In this document: piece by piece, positions 1 to 64,000 of the stretch
Layout of the letters: the number at the start of each line of letters is the position of its first letter
Position numbering within the stretch: position 1 is the stretch's first letter
Origin: a plasmid
Sequence record: NZ_CP106961.1
DNA: 64,000 nt
Reading direction: 5' to 3' (one strand)
Program-made: the position numbers and the translations under genes
The notes under the pieces: generated by a model
Seen by the model: only the letters and a program-made list of their open reading frames with translations
The model's database searches: none
Told to the model about the DNA's origin: nothing

Positions 1-1462
1 ACCTGGAGAGAGTATTCCGGTCGACGGTATCGTGATCGAAGGCAAAACAACCGTTGATGAATCGATGGTGACCGGGGAGTCTATGCCGGTTACCAAAACG
101 AAGGGTGACCCTGTCATTGGGGGGACGATTAATCAGACAGGTAGTCTTATCATCCGTGCAGAGAAAGTCGGTGATGAAACGATGCTCTCACGAATTGTTC
201 AAATGGTCGCTGATGCACAGCGTTCGCGTGCCCCCATCCAGAGAATGGCTGACAGCGTTTCAGGCTGGTTTGTTCCTCTGGTGATACTTATCGCGGTTGT
301 TGCTTTCGTGATCTGGTCTGTCTGGGGGCCCGAGCCCAGGATGGCGCACGGTCTGATTGCGGCTGTGTCGGTCCTGATTATTGCCTGCCCCTGCGCACTG
401 GGGCTGGCCACACCGATGTCGATAATGGTGGGGGTAGGCAAAGGAGCCCAGGCCGGGGTGTTAATCAGGAATGCCGAAGCCCTTGAACGTCTTGAAAAAG
501 TGGACACGCTGGTTGTCGACAAAACAGGCACGCTCACGGAAGGTTCGCCTACGGTGACAGGGATTATCAGTCTCAATCCGGGTGGGGAAACATCTCTTTT
601 ACGTGTAGCGGCCGCAGTGGAAAAAGGCTCGCAGCATCCGCTGGGTATGGCTGTAGTCCGGGCAGCCCAGCACAGGGGGATCATGATACCCGCAGTCAGT
701 GATTTCAATGCTCCGTCGGGGAAAGGTGTTTCAGGCGATGTTGAAGGTCAACGGGTTGTTATTGGTAATGAACTGGCTATGCAGGAAAACAGTATCGTTA
801 TTGATAATCAAAAGGCCGTTGCGGATACGTTGCGGATGGAAGGCGCTACCGTTATCTATGTGGCCACAGATGGGTACCTTGCAGGCCTGATAGCTATCTC
901 GGATCCCGTGAAAGCAACCACGCCGGATGCGCTTAAAGCTTTGCGTCAGGCGGGGATCCGCATTGTTATGCTCACCGGGGATAACCAGCTTACTGCTGAA
1001 GCAGTCGCACGGAAACTGGGAATAGATGAGGTTGAAGCCGGGGTTCTGCCTGACGGCAAAAAAGCAGTGATAACCCGACTGAAAGCGTCTGGTCATGTGG
1101 TTGCGATGGCGGGGGACGGTGTAAATGATGCCCCGGCGCTGGCAGCGGCTGACGTGGGCATAGCTATGGGAACGGGTACAGATGTGGCAATTGAAAGTGC
1201 CGGAGTCACCCTTCTCAAAGGCGACTTGATGATACTGAACAGGGCCCGTCATCTGTCAGAGATCACCATGAAAAATATCCGACAGAATCTGTTTTTTGCA
1301 TTTATCTACAACGCACTTGGCGTGCCTGTGGCTGCAGGTCTGCTTTATCCTGTGTATGGAATACTGCTGTCGCCAGTTATTGCGGCGGCGGCCATGGCTC
1401 TTTCCTCCGTCAGCGTCATTGTGAATGCGTTGCGTCTGAAAAGTGTCAGGCTCGGGAAATAA
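1..1462 (+). CDS. silP: Cu+/Ag+ P1B-type heavy-metal ATPase, C-terminal ~480 aa; gene starts upstream of window
   Basis: ORF 32..1462 is open to the window edge; TGES, CPC ([12 protein letters not shown]), DKTGTLT and [11 protein letters not shown] motifs; lies directly upstream of the pco cluster as in sil-pco islands. Confidence 0.8.
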
Positions 1463-1502
1463 CACTGAGTGAAGGGTCAGTTACGAACAGAAGGAGTCCA
1501 GT

Positions 1503-1700
1503 ATGAAAAGTACCACCTATGCGCTTATTGCTGTCGCCGCGATCGCGGCATTTGCCCTCCTGCGCGAACACTGGTCACATGTGGCAGGTTACTGGCCATA
1601 TCTGTTATTGCTGGTCTGCCCGCTAATGCATCTTTTCCACGGCCACGGAGGGCATGGAGATCATCAACATCACGGAAGTGAAAACGATAAAAAAAATTAA
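1503..1700 (+). CDS. small membrane protein with His-rich C-terminus (HGHGGHGDHQHHG), pcoF-like putative copper-binding protein
   Basis: 65-aa ORF, one hydrophobic helix then His cluster; position between silP and pcoG as I recall for sil-pco islands. Confidence 0.5.
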   Translation: MKSTTYALIAVAAIAAFALLREHWSHVAGYWPYLLLLVCPLMHLFHGHGGHGDHQHHGSENDKKN

Positions 1701-1733
1701 TCCGGCAGACGGGGCCGCGTCGCGGTCCCGTTA

Positions 1734-2459
1734 TCAGTCCAGGTATCGTTCGTAGTCTCTGACATGCGCAAAGGCATGCTGTTCGAGTTTGTTATCAGCG
1801 GGTGCCGCTGCCCGGAACGCCAGAGAGTTAACAGGGTTGTTATTGATGACCAGCTCGTAATGCAGATGAGGACCGGATGAACGTCCGCTGTTACCGGATA
1901 ACGCAATAGCGTCTCCCCGGGTAACCCTGGCCCCTTTAGTAACGAGTATTTTATTGAGGTGGAGATAGCGAGTTTTAACACCGGCTTTTCCCGTTACTTC
2001 AACAAAATATCCCATGGTACTGTTGTATTCGGCCCGGGTGATTTTTCCGTCGATGACGCTGACTATTTTCGTGTTCATGGGCATGGAATAATCAATGCCA
2101 TTATGGGGACTCACTTTTCCCGATACCGGGTTAAGTCTTGCAGGATTGAAAGGCGAACTGAGTCTTGCTGTGGCCGGTAACGGATAATCGAGACTGCCTT
2201 TCCCGGAAGTATCGGAAAGGTTATAGAACTTTTTATCTGATATACGATACGCCGTGTAATTAAATGAACCGGACGTAAATTTATAGGCCACGACACGTGA
2301 TTTTCCCGCTTTCTTTTGCAGTACGAGTTTTAATGATTCATTTTTTTTCAAATGCCGCAGATTAAACCGGGAAGGCAAGGAGCGCTGAAGAGTAGCGATC
2401 TCGTTCGATTCCAGCCCCGAGCGGGTGGCTGAAAGGTAGGCATTTTCTTTTACGACATC
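1734..2459 (-). pseudogene. pcoG: M23 metallopeptidase pcoG, body of gene severed from its first 4 codons by IS1 composite transposon
   Basis: M23 motifs (HNGIDY, GNSGRSSGPHLHYEL); reading frame stays open upstream of the annotated TTG right to the IS1 boundary at 2459 and resumes on the far side of the composite (10040..10052, ATG TAT TCT ACC) across a 9-bp target duplication. Confidence 0.75.
2451..2459. repeat. target-site duplication TACGACATC (left copy) of IS1 composite transposon
   Basis: matches TACGACATT at 10031..10039 (8/9). Confidence 0.65.
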
Positions 2460-2514
2460 GGTAATGCTGCCAACTTACTGATTTAGTGTATGATGGTGAT
2501 TTTAAGGTGCTTGC

Positions 2515-2790
2515 GTGGCTTCCATTTCCATCAGATGTCCTTCCTGCTCCGCTACTGAAGGCGTGGTGCGTAACGGCAAAAGCACTGCCGGACATCAGCG
2601 CTATCTCTGCTCTCATTGCCGTAAAACATGGCAACTACAGTTCACTTACACCGCCTCTCAGCCCGGTACGCACCAGAAAATCATTGATATGGCCATGAAT
2701 GGCGTCGGATGTCGCGCCAGTGCACGCATTATGGGCGTTGGCCTCAACACGGTTTTACGTCACTTAAAAAACTCAGGCCGCAGTCGGTAA
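2515..2790 (+). CDS. insA: IS1 InsA
   Basis: 91-aa ORF matching the copy B InsA at 8857..9132 (one conservative difference). Confidence 0.85.
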
Positions 2791-3110
2791 CCTGGCGCAT
2801 ACAACCGGGCAGTGATGTGATTGTCTGCGCTGAAATGGACGAACAGTGGGGCTACGTCGGTGCTAAATCACGTCAGCGCTGGTTATTTTACGCATATGAC
2901 AGGATACGGAGGACGGTTGTGGCGCACGTCTTCGGTGAACGCACTCTGGCCACACTGGAGCGTCTTCTGAGCCTGCTGTCGGCCTTTGAGGTCGTGGTAT
3001 GGATGACGGATGGCTGGCCGCTGTATGAATCACGCCTGAAGGGAAAGCTGCGTCTCCGTAGCACGTTATCAGCAAGCGTTACACTCAGCGCATTGAGCGA
3101 CATAACCTGA
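2709..3110 (+). pseudogene. insB: IS1 insB disrupted by 11-bp insertion (premature stop)
   Basis: diverges from copy B InsB after KGKL because of inserted cgtctccgtag. Confidence 0.8.
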
Positions 3111-3259
3111 ATCTGAGACAACATCTGGCAAGGCTGGGACGGAAGTCACTGTCGTTCTCAAAATCGGTGGAGCTGCATGACAAGGTCATCGGGCATTATC
3201 TGAACATAAAACACTATCAGTAAGTTGGAGTCATTACCGGTTTAGTCTATGAATAAACA

Positions 3260-4066
3260 TTAAATAATGTCTACTTCCACCAGAACCCCAAAGTGATCCG
3301 ATACAACCGGATAAAAATCGTTATTAAAAATCACCTGATGCTGCTTTACCACCATCGGTTGATTACTAAGAACCAAATCAATGCGTAGCGCTTGGCTATT
3401 TTGTTCCCAACCGTCAATATTTTTAATTACAGTAGTTCCGGAGTCTTTTATTTCTGCTATTTCATAACAATCTATCAAACCGCACTGTAATACATAATCA
3501 TAACCTTCATTGCGTATATGGCTTGGGTTGTTGAAATCGCCTAATAGAAAGCTCAACTCTGTTGATAATGTTGCCTTTATTCTGTTGAACTGGTCCTCAA
3601 ATGAGCTCTCTGAGTCACTCCACCAGCCGCAATGACAATTATAAAGATTGAAATCACCTCGTTGAGAAGTGACCTTAATACGCACTGCTCGCCTATGTTT
3701 CCAAAAGTTCACATCATAGTTATCACTTAGGTCAATGACCTCATGCTCGACAATCGGCAGTCGCGTCAAGAATGCCAGTCCCTCTTGATATACGTCATAA
3801 CTTTGATGAACGAAATCCCATGTAAGTTGGTAGTGATAGCCGTATTCCATGAGTTTTTTCTGTAATAAATATCCATAGTTATCAGCGAGCACGGTGTGAT
3901 TAGTTAATATATTGGCATCAACAGCCGAGCTATTTTGATGTTGATTCACTTCCTGTAATGCAACGACATCGCACCCTTGCTCGATAATGGCTTGCGCTAC
4001 CACATCCAACTTTTCTAGTTGTTTCTCTTCTTGCCAACTATGGGTATTTAGCGTCATTAACTTCAT
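3260..4066 (-). CDS. endonuclease/exonuclease/phosphatase (EEP) family protein
   Basis: 268-aa ORF with EEP-like motifs (VVALQEVN, SDHFGV at C-terminus); last gene of low-GC sugar operon. Confidence 0.55.
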   Translation of the reverse strand: MKLMTLNTHSWQEEKQLEKLDVVAQAIIEQGCDVVALQEVNQHQNSSAVDANILTNHTVLADNYGYLLQKKLMEYGYHYQLTWDFVHQSYDVYQEGLAFLTRLPIVEHEVIDLSDNYDVNFWKHRRAVRIKVTSQRGDFNLYNCHCGWWSDSESSFEDQFNRIKATLSTELSFLLGDFNNPSHIRNEGYDYVLQCGLIDCYEIAEIKDSGTTVIKNIDGWEQNSQALRIDLVLSNQPMVVKQHQVIFNNDFYPVVSDHFGVLVEVDII

Positions 4067-4152
4067 TTATTATTCACTTATTCATTGTAGCGAGTTAAAC
4101 GCAGCTCAAGGCTGCGTTTCTCGAGGTTATTTTATCTAGGGTAGAGAATGAA

Positions 4153-5781
4153 TTACGCAGGTTGTGCTGAAAACTTCTCAACTAATCTAGATTTAATGAC
4201 ATCCACTCCTGGACCATAAATAACTTGTACTCCCTGTTCTTTAATTACAGCACCAAGTGCTCCTGTCGGCTTCCATAATGCATATTCAGCAACCAACTGC
4301 GGGTCATTAACTGTAATGCGCAAGCGAGTCATACAAGCATCAATCTCAACAATATTGGCACGGCCACCTAAATTCTGAATAATAATGTCCATCTTCTCAT
4401 CTTCTGACATGGATTCTGAACTTTCATCGAGGTAGTTACCCATACGGCCCGGTGTTGGCAATTTAAATTTGACAATGAGCACACGGAATAATCCATAGTT
4501 AACACCAAAGAAAACAATAGAAACCAATGCGAAGCGAACCAAATCACCACCGATTCCCGCTGAAACCATCATAGGTATACGAGTGAGTAACTCAATCAAA
4601 CCAAAGGCATGTATACGTAGGTCCATCACATCGACCAACGCAAATGCAATCCCTGTTAATACCGCATGCGCAACATACAAAACAGGAGCAATAAACATAA
4701 ACATGAATTCAATAGGCTCTGTCACACCGGTTAATAACACAGCAAGACACGCAGATAAAAACATTGGCTTGTATTGTGCGCGCTTATCACTATCAACACA
4801 GTGATACATCGCAAGTCCAATACCAATCAATGAAGACGCTGCGATAATAACTTGGCCCGCTTTAAAACGTGCTGGATGCACCGTATCTAATAGATGTTGG
4901 TAAGTTGTCGGATCGCTTAATTTAAGATTATTTAAATCGCTAACCCAAGCAAGCCATAGTGGATCTTGACCATAAACACTTGCCCCCGCATTCACCCCTG
5001 TTAAAAGCTCATAAGTACCACCCAACTCGGTGTAATTCATTGGAATAGTTAAAGTGTGGTGTAAACCAAATGGCAGTAATAAGCGCTCTAACGTACCATA
5101 CAAGAAAGGAGCAGTGATCGGCGCAGTGTCTTTAGAGGTTGCAATCCATTGACCAAAATCATTAAGCGCACCTTGAATTAAAGGCCATACGATTGATAAA
5201 GCAAACGCAATAATCATCGAATAGAAAATAACAACAAAAGGTACAAAACGCTTACCGTTGAAAAATGCTAATGCCTGAGGTAAGCGAGCGAAGTCATGAT
5301 AACGGTTAAATAAGTTGGCACCTAAATAGCCAGACATAATACCGATAAACACACCCATATTTAGAGCAGGAGCACCCAAAATATTAGTGAAGAATTGAGA
5401 GACAGGTAGCTCAGAACCAAATAGGCTCATCACAACCGCCTCGGGATCACTGAGCATAGCGTTATCCACGCCTAATATAACCCCAGTGATACGGTTAATT
5501 AAGATGAAGGCGATCAGCGCGGCAAATGCTCCTCCTGCACGTTCTTTAGCCCATGATCCACCAATAGCGACAGCAAATAATAGGTGAAGATTAACTATGA
5601 TCCCCCAGCCTATGTTTTCCATAATAGCGCCTAGTGTTTCAATGGCACCAATACCACCAGCATACATTGCGACAACTTTACCGAGTGATATCATGATACC
5701 AGCGGCTGGCATCACCGCGATAACAACGATAAGGGATTTCCCAAATCGTTGCCAAAAATCAAAAGATAGTAACTGACTCAT
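4153..5781 (-). CDS. PTS glucose/alpha-glucoside-family EIICB component
   Basis: 542 aa; multi-TM EIIC domain followed by C-terminal EIIB domain with CMTRLR phosphocysteine motif. Confidence 0.8.
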   Translation of the reverse strand: MSQLLSFDFWQRFGKSLIVVIAVMPAAGIMISLGKVVAMYAGGIGAIETLGAIMENIGWGIIVNLHLLFAVAIGGSWAKERAGGAFAALIAFILINRITGVILGVDNAMLSDPEAVVMSLFGSELPVSQFFTNILGAPALNMGVFIGIMSGYLGANLFNRYHDFARLPQALAFFNGKRFVPFVVIFYSMIIAFALSIVWPLIQGALNDFGQWIATSKDTAPITAPFLYGTLERLLLPFGLHHTLTIPMNYTELGGTYELLTGVNAGASVYGQDPLWLAWVSDLNNLKLSDPTTYQHLLDTVHPARFKAGQVIIAASSLIGIGLAMYHCVDSDKRAQYKPMFLSACLAVLLTGVTEPIEFMFMFIAPVLYVAHAVLTGIAFALVDVMDLRIHAFGLIELLTRIPMMVSAGIGGDLVRFALVSIVFFGVNYGLFRVLIVKFKLPTPGRMGNYLDESSESMSEDEKMDIIIQNLGGRANIVEIDACMTRLRITVNDPQLVAEYALWKPTGALGAVIKEQGVQVIYGPGVDVIKSRLVEKFSAQPA

Positions 5782-5840
5782 AAATGATTCCTTGGTTTAA
5801 ATGCAGGGTAGCCTTATCAAGGCCCTGCGATAAATATAAT

Positions 5841-7574
5841 TTAGTGCTTTCTTGCAAATATATACGCAGCATAAGGTGGGGCAATTTGCGTCGCTATAAA
5901 ATCTGAGCGAACGTGTTCATTGTTGACATTCTGATTATCAAGCATTAACTCGCCTAATTGCATGCGGTCGATATCAACGATGCTCTCTTGTGGACTTAAA
6001 TTGGTAATAATGGTCCATGTCATATCTTGTGCAACACGTTGATAAGCATAGATATTAGGGTCGTTAGGTAGCAGCAATTGATAGCGGCCAACCACTAAAC
6101 TTACATTTGACTTACGCAGAGCAATCAGCTGCTTATAGAAACTCAAAATCGAATTTGGATCTTTCTGTTGTTGCTCAACATTGATATCTGCGTACTGTTG
6201 ATTGACGGAGAACCAAGGTTGCACCTCAGAAAAACCGGCAAAATCCTGCGCATTCCATTGCATTGGCAAGCGACTGTGGTCGCGAGATACTTGATTTAAC
6301 AAGGCTAAGATGTCTGCATCGCTTTGACCTTGTTGAGATAGCTTTTGAATTAAATTTCTAGCAGACACATCATTAAATTCATCAAGAGAAGTAAACTGAT
6401 GATTTACCATACCAATCTCTTGGCCCTGATAAATAAACGGAGTTCCTTTCATCAAGAAATAACAACTCGCTAACGCGGTAGCACTGGCATACCTAGAGGT
6501 AGGGTCGGCAAAAGTATCAATGCTACGAGCTTGATCGTGGTTTTCTAAATAAAGCGCATTCCAGCCTTTACCTTCTAATGCATCTTGCCAACGCGATAAA
6601 ATGCGTTTGAACTCCACTAGATCTAAAGGCACGTTGCTTTGTTCTTCCGACCATAGCTTCATGTGTTCAAACTGAAAAATCATGTTGAAAACACCGCCTT
6701 GATCGTGCTCGGTCGCTTCGGCAACCCAAAGTAATGCATTGTCGGCAGTCACCCCATTAGCCTCACCAACTGTCACTATGTTAAAGGGATCAAACGCCTG
6801 CTCTTTTAACTCATGCAGATGTTTTTCAATCCCTGCCACATTCATATGATAATCAAACGAAGAGACATACTTTTCACCCTTTGGATTGGGTAAAGAAGGT
6901 AAACCTGGTTGTTTCTGAATATGGCTAATTGCATCCACACGGAAGCCATCAATACCACGCTCCAACCACCAATAAATCATTTTAAATAGTGCTTGTTTAA
7001 CTTCAGGATTTTCCCAATTCAGATCAGGTTGTTTTTTTGAAAATAGGTGCAAGTAGTACTGTGCAGTTTTTTTATCATATTCCCATGCGCTGCCATGAAA
7101 AATACTTTCCCAGTTGTTTGGGTCGCAAGTCGGTTTTTCAGCGGTAGGCTCACAACCATCACGCCAAATATACCAATCGCGCTTAGGGCTATTTTTGTTA
7201 TCTCGAGATTCAATGAACCATGGGTGCTCGTCGCTAGTGTGGTTGATCACTAAATCCATAATAATGCGAATGCCACGTTTATGAGCAGCACTGATTAGTT
7301 CATCCACATCCTCAAGGGTTCCAAAGTCAGGATGAATCGCTTGATAGTCACTAATATCGTACCCGTTATCATCATTAGGTGATGCATAGAATGGGCAAAT
7401 CCATATTAAATCAATGCCCAAATCAGCAAGATAATCGAGCTTAGCAATGATGCCATTGATGTCACCAATACCGTCCTGGTTTGTATCATAAAAACTACGG
7501 GGATAAATTTGGTAGGCGGTTGCTTTCTTCCACCACGCGAGTGGTTTTGAGTGCATATTAGGAGCGAGTGTCAT
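5841..7574 (-). CDS. GH13 alpha-glucosidase (trehalose-6-phosphate hydrolase / oligo-1,6-glucosidase-like), cytoplasmic
   Basis: 577 aa; QIYPRSF, GIDLIWICPF, DLVINHTSDEH, GFRVDAI motifs of alpha-amylase family; no signal peptide. Confidence 0.8.
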   Translation of the reverse strand: MTLAPNMHSKPLAWWKKATAYQIYPRSFYDTNQDGIGDINGIIAKLDYLADLGIDLIWICPFYASPNDDNGYDISDYQAIHPDFGTLEDVDELISAAHKRGIRIIMDLVINHTSDEHPWFIESRDNKNSPKRDWYIWRDGCEPTAEKPTCDPNNWESIFHGSAWEYDKKTAQYYLHLFSKKQPDLNWENPEVKQALFKMIYWWLERGIDGFRVDAISHIQKQPGLPSLPNPKGEKYVSSFDYHMNVAGIEKHLHELKEQAFDPFNIVTVGEANGVTADNALLWVAEATEHDQGGVFNMIFQFEHMKLWSEEQSNVPLDLVEFKRILSRWQDALEGKGWNALYLENHDQARSIDTFADPTSRYASATALASCYFLMKGTPFIYQGQEIGMVNHQFTSLDEFNDVSARNLIQKLSQQGQSDADILALLNQVSRDHSRLPMQWNAQDFAGFSEVQPWFSVNQQYADINVEQQQKDPNSILSFYKQLIALRKSNVSLVVGRYQLLLPNDPNIYAYQRVAQDMTWTIITNLSPQESIVDIDRMQLGELMLDNQNVNNEHVRSDFIATQIAPPYAAYIFARKH

Positions 7575-7642
7575 CGGTTATACTATATGTGTTATCGTTA
7601 ACATATATAGTTAAGTAGAACCGATTTGGACTCAACACAATT

Positions 7643-8608
7643 TCAGAGGAATTGTGAGCTTTCTCTCATCTTTATGTCGAATGTGCCTTCAACAGAACTG
7701 AAATCGCGCTTGAGCAATTTTTTGACAGCTTGGTAGCCCACTTGATAGTAGTTAAAAGCGACAGTCGTCAGGCTCGGGACTAACAAATCGCTGTAGTCAT
7801 AGTCACCCATGCCTACAATCCATACGTTATGACCGATCTTGAGTTGCTGTTCTTTGGCGCGACGATATAAACGAATGGCAATATTATCGGTGGCACAAAA
7901 GTAGACATGATTAGGCTGTAATTGAACGGCCTGATAGCCAGCTTTGTCCTCCGAGTTGGCTAGGGCTTGTAGTGATAAATTCAACTCAGGGACGGTGTCG
8001 GTAATAGTGGCTTGCATCAACTTAGTGCGGCTAGAAAGCATACGCTCATCATAAATATAATGTACGGCAGCCAGCGGTGCCTGCTGCTGTTTTAACTGAG
8101 TGATGGTGTGGGAGACGAGGGCTTTAATCGCTGCATGATCGGGGTAATATAAACAGCAATGGTGGGGGGTATTTTTGCCAATAAATACCACATTGTCTAA
8201 GGTTCGATAAAAAGTCTCTTCGACACTGTGCTTTGACGCAATAATAATCGTGCCCAATGCATTTAAGCCGTTAAACTCTCTCACAGCTTGGCATTCTGAC
8301 TCATGGTTAAACCCTGTGGCATGAAACAGCATTCGTACTTGTGATTCATTGGCAGCAGCCAGCGCCCCTTTAATCACTAAACTGGTCGTATATGACTCAA
8401 TACGAGGCGCGATGAAACCAATAATATTGGATTGGCTACGAATGGAGCGAGCAAATATATTAGGCGTGTAATGACTCTCTTTGACGATGGCATCAATTTT
8501 AAGGCGGTTCTCTTCCGAGACATAACCGCCATTAAAGTAACGCGACACAGTCATTGTTGAAATTCCAAGCTGCCTTGAAATCTCAGCCATGGTCATTTTT
8601 TTACTCAT
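7643..8608 (-). CDS. LacI-family transcriptional regulator (TreR-like) of the glucoside operon
   Basis: N-terminal HTH MAEISRQLGISTMTVSRYFNG plus periplasmic-binding-fold sugar domain. Confidence 0.8.
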   Translation of the reverse strand: MSKKMTMAEISRQLGISTMTVSRYFNGGYVSEENRLKIDAIVKESHYTPNIFARSIRSQSNIIGFIAPRIESYTTSLVIKGALAAANESQVRMLFHATGFNHESECQAVREFNGLNALGTIIIASKHSVEETFYRTLDNVVFIGKNTPHHCCLYYPDHAAIKALVSHTITQLKQQQAPLAAVHYIYDERMLSSRTKLMQATITDTVPELNLSLQALANSEDKAGYQAVQLQPNHVYFCATDNIAIRLYRRAKEQQLKIGHNVWIVGMGDYDYSDLLVPSLTTVAFNYYQVGYQAVKKLLKRDFSSVEGTFDIKMRESSQFL

Positions 8609-8856
8609 TACCTATTTCCTTCAATAATGCACTATTGCCATATCTCCAAGTGACTTCAAGATACAGAATTCAGAGTTGAGTCACTTGGGCATAGTATCCA
8701 ATATATTGGCTAACAACACAGTAAATAAAACTGGGTGGACGTATGAGTGTTTAATTTTCACTCACAAGATTTAGACCTGAACTCAAGACCAAGGAGCGAG
8801 CGGTAATGCTGCCAACTTACTGATTTAGTGTATGATGGTGATTTTGAGGTGCTCCA

Positions 8857-9132
8857 GTGGCTTCCATTTCCATCAGATGTCCTTCCTGCTCCGCTACTGA
8901 AGGCGTGGTGCGTAACGGCAAAAGCACTGCCGGACATCAGCGCTATCTCTGCTCTCATTGCCGTAAAACATGGCAACTACAGTTCACTTACACCGCCTCT
9001 CAGCCCGGTACGCACCAGAAAATCATTGATATGGCCATGAATGGCGTCGGATGTCGCGCCAGTGCACGCATTATGGGCGTTGGCCTCAACACGGTTTTAC
9101 GTCACTTAAAAAACTCAGGCCGCAGTCGGTAA
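8857..9132 (+). CDS. insA: IS1 InsA
   Basis: 91-aa ORF. Confidence 0.85.
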
Positions 9133-9554
9133 CCTCGCGCATACAACCGGGCAGTGATGTGATTGTCTGCGCTGAAATGGACGAACAGTGGGGCTACGTC
9201 GGTGCTAAATCACGTCAGCGCTGGCTGTTTTACGCGTATGACAGGATACGGAGGACGGTTGTGGCGCACGTCTTCGGTGAACGCACTCTGGCCACACTGG
9301 AGCGTCTTCTGAGCCTGCTGTCGGCCTTTGAGGTCGTGGTATGGATGACGGATGGCTGGCCGCTGTATGAATCACGCCTGAAGGGAAAGCTGCACGTTAT
9401 CAGCAAGCGTTACACTCAGCGCATTGAGCGACATAACCTGAATCTGAGACAACATCTGGCAAGGCTGGGACGGAAGTCACTGTCGTTCTCAAAATCGGTG
9501 GAGCTGCATGACAAGGTCATCGGGCATTATCTGAACATAAAACACTATCAGTAA
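9051..9554 (+). CDS. insB: IS1 InsB (made as InsAB' by -1 frameshift)
   Basis: 167-aa ORF typical of IS1. Confidence 0.85.
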
Positions 9555-9569
9555 GTTGGAGTCATTACC

Positions 9570-10030
9570 AAAAACTCAGGCCGCAGTCGGTAACCTCGCG
9601 CATACAACCGGGCAGTGATGTGATTGTCTGCGCTGAAATGGACGAACAGTGGGGCTACGTCGGTGCTAAATCACGTCAGCGCTGGCTGTTTTACGCGTAT
9701 GACAGGATACGGAGGACGGTTGTGGCGCACGTCTTCGGTGAACGCACTCTGGCCACACTGGAGCGTCTTCTGAGCCTGCTGTCGGCCTTTGAGGTCGTGG
9801 TATGGATGACGGATGGCTGGCCGCTGTATGAATCACGCCTGAAGGGAAAGCTGCACGTTATCAGCAAGCGTTACACTCAGCGCATTGAGCGACATAACCT
9901 GAATCTGAGACAACATCTGGCAAGGCTGGGACGGAAGTCACTGTCGTTCTCAAAATCGGTGGAGCTGCATGACAAGGTCATCGGGCATTATCTGAACATA
10001 AAACACTATCAGTAAGTTGGAGTCATTACC
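9570..10030 (+). mobile_element. partial IS1 (3' 461 bp) in tandem with copy B
   Basis: starts abruptly at AAAAACTCAGGCCGCAG (internal IS1 sequence) directly after the copy B end; sequence appears identical to copy B 3' part; truncated insB ORF 9620..10015. Confidence 0.85.
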
Positions 10031-10039
10031 TACGACATT
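10031..10039. repeat. target-site duplication TACGACATT (right copy)
   Basis: pairs with 2451..2459. Confidence 0.65.
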
Positions 10040-10052
10040 CGGTAGAATACAT
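10040..10052 (-). other. pcoG: displaced pcoG start codon plus first codons (MYST) and upstream promoter region, separated from gene body by the composite transposon
   Basis: minus-strand TAA ATG TAT TCT ACC continues in frame into GAT GTC GTA at 2459. Confidence 0.55.
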
Positions 10053-10340
10053 TTACTGGAATTCGCCGTTAGCATGAACACTGCGGCGTATGCTAGGGGT
10101 TTTCAGGAGGCGTGTCATCTGTCAGTTAATCGGGAGCACCGTTGATGGTCGTCATTTTTGTAACATATCTTGTTTCCCGTTTGCTCCTGAAGCTCTGGGA
10201 ACTGTATGACCAGCCCGACGGTGATGATTAACGGGACTGAAACAGGGTACGGCAGAGCAATATGGGGCTCATGTCCTGCTACGTAACCCGTCAGTAAAGC
10301 CCTGCTGCGCACCTGACGCTAAGCACTAACCCGCCTGCAG

Positions 10341-10790
10341 TTACCTGGTCGAATACAGCCCGCGAAGCTTTCTTGCCTGCGTCTGATGTGCTTCCGCACC
10401 GGCATTATTGACCTGCTCATGCACGAGAGCGGCTTTTTCTCCGGCATTCAGTTCGTTAAAAGAAGAAGACGAGGTCTTTGAATTTGCATCACTGCCGGAC
10501 AGCATTTTTTTATGTTCCTCAATCATTTTCTGATGCGCATAGGACGCGCTGTTGTTCATAAATGAATGAGCAACAATGGCCCTTTCATGTTCATTCATTT
10601 CAGAGAATGAGGGCGTGTTGTTTTTATTAACCCTGTCCGGTAAGTTTTCATGCGTCGAGGAGTTCACATGACTGACGGCTGAGGCATTATTAACAAATCG
10701 ATGTGCTTCATGGGCAATATCACTGGACTGAGCAAAAGCTGCCCCACAAAATAAAGCTGTAAACGCAGTGGTCGTGATTAATATATTCAT
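10341..10790 (-). CDS. pcoE: periplasmic His/Met-rich copper/silver-binding protein, PcoE/SilE family (pcoE1)
   Basis: signal peptide, MNEHER and AHQKM-type repeats as in SilE/PcoE. Confidence 0.7.
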   Translation of the reverse strand: MNILITTTAFTALFCGAAFAQSSDIAHEAHRFVNNASAVSHVNSSTHENLPDRVNKNNTPSFSEMNEHERAIVAHSFMNNSASYAHQKMIEEHKKMLSGSDANSKTSSSSFNELNAGEKAALVHEQVNNAGAEAHQTQARKLRGLYSTR

Positions 10791-11024
10791 GTGTAATTAC
10801 CTTCTGAGGTACATAAAAGATGTCCTTATGATCATATATAAAAATAATCAACCTGTGGGGAAGATGACGTAAATGTAATACAGCTATGTACATTACACGA
10901 TTGTAATGAATTTGTTTCTTAAGGTGTGCTAGATTCATTTCATTGTAAGTGGATGAACCAGTAATTTAATTTAAATCGGTTCTCGAATTCTGTCAGTAAC
11001 CATACTTTAAATAAGGGAATGCGC

Positions 11025-12842
11025 ATGCTGTTGAAAACGTCTCGACGAACTTTCCTGAAGGGGTTAACCCTCTCTGGCGTAGCCGGAAGTCTTGGCGTAT
11101 GGAGTTTCAATGCGCGTTCCAGTCTGAGCCTGCCAGTTGCCGCATCCCTGCAGGGTACTCAGTTTGACCTGACCATTGGTGAAACGGCCGTCAATATCAC
11201 GGGCAGTGAGCGTCAGGCCAAAACAATCAATGGAGGCCTGCCGGGGCCCGTTCTTCGCTGGAAAGAAGGTGACACCATTACCCTGAAGGTCAAAAACCGT
11301 CTTAATGAACAGACGTCCATTCACTGGCACGGCATTATTCTTCCGGCCAATATGGATGGTGTTCCGGGGCTGAGTTTTATGGGCATAGAGCCTGATGATA
11401 CCTACGTTTACACCTTTAAGGTTAAGCAGAACGGGACTTACTGGTACCACAGCCATTCCGGTCTGCAGGAACAGGAGGGGGTATACGGTGCCATTATCAT
11501 CGATGCCAGGGAGCCAGAACCGTTTGCTTACGATCGTGAGCATGTGGTCATGTTGTCTGACTGGACCGATGAAAATCCTCACAGCCTGCTGAAAAAATTA
11601 AAAAAACAGTCGGATTACTACAATTTCAATAAACCAACCGTTGGCTCTTTTTTCCGCGACGTGAATACCAGGGGGCTGTCAGCCACCATTGCCGATCGGA
11701 AAATGTGGGCTGAAATGAAAATGAATCCGACTGACCTCGCGGATGTCAGTGGCTACACCTACACCTATCTCATGAACGGGCAGGCCCCGCTGAAAAACTG
11801 GACCGGACTGTTCCGTCCCGGTGAAAAGATACGCTTACGGTTTATCAACGGCTCGGCAATGACCTATTTCGATATCCGTATCCCCGGGCTGAAAATGATG
11901 GTCGTGGCTGCAGATGGCCAGTATGTAAACCCGGTTACCGTTGACGAATTCAGGATTGCCGTTGCCGAAACCTATGATGTCATTGTGGAGCCTCAGGGTG
12001 AGGCCTATACCATCTTCGCACAATCCATGGACAGGACCGGTTACGCTCGAGGGACACTGGCCACGAGAGAGGGGTTAAGTGCTGCCGTTCCCCCCCTCGA
12101 TCCCCGTCCTCTGTTGACCATGGAAGATATGGGTATGGGGGGAATGGGACATGATATGGCAGGAATGGACCACAGCCAGATGGGAGGCATGGATAACAGC
12201 GGAGAGATGATGTCTATGGACGGTGCTGACCTTCCGGATAGCGGGACATCCTCCGCGCCCATGGATCACAGCAGCATGGCCGGTATGGATCATTCCCGGA
12301 TGGCCGGAATGCCGGGTATGCAAAGTCATCCTGCGTCAGAAACGGATAACCCACTGGTTGATATGCAGGCGATGAGCGTCTCTCCGAAATTAAATGATCC
12401 GGGTATTGGTCTTCGAAATAACGGAAGAAAGGTTCTCACGTACGCGGATTTGAAAAGCCGCTTTGAGGATCCTGACGGACGTGAACCTGGCCGTACCATA
12501 GAACTGCATTTAACCGGCCACATGGAAAAGTTTGCCTGGTCATTTAACGGAATCAAGTTTTCAGATGCCGCACCGGTGCTGCTGAAATACGGTGAGCGGC
12601 TCAGGATCACGCTGATCAACGATACCATGATGACTCACCCCATTCACCTGCATGGTATGTGGAGCGATCTGGAAGATGAAAACGGTAATTTCATGGTTCG
12701 TAAACACACAATAGATGTTCCCCCTGGTACAAAACGCAGTTACAGAGTGACAGCAGATGCGCTTGGCCGCTGGGCGTATCACTGCCATTTGCTCTATCAC
12801 ATGGAAATGGGAATGTTTCGTGAAGTCCGGGTGGAGGAATGA
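11025..12842 (+). CDS. pcoA: multicopper oxidase PcoA (Tat signal RRTFLKG; Met/His-rich loop)
   Basis: [13 protein letters not shown] start, [16 protein letters not shown] copper sites; ORF track start 11019 is 2 codons upstream. Confidence 0.9.
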
Positions 12843-13738
12843 TGCGAATGAAGAGAAATTTGAAGGCCATACCTGTTCTGGTCGCCGGTTTGTTTACCTC
12901 ACAGCTTTCTATTGCGGCGGGCTCCGTCTCTGCAGATCCCCACGCCGGGCACGACATGTCTGCCATGCAGATGCCAGCAGATGAGAATTTCACTGAGATG
13001 ACGTCAATGGAGCCCATTGTAACTGAGAGCAGAACGCCAATTCCGCCTGTTACCGATGCCGACCGGAAGGCTGCATTCGGCAATTTACAGGGGCATGCGA
13101 TTCACGACAGTGCGATTAATTATCTGGTTCTGCTGGATCAACTGGAATGGCAACGGTCGGATAACACCAACAATTTCAGCTGGAGTGTTAACAGCTGGAT
13201 TGGAGGCGACACAGATCGGATTTGGCTAAAGAGTGAAGGTGAACGAAGCAATGGGGAAACGGAGGCGGCTGAAGCGCAGTTACTCTGGGGACATGCGGTT
13301 GGCCCATGGTGGGATTTGGTTGCGGGTGTCAGGCAGGATTTCAGACCTGCTTCTGCCCGGACCTGGGCTGCTGTCGGTTTTCAGGGGCTGGCACTCTATA
13401 ATTTTGAGTCTGAAATTACGGGTTTTGTCAGTAATGGCGGAAAAGCAGCCCTTCGTCTGGGAGGAGAATACGACGTTTTACTGACTAACCGGCTCATACT
13501 CCAGCCATCCTATGAGGTGAATTTCTACAGTCAGGATGATGAATCGCGGGGTCGCGGCAGGGGACTGACTGACACAGAGCTGGGGCTCCGGCTGCGCTAT
13601 GAAATACGCCGTGAGTTTGCACCCTATATAGGCGTTTCCTGGAATCAACTTTACGGGAAAACATCCGATATGGCGAAAAGAGAAGGTGAGAAAGACCATC
13701 AGGTAGTATTCCTGGCGGGAGCCAGAATCTGGTTTTAA
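12839..13738 (+). CDS. pcoB: copper resistance outer-membrane protein PcoB
   Basis: 299 aa, Met-rich N-terminal region then beta-barrel; overlaps pcoA stop (ATGA). Confidence 0.9.
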
Positions 13739-13777
13739 CGCACTGATATAAAACACTCAACTAAACAGGTAAATAAA

Positions 13778-14158
13778 ATGTCGATTTTAAATAAAGCCAT
13801 TCTTACAGGTGGCCTCGTTATGGGCGTTGCTTTCTCTGCTATGGCCCATCCGGAATTAAAAAGCTCTGTGCCACAGGCTGATTCAGCCGTAGCGGCCCCG
13901 GAAAAGATTCAGCTTAATTTCTCGGAAAATCTGACCGTGAAATTCTCAGGTGCAAAATTAACGATGACGGGTATGAAAGGCATGTCATCACATTCTCCGA
14001 TGCCGGTCGCGGCAAAAGTGGCGCCAGGCGCTGACCCTAAATCGATGGTCATTATTCCGCGAGAGCCTTTACCCGCTGGCACTTATCGTGTTGACTGGCG
14101 CGCGGTTTCTTCAGATACGCACCCTATTACCGGTAATTACACCTTTACAGTGAAGTAA
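13778..14158 (+). CDS. pcoC: periplasmic copper chaperone PcoC (CopC)
   Basis: 126 aa, signal peptide, Met-rich loop [13 protein letters not shown]. Confidence 0.9.
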
Positions 14159-14162
14159 TATT

Positions 14163-15092
14163 ATGAACGACCTGATTATGATTGTTATTCGTTTTCTTCT
14201 TTATCTGGATTTGATGGTAATATTTGGATTGCCATTTTTTCAGATATATGGAATAAGCGGTGTCAGACATGAAACCTATAACCTGACTAATTTCAGGTCG
14301 TTTATAACCTTTGCTGTTGTTACAGGCATCATTCTTACTGGCATTAATATGCTCCTGGTATCTAATGCCATGAGTGGAGTAACTGACCTCAGAGAATTAT
14401 CCATCCATGTTATCGAGATGGTGATAGAAGAAACTGATGTGGGTATTAGCTGGATTGTCAGGCTCTGTGCCCTGTTTACCACACTCGGTGCTTTGTTCCT
14501 TTACACTAATAAGAGAGTATTGTCCTGCCTGCTGATGACGATGAGTGGGGGCGTGGCGCTGGCTACACTTGCCTGGGGAGGACACGCCGTTATGCATGAC
14601 GGTCTGCATTACTATCTCCATTTACTGAGCGATCTGACCCATCTCGGCGCTGCAGGTGCCTGGACAGGTGCTCTGGTTGCATTTGCTATCCTGCTGATGC
14701 GCAGAAACGAGCATAATGCACAGAGCGTCATTGTGATATCTGACTCCCTGGCAAAATTTGCCACGGCAGGAACGGTGATTGTTGTAGCCCTGATCCTGAG
14801 TGCGCTGGTCAACTATCTGTATATTGCTGAGGGTAACTTAACTCCCTTATTCAACAGTTCCTGGGGGAGGATATTGCTTGCCAAGACGGCTCTGTTTGTT
14901 CTGATGCTTCTTCTGGCTGCAGCAAACCGGTTTCACCTGGGTCCCCGGCTTGAAGTTATGGTCAGGGAAGGGAATTATGATCGCAGCGTTGCCCTGATGC
15001 GAAACAGCATCCTGACAGAATTCGTTGTTGCGATTATCATTCTGGGCGCCGTAGCGTGGCTCGGAATGCTTGCTCCGTCTCAGGTCAGCTAG
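14163..15092 (+). CDS. pcoD: inner-membrane copper transport protein PcoD (CopD)
   Basis: 309 aa, 8 TM. Confidence 0.9.
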
Positions 15093-15146
15093 GGGACAGC
15101 CAAAGCTCATGCGTGAGATTTTTACTTTCATATCAGCGAGTTGACC

Positions 15147-15827
15147 ATGCAGCGTATTTTAATCGTTGAAGACGAACAAAAAACAGGTCGTTACCTGCAG
15201 CAGGGACTGGTTGAGGAAGGCTATCAGGCCGATCTCTTTAATAATGGCCGCGATGGTCTCGGGGCCGCGTCGAAGGGACAGTATGATTTGATAATACTGG
15301 ACGTGATGCTGCCTTTCCTCGACGGGTGGCAAATCATCAGCGCACTGAGGGAGTCCGGGCACGAAGAACCGGTCCTGTTTTTAACCGCAAAGGACAACGT
15401 GCGGGACAAAGTGAAAGGACTGGAGCTTGGCGCAGATGACTACCTGATTAAGCCCTTTGATTTTACGGAGCTGGTTGCACGTGTAAGAACCCTGCTGCGC
15501 CGGGCACGCTCGCAGGCCGCAACAGTCTGCACCATCGCCGATATGACCGTTGATATGGTGCGCCGGACCGTGATCCGTTCGGGGAAGAAGATCCATCTCA
15601 CCGGTAAAGAATACGTTCTGCTTGAGTTGCTGCTGCAACGCACCGGAGAAGTGTTACCCAGGAGTCTTATCTCGTCCCTGGTCTGGAACATGAATTTTGA
15701 CAGTGATACGAATGTGATTGATGTCGCCGTGAGACGTCTGAGAAGTAAAATTGATGATGACTTTGAGCCAAAACTGATCCATACCGTTCGCGGTGCCGGA
15801 TATGTCCTGGAGATCAGAGAAGAGTGA
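15147..15827 (+). CDS. pcoR: OmpR-family response regulator PcoR
   Basis: [10 protein letters not shown] receiver domain plus winged-helix. Confidence 0.9.
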
Positions 15828-17224
15828 GGTTCAAAATTTCCCTGACCACACGCCTGAGCCTGATTTTTTCTGCGGTGATGCTTACGGTATGGTGGTTATC
15901 AAGTTTTATCCTGATTAGCACCCTTAATGGCTATTTCGATAATCAGGACCGCGATTTTCTGACAGGTAAACTTCAGCTCACCGAAGAGTTTCTTAAAACA
16001 GAGACGTTCCGGAACAAAACGGATATTAAGTCATTATCAGAAAAAATAAACGATGCGATGGTAGGGCACAATGGTTTATTCATTTCTATAAAAAACATGG
16101 AAAATGAAAAAATTGTTGAACTCTATGCCAAAAATTCTGTTGTTCCAGCGGTCCTGCTTAATAAGTCGGGTGATATTCTCGACTATATGATCCAGACGGA
16201 AGAAAATAACACCGTGTACCGCAGTATCTCGCGGCGGGTTGCCATGACGCCGGAACAGGGTAAAAGCAAACATGTCATCATTACGGTTGCCACGGATACT
16301 GGGTATCACACCCTGTTTATGGACAAACTCAGTACCTGGCTGTTCTGGTTCAATATCGGTCTGGTCTTTATTTCTGTTTTTCTGGGCTGGCTGACCACAC
16401 GTATTGGTCTGAAACCGTTACGGGAAATGACCAGTCTGGCTTCCTCCATGACTGTACACAGCCTGGATCAGCGTCTAAATCCCGATCTGGCTCCGCCGGA
16501 AATCTCTGAGACCATGCAGGAGTTCAATAATATGTTTGATCGCCTGGAGGGGGCATTCCGGAAACTGTCAGATTTCTCGTCTGACATCGCGCATGAGCTG
16601 CGCACACCAGTCAGTAATCTGATGATGCAGACGCAGTTTGCACTGGCTAAGGAAAGGGATGTTTCGCAATACCGCGAAATTTTATTCGCTAACCTGGAAG
16701 AACTGAAAAGGTTGTCACGAATGACCAGTGACATGCTTTTTCTGGCACGTTCAGAGCATGGTCTGCTGCGGCTGGATAAACATGATGTGGATCTGGCAGC
16801 CGAACTGAATGAATTACGTGAGTTGTTCGAGCCCCTGGCAGACGAAACAGGAAAGACAATCACGGTTGAAGGAGAGGGCGTTGTTGCCGGAGACAGCGAT
16901 ATGCTCCGACGTGCTTTCAGTAACCTGCTTTCCAATGCAATCAAGTATTCTCCCGATAACACCTGTACAGCGATACACCTTGAGCGTGACAGTGACTGTG
17001 TGAACGTGATGATTACGAATACGATGTCCGGCCAGGTTCCCGCTAATCTGGAACGTTTGTTTGACCGGTTCTATCGCGCAGACTCATCAAGGTTCTACAA
17101 CACGGAAGGCGCGGGGCTGGGATTATCAATTACAAGGTCGATCATTCATGCTCACGGCGGCGAGCTGTCAGCAGAACAGCAGGGGCGGGAAATTGTGTTC
17201 AGTGTGCGTCTGTTAATGGATTAA
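15824..17224 (+). CDS. pcoS: sensor histidine kinase PcoS
   Basis: 2 TM, HAMP, H-box [11 protein letters not shown], ATPase domain; start overlaps pcoR stop. Confidence 0.9.
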
Positions 17225-17440
17225 TACCGTTATTCAGGAGAAACCCGGAAGGTGACAAAAATGTCATCGTTCAGTCACGCGATAAACAGAGGCGGTTTTT
17301 TATAATCAGCCATAAATCAGGACAGCGTGATAATTCAATCGCCCGGTTCCTGGCGTGATGATCAACCAGCCCTGAGATCAAATGCTTTCTCTGTTATAAG
17401 CATTGATTGTTCGGGTATGAAAACACCGGAGACCCAACCA

Positions 17441-17874
17441 TGAAAAAGATCCTTGTATCCTTTATTGCCATGATGGCTGTCGCTTCATCTGCCTGGGCTG
17501 CAGAGACAATGAACATGCATGACCAGGTAAATAATGCCCAGGCGCCTGCCCATCAGATGCAATCATCCGCTGAAAAAAGTGCAGTTCAGGGGGAGAGCAT
17601 GAAAATGATGGATATGAGCGGTCACGATCAGGCCGCAATGTCCCATGAAATGATGCAAAACGGCAATTCTGCTGCCCATCAGGACATGGCTGAAATGCAT
17701 AAAAAAATGATGAAATCCAAGCCAGCAGCTTCTAACGAAACAGCAAAATCATTTTCCGAAATGAACGAGCATGAGAAAGCCGCTGTTGTGCATGAGAAGG
17801 CGAATAATGGTCAATCTTCCGTTATTCATCAGCAGCAGGCGGAAAAGCATCGCAGCCAGATCACCCAGAATTAA
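17441..17874 (+). CDS. pcoE: periplasmic copper-binding protein PcoE (pcoE2)
   Basis: MKKILVSFIAMMAVASSAWA signal peptide; His/Met repeats; ORF-track start 17407 is an upstream extension. Confidence 0.85.
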
Positions 17875-17927
17875 CCCGCAGCTCCACTTGTCAGACCCTC
17901 ATTTGACGCCGAAGTCACTGGCTTACG

Positions 17928-17953
17928 CTCCCGTCCGGGAGCGTTTTTTTCCC
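17928..17953 (+). terminator. rho-independent terminator downstream of pcoE
   Basis: GCTCCCG-TCC-GGGAGC followed by GTTTTTTT. Confidence 0.6.
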
Positions 17954-18375
17954 ATATATCAAACTTTAACTCTGAAGAGGTGGAAGTATCTGACCAACAC
18001 TGTCACGTAACGCCAGATAACTACAAAAACACCTTTTTCCTCCTGTAAATTGCAGTTCCTGCCCGCCAGGATAATTATCCCGAACTCTGTCAATGAACAA
18101 TCAAGGGCAATACAAGGGGGATGCAATACACCCCTGTTTTTCGGGAAATAAGCGAGGATTGACCATTTCTTGTTAATCCCTGAAATGTTCCTTGTTCTTT
18201 ATGCGGTTAGATGCGGATATTGAATTTACTGAGATCCCGCGTAATGGCATACCCAAAGCACTCCTCAAAACGAAACGCAGCCTGCCACGACGAATGTTGA
18301 CGCAAAACATCATCACAGTGAGTAGGTATAGTTCGTGTTCGATATTGGCTTTAGTGAACTGCTATTGATATTCAT

Positions 18376-18413
18376 GGGGTCCGCTTGGAAAACGGAAAAT
18401 ATCCTACGTTAAG
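18376..18413 (+). repeat. 38-bp terminal inverted repeat (IR-L) of Tn3-family transposon
   Basis: GGGGTCCGCTTGGAAAACGGAAAATATCCTACGTTAAG; 37/38 identical to reverse complement of 30305..30342; Tn3-like GGGG...TAAG ends. Confidence 0.8.
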
Positions 18414-18504
18414 CCTGTTTCTTTAGCTGGCATTACAAAAAGCGAGCGTCTGCATGGTACAGACAGACACCCGAATACGATAAAAATGAGACGAAAAAAA
18501 CAGG

Positions 18505-18930
18505 TTACTTAACCCGCTTCCCCGTTTCGTCAATGACCTTTTCGCCGTCCTCTTTGGTAAACGCTCCTTTCTGACCTTCAGGTAGAATATCCAGCACTAT
18601 TTCTGAAGGGCGGCAAAGACGAGTGCCAAGCGGCGTAACGACTACCGGCCGATTAATCAGGATCGGATGTTGAAGCATAAAATCAATCAACTGCTCATCA
18701 CTGAATTTCTCTTCATCAAGGCCCAGGTGTTCATAAGGCTCAACATTCTTACGCAGCAATGCACGCACCGTAATTCCCATATCTGAAATAAGTTTAATCA
18801 GATCATCACGGGTCGGTGGCGTATCGAGATAATAAATAATGGTCGGTTCGTTACCGCTGTTACGGATCATCTCCAGCGTGTTGCGTGAAGTGCCGCAGGC
18901 CGGGTTGTGATAGATGGTAATGTTGCTCAT
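18505..18930 (-). CDS. arsC: arsenate reductase (glutaredoxin-coupled) ArsC
   Basis: 141 aa, MSNITIYHNPACGTSRNTLEMIR with catalytic Cys12. Confidence 0.9.
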   Translation of the reverse strand: MSNITIYHNPACGTSRNTLEMIRNSGNEPTIIYYLDTPPTRDDLIKLISDMGITVRALLRKNVEPYEHLGLDEEKFSDEQLIDFMLQHPILINRPVVVTPLGTRLCRPSEIVLDILPEGQKGAFTKEDGEKVIDETGKRVK

Positions 18931-18942
18931 ATCTTTATCTCA

Positions 18943-20232
18943 TTACAAAGTGATGGAAAGCCGCAACGCCAGCGCGGCCAGAGTGACAAACAGCACGGGC
19001 AGAGTCATGATAATGCCGGTGCGGAAGTAATAACCCCAGGTGATCGTTATATTTTTCCGGGCAAGCACATGCAGCCAAAGCAGGGTTGCCAGACTGCCAA
19101 TCGGGGTGATTTTCGGGCCTAAATCGCAGCCAATCACGTTGGCATAAATCATTGCCTCTTTGACGACGCCAGTCGCCGTACTCCCGTCAATCGACAGCGC
19201 GCCAATCAGCACCGTCGGCATATTGTTCATCACCGACGACAGGAACGCGGTCAGGAAGCCGGTGCCGAACGTTGCTGCCCATAACCCCTTTTCTGCCAGC
19301 AGGTTCAGTACACCAGACAGATACTCCGTGAGCCCGGCATTGCGCAGGCCATAGACCACCAGGTACATGCCCAGCGAAAAAATCACGATCTGCCATGGCG
19401 CACTGCGCAGGACTTTCCCTGTGTTGATGCCATGACCTCTTTTCGCCACGATAAACAGTACTGCTGCGCCAGCAGCTGCTATCGCGCTGACAGGGATCCC
19501 CAGCGGCTCCAGAACGAAGAAACCGACAAGCAGCAATAACAGGACAATCCAGCCCGCCCTGAACGTTGCCGCATCCTTTATCACACTGGCAGGCGTCTTC
19601 AGCAGCGAAACGTCATACGTTGCCGGAATATCCCTGCGGAAGAAGAGATGCAGCATGATCAGCGTGGCCGCAATCGCTGCCGCATCCACGGGGATCATAA
19701 CGGAGGCGTACTGCGTAAAGCCCAGATCGAAGAAGTCCGCCGAGACGATATTCACCAGGTTAGAAACAATGAGTGGCAGGCTGGCCGTATCTGCAATAAA
19801 TCCTGCAGCCATGACAAAGGCCAGTGTCGTGCCCTGGCTGAACCCCAGTGCGAGCAGCATCGCAATCACAATCGGCGTCAGGATCAGCGCGGCGCCATCA
19901 TTGGCGAACAAAGCAGCAACAGCGGCACCGAGCAAGACTATCCAGGTGAACAGCAGGCGGCCACGTCCGTTACCCCAGCGGGAGACGTGCAGTGCGGCCC
20001 ACTCAAAGAAGCCGGACTCATCGAGCAGCAGGCTGATGATGATGACCGCAATAAATGCCGCTGTCGCGTTCCAGACGATATTCCAGACAACGGGAATATC
20101 AGCGATATGGATGACACCGGTTCCCAGCGCCAGCACAGCCCCGATACTCGCGCTCCAGCCAATACTCAGGCCTCTGGGTTGCCAGATCACCAGTACCAGC
20201 GTCAGTAAAAATATACTCCCTGCCAAAAGCAT
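18943..20232 (-). CDS. arsB: arsenite efflux pump ArsB
   Basis: 429 aa from [11 protein letters not shown]; ORF-track start 20310 is a spurious 26-codon extension. Confidence 0.9.
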
Positions 20233-20276
20233 CTCAGACCCCATCATATATGATTTTGTAAATATGTTTTCCTGCC

Positions 20277-20597
20277 TCAGCAGGAGGTGCAGGCTGATTT
20301 GTCCAGCCATTCACGTACATCCTCGCGCAGACACTGCCAGGTCGTCGTGATTGTCTCTGCTGCCCACGCCGGAATATGGGGTGACAGACGATAGTGGATC
20401 CATTTGCCTTCCCGACGGTCAAGAACCAGATCAGCCTCGCGAAGGATAGCCATATGTCGCGAAATTTTGGGCTGCGATTCGGAGGTGGCAACGCAGATAT
20501 CGCAGACGCACAATTCTCCGGACTCCCGGAGAAGCATGACGATGGCTAGCCGTGTTTCATCCGACAGGATTTTGAAAAGCTGAACAGGTTGTAGCAT
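20277..20597 (-). CDS. arsR: ArsR/SmtB-family arsenite-responsive repressor
   Basis: ELCVCDIC metal site and HTH; 106 aa. Confidence 0.9.
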
Positions 20598-20682
20598 TTT
20601 TCACTCCGTTCCCTTTAGAATACACATATGTTAGATCATATATATTAACTTTAAAATCACCTGTTCTCTCCGGAGGAGAAAA

Positions 20683-21381
20683 ATGGAACAATTTCCAGCC
20701 CTGAATACTGACTGTTTTGATCAACATATTGCCGAACGTCTGCACCTGCAGGAGCCCCCACGGATTCTGATCCTGTATGGCTCAGTAAGGGAGCGCTCCT
20801 ACAGTCGCTTTGCCGCGGAGGAAGCAGGTCGCCTGCTGACGGCGATGGGCGCGGAGGTGAAATTCTTTAACCCCTCCGGTTTACCCCTGCCGGATGATGC
20901 CCCGGATACGCACCCTAAAGTCTCCGAGCTACGCGGGCTGGTCAGATGGTGTGACGGGATGGTGTGGAGCTCGCCGGAACGGCACGGGGCTATGAGCGCG
21001 GTGATGAAGGCGCAGATCGACTGGATACCGTTGAGTGAAGGCGCGGTTCGTCCTTCGCAGGGCAAGACACTTGCAGTGATGCAGGTTTGCGGCGGTTCGC
21101 AGTCCTTCAATGCCGTGAACCAGATGCGCATTCTGGGCCGCTGGATGCGGATGTTCACAATTCCCAACCAGTCCTCGGTGGCGAAAGCCTGGCAGGAATT
21201 TGATGAGAACGGAAGGATGAAGCCGTCCTCATGGTACGACCGTATCGTAGATGTCGCAGAGGAGTTGTTTAAAATTACGTTGCTGCTCAGGGGACAAACC
21301 AGCTACCTTGCAGATCGCTACAGCGAACGAAAAGAGAGTCATCAGGAACTTTCGTACCGCGTCAATCAGGAAAAAATATAA
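20683..21381 (+). CDS. arsH: NADPH-dependent FMN reductase ArsH, divergent from arsR
   Basis: 232 aa, [15 protein letters not shown] flavodoxin-like motif. Confidence 0.85.
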
Positions 21382-21509
21382 CGCCTTCTGATCGTATAAA
21401 TACACACCATGAGCGTTTTCACAAAGTCTCCTTCTGCCAGGCAGCGGATAATCTTACATGTGTCTGTCGTTTTCAGAAGACGGCAGACCGGACTAAAACC
21501 ATAGGCATA

Positions 21510-21815
21510 TCATTTGCCTTCAACAAGTTCACCGAACAGCTCTTTCACCCTGTTTCTGGCGTCCGTTAGCGCTATGTGCCCTTGTCCGGTGATTTCATAT
21601 ACTCGCCGGATTCGTCGACCGGCCTGAACATGTCGTGAAGTGAGATACCCCTTCTTTTCCATACCGTGCAGCATCGGATACAGGGTACCCGGGCTGAGTT
21701 GATAACCGTGGTGTCGCAATTCCTCAATGATGCCCAGACCAAAGACGGGTTCTTTGGCTGCATGATGCAGGATGTGCAAACGGATCATCCCGCCGTAAAG
21801 ATCTTTGTCGGTCAC
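21510..21815 (-). CDS. PadR-family transcriptional regulator downstream of chrA
   Basis: 101 aa winged HTH, typical chrA-padR module. Confidence 0.7.
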   Translation of the reverse strand: MTDKDLYGGMIRLHILHHAAKEPVFGLGIIEELRHHGYQLSPGTLYPMLHGMEKKGYLTSRHVQAGRRIRRVYEITGQGHIALTDARNRVKELFGELVEGK

Positions 21816-21825
21816 GCCCGGAACC

Positions 21826-23031
21826 TCACAGTGCTAAACTCAACAACCAACCCGCAACACCGCAACTCACTACGACCAGCCACGGCGGCAGTTTCCAGAA
21901 CATCAGAGCGACCAGTGCCACAAGGGCAAGGCCGAAATCTTGCGGAGCGAGAACTGCGCTCGTCCATACTGGTTGATAGAGAGCTGCCAGCAGAAGGCCA
22001 ACTACGGCTGCATTAATACCCTGCAACGCTGCTTGTGTACGGATATTGCGGCGCAGACTTTCCCAGAACGGCAATGCTCCCACAATCAGAAGGAAGGACG
22101 GTGCGAAAATTGCCAGCAGACAAACCAGACCACCCAGCCAGCCAGAAGGCACCTGGTTCATCGAAGCCCCGAGAAAGGCTGCAAAAGTGAACAACGGTCC
22201 AGGAACGGCCTGGGCAGCGCCGTAGCCAGCCAGGAATGTATCAGTGCTGACCCAGCCAGAAGGAACGACTTCAGTCTGCAGTAATGGCAGCACGACATGC
22301 CCGCCACCAAAAACCAGTGATCCGGTCCGGTAGAAAGTTTCTACCATTAACAGCGTCGGATTTGGGAATATCGCCGTCAGCAATGGTAACCCTGTCAGTA
22401 GCACAAAGAACAGCGTGAGCCAGAACAATCCGACGCGACGCCGTATTGAAACGGGCAGCGGATCATGTACCGTCGTCTGCTGAGGTTTGAACAGTAACAT
22501 GCCAGTGACAGCCGCAGTGACGATTACTCCCACCTGTCCCCAGGCCGATGGCACAAGAAGCACAAAGCAGGTTGCCACTGCCATGACAGTAATACGCGGT
22601 ATATCCGGGCAAAGATTTCGGGCCATGCCCCATACAGCTTGCGCGACCACCGCAACGGCTACCACTTTCAGCCCATGCAATACACCAGAGGGCATCACAT
22701 CCCCGTAACTGGTCATCCCCAGCGCAAACAGGATCAGTGCAACTGCTGACGGTAGCGTGAAGCCGGCCCATGCTGCCAGCGCCCCGGTATAACCGGCCCG
22801 GGACAGCCCGAGCGCTATACCAACCTGACTGCTTGCTGGTCCCGGAAGGAACTGGCACAGAGCGACCAAATCTGCATAGCTGCGCTCGGTCAACCACTGC
22901 CGTCGCGTCACAAACTCATCGCGGAAGTAACCCAGATGGGCAATTGGGCCGCCGAAGGATGTCAGGCCAAGTCGGAAGAAAATCAGAAAGACAGCCCAGG
23001 GGCTGTGATCATTCCTGGCAGTATCGTTCAT
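21826..23031 (-). CDS. chrA: chromate efflux transporter ChrA
   Basis: 401 aa, duplicated CHR domains, FRLGLTSFGGPIAHLGYFR motif. Confidence 0.85.
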   Translation of the reverse strand: MNDTARNDHSPWAVFLIFFRLGLTSFGGPIAHLGYFRDEFVTRRQWLTERSYADLVALCQFLPGPASSQVGIALGLSRAGYTGALAAWAGFTLPSAVALILFALGMTSYGDVMPSGVLHGLKVVAVAVVAQAVWGMARNLCPDIPRITVMAVATCFVLLVPSAWGQVGVIVTAAVTGMLLFKPQQTTVHDPLPVSIRRRVGLFWLTLFFVLLTGLPLLTAIFPNPTLLMVETFYRTGSLVFGGGHVVLPLLQTEVVPSGWVSTDTFLAGYGAAQAVPGPLFTFAAFLGASMNQVPSGWLGGLVCLLAIFAPSFLLIVGALPFWESLRRNIRTQAALQGINAAVVGLLLAALYQPVWTSAVLAPQDFGLALVALVALMFWKLPPWLVVVSCGVAGWLLSLAL

Positions 23032-23206
23032 GGTCAGATCCTGATTGCTGGTTTTATTGGCTATTATAATCGAATTTCGTTATCGAAATTCGATTATAAT
23101 AGCCACTGCTCCCTGTGGATAGAATGATGTTTCATGCTTTCCAGATGTTTACTTCAAGAACAGTTTCAACTGCCTGGCCAGTTATGGGCTTTATTCACAT
23201 TCAGTA

Positions 23207-23785
23207 TTATTGCTGTCCTGCTTTTACCCGGAGTATGGTTTGCCGGGTGGTATTAAATTCTCTGGCAACCGCACTGATACTGGCCCCGGAATTAAGGCGC
23301 TCTGACACTATTTTTTTTTGCTCCTCGCTCAAGATGGGCGGACGACCGAAGCGTTTCCCGGCTGATCTTGCCCGAGAAATCCCTGAATGTGTGCGTTCAA
23401 TCAGCAGATCCCTCTCAAACTCAGCCACAGCTGAAATCACCTGCATCGTCATTCTCCCGGCAGCGCTGGTCAAATCAACACCTCCGAGCGCCAGGCAGTG
23501 AACACGAATATCTGACGAAGCCAGTTGCTCAACAGTTTTTCTGATATCCATGGCATTACGCCCAAGACGATCCAGCTTGGTGACTATCAGCACATCACCA
23601 TTTTCCATGCGATCAAACAGCCGGATAAATCCGGGACGTTCGCTGGCAGCAACCGAACCACTTATATGTTCCTCAATCAGTCGCTGGGGTCTGATGGCAA
23701 AACCCGCCGCTTCAATTTCCCTTCGCTGATTCTCGGTGGTTTGCTCAAGAGTCGAAACCCGGCAGTAAGCAAAAACTCGTGACAT
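23207..23785 (-). CDS. tnpR: serine recombinase / resolvase TnpR
   Basis: [15 protein letters not shown] catalytic Ser region, C-terminal HTH; ORF-track start 23860 is an extension. Confidence 0.8.
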
Positions 23786-23944
23786 AGGAAACTTTCCGTA
23801 CGAAATGGATGTCCGAATTATAACGTATGTACGAAACAAATTTCGCTGACTTTCGGACATATTGTTTGCGAGGCGTACGAAACCGACCGGTTTCGGTCAG
23901 TGTAAAGCGATAACCAAAACGAACTATATGCAGAGGAAGCATTT
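23786..23944. promoter_or_regulatory. putative res site / divergent tnpR-tnpA promoter region
   Basis: 159-bp intergenic region between divergent tnpR and tnpA (position only). Confidence 0.35.
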
Positions 23945-24400
23945 ATGCCACGGAGACAAATACTCAGCAGTGAAGAAAAAGAGCGCTTGCTGGTTGTGCC
24001 GGATGATGACGTTCTTCTGGCGCGCATGTGTTTTTTGAGTGAACATGACCTCGCTCTTATTAATAAACGCCGCAGACCTGCAAATCGCCTGGGCTTTGCT
24101 GTTTTACTCTGTTATTTGCGAGGGTCGGGGTTTCCTCCCGACAAAAATATTTCCCCTCACGACGGGGTTGTTTCCCGGCTTGCGGCTCATTTGAAACTTC
24201 AGCCTGATTTGTGGGCCGAGTATGCATCAAGAGAGGTCACCCGCTGGGAGCATCTGGCTGAACTATACCGCTATCTGGAATTATCCCCTTTCAACCGGGC
24301 GCTGCAAAAAACCTGCATTCGCCACCTTTATCCCCACGCTATGCGGACAGACAAAGGTTTTTTGCTTGCGGAAGAAATGCTCTCCTGGCTTCACAATAAG
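23945..24400 (+). pseudogene. tnpA: Tn3-family transposase tnpA, N-terminal 152 codons (DUF4158-like region), interrupted by ISL3 element
   Basis: MPRRQILSSEEKERLLVVPDDD start typical of Tn3 TnpA; frame WLHNK continues as NVIFPSVDV at 27781 when the insertion is removed. Confidence 0.85.
24392..24400. repeat. direct repeat CACAATAAG flanking ISL3 element (left)
   Basis: identical 9-mer at 27772..27780. Confidence 0.75.
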
Positions 24401-24487
24401 GGGTAAGCGGATTAAATGGTTGATCTTACCTTTGCATGAGAGTGAGACAGACCGGCATCTCATCGGATTATCTGGTTGATGCTTCAC

Positions 24488-24895
24488 CTACTGCTGGTGC
24501 ATGTTTCCTTCGCTAATTCCAGCAAGAACCCCACACGCCTCAACTTCCCGGTCATCGTTGCAACTCGCTCTCAGTGAAACGAGTTGTTTCTCAAGCGCTT
24601 GCAGAGCGGTTATCTGCGACCGCACATGAGAGATGTGATCATCGAGCAAGGCGTTGACGGCGGTACAAGGCTGATGAGGGTCGTCCTGATAGCTCTGTAG
24701 TTCGTGAATCTCAGCCAGTGACAGGCCCAGGATTCTGCAGCGACGGATGAAGGCCAGCCCCTCACCATGCTTCTCGGTATAGACACGGTAACCGTTGTCC
24801 TGCCGATCAGGCGGCGGCAACAAGCCCTGCTGTTCATAGAAGCGGATCGTCTGTGTTTCGACCCCTACCAACTGCGCCAACTGACCAATGCGCAT
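24488..24895 (-). CDS. MerR-family metal-responsive regulator (ZntR/CadR/PbrR-like)
   Basis: MRIGQLAQLVGVETQTIRFYEQQGLLPPP HTH and C-terminal Cys residues; divergent from CDF gene. Confidence 0.8.
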   Translation of the reverse strand: MRIGQLAQLVGVETQTIRFYEQQGLLPPPDRQDNGYRVYTEKHGEGLAFIRRCRILGLSLAEIHELQSYQDDPHQPCTAVNALLDDHISHVRSQITALQALEKQLVSLRASCNDDREVEACGVLAGISEGNMHQQ

Positions 24896-24969
24896 CAGCC
24901 TCCTCCCCAACGGATTCTTTACTCTATTGACCTTATAGTAGCTTTATAGTTTTAAATGGTACCACAACA

Positions 24970-25887
24970 TTGTTCAAGTGGAGTCGTATCATGAGCAAAT
25001 CCTGTGGTGGCGCCTGTGGCGGTGATGCAACGTCCGCAGCGGATACCGATATACAGGCCTCCTCCGAGGCGCCAGGGAGATGGGTCAGTGTTTATGCCGT
25101 GCCGAAGATGGACTGTCCATCAGAAGAACGAATGATTCGCCTAGCCCTGAACGGCTTTGAGGAGATTCGGGCGCTGTCCTTCGACTTGTCGAACCGCCGG
25201 CTGAAGGTCGTGCATGACGGCGAGGTCGAGCCCGTCACCTCGAAACTGAAGACCTTGGGGCTAGGCGCCTCGCTTCAGGAAACCGTCGCTGCAAATCCGG
25301 AGACCATCAAGGCCGCCGAGTTTTCGGCAGCTTCTGCTAAGCAAGAATCCGGGACCCTGCGCTGGTTGCTCGGCATCAATGCACTTCTGTTCGTGGTGGA
25401 AATGACTGCCGGTCTGATCGCCCAGTCCACCGGCCTGATTGGAGAATCCCTGGACAATTTTGCCGATGCGGCGGTGTACGGGCTTGCCCTTTATGCGGTT
25501 GGACATAGCGTGAAAATGCAGGTACGTGCCGCGCATCTTGCTGGTGTACTGCAACTGATCTTGGCTGTGGGCGTGCTCGTAGAGGTGGTGAGACGCTTTG
25601 TATTCGGTAGTGAGCCTGAATCGCTGGTGATGATGGCTATCGCATTCGTCGCATTGATTGCCAATACCAGTTGTCTGCTGCTCATATCCAAACATCGGGA
25701 AGGCGGGGCGCACATGAAGGCAAGCTGGATATTCTCGGCCAACGACGTGGTGATCAACCTGGGGGTCATCACCGCCGGCGCCCTGGTCGCGTGGACCGGT
25801 TCCAATTATCCGGATCTGATTATCGGCACCATCGCGGGGGGCATTGTACTTAACGGTGCCAGACGCATTTTGGCGTTGAAGGGTTAA
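24970..25887 (+). CDS. cation-diffusion-facilitator-like membrane transporter with Cys/Gly-rich N-terminal extension
   Basis: 6 predicted TM with CDF-like ESLDNFADA, N-terminal SCGGACGG and MDCPSEE metal-binding-like segment; no C-terminal cytoplasmic domain. Confidence 0.65.
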   Translation: MFKWSRIMSKSCGGACGGDATSAADTDIQASSEAPGRWVSVYAVPKMDCPSEERMIRLALNGFEEIRALSFDLSNRRLKVVHDGEVEPVTSKLKTLGLGASLQETVAANPETIKAAEFSAASAKQESGTLRWLLGINALLFVVEMTAGLIAQSTGLIGESLDNFADAAVYGLALYAVGHSVKMQVRAAHLAGVLQLILAVGVLVEVVRRFVFGSEPESLVMMAIAFVALIANTSCLLLISKHREGGAHMKASWIFSANDVVINLGVITAGALVAWTGSNYPDLIIGTIAGGIVLNGARRILALKG

Positions 25888-25890
25888 ATA

Positions 25891-26403
25891 ATGCTCATTA
25901 TTGGCAAAAAGCTCTCGCCGTATGCCCTATTGTCCATATCGGGCCTGCTGGCAGCGTCTGATCAGGCTGTAAAGTGGCTGGTGCAGCAATCAATGGCCTA
26001 TGGCGAGTATGTTTCGGTGACCCCGTTCTTTAACTGGGTGCACCTATGGAACACCGGTGCCGCATTCAGTCTTTTTGCGAATGGTGGAGGCTGGCAGCGC
26101 TACTTTTTTATCGGAATCGCGGTAGTGGTCTCGATTTTTCTGATCAAGCTGATCCTTGAAAATCGTCATAAAGGAGAAGCCATCGCTTACAGTCTTATCC
26201 TCGGTGGCGCCATGGGCAACCTGATTGACCGGGTCTTTCGCGGCTATGTTGTGGATTCCTTTGATTTCTATTGGCGAGACTGGCATTGGCCGGCCTTCAA
26301 CCTGGCTGATATTGCAATTGTCCTCGGTGCCTTACTTTTCGTTTCCAGCAGCTTGTTGGGTAAAAAAGCAAACACCAATGCCGAGCCGGATGGATCTGAC
26401 TGA
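25891..26403 (+). CDS. lspA: lipoprotein signal peptidase II
   Basis: 170 aa, conserved NxGAAFS and DxxDF(NLAD) motifs. Confidence 0.85.
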   Translation: MLIIGKKLSPYALLSISGLLAASDQAVKWLVQQSMAYGEYVSVTPFFNWVHLWNTGAAFSLFANGGGWQRYFFIGIAVVVSIFLIKLILENRHKGEAIAYSLILGGAMGNLIDRVFRGYVVDSFDFYWRDWHWPAFNLADIAIVLGALLFVSSSLLGKKANTNAEPDGSD

Positions 26404-26424
26404 CACCTACGCCTATACAACACC

Positions 26425-27714
26425 ATGACCGAACTTCCCGACAACATCCTTCACCTGCCGCAATACCAAGTACTGGGCTGCAAATCAACCGACGACGAAA
26501 TGCACTTCCAGGTGGACGTGCCCGATCCCATCGCCTGCGAGGAATGCGGCGTGCAGGGTGAGTTCGTACGGTTCGGCAAGCGTGACGTTCCCTATCGTGA
26601 TCTGCCCATCCACGGCAAGCGGGTCACTCTCTGGGTGGTCCGCCGCCGATACACCTGCCGGGCCTGCAAGACAACATTCAGGCCCCAGCTACCGGAGATG
26701 GTGGACGGATTCCGTATGACACTGCGGCTGCATGAGTACGTGGAGAAGGAATCCTTCAACCACCCCTACACCTTTGTGGCGGCACAGACCGGCCTGGACG
26801 AGAAGACGGTGCGCGACATCTTCAACGCCCGCGCCGAGTTCCTGGGGCGCTGGCACCGCTTCGAGACGCCCCGCATCCTGGGCATTGACGAGCTATACCT
26901 GAACAAGCGCTACCGCTGCATTCTGACCAACATTGAGGAGCGAACCCTGCTCGACCTGCTGGCCACCCGCCGCCAGGACGTGGTGACCAACTACCTGATG
27001 AAGCTGAAAGACCGGCAGAAGGTCGAGATCGTCAGCATGGACATGTGGAACCCCTACCGGGCAGCGGTCAAGGCTGTGCTGCCCCAGGCCCGTATCGTGG
27101 TCGATAAGTTCCATGTGGTGCGCATGGCCAACGATGCCCTAGAGAGAGTGCGCAAGGGCCTCAGAAAGGAGCTGAAACCGTCCCAGAGCCGGACTCTCAA
27201 GGGAGACCGGAAAATCCTGCTGAAACGCGCTCACGAAGTCTCAGACCGGGAGCGCCTCATCATGGAGACCTGGACAGGCGCGTTCCCGCAACTGCTGGCC
27301 GCCTACGAGCACAAGGAGCGCTTCTACGGCATCTGGGACGCCACCACACGGCTCCAGGCAGAAGCCGCCCTGGACGAGTGGATAGCCACCATCCCGAAGG
27401 GCCAAAAGGAAGTCTGGAGCGATCTGGTCAGGGCAGTGGGAAACTGGCGCGAAGAGACCATGACCTACTTCGAGACGGACATGCCCGTCACCAACGCTTA
27501 CACGGAGTCCATCAACCGACTGGCCAAGGACAAGAACCGTGAAGGGCGCGGTTACTCCTTCGAGGTGATGCGGGCACGAATGCTCTACACCACGAAGCAC
27601 AAGAAGAAGGCACCGACTGCGAAGGTCTCTCCTTTCTACAAGAAAACCATCGGTTACGGACTGCCGGACTTCGCAGAGGAACTCAACTACGGAGTCGATC
27701 TATCAACCATCTGA
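26425..27714 (+). CDS. tnpA: ISL3-family transposase
   Basis: 429 aa, N-terminal zinc ribbon CEECG..CRAC, DDE region. Confidence 0.85.
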   Translation: MTELPDNILHLPQYQVLGCKSTDDEMHFQVDVPDPIACEECGVQGEFVRFGKRDVPYRDLPIHGKRVTLWVVRRRYTCRACKTTFRPQLPEMVDGFRMTLRLHEYVEKESFNHPYTFVAAQTGLDEKTVRDIFNARAEFLGRWHRFETPRILGIDELYLNKRYRCILTNIEERTLLDLLATRRQDVVTNYLMKLKDRQKVEIVSMDMWNPYRAAVKAVLPQARIVVDKFHVVRMANDALERVRKGLRKELKPSQSRTLKGDRKILLKRAHEVSDRERLIMETWTGAFPQLLAAYEHKERFYGIWDATTRLQAEAALDEWIATIPKGQKEVWSDLVRAVGNWREETMTYFETDMPVTNAYTESINRLAKDKNREGRGYSFEVMRARMLYTTKHKKKAPTAKVSPFYKKTIGYGLPDFAEELNYGVDLSTI

Positions 27715-27771
27715 GGGTGGTATCAGATTGATGGGGTGAAGGTGCCCCATCAACCATTAAATCCGTATACC

Positions 27772-27780
27772 CACAATAAG
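27772..27780. repeat. direct repeat CACAATAAG flanking ISL3 element (right)
   Basis: pairs with 24392..24400. Confidence 0.75.
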
Positions 27781-30309
27781 AATGTCATTTTCCCCTCAGT
27801 TGATGTCATTGAGCGGACCCTGGCTGAAGCAGCAACGCTTGCAGACAGGGCGGTTTTTTCTGCGCTTACCGCGCAGCTTGAACCAGGGCACAAAGCGGCA
27901 CTGGACCGTCTGCTGAGATCTGAGGGTGAGCAACCCTCACGGCTGGCCTGGCTGCTCCAGCCTCCGGGAAAAATTAATGGCAAAAATGTCCTGCAACATA
28001 TCGACCGGTTAAATGCGATTGAGGCGCTGGCACTGCCTGACGGTATTGCGCTTTCCGTTCACCAGAACCGGCTCCTGAAACTGGCACGCGAAGGCAGGAA
28101 AATGAGTAGCCGGGACCTGGCAAAATTCACGGATGTTCGCCGTTATGCCTCGCTGGTTTGTGTTATATCGGAAGCCAGGGCCACCCTGACTGACGAAGTT
28201 ATTGATCTGCACGAGCGTATTCTGGGCAGTCTGTTCAGCAGGGCAAAACGCACGCAAGCCGAACGGCTTCAGCAAACGGGAAAGCTGATTCAGAGTAAGC
28301 TGAAGCAATACGTTACCATCGGGCAGGCATTGCTTAACGCCAGAGAGTCTGGTGAAGATCCCTGGGCCGCAATAGAAGACGTCCTTCCCTGGCAGGAATT
28401 TATCAACAGCGTGGAAGAGACGCGCTTCCTGTCACGTAAGGACAACTTTGACCCGTTGCATCTGATCACAGAAAAATACAGTACGCTGCGTAAATACGCC
28501 CCCCGGATGCTGTCTGCGTTGCAGTTCAGGGCTGCACCCGCCGCATTGCAGCTCAGTGACGCGCTGGACACCGTCAGAGAGATGTATCGAAAACAACTCC
28601 GAAAAGTACCGCCTTCCGCGCCAACCGGGTTCATCCCGCAAAGCTGGAGAAAGGCTGTGATCACTCCCACCGGCATTGATCGAAAATATTACGAATTTTG
28701 CGTGCTGAATGAGCTGAAGGGAGCCTTACGTTCTGGTGACATCTGGGTAAAGGGATCACGCCGCTACCGGAATTTCGATGATTATCTGATCCCGTCTGAC
28801 GATTTTGAAAAATCACTCCGTGATAATCAGCTATCCCTTGCCATTCCGACCGATTGCCATGAGTACATCAAGAACCGTATGACACTTCTGGCATCGCGCC
28901 TGGAGGAAGTGAATGCGATGGCGCTGGTCGGTGATTTACCTGATGTTGATATATCGGATAAAGGCGTGAAAATAACCCCGCTGGATAATAGTGTCCCTTC
29001 AGCAGCATCCCCTTTTGCCGATTTGGTTTATGGCATGCTGCCTCACCCTAAAATTACTGAAATTCTGGATGAAGTGGACGGCTGGACCGGTTTTACCCGC
29101 CATTTCACGCATCTTAAAAATAAACACGTCAGACCAAAAGACAGAAAGTTGTTACTGACCACCATCCTGGCCGATGGCATCAATCTGGGGCTGACGAAAA
29201 TGGCCGAATCCTGTCCGGGAGTGACAAAATCGTCACTGGAGGGCATTCAGGCCTGGTACATCAGGGATGAAACATATTCAGCCGCGCTGGCTGAGCTGGT
29301 TAATACTCAGAAACAGCGGCATCTGGCTGCATTTTGGGGCGATGGTACAACGTCTTCGTCTGACGGGCAGAACTTTCGGGTGGGGAGTCACGGGCGTTAT
29401 GCGGGTCAGGTCAATCTGAAATACGGGCAGGAACCAGGCGTGCAGATTTACACGCATATCTCGGATCAATACAGCCCATTTTACACCAAAGTGATCAGTC
29501 GCGTGCGCGACTCCACCCACGTACTTGACGGTCTGCTATACCACGAAAGTGATCTGGAAATTACAGAGCATTACACTGATACCGCTGGTTTTACGGAGCA
29601 TGTTTTCGCGCTGATGCATCTGCTCGGATTCGCTTTTGCCCCAAGGATCCGGGATCTTCACGACAAGCGGCTTTTTATTAAGGGAAAGGCTGAGCGTTAT
29701 CCGGGACTTCAATCTGTGATAGCCACAACACCACTGAATCTTAAAGACATTGAGACGCACTGGAATGAGGTACTTCGCCTCGCAAGCTCGATAAAACAGG
29801 GGACTGTTACCGCATCGCTCATGATGAAAAAACTGGCCAGTTATCCTAAACAAAATGGCCTTGCAAAGGCATTGAGGGAAATCGGACGCATCGAACGGGC
29901 ACTGTTTATGCTGGACTGGTTTCGCGATCCATCACTGCGCCGACGCGTACAGGCTGGGCTGAATAAAGGTGAGGCCCGCAATGCGCTTGCACGAGCGGTC
30001 TTTATGCACCGGTTGGGTGAGATCAGAGATCGGGGGCTGGAGAATCAGAGCTACCGGGCCAGTGGTCTGACATTGCTGACTGCGGCGATCTCCCTGTGGA
30101 ATACGGTATATATAGAAAGAGCCATAGATTCCCTGAGACGAAAAGGGATCCCAATTAATGAGCAACTGATTTCTCATTTGTCCCCTCTGGGATGGGAGCA
30201 CATCAATCTGAGTGGGGATTACGTCTGGCGGACAAACCTTAAGCTGGGGCAGGGTAAATACAGTTCATTACGCTCAGTGGATAGTGGTCTGTACAAAAAA
30301 CAGGCTTAG
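27781..30309 (+). pseudogene. tnpA: Tn3-family transposase tnpA, C-terminal ~842 codons
   Basis: long ORF homologous along its length to Tn3-family TnpA (DDE region); ORF-track start 27736 lies inside the ISL3 right end, creating a hybrid start. Confidence 0.85.
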
Positions 30310-30342
30310 CGTAGGATATTTTCCGTTTTCCAAGCGGACCCC
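30305..30342 (-). repeat. 38-bp terminal inverted repeat (IR-R) of Tn3-family transposon
   Basis: reverse complement GGGGTCCGCTTGGAAAACGGAAAATATCCTACGCTAAG; overlaps tnpA stop. Confidence 0.8.
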
Positions 30343-30720
30343 TATCTCTACGTTGCCGGTTTCATGTCTGGCGTGAGAAGCTTGCATAGCAAGCTTCTCT
30401 GATCCGCGTCCTCATTTATAGACTGCTGCCTATAAAACTGCGCTAGTGTTTTTCGTCATAGTAACAAACGAATTAATACAACCAGATTCGCACTTCCTTT
30501 ACGTTTTTTAGCTCAATGAAGCCCACCGCGAGCACTTCCAATGGTCAATAAAAATTGGTCACTCCTTGAGGCTTTTTCGTAAAATAGCTCTGATTGCTTC
30601 GGCGGCAACCTGTTCGACGTCTGATTCGGACGCACAGAATGAAATGCCGAGCCGGATTTTCTTACCCAGCACGAAAAAATTGTCAGCAAAGAAGTACTAT
30701 GTGGCCTGGGAACATAAGAC

Positions 30721-31032
30721 ATGTGCTGTACATCAACAACTTATCATTCATCATGTCAGAGCAGTCGGCAGTCGTGATCAGATGCTTGGTGCAAGTGGTG
30801 ATTTATAACAGCCAAATTGTCGTCTCGGATATTACCTACGCTGAGATGCGCTTTAGGACAGGCCTCAGTATGTCAGGATCAGCTCGCGTGCTTCGATGCC
30901 GTCATTTACAAAAATCACCCTTATACTAGCGAAATGAAGGCAGTGCTGGCCGCAGCCAGGATGTCGATTGGATCGAACGACTCTGCCCTATCGGACGTAC
31001 CGCATGCAAATTCTGTAGTTTTTGTTGACTAA
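30721..31032 (+). pseudogene. vapC-like PIN-domain toxin remnant (frameshifted)
   Basis: fragments MLYINNLSFIMSEQ...IVVSDITYAEMRF and ...GSNDSALSDVPHANSVVFV in two frames align to VapC at 41687..42103. Confidence 0.45.
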
Positions 31033-31532
31033 GGATTATGAGTTTAACTTGCAAGTTAGACGGACACTTTTCTTTTTGGTTAAAGCCATCCTCAGGGTGA
31101 GCAATGTCCTTTTAGTCCTAATGCATTGATATTTATTATTAATTTACCCTTACATCCAAGTCGGATAGACATATTTTTTGTCTGATCTGCAGGCATCTGT
31201 AAAAAAACTCTTAACTTGGACGGACAAATTACTTATAGAGCAATTCAAAACCGCCGCAGAAAGTGCCCCCTAGCATTTATTACGTAATTGATTCTAAATC
31301 TAAATGAGTCTGCGGGTTTATCACCAGAAGTTTGACCATTACAATAGAATAAATGTCAAACTGAGGTAACTTATGAACAAACATACCACAACAGAACTAG
31401 AGCTGAGCGCAAAAGTGACGCTGGCAGATTTTCAACTAAGTCTTCTGAAAAGGATTAATAACATCGCGGTCTCACTGAATCGCCACGGGTTTAACAGACA
31501 CCTCAGAGTCATTTAAGATGGCTTAAAGAGAG

Positions 31533-31817
31533 GTGCCCATGAGCGGTAAGCGTTATCCCGAAGAGTTTAAAACTGAAGCAGTCAAACAGGTTGTTGATCG
31601 CGGTTATTCTGTTTCCAGCGTTGCAACACGTCTCGATATCACCACCCACAGCCTTTATGCCTGGATAAAGAAGTACGGTCCGGATTCTTCCACTAATAAA
31701 GAACAGTCAGATGCTCAGGCCGAGATCCGCCGTCTCCAGAAAGAGCTGAAACGGGTTACCGACGAACGGGACATATTAAAAAAAGCCGCGGCGTACTTCG
31801 CAAAGCTGTCCGACTGA
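31533..31817 (+). CDS. IS3-family transposase OrfA (HTH)
   Basis: 94 aa with HTH and leucine zipper. Confidence 0.85.
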   Translation: MPMSGKRYPEEFKTEAVKQVVDRGYSVSSVATRLDITTHSLYAWIKKYGPDSSTNKEQSDAQAEIRRLQKELKRVTDERDILKKAAAYFAKLSD

Positions 31818-31873
31818 GGTACGTCTTTATCCGTGACAACTCCTGTTGCTGGCCTGTTCGCCTGCTCTGTCGG

Positions 31874-32686
31874 GTGCTGGATGTTCATCCCAGTGGTTTT
31901 TACGCCTGGCTTCAGCAGCCGCATTCACAACGCCATCAGGCAGACCTGAGACTGACAGGACAGATTAAACAGTTCTGGCTGGAATCGGGATGCGTCTATG
32001 GTTATCGCAAAATCCATCTGGATCTGCGTGACAGCGGGCAACAGTGCGGAGTAAACAGAGTCTGGAGACTGATGAAACGTGTCGGAATAAAGGCTCAGGT
32101 CGGATACCGAAGCCCGCGGGCACGTAAAGGCGAGGCCAGTATCGTGTCACCCAACAGGCTCCAGCGACAGTTCAATCCGGATGCTCCTGATGAGCGTTGG
32201 GTAACGGACATAACCTACATCAGGACCCACGAAGGCTGGCTGTATCTTGCCGTTGTTGTTGATCTGTTCTCACGCAAAATTATCGGCTGGTCCATGCAAT
32301 CCCGAATGACAAAGGACATTGTCCTGAACGCACTGCTGATGGCTGTATGGCGGCGTAATCCCGAAAAACAGGTGCTGGTTCATTCGGATCAGGGCAGTCA
32401 GTACACAAGCCATGAGTGGCAGTCGTTCCTGAAATCACACGGCCTGGAGGGTAGCATGAGCCGTCGCGGTAACTGCCATGATAATGCGGTTGCAGAAAGT
32501 TTTTTCCAGTTGTTGAAACGTGAACGGATAAAGAAAAAGATCTACGGAACGCGGGAAGAAGCCCGCAGTGATATTTTTGATTACATCGAAATGTTTTATA
32601 ACAGTAAGCGTCGGCATGGTTCTAGCGAACAGATGTCACCGACAGAATATGAAAACCAGTATTATCAACGGCTCGGAAGTGTCTAG
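31874..32686 (+). CDS. IS3-family transposase OrfB (DDE), expressed as OrfAB by -1 frameshift
   Basis: 270 aa with DDE motifs (WVTDITY, HSDQGSQYTS, E). Confidence 0.85.
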   Translation: MLDVHPSGFYAWLQQPHSQRHQADLRLTGQIKQFWLESGCVYGYRKIHLDLRDSGQQCGVNRVWRLMKRVGIKAQVGYRSPRARKGEASIVSPNRLQRQFNPDAPDERWVTDITYIRTHEGWLYLAVVVDLFSRKIIGWSMQSRMTKDIVLNALLMAVWRRNPEKQVLVHSDQGSQYTSHEWQSFLKSHGLEGSMSRRGNCHDNAVAESFFQLLKRERIKKKIYGTREEARSDIFDYIEMFYNSKRRHGSSEQMSPTEYENQYYQRLGSV

Positions 32687-32709
32687 ATTATCCGTGGCGA
32701 TTCACACTG

Positions 32710-33246
32710 ATGCCTGAGTTTGAAGATAAAAACCAGGCATTGGACGCAATCACGCTGGATGATGGTTCACTGATGCAACTGCTCTGCTCCATTCAGATGG
32801 AACAAAAGACGCGTGCTTCAGAACAAGAGATGCGTAAAGTACGCCGTCGCCGCGAAAATCTGGAGGCTTTTTACAAGAGCCTCCAGGAGCTTGGCGGCAC
32901 CCTTAAGGTTAACGACGTGGCCGATAAGCTGGGCATCACCCGCCAGGCAGTAAATGTCCGGGTGAAAAAGAATCAGCTCATTGCGTTTAAACAAAACGCC
33001 GATTATATCTTCCCGGCCTTCCAGTTCACCGATAAAGGCCTGGTGCCCGGGTTTAAAGAAGTCATGAGCGCGTTTGATGAAGACACGCATCCAATGCTGC
33101 GTCTCGGTGTGCTGAAAGCGCCGATTCAACTCAGTGAAGACGTGACAAAAACGCCGATTCAGATCATGCAGGATGGCGCAAAGCCCGACGAACTGGAGCT
33201 CGCAATACGTTCTGCGAGATTGTGCGGCAAGCATACTGCCCACTAA
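32710..33246 (+). CDS. hypothetical DNA-binding protein (central HTH), immediately upstream of 42-bp repeat array
   Basis: 178 aa, HTH-like LKVNDVADKLGITRQAVNVRVKKNQ; start 5 bp after the IS3 copy 1 end. Confidence 0.5.
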   Translation: MPEFEDKNQALDAITLDDGSLMQLLCSIQMEQKTRASEQEMRKVRRRRENLEAFYKSLQELGGTLKVNDVADKLGITRQAVNVRVKKNQLIAFKQNADYIFPAFQFTDKGLVPGFKEVMSAFDEDTHPMLRLGVLKAPIQLSEDVTKTPIQIMQDGAKPDELELAIRSARLCGKHTAH

Positions 33247-33557
33247 CCTGTAATGTGGGGGAATGCTCAAAATATTAGAGCATTCTCAGTGAATGATAGC
33301 CAAAATACCTTTGAAGTATACCTTTAACACTGCATGTAACCTTGCCGAATATTAGTAACAGCCTGCCCGGAAACAACAGGAATACGATGCGATTTTACAA
33401 GCAGCCTTCTATGAGGGAAACAGTAGTAGATGAACTGTAATTTATAATTATTGGACTGATACTTAGCATGTGTCTCAAGTTAACAAGGGCGTTCATAATG
33501 ATTAGCAATGAGGCAGATAATGATATGCAGAAGGAAGTTCAGATTATGCTCTAGTAC

Positions 33558-33809
33558 CCATTCACTAATGGCTTTCCATCCATCAATTACGGTCCACAGT
33601 CCATCTTTGATGGCTTTCTATTCATCAATTACGGCCCACAGTCCATCTTTGATGATTTTCTACTCATCAATTACGGCCCACAGTCCATCTTTGATGGCTT
33701 TCTACACTTCAATCACAGTCCACAGTCCATCTTTGGTGGCTTTCTACTCATCAATTACGGTCCACAGTCCATCTTTGGTGGCTTTCCTAATCATTAACCA
33801 CGGTTCACA
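33558..33809. repeat. six tandem 42-bp direct repeats (iteron/centromere-like array)
   Basis: units ATGGCTTTCTACTCATCAATTACGGTCCACAGTCCATCTTTG, each junction forms CCATC-TTT-GATGG palindrome; last unit degenerate; 129-aa ORF over it is a translation artefact. Confidence 0.85.
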
Positions 33810-33939
33810 ATCCATATTTGATAATGTTATAAACCGTAAAGGAACTTCACGAATTTACGACAGAAATATTTATGGAGATCCACTTTACATCATTTAACCG
33901 ATGGAGTTTTTAGACGCTATGTTAAACATCCAAGTAATT

Positions 33940-34420
33940 GTGGAAAACCGGCTCGCTAATAAAGTCTTTCTTATATCAAATCAAAGCAGAAGTGACACCT
34001 TTACTGCGGAAAAGAGTTCTACTGCTTTGTCTTAGAGTATCCGTTTCCCTCCTAGCTATAAACTTCTTGGCATTCTCTTTTACCAACGAAAATCGCGAAG
34101 ACAATCATCTACTCGTCTATGCCTGATAGGCAAAATGATAACCTGAAAACCTGAACTTTATCTTGTAACAGTCAGGTACGCCACGAAGTTACTTCGCTTA
34201 AATTCGGGATGACTCAAGCACTTTAGCCAGTATCTTTTTTAACTGTTCACGTACTGTTGAGCCTAGCTTCGCCATTCCTTTAGTGCCCTCTCATCGTAAT
34301 CAAAAAATACGCCATCAGAGTTCATCCAAAATTACACGCACAGGCTTAGGATTGCGAACACGCTCTTTCACTATCTCACGAACTCAGCATCTTCATCACT
34401 CGAAAGTGTTTTTTTGAACG
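33940..34420 (-). pseudogene. decayed RelE/StbE-RelB/StbD-like toxin-antitoxin remnant
   Basis: minus-strand fragments ...FDYDERALKEWRKLGSTVREQLKKILAKVLES..., LRGVPDCYKIKF in broken frames resemble RelE/StbE N-terminus as I recall it; several stops. Confidence 0.3.
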
Positions 34421-34736
34421 GCAAGCGTTTATTGTCAACGATATGTTCAAGCATGAGAAGAAGCGCTCAATACCATTAGGTCTTAAATTTCACCTCTACC
34501 GTTTTCTCACCTATAAGCTCGTCTACCAAACGTACCATCTCTCCATTTTTCCTTTCCTTCAGCATTATAACCTGACAGCAAAAGTTATTCAGTGAATGTT
34601 ATATACATGATTTTTTCTGTCATTTTCTCCGCTGTTCTGCCATCATCATATATCGCCGAGGCGGCTTCATCACAACCGCGATAAGACTCCACAACGTCTA
34701 ACATAGCATCTTTTTGTTGGAGCCTTATTAGTCATA

Positions 34737-35221
34737 TCAGACATCCTCACTCTTAATATTTTTCAACTTCCTGATCTTTCTTGACAGTTCAATATTGTAT
34801 TTATGGAAATACTCAAGCGATTCTCTATAAAGGCAGAACTTACTTTCATACTCAAAAATTAAGCGCCATTCCCACTCAGTACATTTTGGAAAACAATTTA
34901 TCGAATACATTCCCGCTTTCAATGGTTTCACACGAATTGCGCGATGCATAGCCGGGACACCTTTTAGACGCGATGCGTAATCATCCCAGTTAATAGTTAA
35001 TTTCTTTGCACTACCAATATGTCCAAGTCTTGGCGCATAGCGACCAAGTTTTTCTGAATCTTGTTTTTGTACATTACTAGTTGAAATAATCTCTTTGTTA
35101 CGTGTTTTCCAGATAGTCCAGTAATTATCGATCTCATTTTTAGCTTCAGCAGCAACGCTATCAATGCTTCTGATGTTCTGCGCCCGATGTGCTTCGTACA
35201 ACTTGATTAGCAAATCTTTCA
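34737..35221 (-). CDS. hypothetical protein (low GC)
   Basis: ORF 178 aa; likely start MKDLLIKLYEAH at 35221; no recognisable motifs. Confidence 0.4.
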
Positions 35222-35470
35222 TGCACTCCTCCTGTATCTCAATACTATACATGAAATATGCCGACTTCCACATCGGATAGAAGAGGATTTTGGACTACAC
35301 CCAGACGAGTTTGTATGAATGTTCAAAATAGTTATGACGAGTTTTGGCTCAGCGCCGATACCACTTAGGTCGTGATAGGGATTAAGATTGTTAGGTGTAC
35401 GAATGGTACCATTAATAAAGTTACTTTTTTAAGTACCCAGCATAACTTCAAAAGTTTGATTAATACTTGT

Positions 35471-35665
35471 AACACTTTTCCTAGAAAAGTTAAACATAGT
35501 CATTTCATCCATGTTTAACTTTTCTAGGAAAAGTTAAACATGAGCAATTCATGTATGTTTAACTTTTTGGGTAAAAGTTAAACATATCGCAACCTTTTAT
35601 GTGGGCCTTTTACAGAAAAAGTCAAACATGGTGCGTGTAAATTATGTTTTTCTTTTATCCAAAAA
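35471..35665. repeat. array of AAAAGTTAAACAT 13-mers (5 direct, 2 inverted) including perfect 18-bp inverted repeat 35471..35519
   Basis: CCTAGAAAAGTTAAACAT-N13-ATGTTTAACTTTTCTAGG, then copies at ~35518, 35546 (inverted), 35563, 35607, 35651. Confidence 0.7.
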
Positions 35666-36918
35666 GTTGCACATAAGCAGCAAGCTAAATCCAATCTGTT
35701 GTTAAATTAAGACAGCCTTATGTAAAAAAGTGTTATATGCATTAAAGTTAGTATTGACCTACGGATCTAACTAATTCATTAACAGTGTTAGAGGACAGGG
35801 ACTACAGAAAAGTCGATTGAAATATTAATTTTTGCAGTTTTCTATTATAGTTTTCATTTAATAAAATTTAAAATTCCTTATATAGGTAAGGTTAGAAAGA
35901 GGACGCGTATAAGATGCATTTTCATTCACAACAGATTTTATTTAAGATGTTCAGTTGTTTTATGATGAAATGTCAATGAATCAGTATTTTCAACCTTCCA
36001 GAAACCATGCCTTTGCGAGATTAAGTTAATTAGAATTCCAATGATAAAACTTTCTTTTTAGCCTGATAATATTATAGCCATACAAAAACCCTCTCTCGCT
36101 CAAACACACACCAAGCATTTTTCTTGCACATTGCATAACAAAAAAATATATTGGTTCAAAGAAATTTTTCAAGTGCTGATTTGTGATCATAAGATATTTT
36201 CTCTGATGAAAATATCTTTACCAGATTCACGTAATATGGAGGTGATGAAATGTAACTGTTCAATTGTCGGCTTGATGATTGTCAGACACAAAATGGTGTT
36301 GTCTCGTTAGTAAACGCTTGGCATCCAAATTTATTATTTTTGAGAATAGGTTATTACTTCCCTCCCCCCCCCCCGAATTTATCTGCTTATTTCAAGAAAG
36401 TACAACACAATATTATTATGTGCACCCACGAGTTTGAAATATCTTCTTTGGAGACAATTGAAACTTACGCGTTATTACCTCGCATAGTATATCTATAGTG
36501 GATAAAACCCTACGAAACAGGTATGCCTTCCATAAAATTTCCGCTTGAGGATATGAAATATTAGCTGATCTAACCTTAGATAGCGTGTGGGTAAAAAAAT
36601 GAACCGCTTTGTTATGTCCTTAAGTTTGCAAGCCATCGGCAGGATTTTATTACTAGGTTGAGCGTCTTCATTTACGCGACTGAGGAATGAGGATAGAAAA
36701 TGAAACTTAGTGAGGGTGCGAGTGTATTGTTACGAGCGCAACTGTCAACCTAGATACAAGTAGCAAGCAGAAAGATGAAAAGGACTCCTAATAGTAAATA
36801 TATAATTTGTGTAAGTATCCTACTTAATCTAACCAGTTACAGTTAGATATTTCCTGATGTAGCCCCCTGAAACACCAGACAGTAGCTGTATCTCCAGATA
36901 AGAGATAGGCTTGAATAT

Positions 36919-37314
36919 ATGTCTAACGCTAACGCCAATTTTGAGATGACCGGGATCCTGTTAGGGCAAGAAGTCCGTAAACGTAAAACTCCTCAGGAGA
37001 AGATCGCCATTATCCAGCAGACGATGGAGCCGGGCATGAATGTCTCCCATGTCGCCCGCCTGCATGGCATCCAGCCCAGCCTGCTGTTTAAGTGGAAGAA
37101 GCAATATCAGGAAGGCAGCCTCACCGCCGTTGCGGCCGGGGAAGAAGTTGTTCCAGCTTCTGAGCTTACTGCTGCTCTGAAGCAGGTCCGGGAGCTTCAG
37201 CGCCTGCTGGGCAAGAAGACGATGGAAGTTGAGATCCTGAAAGAAGCCGTGGAGTACGCTCAGTCGCGAAAATGGATAGCGCACGCGCCCTTGTTGCCAA
37301 AGGACGGGGAATAG
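36919..37314 (+). CDS. IS2-like transposase OrfA
   Basis: 131 aa HTH protein. Confidence 0.8.
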
Positions 37315-38153
37315 CCCTGGTCAGCCGCACCATGGGCGTGTCGCGTGCGCAGCTGTCACTGCGAATTAACCGTTCTGCCGACTGGCAGGACAGGCGCTGT
37401 AACCGGCGTGATGACGAAGCAGACGCTGAAATACTGTCAGAGATCCTCGATATCATCAGCGATATGCCCAGTTACGGCTATCGCTGTGTGTGGGGCATCC
37501 TGCGTACGCAACGTCGTACAGAGGGACTGCCCCCCGTGAACGCCAAACGGCTTTACCGGCTTATGAGCGAGCATAATCTGCTGTTACTGCATGACAAACC
37601 AGAGCGGTCGAAGCGTGAACATAAGGGCAAAATCGCGGTGGCAGAAAGCGATATGCGCTGGTGTTCAGATGGCTTCGAGTTCGGCTGCGACAACGGTGAG
37701 AAGCTGCGGGTCACGTTCGCGCTGGACTGCTGCGACAGAGAAGCCATAGACTGGGCAGCGAGCACAGGAGGCTACGACAGTTCGACGGTGCAGGATGTGA
37801 TGCTGAGGTCGGTGGAAAAGCGCTTCGGCGACGGGCTGCCGACCACACCGGTTCAATGGCTGACGGATAACGGTTCAGCATATACCGCGCATGAAACGCG
37901 GAGGTTCGCCAGAGAGCTGAATCTGGAGCCGTGTACAACAGCGGTGAGCAGCCCGCAGAGCAATGGCATGGCCGAACGGTTCGTGAAGACGATGAAGGAA
38001 GACTATATCGCGTTCATGGCAAAACCAGATGTGAGAACAGCCCTGCGAAACCTTGCAGCAGCGTTCACACATTACAATGAAAACCACCCGCACAGCGCGC
38101 TGGGATATCACTCCCCGAGGGAATATCGGCGGCAGCGGACATCGTTAACTTAA
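37272..38153 (+). CDS. IS2-like transposase OrfB (DDE)
   Basis: 293 aa DDE integrase-core. Confidence 0.8.
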
Positions 38154-39691
38154 GATACAAAAGCTGTCCGGAGATGGCGGGTCAAGATCATCACTTACTG
38201 ACTGCATACATTCCTCCTCTGTTGGACAATCCAAAAAAGAAAAATGTGACTGTTATAAGTATGACTCAAAAAATTTTCTGCGCGATCATTCCATTCACGG
38301 AAGCAGGTCTGAAATCGTCACGAGATAACTGACCGGCTGGCAGGCACATAACAATCGTGGCATGCGAAATGCTGACAGATTTAAGAATCTGTGAAAGTGG
38401 TGAAAAAGACAATATTCAGAGGATAAATCTACGGAGATGGGCCTGTTCCTGCTCATTCAGTTGAGCATACTCCTTAATTTGTCTGAACAACGATTCCTTG
38501 CTGTTAGACGCAACAGAAGAAAGATATTCCCCGCTCCGCCATTTATAAATATAAACCAGATAAAAAGGAGATGATGGTGAGTACTGATAGCTAATGGAGA
38601 GGTGATTGCAGATTCTTTGCTTTTCCATATAATTAACATTGTTACCAAAAAAATATATATACATATTTTTGTTGATTTTGAAGCATGAGTACCGGCACGT
38701 TTCATAACACATAAACAGCGCCAGACACAGCAGGATGATGTCTACAGCAGTAAAGTTGCGGTTCCGAATTAACTGCCAGTTTCGGCATTGATAATCAATA
38801 CTTAAAAAAAGCCCCGGTTGCGGGGCAACTTTGAGTCAAAACTGTTCTTATGTTTGTGTGCTTCGAGCGTTGATAACGTAAACACCATAACAGTCAGGGG
38901 TTAAATGGCAAATAAAATACATCTTATCTTTAGGCTTTTTGTGCGGTATCAGACCCTGGATATCCAGATTAAGGAAAAAGCGCTGCAATAATATACAGGA
39001 TATATTTTACTCACTGCCAATATATGGTGTTTCTGCACCCTGTACAATACTCCGGCAGTGAAACATAATCGATACCGGGGTCAGATGTCTGCCCTATAAA
39101 TTATGCACCGGCTTTTCCCCAATGGTTATCACGCTCTTTTTGTCTGCGGGTGATGAACTAAATGCAGAAGTGATATGTCATGGTTCAGATACAGAGGTTC
39201 GCTAATAATGAACCCGTCAGGGTAATGAGCGTTCGACCTAATAAAGGGCAAATATGCGTTTATATGCTTACAAGGCGATAAGAGGTTTGACTGCCGGAAA
39301 ATATTTTTCCTTTGCGTTAATGACCGGACTGGCTTGGCGCTCACAGCTGCAGGCAGGCCTGTGAACAGGGCACAATTCCCCGAAGCCCAATGTATAACAA
39401 GCGCAAATTCCCGGGTCCAGGAATAATCCCGGGCCAGAACCTGAGCGGTTTTTTCCGGGTAACATCCATCAGCGTAAACGACGACAACATCCGGAATCAT
39501 CGTCAGCCGGAGACGACGGCTGCGTTGGTTGAAAACGGTTAAGTAGCTTTTAGATTCTCCAGGGGCGTGTCAGGAGAGGTAAGAATAATTCACAGGTGCT
39601 TTACATTGATATCTTCATTCCGGTAAAAAGCAACTGCGAGCCAGCAGGCCCGCAGTATGATTTCTAGCAGTTTAATAAACTGGCTATAAAA

Positions 39692-39877
39692 TCAGGAGTT
39701 GTCAGATTTACGGCCTCCGCCGTGACTGTTTTGTCCCCCTTTCTTGCCAGCTTCCGATGCGCGCTGCGGGTCGTTTTTAAAATTCCCTCCGCTATGCTGC
39801 CCGCCTTTACGTCCAGCTTCAGAAGCTTTTTCAGGGTTTTCAGCGAAATTACCGGAACCACCACGATGCTCTGCCAT
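39692..39877 (-). CDS. yciG: KGG-repeat general stress protein, YciG-like
   Basis: MAEHRGGSGNFAENPEKASEAGRKGGQHSGGNFKNDPQRASEAGKKGGQ repeats; ORF-track start 39889 is an extension. Confidence 0.7.
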   Translation of the reverse strand: MAEHRGGSGNFAENPEKASEAGRKGGQHSGGNFKNDPQRASEAGKKGGQNSHGGGRKSDNS

Positions 39878-41138
39878 ATTAAACCTCATCTCTCATATAT
39901 TGGTTATGTCAGTAAGATACGTAAGTATTTCGTATCTCTCGTCGTTCGATAAATAAATTTAGTCGATGTGCAGGTCCTGTCAAACCTGTTTTTTATCATG
40001 CGTGAGGGTTTCCTGATATTACGGGGGGTGATTTTACGTTTCGCTTGATTTATATAATCGACCACACTTACGCCAGTAACCTGCTGTTTTATGGGAGGGC
40101 CTGTAACAAAAATCAAAGACTAAAAGTAGTTAACGAAGCGCAAAGCACAATGTTTTCATGTGTAAGCAATCAGTTTCCAAAGATATAAAACGGATTTTTC
40201 TTATTTTGGCCAAAAAAAAGCCGCTGGGGAGCGGCTGTAAACAAGGGAAATCCAGATGCTTTCATACTATTTCAGGCTAGCTGTTGTTTTCATTTTTCAC
40301 AAGTTGAATTACATAAGAGGTGACCATGCCTGTATCACATACTAACGTTCAGAATATAACGATCATAAATATTCTCGACACTTTTAGCGTCAGGTTTGAT
40401 ATTTTTCAATAGATCCATATTGTCGGACAAAATTGTACATATCTGTCCGCGTGGAAATGCCCGCAGAAAACATCCGGAACCAGCGCCAGCCGGAAGCCAT
40501 GGCCTATTCAGCAGTAATTACCCGTTGGCGCATTTACGATCGAACTGGAGAGAAAAAAGCCCGCACGGGAGCGGGCATAATTCCCTTAGTTTTGTTATCA
40601 ATCCCGCGCTCAGGACGCAGGTATATAACCTATCGACAGCATAAACAATTACTTTAAGAAGGCAATTTTTCAGGTCGTTGCCTGGCTCAACGGCGCAGGC
40701 GCAAATGGGGCCAGGACAGGGGCTACAGCAGCAGTGACAGATGAAGCGGGATATGTTGTCGCCTCGTTATACGATGAGATTTTCTGCTCTGCTGATCGTA
40801 CGCTGATATCCAGTGATGCTGCGGAGATCGAGGGGTAAGTCTGAGGAAGAAGCCGAAGTGGTGGGACGGGTGGCATTTTTCTTCAACTTAACTGACAGTG
40901 ATGAGTGTCCGGTATAAGAAGCGGCATAAATTTGAACGCCATGGCGGGGGGAGATTTAATGTCTCCCCTTGTGGCCTCTAATGTCCACTATGAGCGGGAA
41001 GCGGACATTGAGCCATTCAAATAATCTGTGCCAAAATTTGTCATTAAGGCCAGCACTTTCGGGTAGATCCATTTCCCGCCCGCCCCTTAAACTCACCTTT
41101 CTCACTCACCTACGGCTTATCACCGGGAGTAAAAAACC

Positions 41139-41165
41139 CGCCGAAGCGGGTTTAGTAATTTGAAT
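41139..41165 (-). terminator. rho-independent terminator for the Cys-rich protein gene
   Basis: minus strand AAACCCGCTTCGGCGGGTTTTTTAC. Confidence 0.65.
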
Positions 41166-41171
41166 TTATTC

Positions 41172-41498
41172 TCAGGCGGCCATCTTTCTGCATTGCTCTG
41201 CGCAGTGATGACAAGCTCTGGAGCACTCCTGGCAATGGTCATGTTCATGCTTTCCACACTCATCGCCGCACTTCTGACAAACGTCAGCGCAAAGACGGCA
41301 GAGCGCTTGGGCTGAATCGCTATTTAGTGTCATGAATTGAGCTGCAAGACGGCAGATATTTGCACATTGCATATCCAGTTTTATGCACTCGCGCATCATC
41401 TCAAGATTCTCTTCTTCGAGACACGAAGCCGCACAGTTATCACATGCAGTTGCGCATAGATAACAGGATTCGATGCATTTTTTATATTCGTCTAACAT
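41172..41498 (-). CDS. cysteine-rich four-helix-bundle copper-binding protein (Csp3/YhjQ-like, DUF326)
   Basis: 108 aa with 19 Cys in repeated CxxxC spacing (CYLCATACDNCAASC, CANICRLAAQF, CRLCADVCQKCGDEC, CSRACHHCAEQC). Confidence 0.6.
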   Translation of the reverse strand: MLDEYKKCIESCYLCATACDNCAASCLEEENLEMMRECIKLDMQCANICRLAAQFMTLNSDSAQALCRLCADVCQKCGDECGKHEHDHCQECSRACHHCAEQCRKMAA

Positions 41499-41635
41499 AA
41501 TATCTCCTCAGCTAAGGTTACGTATTAAGCATAGAAGAGATAACTGATTATACAATAATGGAATTAGTTAATAACCTTTTCAAGGTTTCACTCATATGAT
41601 TTTAAATGCAAATTTAGGGTTACTTAAGCACCAAT

Positions 41636-41659
41636 GCCCGCTTCTGGCACAAAGCGGAC
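41636..41659. repeat. hairpin repeat family copy 1 (CCGCTT-CTGGCACA-AAGCGG)
   Basis: 7-8 bp stem, conserved loop CTGGCACA; 3' flank of vapC. Confidence 0.6.
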
Positions 41660-41686
41660 ATCCCCCTTTCTCCGTTCTGTCTGCCG

Positions 41687-42103
41687 TCAGTTAACCCAGT
41701 CTTCCAGCACCAGGCCCGGCACGCGTTCAAACTCTCTCACATTATTCGTCACGAGGACGGCACCAGCAGCAATCGCATGCCCGGCAATTGCCGTGTCGTT
41801 AGGGCCGATTGGCGTCCCGGCGAGGCGCAGCGCGACCTTAATGTCCGTGGTGGCGTCCACCGCAGCGCTGTCCCAGGGCAGGATGGCATCGAGGCGGGCG
41901 CAGAATGCGTCAACCAGCTGGATGTGGCGCGGGGAGGCTTTCGGGCCGGTGGCGCCGAAGCGCATCTCGGAATAGGTGATGGCCGAGATCACGATACGCT
42001 GGTTGCGCAGCACCGCCTGCTCCAGACGCTTCAGGACGGCTTCCGGCTGCTCGCGCATGATGAATGAGCAGATACAGGTGTCCAGCATATAGGTTTTATT
42101 CAC
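41687..42103 (-). CDS. vapC: PIN-domain toxin VapC (MvpT-like)
   Basis: 138 aa, MLDTCICSFIM N-terminus with conserved Asp; overlaps vapB by 4 bp. Confidence 0.85.
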   Translation of the reverse strand: MNKTYMLDTCICSFIMREQPEAVLKRLEQAVLRNQRIVISAITYSEMRFGATGPKASPRHIQLVDAFCARLDAILPWDSAAVDATTDIKVALRLAGTPIGPNDTAIAGHAIAAGAVLVTNNVREFERVPGLVLEDWVN

Positions 42104-42330
42104 AGATCAAATCGTCCTTCGTCGGTGACAACGTCCTCGCGCTCCGCCATAAAGTCCGGGTCTGCCTTCTCGAGCTGCGCGAACGAGCCCCAGGTCGGCC
42201 GGACGGGACGCAAAATAATGCTGTCCCCTTCCCGGACGATCTCCAGCTCGCTCACCCCCTCAAAATCGAGATCGCGGGGGAGGCGGATGGCGCGGTTGTT
42301 GCCATTTTTAAAAATGGATACGGTTCTCAT
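42100..42330 (-). CDS. vapB: SpoVT/AbrB-type antitoxin VapB (MvpA-like)
   Basis: 76 aa, MRTVSIFKNGNNRAIRLPRDL. Confidence 0.85.
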   Translation of the reverse strand: MRTVSIFKNGNNRAIRLPRDLDFEGVSELEIVREGDSIILRPVRPTWGSFAQLEKADPDFMAEREDVVTDEGRFDL

Positions 42331-42527
42331 TTACGTTACACCCCATAATGCATGCGCCCGATACTCTGGGCATGGCCTGTGAAAAGCACAGGCGAATAAA
42401 AAAACACCACCTACCATTGCATAGGTATAGTATATGCAGATGTGAGGCATATGTATAGAGTCTAGATATGCAGATGTATGGCATATGGATATGGTCAGCC
42501 TATACGGAGTATTCTCTTTTTTGCGCA

Positions 42528-42553
42528 GATCCGAAAAAAGGTAAAGTCGGATC
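42528..42553. repeat. GATCCG-AAAAAAGGTAAAGT-CGGATC palindrome (copy A)
   Basis: second copy at 50705..50730. Confidence 0.5.
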
Positions 42554-42829
42554 TGGACTGAGTAACCGTATGGAGGGGGATGGAAATACGGTAAGAGGGA
42601 GTCAAAGCAAAAGGCAGGTAGGAACGAAAGGTCCGCCTTGAGCGAGGAGCGGAACTTCACTCATACTCCCTCAGTTGATTGGATTAAAATTATCGTGCTG
42701 TCACCCACTCAGCTTCGCTGTAAGGGTGACCAGCGAAAATTAAGCACAAATTTCTGAGATACAGGTTTTGCCGTCGTAAGACGAAATATTGGGCAGACAG
42801 TATTCGATCTCAGAGTCAAGCTCACTTAC

Positions 42830-43219
42830 TTATTTATCGACCATCAGCGGTACATCTTCCATTCTTGCGCCGCCGTTCAGCCGGAATGTGATAGTGATAA
42901 TTTTCGGCAACGAAGTGGGTTCCAGGCCACACCACTTATTCATTGCACGGAGCGTTTCTTTCTCAAACACATCGGCGGGCTGCGCTGATAAGATTATGAT
43001 GTTTTCCGCACACCCTTTTGTATTCACAGTGTATGAAGCCCTTACAACCCCCTCAATCCGGCCAGCCTGTGCTTTTGCAGGATAATAGGGCTGGTTCACC
43101 GTGGCGGATTTACCTGCCTTTGTGTCTCCAGGCGCATGTTGCTGGCCCGACAGTGTTTGCTTGTGAACACACCCTGTTGCCAGCATAGCCAGCGTTATAG
43201 CCATCATTAAACGTTTCAT
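42830..43219 (-). CDS. small lipoprotein with TonB C-terminal-like domain
   Basis: lipobox LAMLATGC, then YPAKAQAGRIEGVVRASYTVNTKG TonB_C-like; start at 43219 (ORF-track start 43288 is an extension). Confidence 0.55.
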   Translation of the reverse strand: MKRLMMAITLAMLATGCVHKQTLSGQQHAPGDTKAGKSATVNQPYYPAKAQAGRIEGVVRASYTVNTKGCAENIIILSAQPADVFEKETLRAMNKWCGLEPTSLPKIITITFRLNGGARMEDVPLMVDK

Positions 43220-43383
43220 TCTTTTCCTTGATAAAGCAGCCACCTGTAGCATCCCCAGCAAAATGAATACCGGACGTATTATTAGCAACTCGATAATAAT
43301 ACGTATTCATAGAAAGGTGCATGTGTGAGTATTCCTGCAAAACTAACCATCAACCTTTAGAGAGTCTCTGGCAACCCCAACTT

Positions 43384-43405
43384 CCGCTTCTGGCACAAAG
43401 CGGAC
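43384..43405. repeat. hairpin repeat family copy 2 (TCCGCTT-CTGGCACA-AAGCGGA)
   Basis: between TonB-like gene and GIY-YIG gene. Confidence 0.6.
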
Positions 43406-43588
43406 CAGTGCGCAGAGCTAGGTCCGATAAGAGCGAGGAGCAGACGTTGACCATTCTGTTCAACGTCTTCAGACTCAGCCCTTAACTCTCAGTTCTTCGC
43501 GAATTGGACCTTGAAAGTAGATGCTACCTTTATGGTAAAGATCAACTGACTCATGGTGATGAGTCAGTTAAAATCTGTAAAAAAAATC

Positions 43589-44329
43589 TTAGACAATCCC
43601 AACTTTTACAAATGGACTTCCGTGACTGCGTGTTTTTTTGATTAATTTACCCACATACAAGTCTCTAACTTCTTTAGCTGCAATTCGGCCAACAAACTCG
43701 GAGCGATTGGTATTCATAGTAATGTTTAAATCACGCGTAAAGTATTGTTGAGAGCCAGCCTTCACCCAGCACTGTATTTCATAGACCTCCATGACAAGCC
43801 CGCCATAAGTTGCGTAAGCAAATTTAAGTCTCTCGTCTTTAGGGATATTTGCCCAAATGCCGCGAGTGGACTCATATAGCTCCAATGCGCTCATACCAGA
43901 CTTGTATGTACTGTTTAAAAGAAAGGCGAGCCCGGCATGTTCACATGCGATTTCGGTTTCTTCTTTGAGTAGCAAGTGCTGGAGTTCATCAAGCGTGATG
44001 CGTCCCATAAGAGAGCTACTTCCTCGAACTTTATTAGTAAGTTCTCCCACACCTAAGAGATCGATACATGTTGCCTCAACAAGTTTGGCCGTTGATTCAT
44101 CCATTCCATGGCGAAGAATATCGATACCCAAGTTTTTTCTTTCTAAAAGCTCTTTGATCCGCTCAGATTTCGGAGATTCATCAGGACGTTTGATATGGTC
44201 AAGACAGCGATCGGACTTCCCCTTTCCAATGTAAAAAGGCTTCTTGAACTCATCTTCCTTGTCATAAAAGGCATATACATAGTACTTAGCCAAATCCAAA
44301 GATTTTGTATATTTTGATAAATCCCTCAA
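43589..44329 (-). CDS. GIY-YIG nuclease-domain protein with uncharacterised C-terminal domain
   Basis: N-terminal YVYAFYDKEDEFKKPFYIGKGKSDRCLDH matches GIY-YIG signature; ~40% GC; 246 aa. Confidence 0.6.
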   Translation of the reverse strand: MRDLSKYTKSLDLAKYYVYAFYDKEDEFKKPFYIGKGKSDRCLDHIKRPDESPKSERIKELLERKNLGIDILRHGMDESTAKLVEATCIDLLGVGELTNKVRGSSSLMGRITLDELQHLLLKEETEIACEHAGLAFLLNSTYKSGMSALELYESTRGIWANIPKDERLKFAYATYGGLVMEVYEIQCWVKAGSQQYFTRDLNITMNTNRSEFVGRIAAKEVRDLYVGKLIKKTRSHGSPFVKVGIV

Positions 44330-44453
44330 TGTTTGTTTCCTTAGCTACCGATGTTGAAATTAATTTCATTATCGGCATGACGTAATAGAACTTAAGTCCT
44401 GGTTGAGAAAGTGAACTCCTTACAATTTATTCTTGTGCCACGATGTTAGTCAC

Positions 44454-44476
44454 GTCCGCTCCTGGCACAAAGCGAC
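44454..44476. repeat. hairpin repeat family copy 3 (GTCCGCT-CCTGGCACA-AAGCGAC, degenerate)
   Basis: downstream side of GIY-YIG gene. Confidence 0.5.
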
Positions 44477-44907
44477 CTTTGTCATGAATCCTGACTCACT
44501 GTCTGAGGCAGGAGCAGGCCCGCTGAATGCGGCTTTAGCGGCAGGAAGCGTTAGATAACGTTGAGCTGAACGGCGCCGTAAGCCCGGCTCCGCCGGTTAT
44601 ATTCTGATATATGGCGCTCCCCATTCCTGTCAGTGTATCGAATCTCACAGGTGAACCAGCCGCAGACTGCTTCCATAGGCTGCAGGTTAAAACGTTTGCT
44701 TACTTTCTGAATCATGAGGGCTTTTCTGGTGGCCCAATATCCGGTTAACGATAACTTTCAGAAAATGAACCCTGCCTCTCTGGGATGATTAGGATTAACT
44801 AATCATCTTATGGAATTGTAAAATCCCGTATGAAATTAAAAAATCTGTGCGGGATTGCCGTTTTATTAAGGCTGCACTGCAGTCAATTAAAGAGAGGGAG
44901 ACTGAAT

Positions 44908-45330
44908 ATGCGTGTTCGCCTGACCACTGAAAACGATGCTATATCACTGATTACTATCGATATTGTTGCCCAGAGCCAGCCAAAAGGTGCGGCGCAAATC
45001 CGCATCTGGTGTGCCTGGTCTGTCTGTTATATTGCCGAACTGCAGGGAATAGCGATGGGATATGGCGTGCTGAACTACCATTTCTTCGGCTACGGCTTTA
45101 TTGAAATGCTGATGGTAGGGGAACACTACCGCCGCAGGGGTATCGGTCTGGCGTTGATTGCAGCATTGAAGTCCCGCTGCCAGCACCCGAAGCTGTTCAC
45201 CTCCACCCATCGTTCTAACCTGCCAATGCAACGGCTGCTGTTGAACGCCGGATTTATCCCCAGCGGTCAGGTCGACAATCTCGATGACGGGGACCCGGAA
45301 GCGATATTTTTTATTCCAGCCTTAACGTAG
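44908..45330 (+). CDS. GNAT-family N-acetyltransferase
   Basis: RRRGIGLALIAAL acetyl-CoA binding motif; start MRVRLTTE. Confidence 0.7.
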   Translation: MRVRLTTENDAISLITIDIVAQSQPKGAAQIRIWCAWSVCYIAELQGIAMGYGVLNYHFFGYGFIEMLMVGEHYRRRGIGLALIAALKSRCQHPKLFTSTHRSNLPMQRLLLNAGFIPSGQVDNLDDGDPEAIFFIPALT

Positions 45331-45448
45331 CGCAGAGAGAAGGGTACACAGACACCCATATCCAGGGTGCCAGGCTCAGCGAGGCCAGGGTTTTAGCGAC
45401 CTCTGTATCTAACGGGAAGTGCCTCTCTGAGAAGGTTCTGGCAGTGAA

Positions 45449-45715
45449 TCAGGCAAAAACTGGCCGGGTGTAAGGTAAATCATCTTTCTGATAAATCGGG
45501 TCTTTACCTTCAGGCTGCGTCTGAGATTGCTGCCGATAATTGCTAACTGTTTTACGCAAATATTCCCGCAACGCTACCGGCTGCTGCCGCTCGGCTTGAT
45601 GCGGCATCATCCTGACCTTTTCCCGGCTGTCTTTGACCGTCATCCCCGGCCAGCATTCCTCAACGTATCCGATAAGAAACCTCCCGATTGCCTTGCTGTC
45701 GATTGCGTTATCAAT
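45449..45715 (-). CDS. hypothetical protein
   Basis: ORF only; overlaps spurious 5' extension of fdhA ORF. Confidence 0.3.
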   Translation of the reverse strand: MDNAIDSKAIGRFLIGYVEECWPGMTVKDSREKVRMMPHQAERQQPVALREYLRKTVSNYRQQSQTQPEGKDPIYQKDDLPYTRPVFA

Positions 45716-45789
45716 CATGGCAGCTAAGCTTAGTTGACACTTACCCGGTCGGGCAGCCACACCTTTCCGGCCGCAAGCAGGAGAAGATC

Positions 45790-46923
45790 ATGAAAGCAGT
45801 TATTTACAACGGTCCCTATGATGTAAAAGTTAAAGACGTGCCGGATGCAAAAATTGTTCGCCCCACCGATGTGCTTGTCCGCATTACCACCACCAATATT
45901 TGTGGATCGGATTTGCACATGTACGAGGGTCGGACCAGCTTTGAGCAGGGACGTATTTTGGGGCACGAAAACCTGGGTGAGGTGGTTGAAATTGGCTCAG
46001 GAGTGGAGCGTGTTAAGGTCGGTGACTATGTCTGTCTGCCATTTAATGTCGGATGCGGTTTTTGCGAGAATTGTGAAAAAGGTCTGACCGGTTTTTGCCT
46101 CACCACCAATCCCGGTACTGTGGGCGCGGCCTATGGTTTTGCTGAAATGGGCTCCTGGGAGGGTGGTCAGGCGGAACTGCTTCGGGTCCCCTTTGCAGAC
46201 TTTAACTGCCTGGTGCTTCCGCCTGACGCAGTAGAAAAAGAAGATGATTATGTGATGCTCTCTGACATTTTCCCTACCGGCTGGCATGCGACAGAACTCG
46301 CCGGATTAAAGCCTGGCGAAAGCGTAGCCATTTACGGCGCGGGGCCGGTGGGTCTGATGGCCGCACACTCAGCCATGATAAAAGGCGCTTCACAGGTATT
46401 TGTAGTGGATACACACCAGGACCGTTTAGCGCTGGCAGAGAAAATGGGGGCGACGGGCATCAATGCGACCGGCGATGAAGCCGTGCAACGAATTCTCGAC
46501 TTAACTGACGGACGCGGCACTGACTGTGGCTGTGAATGCGTGGGCTATCAGTGCTGTAACAAACATGGCCATGAAGATAATTCGGTCACTATGAACAGCC
46601 TCGTTGCATCAACCAAAGCAACCGGGGGAATTGGTGTGGTTGGCGTGTTTATCCCGCAGGATCCGGGAGCTGCATCAGACCTTTCCAAAGAAGGTAAGAT
46701 GCCGTTTGATTTCGGCAGTTTTTGGTTTAAAGGACAGTCAATCCGCACCGGCCAGGCGAACGTCAAAGCCTATAATCGTCAGCTGGCCCGTCTGATCCAT
46801 CAGGGTAAAGCCAGCCCGGGCGGCATAATCTCACACCGTCTTTCACTTGCTGAGGCGCCTGAGGGATATAAGCACTTTGACGATCGCGATGAGGGATGGA
46901 CGAAGGTTATCCTTAAGCCTTAA
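45790..46923 (+). CDS. fdhA: zinc-dependent glutathione-independent formaldehyde dehydrogenase
   Basis: MKAVIYNGPYDVKVKDV start, GHE zinc site, C-x2-C-x2-C-x7-C structural zinc, GAGPVG NAD fold. Confidence 0.8.
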   Translation: MKAVIYNGPYDVKVKDVPDAKIVRPTDVLVRITTTNICGSDLHMYEGRTSFEQGRILGHENLGEVVEIGSGVERVKVGDYVCLPFNVGCGFCENCEKGLTGFCLTTNPGTVGAAYGFAEMGSWEGGQAELLRVPFADFNCLVLPPDAVEKEDDYVMLSDIFPTGWHATELAGLKPGESVAIYGAGPVGLMAAHSAMIKGASQVFVVDTHQDRLALAEKMGATGINATGDEAVQRILDLTDGRGTDCGCECVGYQCCNKHGHEDNSVTMNSLVASTKATGGIGVVGVFIPQDPGAASDLSKEGKMPFDFGSFWFKGQSIRTGQANVKAYNRQLARLIHQGKASPGGIISHRLSLAEAPEGYKHFDDRDEGWTKVILKP

Positions 46924-47279
46924 CTGACGCTGATCGGTTATAAAAGTTAAATCGGAACAATTAAACCGGAACAATGTAGAAATATCGACGGGATACCATT
47001 GCGTATCCTGTCATAATATTTATCTTCTGCTGCCAGGCTCGCCCCTGTATCTATTGTGATGTTTAATGACGCATTATGAATATTATCAGGACCTGTGAAT
47101 AGCGCCCGATCTTCTTCAGGCATAAACGAAATAAACGCTATTCATGTAATAACGATGAGAGTGGGTGAGAATGAAGTGCGATATTATAAGGATTCTATGT
47201 AACATCATGTCGGGATAGATCCAGAGTCAAAGCCACCTGAGTATTACAGGTGGCTTTTAAACGATTCTGAGCTGCGTTT

Positions 47280-48416
47280 TTACCTTAAGCTGGTTTTGAA
47301 AAACTGTTCAAACCTGGCAAAAGGGATCTTACCTGCAGCGTTGTCGTATAAGTCCACGTGGTTTGCGCCGGGGACGATCACAAGCTCTTTTTCAGTGCTG
47401 CCAACCGCTTTGTAGGCATCTTCTGCAAAATAGCGCGAGTGCGCTTTTTCACCTGTAACAATCAACACAGGAATAGTGATTTCATTTGCGTAGCTAAGCA
47501 GCGGCATATTCATAAACGACAAGGGCATCGTTGCATTCCATGCGCCATTAGAGTTAACAGAACGCCCATGGAAGCCGCGTGGCATTCTGTAATAATCAAA
47601 AAACTCTTTCAGTACCGGGTGTGGATTCGCGGGTAATGTTTCCGGCAGAATTCGCTCAGAAGCGCTTACGCTGCCATTCTTATCCACATTAATATCGTGA
47701 CTACCGCGGGCGATAGTTCCGCTTTCAGCATCTTTCCAGCGCTGCTCGTTCAGGTACTGTAATACGGCACGGCGATCGGCTGTTGAATAACGGTCTTTGC
47801 CATCACCAACGCCATGTCCCATCGCCCGGCTCATGTCGTACATCACGCTGGTCGCAACTGCTTTTACGCGTGTATCCATCGCCGCCGCATTGAGTGCCAT
47901 GCCTCCCCAGCCGCAAATACCGAGTAATCCAATACGATGGCGATCCACCTCTTTTTGTAATCCAAGGAAATCAACCGCCGCGCTAAAGTCCTCAGTGTTG
48001 ATATCCGGAGAGGCGACATTACGCGGATAGCCACCACTTTCACCCGTGTAAGAAGGATCGAATGCCAGCGCAACAAATCCCTGTTCGGCCAGGGTCTGTG
48101 CATACAGGCCGCTTGATTGCTCTTTGACCGCACCGAAAGGACCACTTAATGCAATCGCAGCCAGTTTACGTTCGCCCCGGTTTTTGGGGATGTAAAGATC
48201 CCCTACTAATATGATCCCGTAACGGTTCTGGAATGCCACCTTGCGATGATCAACCTTATCGCTCTCTGCAAAGGTTTTATCCCATTTTTCTACCATTGAA
48301 ACAGGCGAGTTCGGATTAGATGTGTCAGCATAACTCATTGTCGTAACTCCACTTAATGATACGCATAGCAGCATAGCGGGTAGCGCGGCTGTCAGCTTTC
48401 TGGTGAAAACATTCAT
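47280..48416 (-). CDS. secreted alpha/beta-fold hydrolase
   Basis: signal peptide, GICGWGG nucleophile elbow (G-x-C/S-x-G), 378 aa. Confidence 0.65.
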   Translation of the reverse strand: MNVFTRKLTAALPAMLLCVSLSGVTTMSYADTSNPNSPVSMVEKWDKTFAESDKVDHRKVAFQNRYGIILVGDLYIPKNRGERKLAAIALSGPFGAVKEQSSGLYAQTLAEQGFVALAFDPSYTGESGGYPRNVASPDINTEDFSAAVDFLGLQKEVDRHRIGLLGICGWGGMALNAAAMDTRVKAVATSVMYDMSRAMGHGVGDGKDRYSTADRRAVLQYLNEQRWKDAESGTIARGSHDINVDKNGSVSASERILPETLPANPHPVLKEFFDYYRMPRGFHGRSVNSNGAWNATMPLSFMNMPLLSYANEITIPVLIVTGEKAHSRYFAEDAYKAVGSTEKELVIVPGANHVDLYDNAAGKIPFARFEQFFKTSLR

Positions 48417-48615
48417 TTAAATTCCCCTGAAAAAGAAAAGTGAGGTACCGGTTTCATACGGAGAGTACTGCTGTGCTTTGATGCAATGCGCTCATTATAG
48501 GTAGCAGAAATAGTGCTGATTAGAGGGTAAAAATTGCTAGGATTAATAGCATATTGTTATAAATGAAGGGCCGCAGCAGACATCATTTGCGGCCAGATAT
48601 TCTGAGGACGCGCAA

Positions 48616-49500
48616 ATGGCAAAACGGGAAAACTATAATGAGCTCTACTTGTTTATGCAGGTGGTGCGGGAGGGCAGTTTCACTGCAGCGGCACATCGTC
48701 TTGGACTTGCACAATCAGGCGTTAGTCGTTCTGTCCGTGAACTTGAAGAAAGGCTGGGTATACAGCTTCTGGTTCGCACTACGCGCAGGCTGTCGTTAAC
48801 ACAGGCAGGTGAGCAACTGTATCAGACAACAGAATCCGGATTTGATGCTTTAGATACGGGTTTTGCCACGCTGGCGTATTACCGGAATACCCCGTCCGGT
48901 ACGGTACGCATCAATGCCAGCCAGCATGCTATTGATAAAGTTCTTTTACCGAAGCTGGCGCTATTTAAGCACCGTTACCCCGATATCAGGCTTGAACTCA
49001 TCAGTGAAAGCCGGTTCGTCGATATTATCGCTGAGCGGTTTGATGCCGGCGTGCGGCTGGGGCCGGAGGTAGGACAGGGCATGGTCGCGGTGCGTATTAC
49101 ACCTGACATGGAGATGGTTGTTGTAGCTACGCCCGAGCATTTTCGTCGCTATGGCTTTCCACAAACACCGGCTGATTTAGTGATTCATCCTTGTATAGCC
49201 TACCAGTTTGCCGATGGTAGCCTTTATCAGTGGGAACTCCTTCAGGACGGTAAAAAAATAACGCACCGACCACAAGGACAGTGGGCCTTTTCTGACAGCT
49301 ACATGGAAGCAAAAGCAGCCAGACTGGGGCTGGGGCTGGCTTATGTCCCGGAGGAACTGGTCGCTGATGATTTAGAGCAAGGCAATCTTATCAGGGCGTT
49401 GCCACGTTACAGCCAGCGCCTGGAAGGTTCATTCCTGTATTATCCTCACCGCAATGTGTCGCCGGCACTGAGAGTCGTCATTGATATACTGAAAATCTGA
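48616..49500 (+). CDS. LysR-family transcriptional regulator, divergent from hydrolase
   Basis: N-terminal HTH LFMQVVREGSFTAAAHRLGLAQSGVSRSV. Confidence 0.8.
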   Translation: MAKRENYNELYLFMQVVREGSFTAAAHRLGLAQSGVSRSVRELEERLGIQLLVRTTRRLSLTQAGEQLYQTTESGFDALDTGFATLAYYRNTPSGTVRINASQHAIDKVLLPKLALFKHRYPDIRLELISESRFVDIIAERFDAGVRLGPEVGQGMVAVRITPDMEMVVVATPEHFRRYGFPQTPADLVIHPCIAYQFADGSLYQWELLQDGKKITHRPQGQWAFSDSYMEAKAARLGLGLAYVPEELVADDLEQGNLIRALPRYSQRLEGSFLYYPHRNVSPALRVVIDILKI

Positions 49501-49551
49501 AGTTTAGCTATTTATATTCTTCGTTGTTCCGCTCTTTGTTATCGGAATAAC

Positions 49552-49575
49552 GTCCGCTTATGGCACTAAGCGGAC
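49552..49575. repeat. hairpin repeat family copy 4 (GTCCGCTTA-TGGCACT-AAGCGGAC)
   Basis: with the following ~45 bp homologous to the 3' flank of vapC at 41636..41700. Confidence 0.6.
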
Positions 49576-49607
49576 ATTCTTACCTTCTGCATTCTTAATG
49601 TCGTCAG

Positions 49608-49880
49608 TTCACCCAGTCTTCCAGCACCAGGCCCGGCACCCGCTCAAACTCTCTCACATTATTCGTCACCAGAACCGCACCGGCGGCAATGGCGTGCCCG
49701 GCGATAGCCGTGTCGTTCGGGCTGATTGGCGTCCCGGCGAGGCGCAGCGCGACCTTTATATCCGTGGTCGCATCAACCGCGCCGAGGCCTTAGGACCGGT
49801 GGCACCGAAGCGCATTTCGGAGTATGTAATTGCCGAGACATCGATGCGCTGGTAGCGCAGCACTGCATGCTCCAGGCGCA
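49608..49880 (-). pseudogene. vapC: vapC remnant (5'-truncated, internal ~80-bp deletion)
   Basis: nucleotide-level homology to 41690..42060 (same 3' flank TCAGTTCACCCAGTCTTCCAGCACCAGGCCCGGCAC) but missing segment and no start. Confidence 0.6.
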
Positions 49881-49917
49881 CGGCGGAAGGCCTTAACGCA
49901 GGACCGGGTGTCCGCTC

Positions 49918-50538
49918 TCATTTCGTCATCTTCCCACCTTTCGGCTCCGCCCGGGCCAGGATCAGCAACTCGGCCTGCAGGGCGCGGTTTTCTTCCCGGG
50001 CGTCCTTCAGCTCCCCCTTCGTTTCCTTCAGCTGTGCTGCCAGATGTTCGCCGGTTGCCGTCAGGCGGGCCACCTGCTCTCGCAGCGGCAGCGCCTCATC
50101 CCGCAGCTCCCGGACGTCCTGCAGCAGGCGGTCCCGCTCGGCCACCACCTCGCGCAGCACCGCCAGCTCGCTCTCCAGGGCGGTCACTTTCGCCAGGGCC
50201 TCATCCCGCTCCCGGTCGGCCTGCGCAATATCCGCGTCAGCCTGCTCGCGCGCCGCCAGGGTGACAGCGTCCGCCTGTTTCACAGCCGCCTGCCACAGCA
50301 GCCCCAGCTGGCCGGTCAGGAGCTGCGCCAGCTCCGGCGGCAGCGCCGGGGCCTGCTCGGCGCGCTGCTCCCGTTGCCGGGCGCGGAACGCGCGCATCAC
50401 CGGGGAGATATGCGACAGGGAGCCGCCGCCGAGGTGGGCGCGGACCTGATCGTTGGTCGGGTTCGGGGTGCCGACGGCGATGAGGGCGGTGGCGGCGTCC
50501 TCGATACGGCGGACGGTTTCGGGTGGCAGTGTGCTCAT
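49918..50538 (-). CDS. KfrA-like DNA-binding protein (N-terminal HTH plus alanine-rich coiled coil)
   Basis: N-terminus DQVRAHLGGGSLSHISPVMRAFRAR resembles KfrA N-terminal domain; ~70% GC, long A/E/R/L-rich helix. Confidence 0.55.
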   Translation of the reverse strand: MSTLPPETVRRIEDAATALIAVGTPNPTNDQVRAHLGGGSLSHISPVMRAFRARQREQRAEQAPALPPELAQLLTGQLGLLWQAAVKQADAVTLAAREQADADIAQADRERDEALAKVTALESELAVLREVVAERDRLLQDVRELRDEALPLREQVARLTATGEHLAAQLKETKGELKDAREENRALQAELLILARAEPKGGKMTK

Positions 50539-50704
50539 GGTGGGCTCCGGGGAAAGTAAAGGGTCAGTGAGAGGATTTTACACGACGGGGAAAAATACAC
50601 GATACAGGAAATACATATTGTACATAAAATACATTCATTACATACAATAAAATTAATACTTACATTTCTACAGTACGTACATTTCGTACTCGTTTACGCC
50701 GTCA

Positions 50705-50730
50705 GATCCGAAAAAAGGCAGAGCCGGATC
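50705..50730. repeat. GATCCG-AAAAAAGGCAGAGC-CGGATC palindrome (copy B)
   Basis: pairs with 42528..42553. Confidence 0.5.
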
Positions 50731-50927
50731 CTTGTCCTCAGCGGGGCAGGTATAATGGATTTATAGTTTGTTACAGGTGGGTTCAAAATTCCGAGGCGGG
50801 TTAACAGGTCGCTGTAAGGAGTGGGTTCAATGTGGAAAGCTGGCCCTGTAAAAACTGTTCTGCCGGGGCATCCCTGCCGGTCACGAAGGGCGCAGAAAGC
50901 GCCCCCCACGGTTTATCATACACGGAC

Positions 50928-52193
50928 TCAGATACCCACACCTCCCGTGCCAAAGGCCTCGCTGTGAATGCGCTCTTTTGCAATGCCCAGCGCCAGCAGG
51001 GAACGGTACTGTTCGTGCATAAACGGCACTGGCCCGCACAGATAAAAATCGGCGTCTGGCGGCAGATATTCCGCCGGTACCGCGCTGAGATCGAGCCGGC
51101 CCTGCACATGATAATCTTCCCCGAGCACCTCAGTTTCCTTCGCCTGCTCATAGGCGATAAAAATATGCAGATTACTGTTCTGCTTAGAGAGAGCCGCCAG
51201 TTCCTGGCGCAGGGCATGAACATCGGAACTGCGGGCCGCATGAAGGAAAAATATCTGCTTCCTGTCCTGAATCTGTGGCGCGTGGTCCGCTTTCAGGGAG
51301 GTATTCGGATCAGCTATTTCTGCCAGCAGATGGTGTGTCATGGACATCATGGGTGTCAGGCCGACGCCGGCACTGATAAGCACATTGTCCACTTCGGGAT
51401 TTAATAAAAAGAAGTTGCCCGCCGGCGCGCTCAGTTCCACCGTGTCGCCTTCACTGACGGCATTGTGGAGGGTTGATGAGACATAACCCGGATCCTGTCC
51501 TTCCGCACGCGGATCTTCGCGTTTCACGGAGATACGCAAGTAACCGGCCCCGGGCTTGCCGGATAAGCTGTACTGTCGCGGCTGTTTCAGGCCCAGTTCA
51601 GTAACAAAGACGCGCAGCGTCACATACTGTCCCGGCCGGTAATCCGGCAGGGCCTGTCCGTCTGCGGGCGTCAGATAAAAAGAGGAGATCTCCTCGCTTT
51701 CTTTTACTTTTTTGCTAACATTAAAATCGCGCCAGCCAAGCCAGCTGCCGGGTGTGGTTCGGCGCTCATCATAAAGCCTTTTCTCGGCTCCGATAAATAT
51801 GTCGGCCAGCTCCTGATACGCGGCACCCCAGGCCCCGATGAGTGGATTATCCATCGGGACGGAAAGCACTTCGCTGATGGAATGCAGTAAATTCTCACCG
51901 ACAATACTGTAGTCCGGGGCCTTAATATTCAGGCTCACATGTTTATGGCAGATCAGCTCAATGACCGGCGCCAGAACCCCGGGCTCGTCAATATTCTCTG
52001 CATAGGCCAGCACCGCACCTGCCAGCGCTTTCGCCTGCGCGCCGCTGCGCTGATGACCCATATTAAAGACTTCCTGCAAATCAGGATTATTCCGTAACAT
52101 CCTTTTATAGAAGTAATCCGTTAACGCAACGCCATTTTCCTTCAGTACCGGAACGGTATCTTTAACCAGTTGTTTCTGCTCTTGAGTTAGCAT
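50928..52193 (-). CDS. hmp: flavohaemoglobin / nitric oxide dioxygenase
   Basis: globin domain MLTQEQKQLVKDTVPVL..., FAD-binding RQYS, NAD-binding GxGxxP; ORF-track start 52328 is an extension. Confidence 0.85.
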   Translation of the reverse strand: MLTQEQKQLVKDTVPVLKENGVALTDYFYKRMLRNNPDLQEVFNMGHQRSGAQAKALAGAVLAYAENIDEPGVLAPVIELICHKHVSLNIKAPDYSIVGENLLHSISEVLSVPMDNPLIGAWGAAYQELADIFIGAEKRLYDERRTTPGSWLGWRDFNVSKKVKESEEISSFYLTPADGQALPDYRPGQYVTLRVFVTELGLKQPRQYSLSGKPGAGYLRISVKREDPRAEGQDPGYVSSTLHNAVSEGDTVELSAPAGNFFLLNPEVDNVLISAGVGLTPMMSMTHHLLAEIADPNTSLKADHAPQIQDRKQIFFLHAARSSDVHALRQELAALSKQNSNLHIFIAYEQAKETEVLGEDYHVQGRLDLSAVPAEYLPPDADFYLCGPVPFMHEQYRSLLALGIAKERIHSEAFGTGGVGI

Positions 52194-52409
52194 GCGATCC
52201 TCCGTGGGGTTTAATTCAGTAACAGTCATGGTCCTGATAAGCATAAACCATGCTGGGAAGTGTGACCCGGCGTAAAAATCCGGTACAGCCGCTGTAATCT
52301 TTCTGCCAGAAAATGGAACCGGACGCATATTTTTATACAGGGCTGATGGTGAAGATATGCGGTCCGACCGCTATGAATAAAATATGGTATAGAGTGATTT
52401 CATGTTGTC

Positions 52410-52685
52410 ATGCACAGGGAAATGAAGATGAGGGCATTACTGGCGGAGCTGGTTGATATTATTGCGGAGCAGCATAAGTCTGAAAAGGAAGTGATTATTC
52501 AGACTGAAGCACTGAATCTGGTTGTAGCTGCCATTCTCATGCGACTGGATGACAGCGTTCGTATGCAACTGAAAAGTGAGATTGATGAGGCTTTCGCTTC
52601 ACAGCATGGAGGTCACCCCTCATTTATGGATGAAACGCACATACTCCAGCGTGCTGTGGAAGAACTGTTTAATTTTCATAGGTGA
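52410..52685 (+). CDS. hypothetical protein whose stop codon TGA is supplied by the first bases of IS3-family copy 2
   Basis: 91-aa ORF ending at 52683..52685 = TGA of the IS end TGAATCGCC. Confidence 0.4.
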   Translation: MHREMKMRALLAELVDIIAEQHKSEKEVIIQTEALNLVVAAILMRLDDSVRMQLKSEIDEAFASQHGGHPSFMDETHILQRAVEELFNFHR

Positions 52686-53911
52686 ATCGCCACGGGTTTA
52701 ACAGACACCTCAGAGTCATTTAAGATGGCTTAAAGAGAGGTGCCCATGAGCGGTAAGCGTTATCCCGAAGAGTTTAAAACTGAAGCAGTCAAACAGGTTG
52801 TTGATCGCGGTTATTCTGTTGCCAGCGTTGCAACACGTCTCGATATCACCACCCACAGCCTTTACGCCTGAATAAAGAAGTACGGTCCGGATCCTTCCAT
52901 TAATAAAGAACAGTCAGATGCTCAGGCCGAGATCCGCCGTCTCCAGAAAGAGCTGAAGCGGGTTACCGACGAACGGGACATATTAAAAAAAGCCGCGGCG
53001 TACTTCGCAAAGCTGTCCGACTGAGGTACGCCTTTATCCGTGACAACTCCTGTTGCTGGCCTGTTCGCCTGCTCTGTCGGGTGCTGGATGTTCATCCCAG
53101 TGGTTTTTACGCCTGGCTTCAGCAGCCGCATTCACAACGCCATCAGGCAGACCTGAGACTGACAGGACAGATTAAACAGTTCTGGCTGGAATCGGGATGC
53201 GTCTATGGTTATCGCAAAATCCATCTGGATCTGCGTGACAGCGGGCAACAGTGCGGAGTGAACAGAGTCTGGCGACTGATGAAACGTGTCGGGATAAAGG
53301 CTCAGGTCGGATACCGGAGCCCGCGGGCACGTAAAGGCGAGGCCAGTATCGTGTCGCCCAACAGGCTCCAGCGACAGTTCAATCCGGATGCTCCGGATAA
53401 GCGTTGGGTAACGGACATCACCTACATCAGGACCCGCGAAGGCTGGCTGTATCTTGCCGTGGTTGTTGATCTGTTCTCACGCAAAATTATCGGCTGGTCC
53501 ATGCAATCCCGGATGACAAAGGACATTGTCCTGAACGCACTGCTGATGGCTGTATGGCGCCGTAATCCCCAAAAACAGGTGCTGGTTCATTCGGATCAGG
53601 GCAGTCAGTACACAAGCCATGAGTGGCAGTCGTTCCTGAAATCACACGGCCTGGAGGGCAGCATGAGCCGTCGCGGTAACTGCCATGATAATGCGGTTGC
53701 AGAAAGCTTTTTCCAGTTGTTGAAACGCGAACGGATAAAGAAAAAGAGCTACGGAACGCGGGAAGAAGCCCGCAGTGATATTTTTGATTACATCGAAATG
53801 TTTTATAACAGTAAGCGTCGGCATGGTTCCAGCGATCAGATGTCACCGACAGAATATGAAAACCAGTATTATCAACGGCTCGGAAGTGTCTAGATTATCC
53901 GTGGCGATTCA
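52683..53911 (+). mobile_element. IS3-family insertion sequence copy 2 (1229 bp), orfA inactivated
   Basis: same ends as copy 1; orfA carries TGG to TGA at 52869..52871 (copy 1 has TGG at 31662..31664); no matching 3-bp flanks (AGG / GAT). Confidence 0.85.
53081..53893 (+). CDS. IS3-family transposase OrfB (copy 2)
   Basis: 270 aa, few substitutions relative to copy 1. Confidence 0.8.
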   Translation: MLDVHPSGFYAWLQQPHSQRHQADLRLTGQIKQFWLESGCVYGYRKIHLDLRDSGQQCGVNRVWRLMKRVGIKAQVGYRSPRARKGEASIVSPNRLQRQFNPDAPDKRWVTDITYIRTREGWLYLAVVVDLFSRKIIGWSMQSRMTKDIVLNALLMAVWRRNPQKQVLVHSDQGSQYTSHEWQSFLKSHGLEGSMSRRGNCHDNAVAESFFQLLKRERIKKKSYGTREEARSDIFDYIEMFYNSKRRHGSSDQMSPTEYENQYYQRLGSV

Positions 53912-53934
53912 GATAGTAGTATGTACAAAAGGGC

Positions 53935-53971
53935 GAGAAAAGGCAGGGAGATTAATTCCCTGCCTTTTTTA
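53935..53971. terminator. bidirectional rho-independent terminator
   Basis: AAAAGGCAGGGA-GATTAATT-CCCTGCCTTTTTTAT. Confidence 0.6.
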
Positions 53972-54376
53972 TTATTTAATTAAGAAGTCATCAATATTGC
54001 CGCCGTTGGCAGCGTGTTCAGCCAGAACTTTTGGTGTACGGCCCTGGCCAGTCCATGTTTTAGTTTCACCGTTTTCATCGGTGTACTGGTATTTGGCCGG
54101 ACGTGCTGCACGCTCTTTTTTAGGTTTTGTCTGGCCGGTGGAGTATTCAAGCAACTCTGACGGGTCAATACCATCATCCAGCATCAACTGGCGCAACTTA
54201 TTCAGCTTCTCTGTACGTTCCGAAATCTCGTTACGTTTTGCTTCTTCTTCATCACGACGTTCCGAAACGATGACATTAAACTTCTCCAGAATGTCTTCCA
54301 GAGTTTCGAGAGGCAACTCACGCGCCTGAGCTCGCAGTGAACGGATGTTATTTAGTGTTTTCAGTTCTTCAGACAT
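53972..54376 (-). CDS. hns: H-NS-family nucleoid-associated protein (plasmid-type H-NS/StpA paralogue)
   Basis: 134 aa, N-terminal coiled-coil, C-terminal [12 protein letters not shown]-binding motif. Confidence 0.85.
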
Positions 54377-54972
54377 TTTAGCTCCAGAGAGTAGTAATCA
54401 TAATCTCAGTTGATTATGAAACATTAAAAAATAAAATCAACAGAAAGCCGACTGAATTAATGAACAATGTCGAACGGCTTCACTTCTTTATGTTACTTAA
54501 AATGAATGAACTGCGCTTGAAGAGCTTCTGAGATATTGAGGCTTGTTATACGAGTAGTAACAGTCGCATGTAATCCATACCTGATAGATGGAAACGATAC
54601 TTAAAGATGAAAGACAGGCAGGAATTTACCCGGCATATTTATGATAAGGAAAAGTTGGAAATTCAAAATTAGTTACAAAATCCTTAGGGCAACTCATACA
54701 ACACGCCTGGTTTAAAAAGCATCAACCCTGACTACTTGAGAGTGTTTTGATAAGCGTGGGTCAGGGGTAAGGTTAACCCTTATATGAAGATAAACTGAGT
54801 TCAGCTTTAATGTAAGGTATTCGCTGATGGTGGCTATGGCGAGCATAATGCTGAGACAGGGCAATTTTGATCGTAGATAAATAAACGCACCCGGTTAAAG
54901 TTTTACTTACCATTGCAGTAGTAGTGGTTTACCGGGTGCGCATATTTTATGCTCTCTGTCGGTTACTTTGTG

Positions 54973-55461
54973 TTAAGCGGATTCATTTTTGCGAATCTTC
55001 TCATTTTCACGGCTTTCCTTTAAAAGCTCGTCAATCACACGTTCCGTTATTTTTTCCACGGCCTCGCTTCTTGAGAGACCTTCCATATCCGCAAGCCTGT
55101 CTATCTTCCGCAGTATTTTCATACGCAGCGATAAAGAGACCGCTGTTTTTTTATCTTTATCCAGAATGACGCGGCCACCTGACTCTGTGCTTTTCAGTTC
55201 GGCATTCTTTGCCAGATCATCACTCATCCGTCGCAGCGTTTTTTTATCAAGGTTACCCGGCGTGATCATCTGGTAAGAGTGACTGGCCTTGCTGTACTTT
55301 ATTTCTGCTGAATAGTCTTCCCTGAGTGCTTTAAGGGCCCGTGTCAGGGTTGGCTCTGAACATTCCAGGCTGGTGATGATATCGGCGGCAGGAACCGGTT
55401 TCCCGGTGCCCAGTAAATTAGCCAGAGTGAAAATGCGGACCTGTCGCGTATTGAGTTGCAT
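54973..55461 (-). CDS. terW: HTH DNA-binding protein, TerW-like, last gene of ter-associated operon
   Basis: 162 aa; N-terminal HTH; position relative to terZ; name from memory of ter islands. Confidence 0.5.
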   Translation of the reverse strand: MQLNTRQVRIFTLANLLGTGKPVPAADIITSLECSEPTLTRALKALREDYSAEIKYSKASHSYQMITPGNLDKKTLRRMSDDLAKNAELKSTESGGRVILDKDKKTAVSLSLRMKILRKIDRLADMEGLSRSEAVEKITERVIDELLKESRENEKIRKNESA

Positions 55462-55463
55462 CG

Positions 55464-56687
55464 TTAGTTAAAGCCTGCGTCAAAAAAAAGTGGTTCAATT
55501 GCCTGAAAGATAAATGTCGTGCTCATCTTTCTGATAACCGGATAGTCTCCCAGCGCTTCCACCGGATCCACATGCTCTATCCCGGCAAAATTAATCGATG
55601 CCATCTGTGCTCTGCTGAATTTGCATGACAGGATGTATTCGTCTTCAAGATACCCGGTCCGTTTACTGATGCGCTGGGTAAAACCTGAGACCACCACGTA
55701 GTCAAAGGGTAGTGTATGCAGGGCAATACCGGCCAGGCGCAACAGGCACCCATGAACATGGCGTGCGTAATTTTCTCGCTGTACTTTTTGCGTCATGGCC
55801 TTTTCGGTGATTTCTGTACCGCGGGCATTCACACCGTAAGATTTATCAGGCATGTCTTCTATCTCAGGCAGATCGACATCGAGCCAGACCGTGGACTGTT
55901 CAGGTTTGACTTCGAACGTCACCAGAGTTTCCCGCGGCCACTCAGTTTGCGCCAGAACCTCACCCAGTCGGGACTCAAAGAAGGCGCTGTCCATCGCAAA
56001 CTGGTCGCGGGCTTCAGCCTGCGATGCGATCAGCCTGCTTTCATGCTCCTTAGCCTCGAATTGCCAGTTGGCATACTGTTCAGCCCAGGCGGTGCGCTGC
56101 TGCTGATAGCGATGCTGGCGGAGCGTATTTTCTCGTTCCGTATCAGCCAGCGTCTGCTGCCACTGATTCCTGAGCTCCTCAAGTCGCTCTGCACGTGCCG
56201 CATCGGATTCAAACCATTTGCCAAAAAATCCTGCACCTGTGCTCTCATCCGGTTGCTCCGGTAAGGGCATTAACTCGGGTTTCGCCGGACGTACCGGCGC
56301 CGGTACCAGCCAGGGTTTCTGTCGACTGGCCAGATACTCTGTTTCCAGTTCGGACCAGCTGATGCCCCGGCGGGGATCCGGAGTCAGCTCATGGATATTG
56401 GCAATACTGCTCACAACAGACATCAGTGCGTCCACTTCCTGTTCGAGCTCCAGCCGCAGAGAAGGATCGGGTTGTGCGCTGCGGGCAGTACGTGAGCGGG
56501 CTGAGTTATCCAGTCTGGTGCGATAACTCAGCCCGGTACCCGGCAAACCCAGGTTGGCATAAGTGCCCCGGCTACCAATGGATACGGACGCCCCCCGCGG
56601 TCCTACGCTGAGACTCGGTGCGCCGTTACTTAAGTTCAGCCGTACGCCGGGAATGATGTTGATCGTTTTACGAAATCGAAATCCCAT
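55464..56687 (-). CDS. DUF4236-like protein of ter-associated operon
   Basis: N-terminal MGFRFRKTINIIPGVRLNLS...G.S.S.G repeat typical of DUF4236. Confidence 0.45.
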   Translation of the reverse strand: MGFRFRKTINIIPGVRLNLSNGAPSLSVGPRGASVSIGSRGTYANLGLPGTGLSYRTRLDNSARSRTARSAQPDPSLRLELEQEVDALMSVVSSIANIHELTPDPRRGISWSELETEYLASRQKPWLVPAPVRPAKPELMPLPEQPDESTGAGFFGKWFESDAARAERLEELRNQWQQTLADTERENTLRQHRYQQQRTAWAEQYANWQFEAKEHESRLIASQAEARDQFAMDSAFFESRLGEVLAQTEWPRETLVTFEVKPEQSTVWLDVDLPEIEDMPDKSYGVNARGTEITEKAMTQKVQRENYARHVHGCLLRLAGIALHTLPFDYVVVSGFTQRISKRTGYLEDEYILSCKFSRAQMASINFAGIEHVDPVEALGDYPVIRKMSTTFIFQAIEPLFFDAGFN

Positions 56688-56697
56688 TACGACATCC

Positions 56698-57654
56698 TCA
56701 GTTTTTCTGTGACAGTGGCATAAGTCTGATAGCCTCTGCGCTTTGTTCCGGGATCATGCCATATATCCGTGCTCGTTCCAGGATGCTTGCTGCCCAGCGG
56801 CGATGCGTTGCCGGTTCGCACATCGCGCCCTGCGATTTGAATACAGCCTGAGTGGAGTTGAGGATCCGGAGCGCATCCGAATGTTCCCCAGCTGACACCT
56901 TCAGTGCGTTTTCGATAACATCAATCTGAGCGGGGTGGATGGCCGTTTTACCCACCAGCCCATGCGCCATATCAAGCGCCAGCTCACGCGCCATAATGTC
57001 ATGATCGTCAATGTGCTCACAGACCGGCGCCGTCAGCGCAAAATCACGCGGACCGAATACTGACACCAGCATTTTAATCACGTAGCCCATAGGTCCGTCG
57101 TAAAGGGTCAGATTCCGCGGCCGTCTCAGCGAGACCACATTCATCAGGTCATTCCCGCCGATACGCAGGGCAATGATCCGCTCAAGGCATGGATGAGAAA
57201 GTAGCTTTTCCGCAAGTTCACGCATCCGGACGACATCAAACACATCGTCGGTTTCAAGGGTCGGCATAAGACAAAGGTGCGTGTCTGCCATTGCCGCCCA
57301 CCATTCCGGCAACGAGGCCAGAGTGAATTTTGGAAGTACAAAACCGTCAACGGCGCTCAGGTCGACATTCTGAACCAGCCATTGCCCCATTTCCGTATGT
57401 CGCGGACGAATAAACACCAGCGGCCAGTCCTGGTTACCGGCGCGTAATTTTTCCTGACTCAGGCGCTGCAGCAGCTGTCTCAGATTTTCCAGCGCCCGCG
57501 GGATATCTGTTTCGCTGACCGCGTCCTCCAGACAAATGACCAGCGAGCGAAGTCCCGGGATCTTGCCGTCCAGGATAGCCCCTTCAATATCGTAACGGGT
57601 TGCGGGCATGTACAGCGTGGCGCCAAGATTCCAGGGCGAGAGGCGATTTTTCAT
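56698..57654 (-). CDS. HpcH/HpaI aldolase / citrate-lyase beta-subunit-like TIM-barrel C-C lyase
   Basis: 318 aa; LEDAV and IGGNDL-type motifs. Confidence 0.6.
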   Translation of the reverse strand: MKNRLSPWNLGATLYMPATRYDIEGAILDGKIPGLRSLVICLEDAVSETDIPRALENLRQLLQRLSQEKLRAGNQDWPLVFIRPRHTEMGQWLVQNVDLSAVDGFVLPKFTLASLPEWWAAMADTHLCLMPTLETDDVFDVVRMRELAEKLLSHPCLERIIALRIGGNDLMNVVSLRRPRNLTLYDGPMGYVIKMLVSVFGPRDFALTAPVCEHIDDHDIMARELALDMAHGLVGKTAIHPAQIDVIENALKVSAGEHSDALRILNSTQAVFKSQGAMCEPATHRRWAASILERARIYGMIPEQSAEAIRLMPLSQKN

Positions 57655-58748
57655 CAGAGCACCTTTTTAATAATGGTCACGGCCCGGTACTGGCCAAGTG
57701 CATCACCCATTTCGGTAACGATGATCCCTTTATCGCGAGCCAGGCCTACCAGTAACTCGACATCCGGATCGCTGACTGAGCGTACAAACACATGATCGGG
57801 TACCCGGCGTAATACGGCGCGGGTTGCTTCAGCGATACCCGGTTTAATCCGGTTGATGCTGTCGACCGCATACCTGTCAGCAAGGAGGGTGATCACATCA
57901 CGACTCTTCTGCCACAGGCCGGTATTCGCTGCCATATTCCAGTCGAGACCGGGTAAAGCCGCGGGATCGAGTTTTTCGCGATAAGCTGCAACCGTCCCGA
58001 CCAGCGAGCGGCTGCATTCGTACTCATTCAGATGTTCGCACACGACGCAGCCGTGTAACCCTTCAGTAGTCCATACAGAGCGTGAAATAAGGCCTGATAC
58101 CGGCGCCCCCATAATCCCGAACGGGATCAGCCAGTCATCATCGCCTGCCGCCAGCCAGGCGCAGCCACACGGGTCAGCGAGCACCACAAGGCGGGGGTGT
58201 TCCGGATAACCGCTGCGTCCTTCCAGTGAGCGAACCAGTTGACCCGTGATCGCGCCTTTACCGGTCCAGCCATCAACGAACACAATGCCCTGTGTGCCAT
58301 GACGGGATTCAATGATATCCAGGGCAGCGGTATCGATGCCGCGATCACGAATGATGCTGATCCCGTAGTGGAAGGATGTTTTTCCCATGTCCCGCAGCGC
58401 CTGATGCAGCATCACGCCCAGCGGCACACCGGCCCGGACGAGACTTGCCAGAATAATGGGTTCATCACTAAAGCGGTTGGCCAGTTCGCGGGCAAGTTGT
58501 GTTACCTCGCGTGCCAGTCGGGCCGCGCCACGATCCAGTGCGCGTGAGAATAAATCCAGATGCCAGGAGGTAGGGGCAGGCTCCTGGCTCAGCATGTCAG
58601 AATAATGCTTTTTGCCGGACTGGATCAGCGCCTCTTTTTGGTCAACCGGCGTCATTTCCATGTCAATGGGTTTGAGCAGGAACTGGACATCACTGGCGTC
58701 GTAAGAGCCCGAAAAAGGAATGAGTGGCTGCATCTTACTGTTCTCCAA
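57654..58748 (-). CDS. StiP-like cysteine-protease-family / PRTase-associated protein of ter cluster
   Basis: 364 aa; conserved placement between aldolase-like and HAD genes in ter-associated clusters; assignment from memory. Confidence 0.4.
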   Translation of the reverse strand: MENSKMQPLIPFSGSYDASDVQFLLKPIDMEMTPVDQKEALIQSGKKHYSDMLSQEPAPTSWHLDLFSRALDRGAARLAREVTQLARELANRFSDEPIILASLVRAGVPLGVMLHQALRDMGKTSFHYGISIIRDRGIDTAALDIIESRHGTQGIVFVDGWTGKGAITGQLVRSLEGRSGYPEHPRLVVLADPCGCAWLAAGDDDWLIPFGIMGAPVSGLISRSVWTTEGLHGCVVCEHLNEYECSRSLVGTVAAYREKLDPAALPGLDWNMAANTGLWQKSRDVITLLADRYAVDSINRIKPGIAEATRAVLRRVPDHVFVRSVSDPDVELLVGLARDKGIIVTEMGDALGQYRAVTIIKKVL

Positions 58749-59526
58749 AAATTTTCATCGAGACGGCTTCAGCGAACTGGCTTTGACGCGGGATCCCGTA
58801 CCAGCTGCAGAGCTTCATAAAGCGGTGATCGCTAAGGCTGTCACCGAGCCCAATCACCGGGAATACACCGCGCTCGGCACGTAATTTGTTCAGCAACCAG
58901 GTGACGGCCAGACCTTTTTCCACGGGGTGAGGAAGCCAGGCAACATTGTTGCTGTTACGGTGGATATAGAAGTCCGCGACCGGGAATACCGCTTCAATCT
59001 CGTCTGCAATGGCATACAGCTCATCAAGCCGTGTGCTGTCGCGGTGCTTCATCACCAGATAGACGGGCGTGCCGTCATATTCATAGTTGAGTCGCGCCCA
59101 GGCATTAATGCCTCTGGCTTCCATCATCTCTGTGATGGCACGTTGCATGGAGATAAGCCTCTCTTCGTACTGCGCCAGGCTCTGCAACATGTGCGCTTTC
59201 CAGTCCTCGTCAGGCTGACCCTGTGGGTTCAGAATAACGGCGCCATGGGTTGTAATCGCCCAAGAGCGGAAGGGGATCTGCACGCGGCTGATTTCTTCAG
59301 TGCCGCGGGCCGTCACCGGAATAAGTTCAGCCTGCTCCAGTAACCAGTCCACCAGCATGGACTGCTCTTCAGTCATGAAGCTGCGTGGCGCTAAACTTCT
59401 GTCCAGCGCTCCGGTTTTAAAGGGCTCCAGCGCGAGCTCATCCACCATTTTGCGTCGGGTCTGGAAGAGGGTGTCATCAAGGTCACTCAGGACAACGGGT
59501 TTATTCATAGCTAATAATCTCCACAC
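58735..59526 (-). CDS. HAD-superfamily phosphatase
   Basis: motif I LSDLDDTLF (DxDxT). Confidence 0.7.
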   Translation of the reverse strand: MWRLLAMNKPVVLSDLDDTLFQTRRKMVDELALEPFKTGALDRSLAPRSFMTEEQSMLVDWLLEQAELIPVTARGTEEISRVQIPFRSWAITTHGAVILNPQGQPDEDWKAHMLQSLAQYEERLISMQRAITEMMEARGINAWARLNYEYDGTPVYLVMKHRDSTRLDELYAIADEIEAVFPVADFYIHRNSNNVAWLPHPVEKGLAVTWLLNKLRAERGVFPVIGLGDSLSDHRFMKLCSWYGIPRQSQFAEAVSMKIFGEQ

Positions 59527-60643
59527 TGGCGGCTACTCCGGCCAGCGTCTTCATCAGGTGACTGTCCACGCTGGCCGCTGGCGTCTCGGTGCAAAGCAGA
59601 ACGCGATCAAACCGCTGGTGCGCAACGTTGTATAAAAAGTTGGGAATGCCAAGACCGTAGTTATCCGTGAAGGCAATGGCCGACTGAATAGCGAAGCCTG
59701 TGGCTATCGGTGATCGGGTAGTGGAACTGTAAAACGCATCCGCACCGGCCGCGGCCAGACGCTCAGCAAGCAGGAACGGTTCCCACACAAATTCACCTGT
59801 GCCCAGCACCAGCACACGTTCTCCCGGTGAGGTGGTGATATTGCGCCCCAGGTCATTAGCGGGCGCCGTCATCCCCAGTCGGCCCCAGGACTGTTTGCCG
59901 GTGATGGGGAAGTTACCGCGGGAAGTCACATTCACCGCTGGCATCACCGGGACGGGCGCGTCCGGGAGGGGTTCCCACTGCCATGCACCACTGACCAATG
60001 ACAGCGTGCGCACCGGCAAAGGACAACGCGTTTCCAGCGCATCACCACTCCAGTCGGTGAGTGTGACAGCCACAACCTGCTCCAGCTGTGGCAACCGGCC
60101 AGTATTGCGCAATGCCGCAAGGAGATTGATGAAGGTGTTACCGGTTGTGGCTTCATCATCAATCAGAACCAGGGTTCGCGCTTCGGTCACTCTGCGGCGC
60201 ATTTCCACATCAGCGGGCAGGTAGATCAGATGATCTGTCGCATGGCTGTGCTCTTCCTTAAATTCACACAGCAGTTCACCGTCCTGAGGATGGCGCGTTG
60301 AGGTCAGGTAAACGGAATCCGCGTACTGGTGGCGAAGTTCATCAAACACGCCAGCCCCGAGACCTACCGCAGTCTCGGCCATCCCGATAAACAGCACAGG
60401 TCCGGGAACAGACGCCGGAAACTGGCGGGCCAGACGCTGATATGCCTGACGCATTGTCGAAGGGGGAACCGGAATATGCCTGCCCAGCACTTTGCTGACA
60501 AAGAGAAAAGCACGTTTCGGGTTACGACGTTCAGCAATATCAAAAAGATCGTTAAGGGACATCTCGCCCCGGGCGCGTGTAACCTGAATCGTTCCGCACG
60601 ACAATGCACGTCGATAAACAGTGTCTTCGTTCAACAGTGACAT
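59501..60643 (-). CDS. phosphoribosyltransferase-domain protein
   Basis: PRPP-binding motif VLIDDEATTGNT. Confidence 0.7.
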   Translation of the reverse strand: MSLLNEDTVYRRALSCGTIQVTRARGEMSLNDLFDIAERRNPKRAFLFVSKVLGRHIPVPPSTMRQAYQRLARQFPASVPGPVLFIGMAETAVGLGAGVFDELRHQYADSVYLTSTRHPQDGELLCEFKEEHSHATDHLIYLPADVEMRRRVTEARTLVLIDDEATTGNTFINLLAALRNTGRLPQLEQVVAVTLTDWSGDALETRCPLPVRTLSLVSGAWQWEPLPDAPVPVMPAVNVTSRGNFPITGKQSWGRLGMTAPANDLGRNITTSPGERVLVLGTGEFVWEPFLLAERLAAAGADAFYSSTTRSPIATGFAIQSAIAFTDNYGLGIPNFLYNVAHQRFDRVLLCTETPAASVDSHLMKTLAGVAASVEIISYE

Positions 60644-60651
60644 AGTGAGCC

Positions 60652-61737
60652 TTAATTAAGACGGTTGGTGAGGTCAGTTGGATAGACGATGACATCGGTA
60701 ATGGATCGCACCGTTGCAGGCTTGAAGGAAACCATCTCGTTATCCATCACTTCATTTTTCGACATCAGGCCCAGCTGGTGGAAGGCAAACAACCCCGGCA
60801 GATTTACGCCGCTGCGCAACGTGTATCCAATCCCACCTGACGGACGCATGTTCGTTTCAAGCAGCACTGGCCTGCCGTTGTGGTCATTACGCGTCTGCAC
60901 ATTGATGAGGCCGTCCGCGTTCATAGCCCGGGCACAGTTACAGGCCAGCTCGTATGCTTCGCCGCAGTTGACAAGATACTGAAGCGCACCTTCTTTGCGA
61001 CGTCCCACCGCAGCAAGGACTTCACCCTTGTGCGCCAGAATATCGACAGAATATTCGGGTCCAGGCAGATACGGCATCAAAACAAGGGGGGTAAACGACT
61101 TAGCGGCGCTCAGCGCTGCAATATACTGGCCGGGGTTCACGATCCGGTTGTCCGGGTTGTTGAATACCGCCATGGAGGAGGCCTCGTCATCGAAACGCCA
61201 GAATCCCATGCCATAAATACCCGTGACGGGTTTGACACAAAGCGGAGTATCCGCAAAAGGAGGATTAGCGAGATGGTCCTGCAGCGCCGAAATCGAGTTG
61301 ATACGTACAGAAGGGACGACCGGCAGTCCACATTGCTGCATAAAGTCAGCGAAAGTAACTTTATCGTCGGCAAGCTTCAGCCAGTCAGAAGCCGTCGCGC
61401 CAGTGGTGAGCGTAGCGCCCGACGCTTCGATTGCAGCCCGATGTTGTTCGAACCACTGACAATTTCGTCCCGTATGAACAGCATTAATCCCATGTTTCCC
61501 GATAGTGTCGAGAATGAAAGCAAGGCGACTTTCCGGGTCAGAGGGCTCGATTAGCGCGTGGTCAGCAACGGCAAGTAATTCATTACGTTCATGACGATGA
61601 GAGGCATAAACAATAATATTAAAGTTATTAATTTTAGCGAAAGACTTCATTCCCTGAATAATATCACGCTGTGATGAAAGTCCTTCCATAAGCCAAATTT
61701 TGTTTTTCATTTTTAATTTATTACCTGATAAATTCAA
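60652..61737 (-). CDS. ATP-grasp enzyme, first gene of ter-associated operon
   Basis: ATP-grasp-like fold motifs (LPGPEYSVD, LLETNMRPSGG). Confidence 0.65.
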   Translation of the reverse strand: MNLSGNKLKMKNKIWLMEGLSSQRDIIQGMKSFAKINNFNIIVYASHRHERNELLAVADHALIEPSDPESRLAFILDTIGKHGINAVHTGRNCQWFEQHRAAIEASGATLTTGATASDWLKLADDKVTFADFMQQCGLPVVPSVRINSISALQDHLANPPFADTPLCVKPVTGIYGMGFWRFDDEASSMAVFNNPDNRIVNPGQYIAALSAAKSFTPLVLMPYLPGPEYSVDILAHKGEVLAAVGRRKEGALQYLVNCGEAYELACNCARAMNADGLINVQTRNDHNGRPVLLETNMRPSGGIGYTLRSGVNLPGLFAFHQLGLMSKNEVMDNEMVSFKPATVRSITDVIVYPTDLTNRLN

Positions 61738-62035
61738 GCTGTTAAGGCGGTTATGAGAGTCTAAGAATCTCTTTAGATGATGTCAATCATAATATGATTG
61801 TTAAATGCGGGTATTTTCAACGCTGTGACTGTGATCAGGCTGGGGATTTTTACACTTATATTTCAGTTATTTGAAAGGAATAAACACGTAGCAATGTAGC
61901 GAAAATACAGCCCTGGTTCAAAAAACCCTAAAAATTTGCTCTTGCCTCACAACTTCATCATGATATGATTTTTTACGTTAGTGGATAAACGTTATCTCTG
62001 GGTTAACTTTCTCATCACCATTTAAGGAAATAAAT

Positions 62036-62617
62036 ATGGTTTCATTAAGCAAGAATCAGACGGTTTCACTCACTAAACAATCTTCGGCACTCAGCCAGCT
62101 TCAGTTTGGCCTTGGCTGGGATCCAATCAAGAAAAAGGGGCTGCTGGGCGGGTTGTTTGGCGGCAGTGGCTCTATCGATCTGGATGCCGGATGTGTCCTG
62201 ATGGACAGCGCCGGAAACAAAATCGACACCGTCTGGTTCCAGCAGCTGAAATCCAAATGTACGGCTGTTGTTCACAGCGGCGACAACCTGACGGGTGAAG
62301 GCGATGGTGATGATGAAGTGATCAATGTCTATCTGAGCAAGCTGCCTGCAAATGTCGAGTACCTGGCCTTCACCGTGAACAGCTTCCGTGGTCAGTCGTT
62401 CAACGATGTTGATAATGCATTCTGCCGTGTAGTTGACCAGGCCAACAAAGAACTGGCCCGTTATCAGCTGACAGAGCAGGGCGCGCACACCGGCATCGTT
62501 ATTGCGTCCCTGCGTCGTAATAATGGCAACTGGGATTTCACGGCTCATGGCCACGCATGCCGCGGTCGTACGATTGCCGATATGCATGCCGATATCGTTT
62601 CGACGGTGGTCCGCTAA
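62036..62617 (+). CDS. terZ: tellurite resistance protein TerZ (TerD family)
   Basis: 193 aa TerD-domain protein, GDNLTGEGDGDDE calcium-binding motif. Confidence 0.9.
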   Translation: MVSLSKNQTVSLTKQSSALSQLQFGLGWDPIKKKGLLGGLFGGSGSIDLDAGCVLMDSAGNKIDTVWFQQLKSKCTAVVHSGDNLTGEGDGDDEVINVYLSKLPANVEYLAFTVNSFRGQSFNDVDNAFCRVVDQANKELARYQLTEQGAHTGIVIASLRRNNGNWDFTAHGHACRGRTIADMHADIVSTVVR

Positions 62618-63792
62618 TGAACCTGACGCCGGGGGGCAATGCCCCCGTACCATCACAGGAGCTCCGGGTTCGGATCACCTCAGGTGGACCGGTTGACGCC
62701 TCAGCGTTTCGTCTTTATGCAGACGGAAAAGTGCAGGGTGATGCGGATATGGTCTTCTACGGCCAGCTGCGCAACGATGATGGCACTGTCAGCCTGGTGA
62801 GTGAGGGGCAGTATTCAACATTTACTGTCGCGCTTAACCGGCTGAAGACCGATGTCCAGAAAATTGCCTTTACCGTTACCTGTGACGGTGGGCAGACCGT
62901 TGCTGGTCTTCGCAATCTGTCTATTGACGTAGAGCAGGGTGCAACCCGTCTGGTTAGCGGCGTCGTGGATTTAACGGGCCGTCAGGAAGCTGCGCTCATT
63001 CTGGGTGAATTCTATCGTCGTAATAATGACTGGAAATTCCGCTTTGTTGCTCAGGGTTTCAATGGCGGACTAAAGCCGCTGGCGGAACACTTTGGTGTTG
63101 ATATCGCAGACTCACCAGCACCAGCACCAGCACCGACAACGGCGCCGTCTACCGTTACGCCACCAGCACCTGCGCCAGCTGCAAATAAAGTAAACCTGAG
63201 CAAGGTTTCCCTGACAAAAGAGAAACCAGCAATCAGCCTTGCCAAACGCGATAACTTCGGGGAGATCCGTATCAATCTCAACTGGAATCGCGCAAGCGGT
63301 AGCTCAGGACTAAGGGGCATGTTTGGTTCCAAAGGGATTGATCTGGATCTGGGTGCCTTTGTAGAGCTGGAAGACGGTTACAAATCGGTAATACAGGCGC
63401 TGGGTAATGCCTTCGGTGATTATCATGACGAACCTTACGTTCAGCTGCAGGGCGATGATCGTACTGGCGACAATGCTTCAGGTGAATGGCTGCACATCAA
63501 CGGCCGCGAATGGAAGCACGTTCGTGAGGTCCTGATCTATGCCTTCATTTACGAAGGTGCGGCCAGCTGGGATAAAACGGATGGGATCGTCACAATCCAT
63601 GTTCCGGATCAGCCGCCTATTGAAACCCGGCTGACAGAGGGTGATAACCGTCGCACCTTGTGTGCGATTGCCCGTCTTGTCAACGAAAATGGCGCCATCA
63701 GGGTGGAGCGAATCAACCAGTATTTTAAAGGTCAGTCTGAAATGGACAAGGCCTTTAACTGGGGCTTTCGCTGGAGCGCCGGTTCCAAATAA
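62617..63792 (+). CDS. terA: tellurite resistance protein TerA (two TerD domains)
   Basis: starts MNLTPGGNAPV overlapping terZ stop (ATGA); ORF-track start 62557 is an extension. Confidence 0.85.
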   Translation: MNLTPGGNAPVPSQELRVRITSGGPVDASAFRLYADGKVQGDADMVFYGQLRNDDGTVSLVSEGQYSTFTVALNRLKTDVQKIAFTVTCDGGQTVAGLRNLSIDVEQGATRLVSGVVDLTGRQEAALILGEFYRRNNDWKFRFVAQGFNGGLKPLAEHFGVDIADSPAPAPAPTTAPSTVTPPAPAPAANKVNLSKVSLTKEKPAISLAKRDNFGEIRINLNWNRASGSSGLRGMFGSKGIDLDLGAFVELEDGYKSVIQALGNAFGDYHDEPYVQLQGDDRTGDNASGEWLHINGREWKHVREVLIYAFIYEGAASWDKTDGIVTIHVPDQPPIETRLTEGDNRRTLCAIARLVNENGAIRVERINQYFKGQSEMDKAFNWGFRWSAGSK

Positions 63793-63825
63793 CGTCACAT
63801 CAAAGGATTTAACCATGAGTTTTTT

Positions 63826-64000
63826 CGACAAAGTAAAAGGTGCGCTCAATTCAGGGCGCGACGAACTGACCCGTCAGGTCGGCCGTTTCAAAAATAAGAA
63901 GTTCATGCAGGGTACAGTCGCTGTCTGCGCCCGTATTGCTGCCGCCAGTGACGGCGTAAGCTCGGAAGAAAAACAGAAAATGATGGGTTTTCTGCGTGCT
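63826..64000 (+). CDS. terB: tellurite resistance protein TerB, 5' part (continues past window end)
   Basis: MSFFDKVKGALNSGRDELTRQVGRFKNKKFMQGTVAVCA typical TerB N-terminus. Confidence 0.8.

Follow-up and report, generated by a model that had tools for sequence, protein, structure and literature searches.

Composite transposons built on IS1 are known beyond Tn9. Tn9 and its relatives share direct IS1 copies around a passenger, a 9-bp target duplication, and the sufficiency of a single functional IS1 for movement; the passenger is a resistance or toxin gene. Tn9 itself is an IS1R composite transposon (PMC8957301). A close relative of the element considered here has been described in the sil-cop region of the Leclercia plasmid pL21-1NR, where the insertion was named Tn6732b, called “cryptic”, and classed as an IS1F composite transposon with Tn6732a as its relative (2022 paper, PMC8957301).

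Two further systems bear on this locus. The first is the pcoF-pcoG unit of CHASRI, where the two genes are co-transcribed from PpcoF (Staehlin et al. 2016, PMC4824010). The second is a mode of sugar uptake. To our knowledge, routes of the PTS–phosphatase–glucosidase kind have been characterised only in Enterococcus. In the MalT-MapP route of E. faecalis, the downstream enzyme is maltose phosphorylase. PMC3737437 gives MalT as an EIICBA permease and, citing Mokhtari 2013, MapP as a member of the EEP family whose gene lies directly downstream of that for the maltose PTS.

We describe mechanistic and functional features of an insertion in pcoG, within the sil/pco copper-silver island of a Leclercia multi-metal-resistance plasmid. 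The analysis covered a 64,000-nt stretch of the sequence record NZ_CP106961.1, hereafter the window. The insertion is very probably a Tn9-style composite transposon, either the published Tn6732a/b or one closely similar to it, in which a directly repeated pair of IS1 elements carried a Vibrio-like four-gene sugar operon into pcoG. Since the 2022 paper names the pL21-1NR version Tn6732b (PMC8957301), the finding is already known: the element is present in public plasmids, it has a name, and it is ordinary. Knowledge of IS1, of PTS systems, and of the pco/sil island is unchanged by it. The locus is instead a neat textbook example of how an insertion sequence can carry a metabolic operon from Vibrionaceae to Enterobacteriaceae and into a resistance island, and it indicates that metal-resistance plasmids collect catabolic traits too. 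Tn9 and other IS1 composites carry resistance or toxin genes; the one described here has as its passenger a catabolic PTS operon, apparently from a marine gammaproteobacterium.

Structure of the insertion in pcoG

The gene order at the locus is that of CHASRI: silP, a DUF2933 gene, pcoG (an M23 peptidase), pcoF, and then the divergent pcoABCD. The body of pcoG, codons 5–245 plus the stop (1734..2459, minus strand; Pfam Peptidase_M23 at 2e-27, and Csd3_N2), is collinear with the intact pcoG of R478 and 99.4% identical to it. The CHASRI gene is intact, whereas the window gene is cut after codon 4. Its orphaned codons 1–4, ATG TAT TCT ACC (10041..10052, minus strand), match the start of R478 pcoG; 7,571 bp of IS1 and cargo separate them from codon 5, and a continuous MYSTDVVK frame is absent from the window. 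The duplicated 9-bp target, TACGACATC, represents codons 5–7. Its left copy lies at 2451..2459, and the same 9 bp adjoin IS1 in 7 related plasmids. The empty site is well represented: the uninterrupted pcoG junction occurs in 2,338 plasmid records at 99% identity or more, R478 included, where the gene reads ATG TAT TCT ACC GAT GTC GTA AAA. R478 and the other uninterrupted records exclude an intact pcoG that would begin at the TTG at 2378 with unrelated DNA upstream.

The target duplication is imperfect in the window. The right copy (10031..10040) carries one extra T and reads TACGACATTC, 10 nt against the 9 nt of the left copy; the 7 sister plasmids read TACGACATC here, a perfect 9/9 duplication. 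This departs from the sequence-only reading, which had proposed that removal of 2460..10030 plus one copy of a 9-bp repeat rejoins the frame. The reconstructed start in that proposal is right, in that it aligns identically with the start of intact CHASRI pcoG in R478, but base 10040 had been silently omitted. Literal removal of 2460–10030 and one 9-bp copy yields ATG TAT TCT ACC GGA TGT CGT..., a +1 frameshift followed by a stop, and the rejoined-junction query measures 233 nt versus 232 nt in intact records. Excision from the copy in the window would therefore not restore the pcoG frame.

The window holds 3 pieces of IS1, all in direct orientation. Copy A (2460..3238, plus strand, 779 bp) has both terminal repeats and a frameshifted insB, with an 11-bp insertion at about 3050–3060, and differs from copy B by 8 substitutions. 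Copy B (8802..9569, plus strand, 768 bp) retains intact insA and insB frames and the A6C motif. These two copies bracket the cargo. They are followed on the right by partial copy C (9570..10030, plus strand, 461 bp), an exact repeat of 9109–9569, equivalent to IS1 positions 308–768; IS1 thus flanks the cargo on both sides, as first read, except that the right arm is not a single element. The outer terminal inverted repeats are present at 2460–2482 and 10008–10030, the outermost right one contributed by copy C, and the arms are 87% complementary. Taken together, the empty site in thousands of plasmids, the perfect duplication in the sister plasmids, the intact outer repeats, and one intact IS1 bear out an IS1 composite transposon. 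The split of pcoG after codon 4 had also been read correctly. Judged by its open frames, copy B is the likely source of transposase. Because both outer terminal repeats and one intact IS1 remain, the unit should still be mobile.

After insertion, further changes probably accumulated in the window lineage: the 11-bp insertion that would have disabled the left transposase gene, the repeated 461 bp of IS1 on the right, and the extra T in the right duplicate. The last two are specific to the window. Both are absent in the 7 related plasmids, and the junction between IS1 and partial IS1 has no 100% match anywhere in PLSDB. It is possible, if the less probable explanation, that both are assembly or consensus errors and that the true sequence is a plain Tn6732a-type insertion with a perfect duplication; the extra base extends a T run, a common long-read error, and repeated IS copies are a classic place of misassembly. 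Against such errors, pE1_002 and pLEC-5e18 agree with the remainder of the window at about 100% over 25 kb, so the assembly is generally accurate. In addition, the 461-bp repeat is exact and starts precisely at the IS1 end, which is typical of the products of IS1-mediated rearrangements.

Related elements and mode of entry

The same pcoG insertion occurs in 7 public plasmids, all with the perfect 9-bp duplication TACGACATC. One of these is pL21-1NR (locus L005), the carrier of Tn6732b. The window shares with Tn6732a/b the insertion site, the flanking IS1 copies, and, apart from the extra T on the right, the duplicated target TACGACATC; its cargo is 100% identical to that of L005 over the aligned parts. 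The two versions differ in detail. In Tn6732b, an additional, divergent IS1-family element lies within the PTS gene, and both flanking IS1 are intact 768-bp copies; in the window, the PTS gene is intact, the left IS1 is a defective 779-bp copy, and the 461-bp partial IS1 and the extra T are present. We infer that the window element corresponds to Tn6732a. The 779-bp form of the left IS1 is also found in loci L001, L002, L006, and L007.

The cargo extends beyond this site. It is 99.96–100% identical across 9 plasmids and 99.6% identical in the chromosome of E. coli ET220, where it lies between different IS elements. The IS1-cargo-IS1 module also has other flanks in L007 (GAGTTGAAG and CGTTTATTC, with no duplication) and in L008, where the left IS1 is truncated. 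Among L007, L008, and ET220, no second site carries the whole unit with its own duplication; these loci therefore offer no evidence that it moved repeatedly as a unit.

The contexts in L007 and L008, both lacking a duplication, point to recombination or rearrangement around these IS1 copies, and they bear on a two-step history. By this account, a lone IS1 entered pcoG and made the 9-bp duplication, and the cargo and second IS1 arrived later by IS1–IS1 homologous recombination, either from an excised IS1-cargo circle or by resolution of a cointegrate. Direct-repeat copies allow such excision and re-integration, and the left and right IS1 of the window lineage differ by 8 substitutions. Moreover, a single IS1 occupies the exact pcoG site in the K. 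pneumoniae plasmid pCARKWA, where its orientation and the TACGACATC duplication are also the same, so lone insertion there does happen. The pCARKWA copy is, however, only 88.8% identical to the window IS1 and therefore represents an independent event rather than an ancestor. The search for the site returned only the 7 cargo-bearing plasmids and pCARKWA, and no plasmid with the matching IS1 isoform alone. In L005, L009, and L010, the flanking IS1 are both intact, with a 768-bp copy in the left position and 5–6 positions of difference between each copy and window copy B; this is the expected leftover of a single composite event. We consider the two-step history unlikely and favor composite transposition in one step.

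The flanking duplication in itself is compatible with one-step composite transposition and with single IS1 insertion followed by IS1–IS1 recombination alike. As a secondary point, IS1 appears to target the pcoG site TACGACATC repeatedly.

Origin and proposed function of the cargo

The cargo is a four-gene operon of 5,563 bp on the minus strand (3239..8801). Its GC content, read earlier as about 40%, is 41.4%, below that of the left (51.8%) and right (49.2%) flanks. The 4 genes lie in the order first given: a LacI-family regulator (7643..8608; Pfam LacI and Peripla_BP_3), a GH13 alpha-glucosidase (5841..7574; Pfam Alpha-amylase at 6e-152) predicted to be cytoplasmic and alpha-1,4-specific, a 542-aa PTS EIICB permease of the glucose/maltose family (4153..5781; Pfam PTS_EIIC and PTS_EIIB), and an EEP-family protein proposed to be a MapP-like maltose-6'-phosphate phosphatase (3260..4066; Pfam Exo_endo_phos).

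The suggestion of foreign capture, with Vibrionaceae as the guess, has held up. Vibrio splendidus 12E03 has the same 4 genes in the same order, with 92.0% nucleotide identity over window positions 3253–8643 and 92–96% amino-acid identity (96% for the LacI regulator). The GH13 protein is 87–88% identical to relatives in Psychromonas, 78–80% in Photobacterium, 75% in Enterovibrio, and 53–59% in Bacillaceae and other distant taxa. An original home in a Vibrio-like bacterium is thus supported by sequence comparison. Across 28 loci from two phyla and beyond, the gene order is likewise GH13, PTS, EEP; 7 of these loci are gammaproteobacterial and 21 are distant and mostly from Firmicutes. In all 28, as in the window, the EEP gene is directly 3' of the PTS gene.

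The one paper to name the element labels it cryptic, yet a specific and testable function can be proposed for the cargo. We infer a route for maltose or maltooligosaccharides that consists of PTS uptake through EIICB, a MapP-like EEP phosphatase, an alpha-1,4-type GH13 glucosidase, and a LacI-family repressor. In this scheme, the permease would import maltose or short maltooligosaccharides, which would enter as the 6'-phosphate. As no EIIA is encoded, the permease would be charged by the host EIIA-Glc (Crr). The EEP protein would take off the phosphate, as MapP does in E. faecalis; the cytoplasmic alpha-1,4-glucosidase would then cleave the free sugar to glucose, and the LacI-family protein would repress the operon.

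Each component was compared with characterized families. The permease scores 829 bits against TIGR02003 (cutoff 650) and has the EIIB cysteine motif IDACMTRLRI; no EIIA domain is found in its 542 residues, and no EIIA gene in the cargo. Among solved structures, the GH13 protein is nearest to the alpha-glucosidases 2ZE0 and 5ZCB, at about E 1e-210 versus 1e-167 for oligo-1,6-glucosidase. Its region II has the sequence GFRVDAISHI, in which Ala follows the nucleophile, and no signal peptide is found in the protein. The EEP protein matches PDB 3TEB at 6e-45, in an alignment that includes the motifs QEVNQ, GDFN, and SDHFG. No NCBIfam model covers this protein; its homologues at 43–83% identity carry the name maltose 6'-phosphate phosphatase in JGI, UniRef, or NCBI. 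The LacI regulator reaches the cutoff of no NCBIfam equivalog, and a search near the operon found no LacI-type palindrome.

The cargo appears very unlikely to be an operon of the trehalose type or for another phospho-sugar, with a GH13 enzyme that itself hydrolyses the phosphorylated PTS product (as in TreB/TreC) and an EEP protein of unrelated role. The GH13 protein does reach the NCBIfam phosphotrehalase subfamily model, though barely (535.1 against a cutoff of 535), and TreR is among the weak LacI-family matches. However, the GH13 protein falls far under the NCBIfam cutoff for the TreC equivalog (576 against 799). Its similarity to non-phospho alpha-glucosidases (702 bits) also greatly exceeds that to the solved GH13 structures 5BRQ and 5BRP (about 470 bits), which we take to be trehalose-6-phosphate hydrolase. 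Further, the permease matches trehalose EIIBC models in the EIIB domain only, and linkage between the EEP and PTS genes is strict across phyla.

The proposed maltose route resembles the MalT-MapP route of E. faecalis in two respects: an EEP-family gene comes right after the gene for a glucose-family PTS permease, and a phosphorylated disaccharide would need dephosphorylation before an enzyme that takes only the free sugar. It differs in two others. MalT is an EIICBA protein, whereas the cargo permease is an EIICB protein that must borrow a host EIIA; the Enterococcus route ends in maltose phosphorylase, whereas the cargo has a GH13 alpha-glucosidase in the same operon. The cargo, earlier described as an alpha-glucoside PTS operon, looks like a maltose route that needs its EEP protein as a phosphatase rather than a generic alpha-glucoside operon with an unrelated EEP gene. 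Whether the “cryptic” cargo of Tn6732 is a working PTS–phosphatase–glucosidase route for maltose or maltooligosaccharides, native to Vibrionaceae and now being disseminated by IS1 across the metal-resistance plasmids of Leclercia, Enterobacter, and E. coli, we judge to be evenly balanced.

Consequences for pcoG

The insertion leaves the body of pcoG about 7.6 kb away from its ATG, pcoF, and the copper-inducible promoter PpcoF. The upstream partner in the PpcoF transcript, pcoF (10341..10790, minus strand), encodes a SilE-like periplasmic metal-binding protein (NCBIfam SilE at 1.5e-22, below cutoff) whose relatives are annotated as copper resistance protein. The sequence-only reading had placed the pcoG start codon and promoter 7.6 kb from the gene body. 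The separation is real; as pcoF and pcoG are co-transcribed, the promoter that was lost is PpcoF, upstream of pcoF. No promoter-like site was found facing the pcoG body. Within IS1, its frame meets a stop at 2477–2475, and the TTG at 2378 is the first ATG, GTG, or TTG that follows. With this arrangement, pcoG is probably silent or at best weakly expressed. The practical value of the finding lies in annotation, where truncated pcoG is currently called as a normal gene: PGAP does not flag it as a pseudogene, which speaks against silencing, and predicts a 243-aa product that starts at an ATT codon within the end of IS1.

An IS1 composite element within pcoG

Copper resistance gene pcoG is split after its fourth codon by an IS1 composite element on a Leclercia multi-metal plasmid near-identical to pE1_002 and pLEC-5e18. 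To the left of the split lie the 3' part of silP (32-1462, plus strand), a DUF2933 gene (1503-1700, plus) and an M23 peptidase frame that forms the pcoG body (1734-2459, minus). The element itself consists of IS1 copy A (2460-3238, 779 bp), which opens with the left terminal repeat; a 5,563-bp cargo (3239-8801); the complete, 768-bp copy B (8802-9569); and, directly adjoining, copy C (9570-10030), an exact repeat of the last 461 bp of copy B. All three IS1 pieces have the same orientation. The bases directly beyond 10030, TACGACATTC, form the right-hand target duplicate; next to them, at 10041-10052, is the reverse complement of ATG TAT TCT ACC, the first four codons of pcoG. Then come pcoF (10341-10790, minus) and the divergent pcoABCD genes. 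The remainder of the window (14001-64000) is about 100% identical to pE1_002 and pLEC-5e18, whose annotation places there pcoRS, ars, chrA, ter-type genes, hmpA, and several IS elements (ISPpu12, IS4321).

The cargo contains four minus-strand genes in the order that the sequence-only reading gave: a LacI-family regulator (7643-8608), a GH13 glucosidase (5841-7574), a PTS EIICB permease (4153-5781), and a protein of the Exo_endo_phos (EEP) family (3260-4066). Its GC content is 41.4%, against 51.8% in the left flank and 49.2% in the right.

The split itself is borne out by uninterrupted copies of the gene. Plasmid R478 reads ...TTTTACGACATCGGTAGAATACAT... without a break across the site, and its annotated PcoG, of 245 aa, begins MYSTDVVKENAY. 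A 233-nt query across the rejoined junction finds 2,582 plasmid records, 2,338 of them at at least 99% identity and one base shorter than the rejoin. Because R478 and these 2,338 records are unbroken, the insertion can be placed between codons 4 and 5, with codons 5-7 as the 9 bp that were duplicated. The same insertion, with a perfect TACGACATC on both sides, is present in 7 public plasmids: six from Leclercia and a KPC plasmid from Enterobacter mori.

The observation is partly confirmed, the exception being the frame said to be restored by excision. The proposed reconstruction equals the intact R478 frame, but the window itself misses it by one base: once 2460-10030 and a single 9-bp copy are taken out, the translation runs MYSTGCRKRK... 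to an early stop, since the right repeat carries one T too many, at 10039 (TACGACATTC rather than the TACGACATC of the seven sister plasmids and the empty site). Either a true mutation or a homopolymer error could explain the extra T. The extra base also accounts for an apparent alternative start at an upstream ATG (MLTANSSKCILPDVVK), in frame in the first rejoin; R478 has stops there and starts at MYST. The interpretation as a whole is supported.

Insertion history and later changes

Searches under Leclercia, IS1, alpha-glucosidase, and pco returned no earlier account of the element; its designation, Tn6732b (PMC8957301), was met under plasmid names. The element is thus already designated and present in several public records. 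Plasmid pL21-1NR, which carries Tn6732b, has the same pcoG insertion as the window and differs by a divergent IS1-family element inside its PTS gene. What we add is a source resembling Vibrio, a concrete proposal for what the cargo does, an independent IS1 insertion at the same site, and three lineage-specific defects in the window.

Cargo identity is 99.96% or higher across the nine plasmids that have it, and among plasmids with the same insertion identity in the right (pco-side) flank does not drop below 99.8%. The left flank (1-2459, mostly silP) separates plasmids whose insertion is identical into two groups about 2.3% apart (the window against pL21-1NR and three further carriers, L009, L010, and L011). 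These sequences are most simply explained by one insertion and subsequent recombination inside the sil region.

The pcoG site is nevertheless open to independent insertion, since K. pneumoniae plasmid pCARKWA (L092 3546-4313) carries a lone IS1 of only 88.8% identity that agrees with the element in position, orientation and 9-bp duplication; IS1 seems to target this site recurrently. In 2 other plasmids, the IS1-cargo-IS1 module sits in different surroundings without a duplication. That the whole unit moved into pcoG is well supported; a two-step origin by recombination between IS1 copies, to which the lone IS1 of pCARKWA is relevant, we regard as improbable.

The IS1 copies have probably changed since. 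Compared with copy B, copy A has 8 substitutions and, near 3050-3060, an 11-bp insertion (GCGTCTCCGTA in the aligner's placement) that frameshifts insB; in copy B, both insA and insB are open. The defective 779-bp left IS1 is common to the window, pLEC-5e18, pE1_002, the E. mori plasmid, and QDSM01 p2. The left copy is intact at 768 bp, without the 11-bp insertion, in pL21-1NR, pZ96-1_3, and pLA-109, and pYUSHP29-2 has a 16-bp deletion in its left IS1.

None of the related plasmids examined contains copy C. The point where it meets copy B lies in the IS1 frameshift motif, within the A-run (CATTACC|AAAAACTCAGG), and this junction is without a 100% match in PLSDB. An assembly error could have produced both copy C and the extra T, a reading that we consider rather unlikely. 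The repeat begins exactly at the IS1 end, which suggests that copy C may instead have arisen by IS1-mediated rearrangement between sister copies.

Expression and annotation of the split pcoG

In the intact island, pcoF and pcoG are co-transcribed from the copper-inducible, PcoRS-controlled promoter PpcoF (PMC4824010); the insertion therefore severs the pcoG body from PpcoF as well as from its ATG. Read from the body, the frame meets a stop within IS1 at 2477-2475, and TTG at 2378 is the first canonical start. No promoter-like site was found facing outward from copy A toward pcoG. Nor was a terminator-like site found between the EEP gene and pcoG, so read-through from the sugar operon into pcoG is possible.

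The PGAP/RefSeq annotation calls the split pcoG a 243-aa gene (4496-5227 in L001, a plasmid with the same insertion), starting at an ATT within the IS1 terminal repeat (window 2463-2465), with no pseudogene mark. Intact PcoG (245 aa; record L004, 1868-2605) aligns with MepM residues 193-410 only; it starts MYSTDVVK and has no apparent signal peptide or membrane anchor, which is odd for a peptidoglycan endopeptidase.

Origin and predicted function of the cargo

The guess that the cargo came from the Vibrionaceae is confirmed by V. splendidus 12E03, in which a scan of one genome per species turned up all four genes in unchanged order, with 92.0% nucleotide identity over window 3253-8643 and 92-96% across the four proteins. 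In the same scan, GH13 protein identity falls to 87-88% in Psychromonas, 78-80% in Photobacterium, 75% in Enterovibrio, and 53-59% in the next best, Bacillaceae and other distant taxa. The nearest EEP proteins bear Vibrio names (V. maritimus, 94%; V. crassostreae, 91%).

The E. coli ET220 chromosome (L003 5043-12625) carries the cargo at 99.6% identity between a different IS1 and ISKpn26, in an island adjoining type I restriction-modification genes. There the sequence runs about 190 bp and 8 bp past the window's cargo ends, and the extra flank of about 190 bp matches neither the window nor V. splendidus. Strain 12E03 is rejected as the exact donor because these extra flanks fail to match it; the flanks that the window and ET220 have in common do not match V. 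splendidus either.

Against TIGR02003, which models EIIBC proteins of the glucose/maltose family, the permease scores above the curated cutoff. The EIIB cysteine motif is present but an EIIA is lacking, so the permease would have to draw on host EIIA-Glc, in the manner of related EIICB permeases. The GH13 enzyme is cytoplasmic and most resembles alpha-glucosidases 2ZE0 and 5ZCB (about 700 bits, against about 560 bits for oligo-1,6-glucosidases); it falls well under the phosphotrehalase equivalog cutoff. Region II of the enzyme has the sequence GFRVDAISHI, in which Ala follows the nucleophile, just as it does in 2ZE0 and 5ZCB; this residue is a mark of alpha-1,4 rather than alpha-1,6 specificity. 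No LacI-type operator palindromes were found around 7560-7660 and 8600-8810.

Permease and glucosidase by themselves would leave a gap: a PTS delivers phosphorylated sugar, which an alpha-glucosidase of this kind would not take. The EEP protein could fill it by removing the phosphate before GH13 acts, as MapP does. PMC3737437, citing Mokhtari 2013, describes the MapP of E. faecalis as an EEP-family phosphatase for maltose-6'-phosphate whose gene immediately follows that of the maltose PTS. EEP homologues at 43-83% identity are named maltose-6'-phosphate phosphatase in JGI, UniRef, and NCBI. NCBIfam holds no model for the protein, and the sole solved relative is the uncharacterised 3TEB, with which the catalytic motifs align. 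We infer, with moderate confidence, that the cargo encodes a route of PTS permease, MapP-like EEP phosphatase, and GH13 alpha-glucosidase. The order GH13, PTS, EEP recurs at 7 gammaproteobacterial loci and at 21 distant ones, among the latter loci of the Bacillus cereus group, Tepidibacter, Alkalithermobacter, Clostridium, Melghirimyces, and Ilyobacter.

Follow-up and report, generated by a model that had tools for sequence, protein, structure and literature searches.

The closest described systems are the Tn3-family transposons Tn2501, Tn2502 and Tn2503. Tn2503, 6,769 bp in length and carried by plasmids of Yersinia pestis Java 9, has the layout IR-arsH/arsR-B-C followed by a divergent tnpR-res-tnpA. 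Tn2502, located on pYVe227 of Y. enterocolitica, is a defective relative whose tnpA deficiency is complemented in trans by Tn2501 (PMC3316555). The DNA analysed here, referred to as the window, was a 64,000-nt stretch of a plasmid (NZ_CP106961.1), in which a first-pass annotation had described the interval nt 18,376–30,342 as a Tn3-family transposon of about 12 kb.

Both terminal inverted repeats (IRs) of Tn2503 differed by 1 mismatch from the left IR of the interval (IR-L); its TnpA and TnpR were identical at 944 of 994 (95%) and 171 of 193 (89%) residues, respectively, and tnpR and tnpA diverged from a central res in both elements. Thus TnpA, TnpR, the IRs and the divergent layout placed the interval in the Tn2501/Tn2502/Tn2503 lineage. 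The products of arsH, arsR, arsB and arsC were also homologous (82% to 93% identity), but the ars block of the window, IR-arsC-B-R/arsH, was inverted relative to tnpR, and a padR-chrA module between arsH and tnpR was present only in the window. Further differences from Tn2503 were an ISPpu12 within tnpA, a right arm from another member of the family and a dyad centre of AC instead of GT. Given the inverted ars block and the added padR-chrA, the element is related to Tn2503 without being a copy of it.

In Tn21, tnpR and tnpA are co-directional and res lies upstream of tnpR. The window genes instead pointed away from each other on either side of res, the arrangement of Tn3 and gamma-delta, whereas the 38-bp ends, GGGG...TAAG, resembled those of the Tn21 subgroup. 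IS4321 was situated 22 bp into the IR in relatives of the window element, and insertion of IS5075 in a 38-bp Tn21-type IR has been described (PMC5034289).

Two other types of transposon each matched part of the interval. A canonical ars-chr transposon of 8.59 kb (e.g. in NZ_CP068235.1, NZ_CP011133.1 and NZ_CP104661.1) had the same gene order, arsC-arsB-arsR/arsH-padR-chrA-tnpR, and was 98% to 100% identical from IR-L through the dyad, but its 'type 2' tnpA arm was 90% identical to that of the window and contained no ISPpu12. No Tn number for it was found in the literature searched, which yielded just Tn2501, Tn2502, Tn2503 and an unrelated chrA-orf98 unit. The sulP-usp transposon of Leclercia adecarboxylata plasmid pE61_002 (NZ_CP042495.1) shared with the window the right arm from nt 23,875 (0 mismatches in the tnpA parts compared), the position of ISPpu12, the junction of IR-R with TATCT and the backbone, but differed in its left arm, which carried sulP and a universal stress protein gene, in tnpR (91% protein identity) and in its left flank (AACCC).

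Gene content and interruption of tnpA by ISPpu12

The features of the interval are listed in Table 1; gene names were also taken from the PGAP annotation on identical DNA of pLEC-5e18. The cargo named in the first-pass annotation, arsCBR-arsH and chrA-padR, was borne out, all six products matching the expected Pfam families, and so were the divergence of tnpR and tnpA and the assignment to the Tn3 family, for which the 38-bp ends, a serine resolvase and a DDE_Tnp_Tn3 transposase were found. Judged by homology, the cargo would reduce arsenate and export arsenite under the control of ArsR, supply ArsH activity and export chromate through ChrA. The chrA allele occurred at 95% identity or more in only about 133 PLSDB plasmids. 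Identity of chrA-padR with the integron-linked chrA-orf98 unit was ruled out by a DNA identity of about 72% and by the lack of a Tn21-type IR adjoining chrA.

Table 1 Features of the interval nt 18,376–30,342
Feature	Position (nt)	Strand	Remarks
IR-L, 38 bp, GGGGTCCGCTTGGAAAACGGAAAATATCCTACGTTAAG	18376–18413	+	Left end of ars-chr arm; outer flank TTCAT
arsC, glutaredoxin-type arsenate reductase	18505–18930	-	Pfam ArsC, E 4e-23
arsB, arsenite efflux permease	18943–20232	-	Pfam ArsB, E 7e-155
arsR, ArsR-family repressor	20277–20597	-	Pfam HTH_5, E 2e-15
arsH, NADPH-dependent FMN reductase family	20683–21381	+	Divergent from arsRBC; Pfam FMN_red, E 6e-33; annotation ArsH
padR-family regulator gene	21510–21815	-	3' of chrA; Pfam PadR, E 1e-18
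chrA, chromate efflux transporter	21826–23031	-	Pfam Chromate_transp, two stretches, E 3e-82
tnpR, serine resolvase, 192 aa	23207–23785	-	Pfam Resolvase + HTH_7; N-terminal motif YCRVST
Putative res region between tnpR and tnpA	23797–23899		Conserved blocks with YGTMCGAAA / TTTCGKACR half-sites; three subsites assigned by eye
26-bp dyad, CGTACGAAACCG-AC-CGGTTTCGGTCA	23874–23899		Arm junction; inferred res crossover site
tnpA, 5' fragment, codons 1–152	23945–24400	+	DUF4158 N-terminal domain
8-bp target duplication of ISPpu12, ACAATAAG	24393–24400 and 27773–27780
ISPpu12 (ISL3 family), 3,372 bp, terminal IRs 21/24	24401–27772	+	Collinearity break against uninterrupted copies; PGAP 'ISPpu12 family'; Pfam DDE_Tnp_ISL3
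cadR/merR-like gene in ISPpu12	24488–24895	-
CDF cation transporter gene in ISPpu12	24991–25887
lspA in ISPpu12	25891–26403
ISL3 transposase gene of ISPpu12	26425–27714
tnpA, 3' fragment	27781–30309	+	Pfam DDE_Tnp_Tn3 1–389/389, E 2e-148 (joined ORF)
IR-R, 38 bp	30305–30342	-	Right end of resident arm; tnpA stop inside; outer flank TATCT

ISPpu12, first found on the TOL plasmid pWW0, is given a length of 3372 and an IR of 21/24 in the ISfinder table reproduced in PMC3056050, and the copy in the interval, with 24-bp IRs, agreed with both values. It was also the same in its ISL3 DDE transposase, passenger genes and 8-bp duplication, and in these reported features showed no notable difference. 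The insertion broke tnpA at codon 152. Removal in silico of ISPpu12 and one copy of the duplication gave an intact ORF of 994 aa with no internal stop, the size of a Tn3-family transposase (about 1000 aa), and in a sibling plasmid the same tnpA lacked the IS and contained ACAATAAG just once. What had been taken for a transposon of about 12 kb was thus an 8,587-bp transposon with a broken tnpA, enclosing ISPpu12 and its 8-bp duplication in a unit of 11,967 bp. The four genes of ISPpu12 and the interruption of tnpA had been absent from the first-pass annotation; the CDF, CadR and LspA genes, with functions predicted by homology, are further cargo.

Because tnpA is split, the transposon would be unable to move alone; since its IRs, tnpR and res are intact, movement would be possible only with a related TnpA supplied in trans, a dependence on a helper that it would share with Tn2502. 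Judged from its sequence, the interval is a non-autonomous unit transposon, which may still be able to join in recombination at res.

Terminal repeats, insertion site and hybrid structure

As the first-pass annotation had noted, IR-L and the reverse complement of IR-R matched at 37 of 38 positions, and IR-R overlapped the tnpA stop. The sole mismatch was T/C at position 34, and the stop codon was TAG at nt 30,307–30,309. With up to 3 mismatches allowed, these two were the only matches in the window, and none was found in 100 dinucleotide-preserving shuffles. With a single gap, the similarity extended further inside, up to about 48 bp, and each repeat had the GGGG outer and TAAG inner ends of the Tn3 family. 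The same IR-L bounded the canonical ars-chr transposon in relatives L002, L003, L004 and L085. The family transposes from IR to IR: 5-bp duplications enclosed Tn2503 (TTTTG) and more than 15 further relatives, and a perfect one (TTATA) enclosed the ars-chr copy in NZ_CP107263.1. In the interval, by contrast, TTCAT (nt 18,371–18,375) and TATCT (nt 30,343–30,347) formed no direct repeat.

The unequal flanks had raised the suspicion of recombination between elements, and comparison of the two arms confirmed it. The left arm had 0 mismatches with L003 in the aligned stretch nt 23,000–23,902, and the two TnpR proteins were 100% identical, but the right arm (nt 27,771–30,342) was only 90% identical to L003, with 256 mismatches or gaps. 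Against relative L007, the right arm had 0 mismatches over nt 23,875–24,399 and 27,771–30,342, the two tnpA segments checked at every base, whereas 78 mismatches occurred to the left in nt 23,197–23,874. The arms therefore change parent within the 28-bp interval nt 23,875–23,902, identical to L003 up to its last position and to L007 from its first. The element is a hybrid, with its arsCBR-arsH-padR-chrA-tnpR arm from the canonical ars-chr transposon and its right arm from another family member.

The insertion site of the right end was seen empty in NZ_CP107263.1 (...GTGATGC-TATCT-TTACG), and in 7 sibling plasmids homology stopped exactly after X-TATCT. The identical 12-kb structure is already public in pLEC-5e18, where X-TATCT borders on an IR-L and lies about 57 kb away from the junction of IR-R with TATCT, and the left arm at X-TATCT carries cargo different from ars-chr. 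Complete left and right junction sequences occurred only in pLEC-5e18, the right one also in pE61_002, and in two further records these junctions recurred with an IS4321 insertion inside the IR (NZ_CP042507.1 has IS4321 in its IRs). In pLEC-000f, the same hybrid occupied the same place in the backbone without ISPpu12; in pE61_002, the ISPpu12-bearing right arm was joined to the sulP-usp left arm. Three left arms (HTH-MFS, ars-chr and sulP-usp) were linked to one TATCT insertion. Plasmid pENTE01 was considered as the intact original HTH-MFS/type-1 transposon and rejected, its right arm being 97.9% identical and its cargo different.

For the left junction, no empty site or TTCAT-flanked partner was found; the 300 bp left of IR-L occurred in only two PLSDB records, and pco homology in other plasmids stopped at about nt 17,950–18,062. 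The exact left junction is rare. The position of the arsenic and chromate genes beside the pco island had been called notable; since at least two further plasmids had sil/pco genes only a few kb from the ars-chr transposon, such proximity is not unusual. Of further ars-chr copies considered for the scoring of duplications, H95, H96 and H81 were truncated by deletions or IS elements, and in 5,426 complete E. coli genomes no locus matched 80% or more of the element.

These observations bear on whether one intact 12-kb transposon was inserted as a unit and its flanks were altered by later mutation or an adjacent deletion. The 37/38 match of the IRs and the presence of all Tn3-family parts would fit such an event, but tnpA is split, the partner of the right junction lies far away beside other cargo, the two arms differ in their identity to the canonical transposon, in sibling plasmids this right arm and its junction accompany a different left arm, and complete junctions are confined to the few records named above. 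We consider this history very improbable. The 5-bp duplication is instead absent because the two ends stem from different insertions, and with the IRs delivered by separate events, transposition of the 12-kb unit as such is unsupported. An assembly chimera, from the collapse of two similar transposon copies, is even harder to credit: misassembly at repeated transposon copies is a well-known problem, but the same junctions were present in the independently assembled pLEC-5e18, NZ_CP042507.1 and pLEC-000f.

Arm exchange at the putative res

Alignment of the tnpR-tnpA spacer from 26 distinct relatives revealed conserved blocks separated by variable spacers, among which the dyad was nearly invariant. 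The resolvase, with its Resolvase and HTH_7 domains, and the adjacent putative res with repeated half-sites form a predicted cointegrate-resolution module. Of the subsites assigned by eye, only the dyad nearest tnpA is well supported. Two features count against a resolvase crossover at this dyad: its AC centre is non-palindromic, and it spans 26 bp, not the 28 bp of site I in Tn3 and gamma-delta. In five pairs of relatives, 0 to 1 mismatch on one side gave way to 14 to 40 mismatches exactly across the dyad, which marks it as the probable site of crossover by TnpR.

Joining of the arms by RecA-dependent homologous recombination between related transposons, and not by resolvase, seems improbable. 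The arms are about 90% identical over tnpR-res-tnpA, an identical 28-bp tract spans the junction, and the breakpoint between L003 and L002 (last mismatch at nt 23,809) falls in the res region but outside the dyad, as such recombination would allow. Between the parental lineages, however, there are 27 stretches of perfect identity of 28 bp or more (up to 205, 113 and 65 bp), yet all five independent switches map to the one dyad tract of 26–28 bp, which is among the shortest.

Taken together, the interval is very probably a recombinant, non-autonomous Tn3-family transposon of the Tn2501/Tn2502/Tn2503 lineage, built in three steps that include a resolvase exchange. In the order suggested by the sequences, a family member with a 'type-1' tnpA would first have been inserted at TATCT in a Leclercia plasmid backbone (rep_cluster_2218). 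Its tnpR-side arm would then have given way to the arsCBR-arsH-padR-chrA-tnpR arm of a canonical ars-chr transposon, with the crossover in the tnpA-proximal 26-bp dyad and with TnpR, working on a pair of res sites, as the most likely recombinase; this exchange would also have placed the pco/sil segment beside IR-L. Finally, ISPpu12 would have entered codon 152 of tnpA; the order is drawn from pLEC-000f, where the hybrid lacks ISPpu12, and from pE61_002, where a different left arm adjoins the IS-bearing right arm. Since resolvases of the Tn3 type are normally confined to direct repeats of their site within a single molecule, this route requires the assumption of an intermediate containing both transposons. 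The window contained no second IR pair, second tnpA or reciprocal hybrid (two IRs, one tnpA); the reciprocal product was not found, and the left arm at X-TATCT in pLEC-5e18 runs into IS1A, not res.

Implications for the Leclercia plasmid family

In practice, the result matters chiefly for annotation: the interval should be recorded as an 8.59-kb ars-chr transposon of the Tn2503 lineage, hybrid at res and with ISPpu12 in tnpA, and not as an autonomous 12-kb transposon. The finding opens no long-standing question; it offers a base-resolved example of cargo-arm exchange at res in the Tn3 family. As a tentative extension, which we regard as possible but rather unlikely, the disabled right arm already resident (res, tnpA::ISPpu12 and IR-R) might be a stationary docking site of this plasmid family, at which resolvase exchange repeatedly swaps cargo arms and the tens of kb of DNA linked to them, and the AC/GT polymorphism at the dyad centre might split the family into non-exchanging groups. 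Through arm exchange at res, one plasmid comes to carry arsenic, chromate, copper/silver and cadmium/zinc-type determinants together, a linkage relevant to metal-resistance co-selection in environmental and hospital-plumbing Enterobacterales.

Structure and relatives of the IR-bounded element

The 12-kb unit combines two insertions in one hybrid, which an IS has crippled. The first-pass annotation had recognized the transposon family, its cargo and a possible history of recombination, all of which are supported, whereas a 12-kb unit moving as such is not. The public record of plasmid pLEC-5e18 contains the same 12-kb structure, 100% identical across 18000-30700. As had been described, the two 38-bp IRs were identical at 37 of 38 positions, the right one overlapping the tnpA stop, their 5-bp flanks differed (TTCAT outside IR-L, TATCT outside IR-R), and tnpR and tnpA were divergent. 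No further IR match was observed in the window at ≤3 mismatches, and 0 of 100 shuffles gave a match. Pfam domains of ArsC, ArsB, ArsR, ArsH (FMN_red), PadR and ChrA accounted for the reported arsenic and chromate cargo.

Coordinates of features in and around the transposon
Feature	Position	Strand	Description
IS1-related repeats	2459-3238; 8801-10030		
IR-L	18376-18413		38 bp
tnpR	23207-23785	minus	Pfam: serine resolvase
Dyad	23874-23899		26 bp, centre 23886-23887
Arm junction	23875-23902		interval
tnpA	start 23945	plus	Pfam: Tn3-type DDE transposase
ISPpu12 insert	24401-27772		3,372 bp; terminal repeats 21/24; 8-bp duplication ACAATAAG
tnpA stop	30307-30309		TAG, within IR-R
IR-R	30305-30342		38 bp
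IS3-family IS	31479-32704; 52684-53922		about 1.23 kb, two copies
Tandem repeats	33568-33822		6 units of 42 bp (87% matches)
Tandem repeats	35474-35586		2.6 units of 44 bp

Although the IR-bounded span was correctly given, a nested ISPpu12 had been overlooked. Collinearity with uninterrupted copies in other plasmids was broken at 24399/27771 (overlap of 9 bp), and the length and terminal repeats of the insert agreed with the ISPpu12 entry reproduced in PMC3056050. Besides an ISL3 transposase it carried a cadR/merR-like gene, a CDF transporter gene and lspA. Its in-silico excision left a transposon proper of 8,587 bp with an intact TnpA of 994 aa. Because the transposase is split at codon 152, inside the N-terminal DUF4158 domain, the window transposon cannot be autonomous.

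The Tn3-family assignment was supported by the transposase domain. TnpA and TnpR were 95% and 89% identical, respectively, to those of Tn2503, a 6.8-kb arsHRBC transposon carried by each of the four Yersinia pestis Java 9 plasmids and akin to Tn2502 and the Tn2501 transposition module (PMC3316555). Unlike Tn2503, the window has the ars block inverted and padR-chrA added. A search for relatives in one genome per species yielded 76 loci with highly variable tnpR-side cargo, many having the same IR type and perfect AT-rich 5-bp duplications, including Tn2503 (TTTTG), L013, L014, L018, L020, L021, L025, L052, L063 and others. Plasmids of Citrobacter, Klebsiella, Leclercia and Raoultella carried the 8.59-kb ars-chr form lacking ISPpu12. 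About 133 PLSDB plasmids had the chrA-padR allele (≥95% identity); chrA-orf98, the common unit linked to integrons, was set aside at only about 72% identity. None of 5,426 complete E. coli genomes had a place covering ≥80% of the element.

Four loci of Candidatus Symbiopectobacterium endolongispinus (L043, L044, L047 and L058) held IR-bounded derivatives of about 3.05 kb with only a 5'-truncated tnpA (residues ~222-992), one with a perfect ATTTA duplication, which look like a non-autonomous deletion form multiplied in an insect-symbiont genome. TnpA relatives with 58% to 81% identity on contigs assigned to the Bacteroidota endosymbiont Candidatus Cardinium hertigii (L040, L070) and to Solidesulfovibrio alcoholivorans, Desulfovibrionales (L074), may reflect horizontal transfer or contamination. 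IS4321 (IS110 family) lay within the IRs of several copies (L005, L006, NZ_CP042507.1, NZ_OQ821056.1), 22 bp inward of the outer end and at both ends in L005; thus, IRs of this transposon family are IS4321 targets.

Two arms joined at a dyad

Against L003, the canonical ars-chr copy of Leclercia YZ30, the window had no mismatch in the aligned 23000-23902 and about 10% divergence from there to IR-R. Against L007, the sulP-usp transposon of Leclercia plasmid pE61_002, there were 78 mismatches in 23197-23874 and none from 23875 in a base-by-base comparison of the tnpA parts; pE61_002 and the window also share the ISPpu12 position, the IR-R|TATCT junction and the backbone. Since identity to L003 extends to 23902 and that to L007 begins at 23875, the arm junction lies between these points. 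By these comparisons the element is a hybrid with arms matching different relatives, in line with the inter-element recombination suspected earlier.

The junction interval contains a 26-bp dyad, CGTACGAAACCG-AC-CGGTTTCGGTCA, the conserved block closest to tnpA, which stayed nearly invariant between variable spacers when 26 distinct relatives were aligned. Similarity switched exactly across it, from 0-1 to 14-40 mismatches, in five pairs (window/L003, window/L007, L002/L019, L007/L023 and L019/L059). Repeated choice of this short tract would be unexpected under homologous recombination, the parental lineages having 27 common identical tracts of ≥28 bp, the longest of 205 bp. Near-invariance, five exact switches and the unused alternative tracts together point to the dyad as the putative res crossover site (site I), as judged from mosaic structure. 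It differs from the Tn3/gamma-delta site in its 26-bp span and non-palindromic centre.

Origin of the two ends

A vacant target, ...GTGATGC-TATCT-TTACG..., was found in NZ_CP107263.1, which belongs to the same replicon cluster, and in seven sibling plasmids homology to the left side of this target ended exactly after TATCT. In pLEC-5e18 an IR-L adjoins that point, about 57 kb away from the IR-R|TATCT junction, and next to this IR-L come an HTH regulator, an MFS transporter and IS1A. The vacant site and the separated TATCT|IR-L therefore indicate that the TATCT duplication belongs to an older insertion whose ends are now apart. Judged by these junctions, the older insertion ends on the right at the window IR-R; IR-L arrived together with the ars-chr arm. 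The complete IR-L/pcoE-downstream junction occurred in a single PLSDB record (pLEC-5e18), a second having IS4321 in the IR, and no vacant site for the TTCAT junction was found in PLSDB. The ~310 bp (18063-18375) separating IR-L from the widely shared sequence downstream of pcoE was present in 2-3 PLSDB plasmids only.

In NZ_CP107263.1 there was also an internally deleted canonical ars-chr copy with a perfect 5-bp duplication, TTATA, inverted and 890 bp from the vacant target, whose right arm matched the canonical type 2 arm at 99.8% identity; thus, the canonical element transposes IR to IR. It was the only canonical ars-chr copy scored with a duplication; many other family members have one. 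Four complete copies on different plasmids lacked it (L002, AAGAT/AATTT; L003, ATTAT/AAAGT; L004, ATAGT/TTCAG; L019, CAGTT/TATGA), which suggests frequent rearrangement at or around this transposon. In L089 (Phytobacter) and L090 (Enterobacter kobei), too, no more than a few kb separated the ars-chr element or an ars remnant from pco/sil genes, and the neighbouring gene encoded a diguanylate cyclase; the IR-L end adjoined an EAL-domain gene in many Klebsiella plasmids.

Elsewhere in the window, the first IS3-family copy disrupts a gene for a DNA-binding protein, which pLEC-5e18 and pE61_002 have in intact form, and the second lacks the group II intron (ltrA) of its pLEC-5e18 counterpart; the window is therefore close to, but not identical with, pLEC-5e18. 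The IS1-related repeats include, at about 9570, a 461-bp partial duplication relative to pLEC-5e18. The tandem repeats, in the backbone near mobI, are iteron-like or partition-site-like.

Order of events and mobility

In pLEC-000f, a plasmid sharing its sampling site with pLEC-5e18, the hybrid recurs at an identical backbone position, with one ACAATAAG and no ISPpu12. Later damage in pLEC-000f comprises removal of arsC and IR-L by IS1, a 577-bp deletion in tnpA and replacement of 610 bp right of IR-R by an IS3-family fragment. In the most economical order we infer, a transposon would have inserted at TATCT, arm exchange at res would have brought in the ars-chr arm and DNA upstream of it, ISPpu12 would have followed and, in the pE61_002 line, a second exchange at the same dyad would have introduced sulP-usp. 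Because resolvases of this type normally act intramolecularly, an intermediate holding both transposons in direct orientation, e.g. a cointegrate or fused plasmid, is assumed. The reciprocal product of the arm exchange was looked for and not found.

By homology, the cargo is predicted to provide ArsR-regulated arsenate reduction and arsenite efflux, with ArsH, and chromate efflux through ChrA, accompanied by a PadR regulator; passengers of ISPpu12 would add a CDF transporter and a regulator resembling CadR. The IRs appear undamaged, as do tnpR and res, and no other Tn3-family tnpA was found in the 64,000-nt window. Mobilisation of Tn2502 in trans by Tn2501 has been reported (PMC3316555); by analogy, mobilisation of the window element by a related TnpA is plausible.

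Both the element type and arm exchange at res are already established knowledge. The dyad centre is AC in most relatives and GT, its reverse complement, in Tn2503 (L008), L011 and L052; if it is the strand-exchange overlap dinucleotide, AC and GT elements might be unable to exchange arms with one another.

Follow-up and report, generated by a model that had tools for sequence, protein, structure and literature searches.

An ISPpu12 copy splits the tnpA gene of a Tn3-family transposon with ars, padR and chrA genes on a Leclercia plasmid

The window analysed here, the whole 64,000-nucleotide stretch of plasmid record NZ_CP106961.1, contains an 11,967-bp Tn3-family transposon (18376..30342) with ars, padR, chrA and tnpR genes. 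Its left 38-bp terminal inverted repeat (IR), GGGGTCCGCTTGGAAAACGGAAAATATCCTACGTTAAG, lies at 18376..18413 on the + strand and matches the right one (30305..30342, - strand) at 37 of 38 positions; both begin with GGGG, and the tnpA stop codon (30307-30309) falls inside the right IR. Comparison with other plasmids agrees with these boundaries: the similarity of many of them sets in at window positions 18374-18376, and similarity breaks off at 30342-30345. Many plasmids carry the ars/padR/chrA-tnpR-tnpA block at 88-94% identity, ending at the same IR positions, and ars/padR/chrA versions without the interruption are widespread in plasmids of Klebsiella, Enterobacter, Citrobacter and Leclercia. 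A search for a published Tn number of the transposon found none. A 5-bp duplication is absent from its outer flanks (TTCAT at 18371-18375 versus TATCT at 30343-30347), and therefore some further rearrangement belongs to the history of the transposon at this site. The mismatch leaves the family assignment untouched; it concerns that history, later recombination being one example.

Gene names for the arsenic module (18505..21381) were taken from the 99.99% identical plasmid pLEC-5e18, with coordinates shifted by +15499. The module consists of arsC (18505-18930), an arsenic transporter gene (18943-20232) and a regulator gene (20277-20597), all on the - strand, and arsH (20683-21381, + strand). 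A padR-family regulator gene (21510-21815, -), also named after the pLEC-5e18 annotation, and the chromate efflux transporter gene chrA (21826-23031, -; Pfam Chromate_transp, E=3e-82) follow. The tnpR gene (23207..23785, -) is intact and encodes a 192-aa serine resolvase (Pfam Resolvase and HTH_7), annotated in pLEC-5e18 as 'recombinase family protein'. It is divergent from tnpA, and the region between the two (23786..23944) presumably holds the res site and divergent promoters, to judge by position.

A single copy of ISPpu12 interrupts the tnpA gene after codon 152. Codons 1-152 lie at 23945..24400 (+), after which the end of the insertion sequence (IS) supplies GGG TAA, so that the reading frame as present runs to 24406 and gives a 153-aa product with the C-terminus ...HNKG*. 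Codons 153-994 and the stop lie at 27781..30309 (+), within a mechanical ORF that opens at a GTG inside the IS at 27736. The insert between them had been described in an earlier note as an ISPpu12-like element of the ISL3 family, and comparison with the reference copy from Pseudomonas putida pWW0 makes it an ISPpu12 isoform: 3356 of 3372 nt are identical (99.5%). ISPpu12 of pWW0 is placed in the ISL3 family (Williams et al. 2002, as cited in PMC3735179). The copy studied here occupies 24401..27772 (+) and is one base longer than the 3371 bp, ending at 27771, that had been proposed. The pWW0 element likewise has 3372 bp and ends in ...GTATACCC, and therefore the target-site duplication is the 8-bp ACAATAAG (24393..24400 and 27773..27780, both +), as reported for ISPpu12 (PMC3735179). 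A ninth base, C, had been counted into the repeat; on the right it is the terminal base of the IS, on the left plain target. The terminal IRs, GGGTAAGCGGATTAAATGGTTGAT (24401..24424, +) and GGGTATACGGATTTAATGGTTGAT (27749..27772, given as the - strand sequence), are both identical to those of the pWW0 copy; they are 21/24 complementary, in keeping with the imperfect repeats of about 24 bp noticed earlier. No other ISPpu12 copy is present in the window.

More than 200 plasmids contain copies that match the insert at 100% identity over the 3371 nt queried; their NCBI annotation reads 'ISL3-like element ISPpu12 family transposase', and this isoform is the common ISPpu12 form in Enterobacteriaceae. 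It shares with the pWW0 element the 24-bp imperfect IRs, the 8-bp duplication, the gene order (cadR/merR-like, CDF-like, lspA, tnpA) and a transposase identical at 429 of 429 residues. The two differ in host, Pseudomonas there and an enterobacterial plasmid here, and at 16 nucleotides, of which 14 cluster at 24694-24770 in the regulator gene; the corresponding amino acid changes number five in the regulator, one in the CDF-like protein and one in LspA. The ends and the transposase of the present copy are intact, and filled and empty sites are seen in sister plasmids.

The gene content of the insert agrees, by both Pfam and NCBIfam, with what had been read from it before: an ISL3 transposase with MerR-like, CDF-like and signal peptidase II genes. 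The 135-aa regulator (24488..24895, -) has MerR Pfam domains and scores 206.4 bits against TIGR02047 (CadR-PbrR), above the curated equivalog cut-off of 151.45, which assigns it to the CadR/PbrR type of the MerR family. A candidate MerR-type promoter read from the sequence (24927..24957, +), with TTGACC and TTAAAT 19 nt apart and a dyad between them, would be directed into CDF-lspA-tnpA. For the 298-aa cation transporter (24991..25887, +), Pfam Cation_efflux gives 52.1 bits (cut-off 26.6) and the HMA-like match in its N-terminal region is weak, below cut-off; TIGR01297, with 58.8 bits, falls short of its cut-off (82.35) and covers model positions 5-191 of 285, so 'CDF-like' is the fitting term. 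The 170-aa product of the next gene (25891..26403, +; Peptidase_A8) matches NF011358 over its full length with 378.7 bits, above the curated equivalog cut-off of 285, and TIGR00077 with 138 bits against 74, and is thereby identified as signal peptidase II (LspA). The 429-aa transposase (26425..27714, +; WP_004574636.1) carries DDE_Tnp_ISL3 (E=6e-67), Zn_ribbon_ISL3 and HTH_Tnp_ISL3 domains and scores 298.8 bits against NF033550 (cut-off 180). These domains identify the insert as an ISL3 element, where a lack of similarity to that family would have spoken against the earlier reading.

Joining 23945..24400 to 27781..30309 gives 2985 nt that encode 994 aa with no internal stops and read ...SWLHNK|NVIFPSVDVIERTL... 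across the join. The Pfam DUF4158 model is matched in full at residues 6-169, bridging the junction, and DDE_Tnp_Tn3 at 579-966; the size of about 1000 aa and the DUF4158/DBD1 and DDE_Tnp_Tn3 domains of a Tn3-family TnpA are thus present only after reconstruction, the gene being split as found. Residues 1-152 gave 100% identity by tblastn. The closest tnpR-tnpA module is that of Enterobacter sp. 638 pENTE01, in which tnpR and tnpA are also divergent and TnpA also has 994 aa; the joined protein is identical to this intact homologue (WP_011906500.1) at 970 of 994 positions (98%) with no gaps. In pENTE01, however, other passenger genes stand beside tnpR, and tnpA is uninterrupted. As a structural reference for Tn3-family transposases we took Tn4430 TnpA (PDB 7QD4-7QD8), which aligns with residues 25-978 (E ~1e-220), without a gap at the junction and with DBD1 and the DDE/RNase H domain included. 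Tn4430 comes from a Gram-positive host and is not the same transposon; its TnpA was used solely to match the N-terminal segment missing here with DBD1. That segment is present in the closest intact relatives as well as in Tn4430 TnpA, so these related transposases do not naturally lack it.

A real empty site completes the evidence. The reconstructed 400-nt junction is 100% identical to a site with a single ACAATAAG in pLEC-000f of Leclercia sp. LSNIH1 (NZ_CP026170.1). With the open 994-aa frame, the gapless homologue and DUF4158 running over the junction, it bears out the interruption of tnpA and the perfect rejoining proposed in the earlier note, and no observation speaks against the insertion as such. 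A search with the left junction showed the same insertion in 3 of 72,556 plasmid records, each of them from Leclercia, and the filled junction has no match among species-representative genomes. Judging from the empty site and the distribution over plasmid records, the insertion appears recent and lineage-restricted.

We consider it very probable that this was a recent, simple inactivation: ISPpu12 inserted into tnpA of the ars/padR/chrA transposon on a pLEC-5e18-like Leclercia plasmid and left the transposon non-autonomous. ISPpu12, through its DDE transposase, would have transposed into codons 150-152 of tnpA, yielding the family-typical 8-bp duplication. The native tnpA promoter would now yield only the 153-aa N-terminal stub, and the remaining 842 codons would be separated from the start and deprived of most of DBD1, the IR-recognition domain. 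DBD1 is the key IR-specificity domain of TnpA, and in Tn4430 more than 20 polar contacts link it to IR box B2 (PMC9579193). Of the NCBIfam model NF033527 (transpos_Tn3), the 3' ORF matches positions 131-954 only. We infer that TnpA function is lost and the transposon immobilised. Retaining both 38-bp IRs and tnpR, it would be expected to move only with a cognate TnpA supplied in trans; the 64-kb window contains no further Tn3-family tnpA, and a cognate TnpA may be encoded in the cell outside it.

Alternatively, transcription from the IS and an in-frame start in the right IR might give an N-truncated TnpA, about 857 aa long, with a biological role, for instance in trans-dominant regulation or through partial transposase activity. 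We regard this as very unlikely. The ATG at 27736 on which the idea was built is a GTG, and the ATG that does occur, at 27731, lies in another reading frame. From this GTG an ORF of 857 codons does run to 30309 in the frame of the tnpA 3' part, but a shared frame would arise by coincidence one time in three. The CDF-like, lspA and ISL3 tnpA genes are co-oriented with it (gaps of 3 and 21 nt), the candidate MerR-type promoter at 24927-24957 lies upstream, no terminator-like site was seen on the + strand from 26403 to 27836, and an ISPpu12 promoter may drive adjacent genes (Clark et al., PMC3735179). A promoter scan of the + strand in the IS right end, however, which admitted spacers of 16-18 nt only and so left a 19-nt MerR-type spacer outside its range, returned no sigma-70 consensus promoter. 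Anti-Shine-Dalgarno complementarity upstream of GTG 27736 and GTG 27742 (-6.2 and -6.0 kcal/mol) is like that of genuine starts here, yet both codons sit inside a GC-rich hairpin with a 9-bp stem (UGAUGGGGU/GCCCCAUCA, 27729..27752, +); the local stem is real, although the 86-nt fragment as a whole has an unremarkable fold (z = -0.97). For pLEC-5e18, the PLSDB gene table, which omits pseudogenes, has no protein-coding gene over this stretch. Such a product would be without most of DBD1, and therefore could not restore transposition or mobility.

Slightly less probable again is that the 153-aa stub (23945..24406), made from the native promoter, acts as a free IR-binding domain and disturbs related Tn3-family elements in their transposition or target immunity. 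The stub retains about 147 of 165 DUF4158 (DBD1) positions together with the native start and upstream region, and the contacts of this domain in Tn4430 speak for such binding. On the other hand, the break falls within the Pfam domain, the truncated form may fail to fold or be unstable, and the rarity of the configuration, three records in one genus, is better explained by a recent neutral accident than by selection for a function. To a two-piece TnpA, with the DBD1-only stub as one piece and a DBD1-less TnpA made by read-through from the CadR-regulated ISPpu12 operon as the other, either of them able to act in trans on related Tn3-family transposons, we give equally little credence. The read-through operon might be inducible by metals; if the idea were true, either piece could, for example, block IR binding, poison dimers or alter target immunity, and metal stress would be tied to transposon control. 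Hardly conceivable, finally, is an assembly artefact. ISPpu12 is a widespread repeat, repeats can mislead assemblers, and a misjoin might place a multicopy IS in tnpA, but the window holds a single copy, a clean 8-bp duplication surrounds complete IRs, and the left junction is identical in three independently assembled complete plasmids.

The insertion of ISPpu12, a well-known mobile element, into tnpA is an ordinary event, already contained in public records, and it has little significance except for annotation. There, one pseudogene interrupted by ISPpu12 should take the place of the two tnpA pieces, and the ars/chrA transposon is best regarded as non-autonomous. Together, the filled site and the empty one provide a fine-scale marker of the Leclercia plasmid lineage, separating pLEC-5e18 from pLEC-000f. 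ISPpu12 is seen here spreading its CadR, CDF-like and LspA passengers among enterobacterial heavy-metal-resistance plasmids.

The Tn3-family transposase gene tnpA is split after codon 152. Both in the raw sequence and among the listed ORFs, its 5' part (23945..24400) runs for 152 codons and then into GGG TAA, giving an ORF of 153 aa that ends ...SWLHNKG*; a second, long ORF starts at 27736 and stops at 30309. As the earlier note had claimed, the parts rejoin perfectly: 23945..24400 joined to 27781..30309 gives 2985 nt and 994 aa free of internal stops, with ...SWLHNK continuing directly into NVIFPSVDVIERTL..., while a one-base shift of the join brings in about 60 stops. According to Pfam, two domains are complete in the reconstructed TnpA: DUF4158 (residues 6–169), which crosses the junction at residue 152, and DDE_Tnp_Tn3 (residues 579–966). 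Its residues 25–978 align with the solved Tn4430 TnpA (E ∼1e–220) with no gap at the junction. The closest relatives do not naturally begin further downstream, as the intact 994-aa transposase WP_011906500.1 from Enterobacter sp. 638 pENTE01 is identical at 970 of 994 positions, again without gaps. tnpA was thus whole at the time of insertion and has suffered no other damage since.

On sequence grounds the insert is ISPpu12 itself, in an isoform common in Enterobacteriaceae, so that the label 'ISPpu12-like ISL3 element' used earlier was right and can be made closer still. This assignment follows from near-identity to the reference copy on Pseudomonas putida pWW0 (NC_003350, 84397..87768), which has the same length of 3372 bp, the same inverted repeats and gene order and an identical transposase and differs at only 16 positions, and from the fit of published traits: Clark et al. 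(PMC3735179) describe an element of broad host range that is capable of independent multicopy transposition, has imperfect 24-bp inverted repeats and makes 8-bp duplications, all of which agrees with the insert. Megablast against 72,556 plasmids found the element in 474 records; in 201 of these, 80% or more of its length is covered at a single place, and the top-ranking records are 100% identical to it from end to end. In NCBI annotation the plasmid copies carry the label 'ISL3-like element ISPpu12 family transposase', together with cadR, a 'cation transporter' and lspA. Pfam and NCBIfam identified the four genes, including all three proposed passengers: the ISL3 transposase (26425..27714, plus strand; DDE_Tnp_ISL3, E = 6e–67, NF033550 above cut-off), a MerR regulator of CadR/PbrR type (24488..24895, minus strand; TIGR02047, 206 bits versus 151), a CDF-like transporter (24991..25887, plus strand; Pfam Cation_efflux above and TIGR01297 below cut-off, with the C-terminal part of the model missing) and signal peptidase II, lspA (25891..26403, plus strand; NF011358, 379 bits versus 285). 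No second ISPpu12 copy, with which a composite transposon could be formed, was found in the window.

The element occupies 24401..27772. Its left (24401–24424, GGGTAAGCGGATTAAATGGTTGAT) and right (27749–27772, minus strand, GGGTATACGGATTTAATGGTTGAT) inverted repeats pair at 21 of 24 positions and are the imperfect repeats of ∼24 bp expected from the earlier reading. The pWW0 copy has the same end, ...GTATACCC, which places the end of the element at 27772 and makes the target duplication, ACAATAAG at 24393–24400 and 27773–27780, 8 bp long. The previously proposed 3371 bp with a 9-base repeat is ruled out, because the pWW0 copy also ends ...ACCC and the repeats give their best alignment when the right end is put at 27772; the ninth base, a C on the right side, is the terminus of the element. 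Differences from pWW0 are unevenly placed: 14 of the 16 cluster within 77 bp of cadR (24694..24770) and change five residues (G44V, G46R, G57D, Q67K and S68R, window residue first), a pattern that resembles a patch brought in by recombination more than drift at scattered sites.

It is very improbable that read-through from the IS yields a functional N-truncated TnpA, even if some read-through RNA into the downstream part of tnpA is plausible. The CDF-like gene, lspA and the ISL3 transposase gene are tightly spaced in the orientation of this downstream part, a putative MerR-type promoter (TTGACC–19 nt–TTAAAT, 24927–24957) points to them, and our scan found no terminator-like sites in between. 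The transposase stop, TGA at 27712–27714, shares the downstream frame, which opens seven codons later, and the Shine-Dalgarno complementarity of the in-frame GTGs at 27736 and 27742 is modest, on par with that of real starts. An ATG had been claimed at 27736; the codon there is GTG, and the ATG close by, at 27731, falls in another frame. However, both GTGs lie inside a 9-bp GC-rich hairpin, and the product would be without most of DBD1, the N-terminal domain that recognizes the inverted repeats and corresponds to DUF4158. The PLSDB gene table of the near-identical Leclercia plasmid pLEC-5e18, which excludes pseudogenes, has no protein-coding gene over this stretch. At the right end of the IS, a consensus scan of the plus strand detected no outward sigma-70 promoter, and an intrinsic terminator was rejected: the hairpin (27729–27752) lacks a U-tract, and the region does not fold unusually (z = –0.97). 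The putative promoter, located between cadR and the CDF-like gene, also contains a dyad; because the three genes behind it follow one another almost without gaps, metals might influence expression of the ISPpu12 transposase.

The interrupted gene belongs to a transposon bounded by 38-bp inverted repeats (18376–18413 and 30305–30342) that match at 37 of 38 positions. With the IS and its duplication it is 11,967 bp long, and without them 8,587 bp; it contains arsC, an arsenic transporter, a regulator, arsH, padR, chrA and tnpR, the last divergent from tnpA. Its ends are independently supported by many other plasmids, whose similarity to the window starts at 18374–18376 and stops at ∼30342. The 5-bp flanks, TTCAT (18371..18375) and TATCT (30343..30347), differ, and therefore an intact target duplication is lacking around this copy; compared with typical Tn3-family unit transposons this is the sole missing feature, and it bears on the history of the copy. 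To the right of the repeat, the window and pLEC-000f (NZ_CP026170.1), a sister plasmid of Leclercia sp. LSNIH1, diverge from ∼30345, which together with the mismatched flanks suggests that this end of the transposon has been rearranged. A literature search found no published name for this ars/padR/chrA transposon. Between chrA and tnpR (23058..23105), a 4-nt spacer separates the arms of a perfect 22-nt inverted repeat (TGGCTATTATAATCGAATTTCG / CGAAATTCGATTATAATAGCCA), which could serve as operator or terminator.

Only three plasmid records contain the left IS/tnpA junction, all from Leclercia (NZ_CP026390.1, NZ_CP042495.1 and NZ_CP042507.1), and an exact search for it in a species-representative genome collection gave no matches. 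The reconstructed empty site is present at 100% over 400 nt in pLEC-000f. These observations, and the absence of differences from other ISPpu12 copies, indicate a recent insertion restricted to one lineage. The pLEC-000f tnpA carries its own, independent 577-bp internal deletion (locus about 5600), and in many Klebsiella plasmids that have the ars/chrA block, no tnpA CDS is listed where they match; decay of tnpA may be frequent in this transposon.

The window is 99.9–100% identical to pLEC-5e18 (NZ_CP026390.1, Leclercia sp. LSNIH3) save for a few IS and intron differences. A 1229-bp IS3-family element (31476..32704; orfA 31533–31817, orfB 31874–32686; 3-bp duplication CAC), which recurs at 99.9% identity in Enterobacter plasmids, is absent from pLEC-5e18, where a 'DNA-binding protein' gene is annotated uninterrupted; the window is therefore not exactly the same as that record. 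Conversely, a second IS3-family copy in pLEC-5e18 is interrupted by a group II intron (ltrA; 10199..12466 of the locus), which the copy in the window lacks at the corresponding site (∼53422..53426). Judged by the annotation of pLEC-5e18, 1..18375 forms a heavy-metal island in which silP, pcoABCDRSE and an IS1 copy are found, and tellurium-resistance genes lie farther along the plasmid.

The finding as such is already known, because the IS belongs to a described element and has all of its testable defining features, the host transposon is typical, insertion of an IS into the transposase gene of another transposon is commonplace and annotated public records already contain the exact configuration. 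ISPpu12 entered tnpA by transposition, with its DDE transposase making a staggered 8-bp cut in the target, a step visible in the anatomy, and would have inactivated the gene: the break falls within DUF4158, and the match of the 3' ORF to the NCBIfam Tn3 model begins only at position 131. A second Tn3-family tnpA that might complement in trans was not found within the window. Since the inverted repeats and the resolvase are kept, the host transposon would be non-autonomous yet mobilisable in trans.

Follow-up and report, generated by a model that had tools for sequence, protein, structure and literature searches.

A putative IncHI-type oriT-mobI segment on a metal-resistance plasmid family that lacks a relaxase

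The window analysed here is a stretch of 64,000 nucleotides of plasmid DNA (sequence record NZ_CP106961.1). It contains an intact mobI gene next to a 1.6-kb stretch, from 35273 to 36918, in which no ORF of 60 aa or more is fully contained, the longest being 59 aa. The GC content is 29-33% between 35300 and 36350 and 46-60% beyond 36800. In a preliminary description the stretch had been called ORF-free and AT-rich, which is borne out on both counts. The repeats, the palindrome and the poly-C tract listed there are real, but their coordinates were slightly off. The features of the locus are as follows.

34737..35222, minus strand: mobI, intact, 161 aa, a MobI/TraH-type relaxosome accessory protein; ribosome-binding site GGAGGAG upstream
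35417..35427: palindrome AAAGTTACTTT, between the array and mobI, possibly a regulator site
35457..35479, minus strand: conserved element TGATTAATACTTGTAACACTTTT, the best-conserved part of the locus and a candidate relaxase/nic element
35467..35674: repeat array of the putative oriT, five 31-bp units, each a 13-nt half-site, N5 and an inverted 13-nt half-site; the units start at 35467, 35511, 35555, 35599 and 35644
35726..35737, minus strand: second, distal occurrence of the conserved motif, TATAACACTTTT, in the opposite orientation to the copy at 35468-35479
36205..36687, plus strand: trhR pseudogene as far as it can be detected; covers residues 106-267 of TrhR (274 aa) and is interrupted by six or more in-frame stops
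36364..36374, plus strand: poly-C(11), a homopolymer of variable length within the trhR pseudogene, without coding consequence
36855..36918, plus strand: left end of an IS3-family element, starting with TGATGTAGCCCC; the ATG of its orfA is at 36919, and it truncates the relic

The gene adjacent to the ORF-free stretch is annotated as mobI in all records, under the PGAP name MobI(A/C). Its product matches the Pfam family MobI (PF19456) with 55.1 bits against a cut-off of 26.6, and the MobI/TraH proteins of IncHI plasmids match this family as well. It was Pfam that settled the assignment; a scan of NCBIfam with MobI gave no family. The protein is 36-38% identical to TraH/MobI of IncHI1 and IncHI2, and in tblastn alignments it has 36-41% identity to the mobI products of IncHI plasmids. 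A tblastn search with it found about 2600 plasmids with 35-41% identical homologues, most of which are conjugative MOBH plasmids. The MobI proteins form three clades, with identities of at least 74% inside a clade and 31-40% across clades. No plasmid in PLSDB encodes a MobI that is 60-95% identical to that of the window. A search of a large protein collection yielded MobI proteins that are 73-81% identical, and a contig scan for MobI relatives revealed one 5-kb contig with an identical gene. An AlphaFold2 model of MobI, calculated from an alignment of 6 sequences, had a mean pLDDT of 58.9, which is too poor to discuss DNA-binding geometry.

Measured from the mobI start, the array lies 245-450 bp upstream; its period, as determined with Tandem Repeats Finder, is 44 bp. 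Units 2 and 3 are perfect ATGTTTAACTTTT-N5-AAAAGTTAAACAT, units 4 and 5 are degenerate, and unit 1 is partly made up of the conserved element. Exact copies of the 13-mer AAAAGTTAAACAT are found three times on the plus strand (35485, 35529 and 35573) and twice on the minus strand (35511 and 35555). The two inverted copies reported earlier are therefore exact, but the five direct copies are reached only when one or two mismatches are allowed, which adds 35617 and 35662 and gives spacings of 44, 44, 44 and 45 bp. The same tolerance raises the number of minus-strand copies to three (adding 35644). The window has 9 matches to the 13-mer compared with 2.0 expected, and none of 100 shuffled sequences attained 9. 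The perfect palindrome previously placed at 35471-35519 exists, but it sits nine bases further on, at 35480-35528, and its perfect arms reach 24 nt (35474-35497 / 35511-35534). The array is strongly structured when folded as a single strand (z = -7.5), which is a trivial consequence of the palindromes.

When 33 units from six clade-A loci were stacked, the conserved unit was found to be the 31-bp palindrome ATGTTYRACTTTT-N5-AAAAGTYRAACAT. Its half-sites have an information content near 2 bits per position, whereas the N5 and N13 linkers have 0.1-0.6 bits. The number of units changes in whole 44-bp steps, there being five units in the window, six in pLA-109 and seven in CP107263. The exact copies of the repeat could result from recent duplication of the 44-bp unit instead of selection. 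Because the 44-bp repeat corresponds to about four helical turns, the 31-bp palindromes would lie on one face of the AT-rich DNA. The repeats had been correctly taken for an array of multiple protein-binding sites, in helical phase and set in AT-rich plasmid DNA. A search of Rfam at permissive E-values matched the palindromes only to eukaryotic miRNA hairpin models below threshold, which is noise, and a promoter and terminator scan of the region gave results at chance level.

The elements that flank the array are shared with other loci. The palindrome AAAGTTACTTT also borders the array in the IncHI1, IncHI2 and Klebsiella IncHI1B loci and in two contigs described below (L015 and L018), and it occurs four to five times per 10 kb in the IncHI Tra1 loci. 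This palindrome is common to IncHI promoter regions; between the array and mobI it may be a site for a regulator, possibly one encoded by a helper. The conserved element TGATTAATACTTGTAACACTTTT occupies the place of the mobI-proximal half-site in the last 44-bp unit and is unchanged in all six clade-A loci. Its 16-mer TACTTGTAACACTTTT is identical in the oriT regions of IncHI1 and IncHI2, whereas the longest word shared in 30 shuffles was 13 nt. In IncHI1/2 the 16-mer is situated at the other end of the array and has an inverted orientation relative to the window. The motif copies at 35468-35479 and 35726-35737 bracket the array, and direct copies of the motif are found at the equivalent distal position in L015, L018, a further locus (L004) and the IncHI1/2 loci.

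The DNA on the far side of the array is derived from trhR. A tblastn search with TrhR of L015 detected 33% identity to the window across 172 aa (E=5e-14). The pseudogene is divergent from mobI, as is trhR in IncHI plasmids; no trace of trhY was found in the window by tblastn. A TGA stop in KISA*GYEILADL is common to loci L003 and L013 (pLA-109, CP107263), so that trhR must have been dead before the window-type plasmids, pLA-109 and CP107263 diverged. The preliminary description had allowed for the region being the pseudogenised remains of a known gene with repeats that are not conserved. The DNA past the array is indeed a pseudogenised trhR, but the repeats are conserved in relatives. Homology between the window and the IS-free relative L003 ends at 36854, and in some 1500 plasmids the similarity begins only near 36846, where the annotation is IS3 family transposase. 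As judged from its sequence, the ORF-free stretch is most likely a remnant of a conjugation module consisting of an oriT, an intact mobI and the dead regulator gene trhR.

The poly-C tract begins one base later than reported (36364-36374, not 36363-36373). It is C11 in the window, in pE61_002, in an E. mori plasmid and in ESNIH1, C10 in pLEC-5e18 and C6 in pLA-109, and it is interrupted in CP107263. The copy in pLEC-5e18 is otherwise 99.9% identical, with C10/C11 as the sole indel, plus one substitution. The length thus varies between near-identical records, as had been suspected at first.

The oriT of the IncHI1 plasmid R27 was reportedly mapped by Lawley et al. in 2002 to the traH-trhR interval, the cloned intergenic region being mobilised. 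In R27, traH (R0122) adjoins trhR (R0123) (PMC7366339), and the mobI-type genes of SXT and R27 adjoin oriT (PMC10838148). In pHCM1 (IncHI1) and in the IncHI2 and Klebsiella IncHI1B plasmids examined, a mobI-hyp-mobH(traI)-traD operon begins with the mobI homologue, and 600-760 bp of intergenic DNA lie between this gene and a divergent operon. In all of these plasmids the intergenic DNA contains inverted repeats that alternate along an array. The suggestion to compare the repeats with IncH plasmids was a useful one; the array is the counterpart of the region upstream of the IncHI mobI. The IncHI1 and IncHI2 arrays have the 44-bp period and the 20/24-bp half-site offsets of the window, and the Klebsiella IncHI1B arrays have periods of 45 and 56 bp.

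The oriT regions of R27/pHCM1 and IncHI2 resemble the window in the order trhR, repeat array, mobI/traH. In IncHI1 and IncHI2 the half-sites are set in the same AAAAGT...ATG frame, and both the identical TACTTGTAACACTTTT and the AAAGTWACTTT palindrome are present. The cores of the half-sites differ, however, being GACCCT in IncHI1/IncHI2 and TAAAC in the window, and MobI is only 36-38% identical. The core is AAAAGTYRAACAT in clade A (the window and its relatives), AAAAGTGRCMCTAT in IncHI1/2 and AAARGTACTAATG in Klebsiella IncHI1B, and these three core classes coincide with the three MobI clades. Within 10-kb loci, which include the TrhR/TrhY-activated F-operon promoter, the IncHI half-sites are found in the array only. 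Unlike IncHI1 and IncHI2, the window has trhR as a pseudogene and is devoid of traI, a T4CP gene and traJ, and because these three are absent its module cannot act alone.

Complete conjugative relatives are represented by contigs L015-L018, which come from metagenome or read-archive assemblies (one of them is 125 kb long) and encode a MobI 74-79% identical to that of the window. On one side of their Tra1 region, trhG-trhH-trhF-trhY-trhR is followed by the oriT intergenic region. The other side consists of mobI, a 226-aa gene, a TraI_2 relaxase, a T4CP, a 362-aa gene and a DtrJ-like gene. The intergenic regions contain the half-sites and the flanking elements of the window in the same order: the AAAGTWACTTT palindrome, direct GTAACACTT copies on the trhR side, and the invariant AAAAGTGTTACAAGTATTAATCA on the mobI side, where it stands in for the last half-site. 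Unlike the window, the contigs have intact trhR and trhY and a complete mobI-traI-T4CP-traJ operon. They likely represent the ancestral state and a candidate helper lineage. By these sequence comparisons the locus is almost certainly a homologue of the IncHI oriT region.

The window is collinear with the Leclercia adecarboxylata plasmid pE61_002 from 32702 on, and the ORF-free region is 100% identical in the two; upstream of 32702 their relationship is mosaic. A second array, seen in L004, is present in pE61_002 and absent from the window. All plasmids that carry this segment belong to rep_cluster_2218 and are non-mobilizable according to PLSDB typing. In a complete 93-kb relative, six 17-bp iterons with a spacing of about 22 bp flank the gene of a Rep3-family initiator. 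The relative further encodes sopAB, and a 26-bp x5 palindromic array that belongs to sopAB follows directly after parB. Both Rep3 and sopAB are about 20 kb from mobI. Neither annotation nor tblastn revealed a relaxase, a coupling protein (T4CP) or a T4SS in the 93-kb relative, and tblastn with TraI, T4CP and TraJ gave no matches in either the window or this relative. The genes that follow mobI in intact H operons (the 226-aa gene and traI) left no trace in the window that tblastn could detect. With no cognate MOBH relaxase, T4CP or TraJ, the element is not self-transmissible and at most depends on functions supplied in trans.

We are inclined to regard the locus as an orphan oriT-mobI module of the IncHI-like Tra1 type, which needs the MOBH relaxase of a helper in trans; this reading has somewhat more for it than against it. 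It rests on the homology of the locus and its layout, on the missing relaxase, on the decayed trhR and on the purifying selection that acts on mobI. The region would be the cis-acting core of a truncated IncHI-like (MOBH1-type) Tra1 module, in which trhR is dead and the oriT is accompanied by a living mobI. The half-sites are most likely bound by MobI multimers, a step that we hold with reasonable confidence. The distribution of the sites suggests that MobI is probably the array binder: the half-sites are confined to the array, and the array has been kept though TrhR/TrhY were lost. A neighbouring wHTH 'DNA-binding protein' was also considered for this role and was rejected. Its gene is absent from the loci of the conjugative relatives and is disrupted by an IS in the window, while the array persists.

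The MobI bound to the array would then recruit a MOBH relaxase (TraI), which would nick nearby, by analogy with MobI of IncA/C and TraH of R27. MobI gives a single ChIP-exo peak at the IncA/C oriT, multimerises and recruits TraI via the C-terminal domain of the relaxase, and TraH of R27 has been named as the MOBH11 counterpart of MobI (PMC13635750). A candidate nick site is the invariant TACTTGTAACACTTTT element, which lies at the end of the array nearest to mobI, but this placement of nic is a doubtful one. In the accessible texts on IncHI plasmids no base-resolution map of MobI binding or nicking was found. Relaxase, coupling protein and T4SS are all missing from the plasmid family, which means that a co-resident IncHI-like helper would have to supply TraI and the mating apparatus; the leading gene in the transfer would probably be mobI. 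The chances that the plasmids are mobilised in trans at the present day appear evenly balanced. A matching helper is known only from the metagenome and read-archive contigs, given the lack of a PLSDB plasmid with a MobI 60-95% identical to that of the window.

The segment might instead be a functionless relic, that is, a homologue of the IncHI-type oriT-mobI segment that is decaying on a metal-resistance plasmid. Signs of decay are plentiful. The trhR pseudogene has multiple stops, the H operon is cut directly after mobI, with the 226-aa gene and traI untraceable, and an IS3-family element has inserted at 36855, 1.2 kb away. In addition, pE61_002 and pLEC-000f each have a second, paralogous copy of the locus with a mobI pseudogene, and a close helper is absent from PLSDB. 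The mobI ORF of the window-type copies is intact in every record examined, however, and it is under purifying selection among orphan copies that already share the stop codon in trhR. Three orphan alleles have 17 variable sites, of which 11 are synonymous and 6 non-synonymous, compared with a synonymous share of 19.5% expected under neutrality (P=6e-5), and their pairwise dN/dS is 0.10-0.19. The alleles are 97.3-97.5% identical in mobI, whereas the neighbouring pseudogene and the distal DNA are 86-94% identical.

The low share of non-synonymous changes and the better conservation of mobI argue that the function of MobI has been retained after the loss of the relaxase. The region upstream of mobI is likewise better conserved than the adjoining pseudogene, and the half-sites stay near maximal information while the linkers drift. 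A relic without function is for these reasons rather unlikely. Selection on mobI need not be for mobilisation alone, because an oriT-mobI pair can impede the transfer of a related plasmid, as has been shown for pAQU1 against pVCR94 (PMC13635750).

Another explanation is that the array is a regulatory operator and not an oriT, serving TrhR/TrhY-type activators, autorepression by MobI and/or silencing by H-NS of the divergent mobI/trhR promoters. The oriT of IncA/C does overlap the mobI promoters (PMC5587640), and in R27 the H operon is activated by TrhR/TrhY and trhR is silenced by H-NS (PMC7366339). The GC content of 29-33% and the H-NS paralogue genes on these plasmids would also fit. Nevertheless, the TrhR/TrhY-activated F-operon promoter of the same loci has none of the IncHI half-sites, the promoter scan stayed at chance level, and the array is conserved in the orphan module despite a dead trhR and a missing trhY. 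A regulatory role would, moreover, be compatible with oriT function and not an alternative to it. An operator alone is thus improbable.

The phased, clustered repeats in AT-rich DNA had at first been attributed to an oriV made of iterons, but this reading has very little chance of being correct. There is no adjacent rep gene, and none was found within the window. When Rep3, SopA and ParB of the plasmid family were compared with the window none mapped to the locus, the only match being a 37-aa fragment of SopA elsewhere, and in the 93-kb relative Rep3 is accompanied by six 17-bp iterons of its own, some 20 kb away from mobI. With orientations that alternate at 44 bp, the sites of the array form inverted pairs instead of direct iterons. 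The search for DnaA boxes that had been recommended gave only three matches with one mismatch, which do not form a cluster and are not enriched above chance. Furthermore, the conjugative relatives carry the same array in the middle of Tra1.

The sopC centromere of F consists of tandem 43-bp units with one inverted repeat in each. The array is similar to sopC in unit length and palindromic content, but a partition centromere is the least credible of the readings, because no parAB is adjacent, the sopAB of the relative has its own 26-bp x5 array, and in every lineage examined the array accompanies mobI and no partition genes adjoin it.

The orphan oriT-mobI reading can be compared with two other mobI systems. 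In IncA/C plasmids the oriT is directly upstream of mobI (PMC5587640), and the oriT-mobI region of IncC is like that of the window in this respect, as well as in being AT-rich and having direct and inverted repeats. According to its description, the IncC oriT is about 150-185 bp long and contains 4-7-bp inverted repeats and two or three overlapping 14-bp direct repeats. It differs from the window, again by description, in having no 44-bp array of 31-bp palindromes and in being served by a MOBH12 relaxase, not a MOBH11 one. Integrative mobilizable elements of the MGIVchHai6 type have mobI and oriT but no relaxase and are mobilised by the TraI of a helper (PMC7449626). Like the window module, MGIVchHai6 is relaxase-less and has a mobI homologue with a cognate oriT that abuts its 5' end. 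It depends on TraI, TraD, TraJ and the T4SS of its helper (PMC7449626). These elements are chromosomal islands with int/xis and AcaCD-activated promoters that ride on IncC plasmids, whereas the window module, whose mobilisation is putative, resides on a Rep3 plasmid and is itself of the IncHI lineage.

Relaxosomes of the MOBH type are still poorly defined at the level of bases, and the locus offers an IncHI-type oriT anatomy that can be tested: 31-bp palindromes, 44-bp phasing, clade-specific cores and one invariant nic candidate. We put forward, tentatively, that the orphan oriT-mobI is an active hitch-hiking device in which MobI is the adaptor that captures the relaxase of a helper. If this is true, large Rep3-type metal-resistance plasmids of Leclercia, Enterobacter and Escherichia would be moved by an uncultured or untyped IncHI-like lineage. 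The 13-bp half-site core would then be a readable specificity code for which IncHI-type helper moves which oriT carrier.

The prediction of plasmid mobility usually rests on the presence of relaxase genes, and all members of this family are typed as non-mobilizable. Carrying an oriT array and an intact mobI, such a plasmid may still ride on a related helper. If the oriT and MobI are functional, plasmids bearing resistance to copper, silver, arsenic and tellurite, and sometimes KPC, can spread with a compatible helper of the IncHI type. The matter may extend beyond this family, because a MobI homologue is present in 558 of the plasmids that are typed as non-mobilizable in PLSDB.

Some plasmids of the family carry a second oriT-type array, which is absent from the window:

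pE61_002 of Leclercia adecarboxylata, 9020-9560 of locus L004 (about 16100-16650 of the plasmid record), second oriT-type array
pLEC-000f, 6130-6560 of locus L006, second oriT-type array

These second arrays are diverged, with about 74-77% identity to the window array, and their half-sites (the 13-nt repeats) and flanking motifs match those of the window array. The second array adjoins a mobI pseudogene (ATGAGAAACTTGTAA...) and the remnant of a NERD gene. The mobI pseudogene is overlapped on the opposite strand by WP_130588776.1, annotated as a 'hypothetical protein'. Some plasmids of the family thus contain two clade-A Tra1 relics.

The intact MobI of the window (34737-35222) is a good match to the Pfam MobI model, and in the copy of NCBIfam searched no model matched it at E<=0.01. 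PGAP names the product 'conjugative transfer protein MobI(A/C)'. The '(A/C)' is misleading, because the closest relatives of the protein belong to the IncHI lineage. Homologues of MobI are carried by 2593 plasmids in PLSDB, of which 558 are typed as non-mobilizable and 184 as mobilizable. One example is pA2359-IMP, where a Klebsiella-type array is retained. Orphan or truncated oriT-mobI segments of the IncHI type may be common.

To the left of the array, a conserved gene for a winged-helix 'DNA-binding protein', which encodes 213 residues in pE61_002, is interrupted by a 1.2-kb insertion (31478-32703):

31373-33243, winged-helix gene, split in the window
31373-31477, residues 1-35
32704-33243, residues 34-213

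Upstream of 32702 collinearity with pE61_002 is lost and the window (1-32700) is a mosaic relative to that plasmid; the window therefore represents a related yet different arrangement or record. Within 8802-10032 lies an IS1-like copy, and behind it about 460 bp of its 3' part is present a second time in direct orientation (9100-9560 recurs at 9570-10030).

The palindrome AAAGTWACTTT occurs 4-5 times per 10 kb in three IncHI Tra1 loci (L008, L010 and L011), both between and within genes. The window has two copies:

35417-35427, between the array and mobI
61352-61362, in the ter-gene region

The relative NZ_CP107263.1 has repeats of other kinds (coordinates of locus L013):

23237-23365, the plasmid family's own centromere-like array, 26 bp x5, containing GGGACC-N-GGTCCC
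26129-27252, Rep3 iterons TACATGYTRYGACACAC, in two groups on either side of rep

Follow-up and report, generated by a model that had tools for sequence, protein, structure and literature searches.

Short inverted-repeat sites at module junctions of plasmid pLEC-5e18: candidate core sites of site-specific recombination related to the phage P2 repeats

Introduction

In Acinetobacter plasmids, resistance and toxin-antitoxin modules are bounded by the XerC/XerD sites called pdif. The pdif sites are 24-28 bp long, with inverted arms around a 6-bp centre, and neighbouring sites alternate in orientation. The pdif modules carry toxin-antitoxin, resistance and metabolic genes, and the recombinase is unlinked to them. 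In engineered cassette exchange with heterospecific lox or FRT sites, two site classes differing only in the spacer are used, and the intervening segment is swapped by two independent crossovers without deletion or inversion. In P2-like coliphages, inverted repeats flank the variable Z/fun and tin-old (TO) regions (Nilsson, Karlsson & Haggard-Ljungquist, Mol Biol Evol 2004), and their annotation takes in a conserved stretch of 90-113 bp of the phage backbone. According to a review on that work, the inverted repeats enable site-specific exchange of fun (PMC8987985). Papers on the P2 hotspots from 2022 and 2026 (PMC13586616) treat the exchange mechanism as unknown, and the 2026 paper on P2/P4 hotspots includes illegitimate recombination among the possible mechanisms. 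In the accessible literature on the P2 repeats, plasmid or chromosomal arrays, two centre classes, an orientation rule or a candidate recombinase are not described. The sites described here bear on the question of how the P2 hotspots swap genes with plasmids but not with P4.

Here we describe sites of the same sequence family in a window of 64,000 nucleotides, the whole stretch analysed, from the 195-kb plasmid pLEC-5e18 (NZ_CP106961.1). An earlier note, made from the sequence of this window, had pointed out a hairpin repeat at module junctions.

Results and discussion

Sites in the window

A 20-mer search allowing up to three mismatches detects exactly four class A copies in the window, all on the plus strand, as the earlier note had listed. 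They are A1 (41636..41659, GCCCGCTTCTGGCACAAAGCGGAC), A2 (43382..43405, TTCCGCTTCTGGCACAAAGCGGAC), A3 (44454..44477, GTCCGCTCCTGGCACAAAGCGACC) and A4 (49552..49575, GTCCGCTTATGGCACTAAGCGGAC). The same search gave zero matches in 100 dinucleotide shuffles, and the number expected by chance is 0. The 3' side of A1 points towards vapC, the inner arm of A3 (AAAGCGACC) is one G short, and A4 has a perfect 9-bp stem. The loop TGGCAC, previously described as conserved, is indeed present in the four A copies, but two minus-strand sites with the centre TCGCTC had been missed. These are B1 (42631..42654, minus-strand sequence TTCCGCTCCTCGCTCAAGGCGGAC) and B2 (43422..43445, minus-strand sequence GTCTGCTCCTCGCTCTTATCGGAC), the latter with a degenerate inner arm. 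As B2(-) is located beside A2(+), copy 2 is half of an A(+)/B(-) doublet. Three of the sites, A3, B1 and B2, are degenerate, and they may have lost their activity.

According to sets of 135 and 494 sites, the site is 24 bp long and consists of inverted 9-bp arms, GTCCGCTyy / rrAGCGGAC, with an asymmetric 6-bp centre between them. The consensus with flank is AAyGTCCGCTyyT[G/C]GC[A/T]CAnAGCGGAC. Two centre classes are present, A (TGGCAC) and B (TCGCTC), which differ at 2 positions.

In the remainder of pLEC-5e18 there are just two degenerate sites. Thus, the cluster is local and not part of a uniform background. Copies 1 and 4 are located inside a diverged duplicated flank composed of the site and the vapC 3' end (83% identity over 260 bp). 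Copies 2 and 3 are outside this duplication, and they have nothing in common beyond the site itself. The repeat is thus neither uniformly dense nor limited to the duplicated vapC flank, the two cases by which the earlier note would have been refuted.

Modules between the sites

The window contains a small module array: vapBC, a TonB-like gene, GIY-YIG, GNAT-LysR and a vapC remnant. The vapBC module (41660..42630, minus strand; vapC 41687-42103, vapB 42100-42330) lies between the 3' sides of A1 and B1. At other loci this A1-B1 slot is the slot of a recombinase gene, described below. The vapC 3' end is found 25-30 nt from A sites at four unrelated loci (L168, L210, L221 and L245). The cassette with the TonB-C-terminal-domain gene (TonB_C; 42655..43381, minus strand) is bounded by B1(-) and A2(+) with their 5' sides inward, and the P2 hotspot cargo shows the same site layout. 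This cassette was found only in three near-identical Leclercia plasmids, and no independent movement of it was seen. The linker of the A2(+)/B2(-) doublet (43406..43421) is 16 nt long and corresponds to an 'empty' inter-cassette junction. The GIY-YIG (LEM-3-like) nuclease gene (Pfam PF22945; 43446..44453, minus strand) was taken for a cassette bracketed by two copies of the repeat; it is a cassette, but the bracketing sites are B2(-) and A3(+), not two A copies. The GNAT-LysR module (44478..49551) contains GNAT, a small ORF, glutathione-independent formaldehyde dehydrogenase, alpha/beta hydrolase and LysR, and is flanked by direct A sites. It is followed by the remnant of a second vapC-type module (49576..49880, minus strand), with 83% and 81% identity to 41638-42029.

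Orientation of the two classes

Of 135 sites, 77 are class A and 58 have B-type bases at both centre positions. A/B hybrids account for 2 of the 135, and a third one from a genome scan gives 3 hybrid centres in about 290 sites overall. Orientation was compared in 296 neighbouring pairs. A/B neighbours are inverted in 201 of 203 cases and direct in 2, and same-class neighbours are direct in 86 cases and inverted in 7. The A-/B+ pairs (n=116) have a median gap of 1347 bp. The A+/B- neighbours are separated by 30 nt or less in 71 of 85 cases, mostly by 16-20 nt in 22-mer coordinates, in which the gap of the A2/B2 doublet is 18 nt (versus 16 nt between 24-mers). Variable cargo is located between the inverted pair. 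This also holds in the window, where the TonB-like and GIY-YIG cassettes are located between B(-) and A(+).

Module boundaries and position of the exchange

Two of the modules recur on other, unrelated plasmids. For the GIY-YIG cassette these are IncFIB plasmids from Enterobacter, Citrobacter and Serratia (99.9% identity), and the homology covers exactly 43422-44474. The GNAT-LysR module is 99.6% identical in plasmids of at least six genera (Salmonella IncHI2, Klebsiella, Enterobacter, Pantoea, Mixta and Acinetobacter), with homology limits at 44452/44454 (at A3) and 49577/49583 (at A4). The homology of both modules stops inside the sites, and each arm moves with its own flank. At the right junction of GNAT-LysR, the left half CCGCTTATGGCAC is constant with the module, and the right half (TAAGCGG, ACAGCGG or AAAGCGG) varies over four different right flanks, including that of L229. 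At the left junction, the rare inner arm AAGCGACC is constant with the module and the outer arm varies. The GIY-YIG cassette has chimeric junction sites of the same pattern at B2 and A3. Since the rare arm variants stay with their own flank, the exchange is probably confined to the centre. One breakpoint in the region is off-site: the window and pIMP-Z96-1 diverge near 42552, 80 bp before B1. The proposal in the earlier note that the repeats are recombination or attachment sites at module junctions thus gains support from the recurrence of the modules, the ends of homology inside the sites and the chimeric junctions.

For a switch-position analysis, 494 site contexts were gathered, and pairs sharing one flank only were compared. 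Where only the 3' flank is common, 145 of 249 pairs last differ at site positions 7-8, immediately 5' of the centre; where only the 5' flank is common, 10 of 15 pairs first differ at positions 15-24. Together with the chimeric junctions, these results would place the exchange between site positions 9 and 15, with the right arm differing too in 67 of the 249 pairs with a shared 3' flank, which indicates that mutation or off-centre exchange happens as well. All sites of a class have the same centre, which limits the resolution of the exchange point to about 7 nt.

Candidate recombinase

A gene for a 200-aa tyrosine recombinase is associated with the sites at other loci. One member of this family is WP_001305361 of E. 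coli CFT073. The sole Pfam match of the protein is PF00589, and it has little beyond the catalytic domain. The residues R51, K79, H148, R151, H174 and Y183 are invariant. Among solved structures the best match is the XerD catalytic domain (E=0.004), and the similarity to characterised recombinases is marginal. At close loci, the gene has B(+) upstream and A(-) downstream in 7 of 8 cases, the exception being L233, which is without the downstream A site, and conservation begins and ends at the site centres. The gene is bracketed likewise in about 770 E. coli genomes. The outward-facing arm motif is also enriched beside the gene in 80 homologues from metagenomes, which are 59-97% identical. The exact motif is found in 12/75 upstream and 10/77 downstream, versus 0/75 and 0/77 for the swapped motif; when one mismatch is allowed, the values are 56-60% versus 20-26% swapped. 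In a Pfam survey of 123 ORFs at site-rich loci, three of which were taken in because the recombinase gene is present, 100 families were matched. The recombinase is one of two recombinase/transposase families among the 25 families listed, and RepB is also present.

Judging from its genomic association, this protein is probably the enzyme of these sites. The gene acts like one more module, so the association could be hitch-hiking. The inner arms beside it are degenerate (ATAAGGGAC and AGGGCTGCT), and distant homologues are flanked by centres other than A and B. Of three close recombinase loci on plasmids, two have canonical sites nearby, and L250 has only the two bracketing sites. No recombinase gene of this family is present on pLEC-5e18.

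Proposed mechanism and the short-homology alternative

The observations are the sites and their orientation rule, module ends that fall within sites, chimeric junctions, and a recombinase gene whose bracketing by sites is conserved. From these we propose with moderate confidence that the repeats are core sites of site-specific recombination, at which modules are exchanged by an enzyme acting in trans. The recombinase would be bound by the 9-bp arms and would cut the sites, and strand exchange would take place within the asymmetric 6-bp centre. As the centres differ at two positions, A x A and B x B exchange would be expected and A x B exchange would not; we infer this incompatibility from the rarity of hybrid centres given above. 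Along a replicon, the A sites all point in one direction and the B sites in the opposite direction, so that the DNA would be divided into modules swappable between molecules. Such a swap would combine a crossover between A sites with a second one between B sites. For a module with two direct A sites, such as GNAT-LysR, one A x A crossover would suffice for excision and for insertion. Since the recombinase gene is absent from pLEC-5e18, the enzyme would act in trans from a chromosome, a prophage or another plasmid. A module-swapping system of this kind would span plasmids, P2-type prophages and genomic islands, and would be widespread and largely overlooked.

Alternatively, the modules may be exchanged at the palindromes merely as the sole shared sequence, by short-homology or illegitimate recombination with no dedicated recombinase; the palindromes would then have another primary role or none. 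The exchange would go through RecA acting near its minimal substrate length, through annealing proteins of phages or through template switching at the hairpins. We consider this possible but unlikely. It agrees with the naming of illegitimate recombination for the P2/P4 hotspots (PMC13586616). Homology-driven exchange would yield chimeric junctions too, two central mismatches would likewise suppress homology-driven A x B exchange, and neither this plasmid nor the Pantoea array described below has a site-linked recombinase. However, an efficient RecA substrate is longer than 24 bp, and the sites are thus too short for efficient RecA action. Short homology also leaves unexplained the palindromic arms with strict A/B orientation (201/203 pairs), and the conservation of the same 24-mer from Enterobacterales to Alphaproteobacteria. 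Against it also stand the tie of rare arm variants to their own flank, with exchange probably confined to the centre, and the tyrosine recombinase gene, which is site-bracketed across distant homologues.

Folding, copy number and RNA-level signals

DNA hairpin folding is significant only for copies 1, 2 and 4, with dG of -6.4, -7.0 and -8.7 kcal/mol and z of -2.4, -3.2 and -5.4, respectively; copy 3 (A3), B1 and B2 give no significant DNA hairpin. No compensatory arm changes are detected family-wide (position 3 T with position 20 A, p=0.44). The arms are conserved at the sequence level and the minority variants are uncompensated, and the suggestion that the stems co-vary does not hold across the family. 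Degenerate copies retain the outer arm and the centre, and their folding is lost. These features of the arms and of the degenerate copies favour half-site recognition over structure alone.

It is rather improbable that the sites are single-stranded hairpins nicked in the loop by an HUH-type enzyme, chimeras arising when two nicked hairpins are joined. A REP-associated tyrosine transposase, an IS200/IS605-like TnpA or a rolling-circle Rep would be the candidates. The hairpins of copies 1, 2 and 4 fit this reading, and the A+/B- doublets resemble REP doublets and BIMEs, including the two slightly different palindrome types (compare Y and Z REPs in the BIMEs of E. coli). In some Alphaproteobacteria (Xanthobacteraceae MAGs) the hairpins form tandem arrays of high copy number, another likeness to REPs. 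Nicking by an HUH Rep, as at rolling-circle origins, would place the exchange in the loop. However, the arms lack compensatory covariation, and degenerate yet junction-forming sites fail to fold. E. coli carries a median of 1 and a maximum of 5 copies per genome (2643 of 5426 genomes), on mobile elements, and so has no REP-like population. No Y1/HUH transposase family is among the 25 Pfam families listed for the 123 neighbouring ORFs. The 5' flank consensus is AAyGT, with no conserved GTAG-type flank, and the P2 origin nicked by the HUH protein A is unrelated in sequence to the sites. REP-like elements, raised in the earlier note and here taken to include REP/BIME with RAYT, are thus not supported, and nothing points to the hairpin-recognising transposase that the note also raised. 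Ends of IS200/IS605 or IS91/ISCR were also rejected, the modules being without such a transposase.

The sites are very improbably RNA-level elements, that is, mini-terminators or transcript-stabilising stem-loops placed between operons by chance. They are intergenic, and on the transcribed strand vapC stops 30 nt before A1. However, a GC-rich stem followed by a T-run is not found at the sites, and a T-tail is absent at all six, contrary to the idea of mini-terminators. In a terminator scan just a 13-nt stem inside B1 and no A site were detected, with a region total not above chance. No Rfam family was matched, the genes of the window and of the Pantoea array point both ways with respect to the sites, and the breakpoints inside sites and the A/B orientation rule would be unexplained. 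An origin by chance or from a single local duplication, the latter suggested by the duplicated vapC flank common to copies 1 and 4, is refuted by the shuffles, the unrelated flanks of copies 2 and 3 and thousands of family members elsewhere.

Comparison with known systems and distribution

The core-site reading fits the lox, FRT and dif type of site, which has inverted arms around an asymmetric 6-8 bp spacer. The similarity to pdif includes the short site, the inverted arms, the 6-bp centre, the alternating orientation of the bounding sites, the toxin-antitoxin, resistance and metabolic cargo and the recombinase unlinked to the modules. The differences from pdif are the two centre classes, the frequent A/B doublets and the candidate enzyme, a dedicated 200-aa recombinase and not XerCD. 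The arms are also unlike those of dif, cer and psi (GGTGCGCATAA-N6-TTATGTTAAAT). By direct sequence comparison, the sites do not match the Xer layout, in which an 11-bp XerC arm is followed, across a centre of 6-8 bp, by an 11-bp XerD arm like TTATGTTAAAT, and Xer identity (dif/cer/pdif) was rejected. At L257, a true cer-like Xer site is located 13 bp from a B site and its sequence is clearly different. The analogy with engineered cassette exchange is functional: that is a laboratory design, whereas a natural system is proposed here and A/B incompatibility is an expectation of it.

Arrays of small cassettes separated by imperfect palindromes resemble integrons. An A/B doublet, read from the sequences, also resembles attC as two inverted simple sites, about 65 bp overall, that would fold with two mismatches. 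The attC cores RYYYAAC / GTTRRRY are absent from the site consensus, and the arrays, in which cassette genes lie in either orientation, have no intI, attI or Pc platform next to them; an integron was thus rejected. Neither the 50 kb surrounding the Pantoea array nor the vicinity of the sites on pLEC-5e18 has an annotated integrase. Exchange here occurs in both simple sites, whereas integrons use a single point, and the candidate recombinase is without the IntI-specific insertion (16-17 bits with the NCBIfam integron-integrase models, against cut-offs of 265-435). Small tyrosine invertases of the FimB/FimE type are similar in size (about 200 aa), and there is a weak match to profile NF007371 (tyrosine-type DNA invertase; E=8e-6, far below the cut-off). 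They differ in that no invertible segment is evident here and the flanking sites are of different classes.

The site family is present in about 3,000 plasmids. In phage P2, fun(Z) lies between an A(-) site at 15335-15357 and a B(+) site at 17433-17455, and in IMG/VR prophages the family flanks both P2-type hotspots. In GenBank AJ512685, the 'left inverted repeat' ends in an A site and the 'right inverted repeat' starts with a B site, and the 2004 annotation spans 90-113 bp, as opposed to a 24-bp core. Cassette arrays are found on the E. coli CFT073 chromosome and on the Pantoea ananatis plasmid NZ_CP020945.2, the latter with small and often single-gene cassettes (GNAT, NUDIX, ASCH and toxin-antitoxin). 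In the Xanthobacteraceae MAGs, the class A hairpin of the tandem arrays is in direct orientation and is accompanied by other loop types. These arrays look REP-like and outside the recombination-site model, and a REP-like copy number (tens to hundreds per genome) may be reached in these MAGs.

Sites at module junctions

The earlier note had reported four short repeats at module junctions, and all four were confirmed on the plus strand of the window at 41636–41659 (A1), 43382–43405 (A2), 44454–44477 (A3) and 49552–49575 (A4), corresponding to copies 1–4. Two further sites with a different centre had been overlooked on the minus strand, at 42631–42654 (B1) and 43422–43445 (B2). As B2 lies beside copy 2, copy 2 is half of a doublet. 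The order of the sites is A1> [vapC vapB] <B1 [TonB-like] A2> <B2 [GIY-YIG] A3> [GNAT...LysR] A4> [vapC remnant]. The window matches positions 93,891–157,890 of the 195-kb Leclercia sp. LSNIH3 plasmid pLEC-5e18 (NZ_CP026390.1), in reverse complement. In the 131 kb of this plasmid outside the window, only two degenerate sites are present.

The segment from 44452/4 to 49577/83 (GNAT, a small ORF, formaldehyde dehydrogenase, alpha/beta hydrolase and LysR) occurs with 99.6% identity in several other plasmids, of Salmonella (IncHI2), Klebsiella, Enterobacter, Pantoea, Mixta and Acinetobacter. The homology stops within A3 and A4, and both junctions are chimeric. At the right junction, CCGCTTATGGCAC is constant with the module, and the remainder (TAAGCGG, ACAGCGG or AAAGCGG) changes according to which of four contexts lies to the right. 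On the left, the module keeps the unusual inner arm AAGCGACC, and the outer arm is variable. The GIY-YIG cassette (Pfam LEM-3-like GIY-YIG) is found with 99.9% identity in IncFIB plasmids of Enterobacter, Citrobacter and Serratia. Its common segment is 43422–44474, and the junctions are chimeric there too. The gene is thus a bracketed cassette as had been proposed, bounded by B2 and A3 and not by two class A copies. As homology stops in the sites and the junctions are chimeric, the proposal that the repeats are recombination or attachment sites at module junctions is borne out.

The exchange point was analysed using pairs of site contexts (494 contexts) with one flank in common. The last difference is located at site positions 7–8 in 145 of the 249 pairs with only the 3' flank in common, and the first difference at positions 15–24 in 10 of the 15 pairs with only the 5' flank in common. 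Judging from these alignments, the exchange point probably lies in or next to the 6-bp centre, and the sites would be core sites of tyrosine-recombinase type with strand exchange in the centre. Short-homology or illegitimate exchange at the conserved palindromes is an unlikely alternative source of the same chimeric junctions, to be weighed against this clustering of differences beside the centre. The right arm is also different in 67 of the 249 pairs with only the 3' flank in common. In the related Leclercia plasmid pIMP-Z96-1 (L255), the four-helix-bundle gene, A1 and vapBC are common with the window, and the two diverge at about 42552 of the window and 5553 of L255, 80 bp before B1, with no A or B site at this junction of pIMP-Z96-1. 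From the right-arm differences and this off-site breakpoint, the sites are the main, but not the only, rearrangement route in this region. Beyond the breakpoint, pIMP-Z96-1 carries a SIR2-family gene and a gene for an ATP-binding protein, which together resemble an anti-phage defence system.

Two loci show further features at the B site bounding the GIY-YIG cassette. In the Serratia marcescens plasmid NZ_CP020506.1 (L258), the IS30-family element ISCfr4 is inserted within this site at about 3788–5012, and the cassette homology therefore begins at window position 43432, within B2, and not at 43422. In the Enterobacter IncFIB plasmid NZ_CP072963.1 (L257), a cer-like Xer site, GGTGCGCGTAATGAGGCGTTATGGTAAAT, is located at about 4958–4986, 13 bp from the 3' side of the site. 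The flank carrying it is also present in an E. coli plasmid (L249).

Anatomy and folding of the sites

Sites were collected by pattern scans, from IMG/VR (more than 120 contigs) and from one genome per species (at least 120 further loci). The consensus is AAyGT-CCGCTyy-T[G/C]GC[A/T]C-AnAGCGG-AC, in which 9-bp inverted arms flank the 6-bp centre. In the first set of 135 sites, 77 have the class A centre TGGCAC and 58 have the B-type bases of TCGCTC at both centre positions. Hybrid centres number two in the first set, with one more in the second. TGGCAC is also the -24 element of a sigma-54 promoter; this reading was rejected by eye, as the spacing to GC is wrong and class B lacks TGGCAC.

The arms are kept as sequence, and minority variants in one arm are uncompensated in the other; T at position 3 occurs with A at position 20 in 7 cases (p=0.44). 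The stem covariation claimed previously was thus not found. According to the folding analysis, only copies 1, 2 and 4 form significant DNA hairpins in the window; copy 3 and the two B sites, whose inner arms are degenerate, show no significant fold. An HUH enzyme acting on single-stranded hairpins is quite improbable as the agent. All window sites lack a terminator T-tail, and no Rfam family matched in the window, in P2 or in site-rich loci. That the sites are RNA elements is very improbable. With uncompensated arm variants, partial folding and neither T-tail nor Rfam match, the selection for structure that had been drawn from covariation is unsupported. The pattern of arm conservation is what would be expected of protein-binding half-sites.

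A search with the 20-mer CCGCTTCTGGCACAAAGCGG, allowing up to three mismatches, gave exactly four matches in the window, copies 1–4, and none in 100 shuffles; chance similarity can practically be dismissed. Outside the site, copies 2 and 3 have nothing in common with the other copies. Copies 1 and 4 have a diverged flank in common, including the vapC 3' end, with 83% identity over 260 bp.

The vapC 3' end (tcagt[tg]aacccagtcttccag) is 25–30 nt away from class A sites, on their 3' side, at copies 1 and 4 and in unrelated loci (L168 4055, L210 6061, L221 438 and L245 490). From this recurrence, vapBC together with an A site may be a stabilising module that recurs in these arrays. The plasmid also carries two identical copies of ltrA (group II intron reverse transcriptase/maturase, WP_001189111.1), at about 54.1–55.6 kb of the window (record 102285–103793) and at record 51763–53271; no group II intron RNA family was reported in the window by the Rfam scan at the gathering threshold.

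Orientation rule and proposed mechanism

In 296 distinct pairs of neighbouring sites, A and B are mutually inverted in 201 cases and direct in 2, and two neighbours of one class are direct in 86 cases and inverted in 7. Cargo lies within the A-/B+ pairs, whose 5' sides face inward and whose median gap is 1347 bp. The A+/B- pairs, with 3' sides inward, are mostly doublets (gap of 30 nt or less in 71 of 85, mostly 16–20 nt). According to these orientations and gaps, an array reads A> <B cargo A> <B cargo.

As hybrid centres are rare, the A and B centres would be mutually incompatible. With A and B inverted in 201 of 203 neighbours, the segment between them should not be deletable by its own sites. 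It would instead be exchanged with another replicon through two crossovers, A x A and B x B, as a natural form of cassette exchange. Where two A sites are direct, as around GNAT–LysR, they would allow excision of a circle and its insertion.

Candidate recombinase

The cargo was surveyed by matching 123 ORFs of 17 enterobacterial loci rich in sites to Pfam, three of these loci having been chosen because they carry the integrase gene. Of the 100 families matched, 25 were listed, including LysR regulators, transporters, oxidoreductases, GNAT and ASCH proteins. Among the 25, only Phage_integrase and RepB are recombinase or transposase families. RepB was rejected, being a plasmid-partition protein and no recombinase of that kind. 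The Phage_integrase matches are a 200-aa protein with PF00589 only, in which the catalytic R, K, H-x-x-R, H and Y are invariant. Among solved structures, the XerD catalytic domain is closest (E=0.004).

The flanks of the gene were aligned from eight loci. A B(+) site, GTCCGCTyy-TCGCTC-ATAAGGGAC, precedes the start codon by about 60 nt. In seven of the eight loci, a terminator-like hairpin directly behind the stop codon merges into an A(-) site, ...GCAGCCCT-GTGCCA-ggAGCGGAC; this downstream site is missing in L233. Conservation between loci begins and ends exactly at both centres, and the outer arms and everything further out are different in each locus. Being bounded by the B and A centres, the gene occupies the position of the doublet linker, and of vapBC in the window. 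The inner arms beside the gene are degenerate.

In E. coli, the recombinase module is present in 770–979 of 5,426 genomes, mostly on the chromosome, and the homology extends from the first base of the B centre to the A centre or outer arm. The array of strain CFT073 reads A- cassette B+ [recombinase] A- cassette B+ ... B+/A- doublet, iron-uptake cassette, B+. In 80 metagenome loci with homologues of 59–97% identity, an arm motif facing outward is over-represented in two places, about -100 and +35 to +50. Exact 7-mers were found in 12 of 75 upstream and 10 of 77 downstream regions, and in none of either in swapped orientation; with one mismatch allowed, the values are 56–60% versus 20–26%. Near the close plasmid and Alpha/Betaproteobacterial homologues L250–L253, no canonical A or B 22-mer was found, and only diverged arm-plus-centre motifs are present at the gene ends. 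The homologue of Methylobacterium nodulans pMNOD01 (L252 4968–5555) has an in-frame stop and no annotation and is thus a probable pseudogene; it was left out of the alignment because of the stop.

The recombinase gene is absent from pLEC-5e18, and the lone tyrosine recombinase elsewhere on this plasmid (record 84805–85797) was rejected as a member of a different family. From its residues and position, the 200-aa protein is a candidate enzyme for the A/B sites. The gene could also be simply a frequent module.

Occurrence in phages, plasmids and chromosomes

In phage P2, fun(Z) lies between an A(-) site, 61 bp beyond gene G, and a B(+) site before the FI promoter. In P2-like prophages of IMG/VR, sites bound both classical hotspots, G–FI and A/orf91–cos/Q; the 3' half of each site, like the flank next to it, is constant with the phage backbone, and the 5' half is variable with the cargo. 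In GenBank AJ512685 (P2-EC67 Z region), the annotated "left inverted repeat" ends in an A site and the "right inverted repeat" begins with a B site. According to a review (PMC8987985) that sums up Nilsson et al. (2004), the inverted repeats beside fun enable site-specific exchange. No site was found in satellite phage P4. The P2 replication origin nicked by protein A was considered as a relative and rejected, its sequence being unrelated.

The class A 30-mer matches in 3,036 PLSDB plasmids (Klebsiella 1,888, Enterobacter 359, Escherichia 190 and Pantoea 153), with up to 24 copies in Pantoea megaplasmids. Site-bearing replicon types include IncHI2 and IncFIB. The family is present in 2,643 of 5,426 complete E. 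coli genomes with a median of one copy, which is not a REP-like population. The Pantoea ananatis plasmid NZ_CP020945.2 carries an array of about nine small cassettes (GNAT, GNAT, NUDIX+DUF6886, ASCH, metallophosphoesterase, acetyltransferase+XRE, AraC+MFS and DUF2268) with A/B doublets between them; no recombinase is annotated within 50 kb around it.

The A(-) site opening the CFT073 array (L345 10490–10511, at about 269.47 kb of the chromosome) has the 3' flank ACTGTCAGATTAG. In P2-like prophages, the A site downstream of the tail-fibre-assembly gene is followed by this same backbone sequence. The 24.7 kb examined at the CFT073 locus has no annotated P2 structural genes. The Acinetobacter venetianus plasmid CP060163.1 (L004) and the Pantoea sp. 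PSNIH1 plasmid (L003) have the same gene order and coordinates over the first ~6.5 kb, which hold two A sites and one B site. The hosts are assigned to different orders, and the identity reflects either a recent inter-order transfer or a misassigned record.

Relation to known systems

The A/B sites belong to the same family as the P2-hotspot inverted repeats annotated in 2002–2004. By the defining tests of each, they are distinct from integron attC, Xer/dif/pdif sites, REP/RAYT elements and intrinsic terminators. Two alternatives in the earlier note are thereby set aside: the REP-like one, also in view of the single median copy in E. coli, and the mini-terminator one, the sites having no T-tail. 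The closest functional analogues of the modules are pdif modules and integron arrays. Searching the site sequences as text strings gave no literature match. Relative to the accessible literature, with Nilsson et al. (2004) known via the review, the 24-bp core definition, the two centre classes with their orientation rule, the plasmid and chromosome arrays and the bracketed recombinase gene appear to be new.

About half of E. coli genomes carry P2-like prophages, whose two hotspots are a major reservoir of anti-phage defence systems. How genes are exchanged so rapidly at these hotspots has been stated as unknown, and that P2 swaps defence genes with plasmids and not with P4 has been called puzzling (Rousset 2022; NAR 2026). 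This pattern matches the distribution of the sites, which are present on plasmids and absent from P4. We tentatively propose, as a reading that may well be right, that the sites and the 200-aa recombinase make up a natural system for cassette exchange in Proteobacteria that had not been characterised before, with two incompatible site classes kept in a fixed orientation to each other. Such a system would be the force behind turnover of the P2-like defence hotspots and of accessory modules on plasmids and genomic islands, and would explain why P2 trades with site-bearing plasmids and not with site-less P4.

With a 24-bp site pair and a candidate enzyme, exchange at the P2 hotspots becomes open to direct experiment. 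The sites mark module bounds in about 3,000 plasmids, mostly of Klebsiella, Enterobacter and E. coli, and provide a new means to delimit and predict mobile cargo. A natural incompatible pair with a 200-aa recombinase could serve as a compact genome-engineering tool.

Hairpin arrays in Alphaproteobacteria

The exact class A hairpin GTCCGCTTTTGGCACAAAGCGGAC was also observed in tandem same-strand arrays with a 45-bp period on Xanthobacteraceae/Pseudolabrys MAG contigs (L136 627–739, L190 1266–1378, L232 985–1096 and 7585–7697, and L193 1881–1992). ORF clustering gave no common gene beside them; the top "protein" cluster was rejected, as it consists of the hairpins themselves in spurious translation. 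The arrays also include two other loop types, TGGGGGT and TGACCC. As the arrays occur on many contigs of the same MAG, they look like a high-copy REP-like family.
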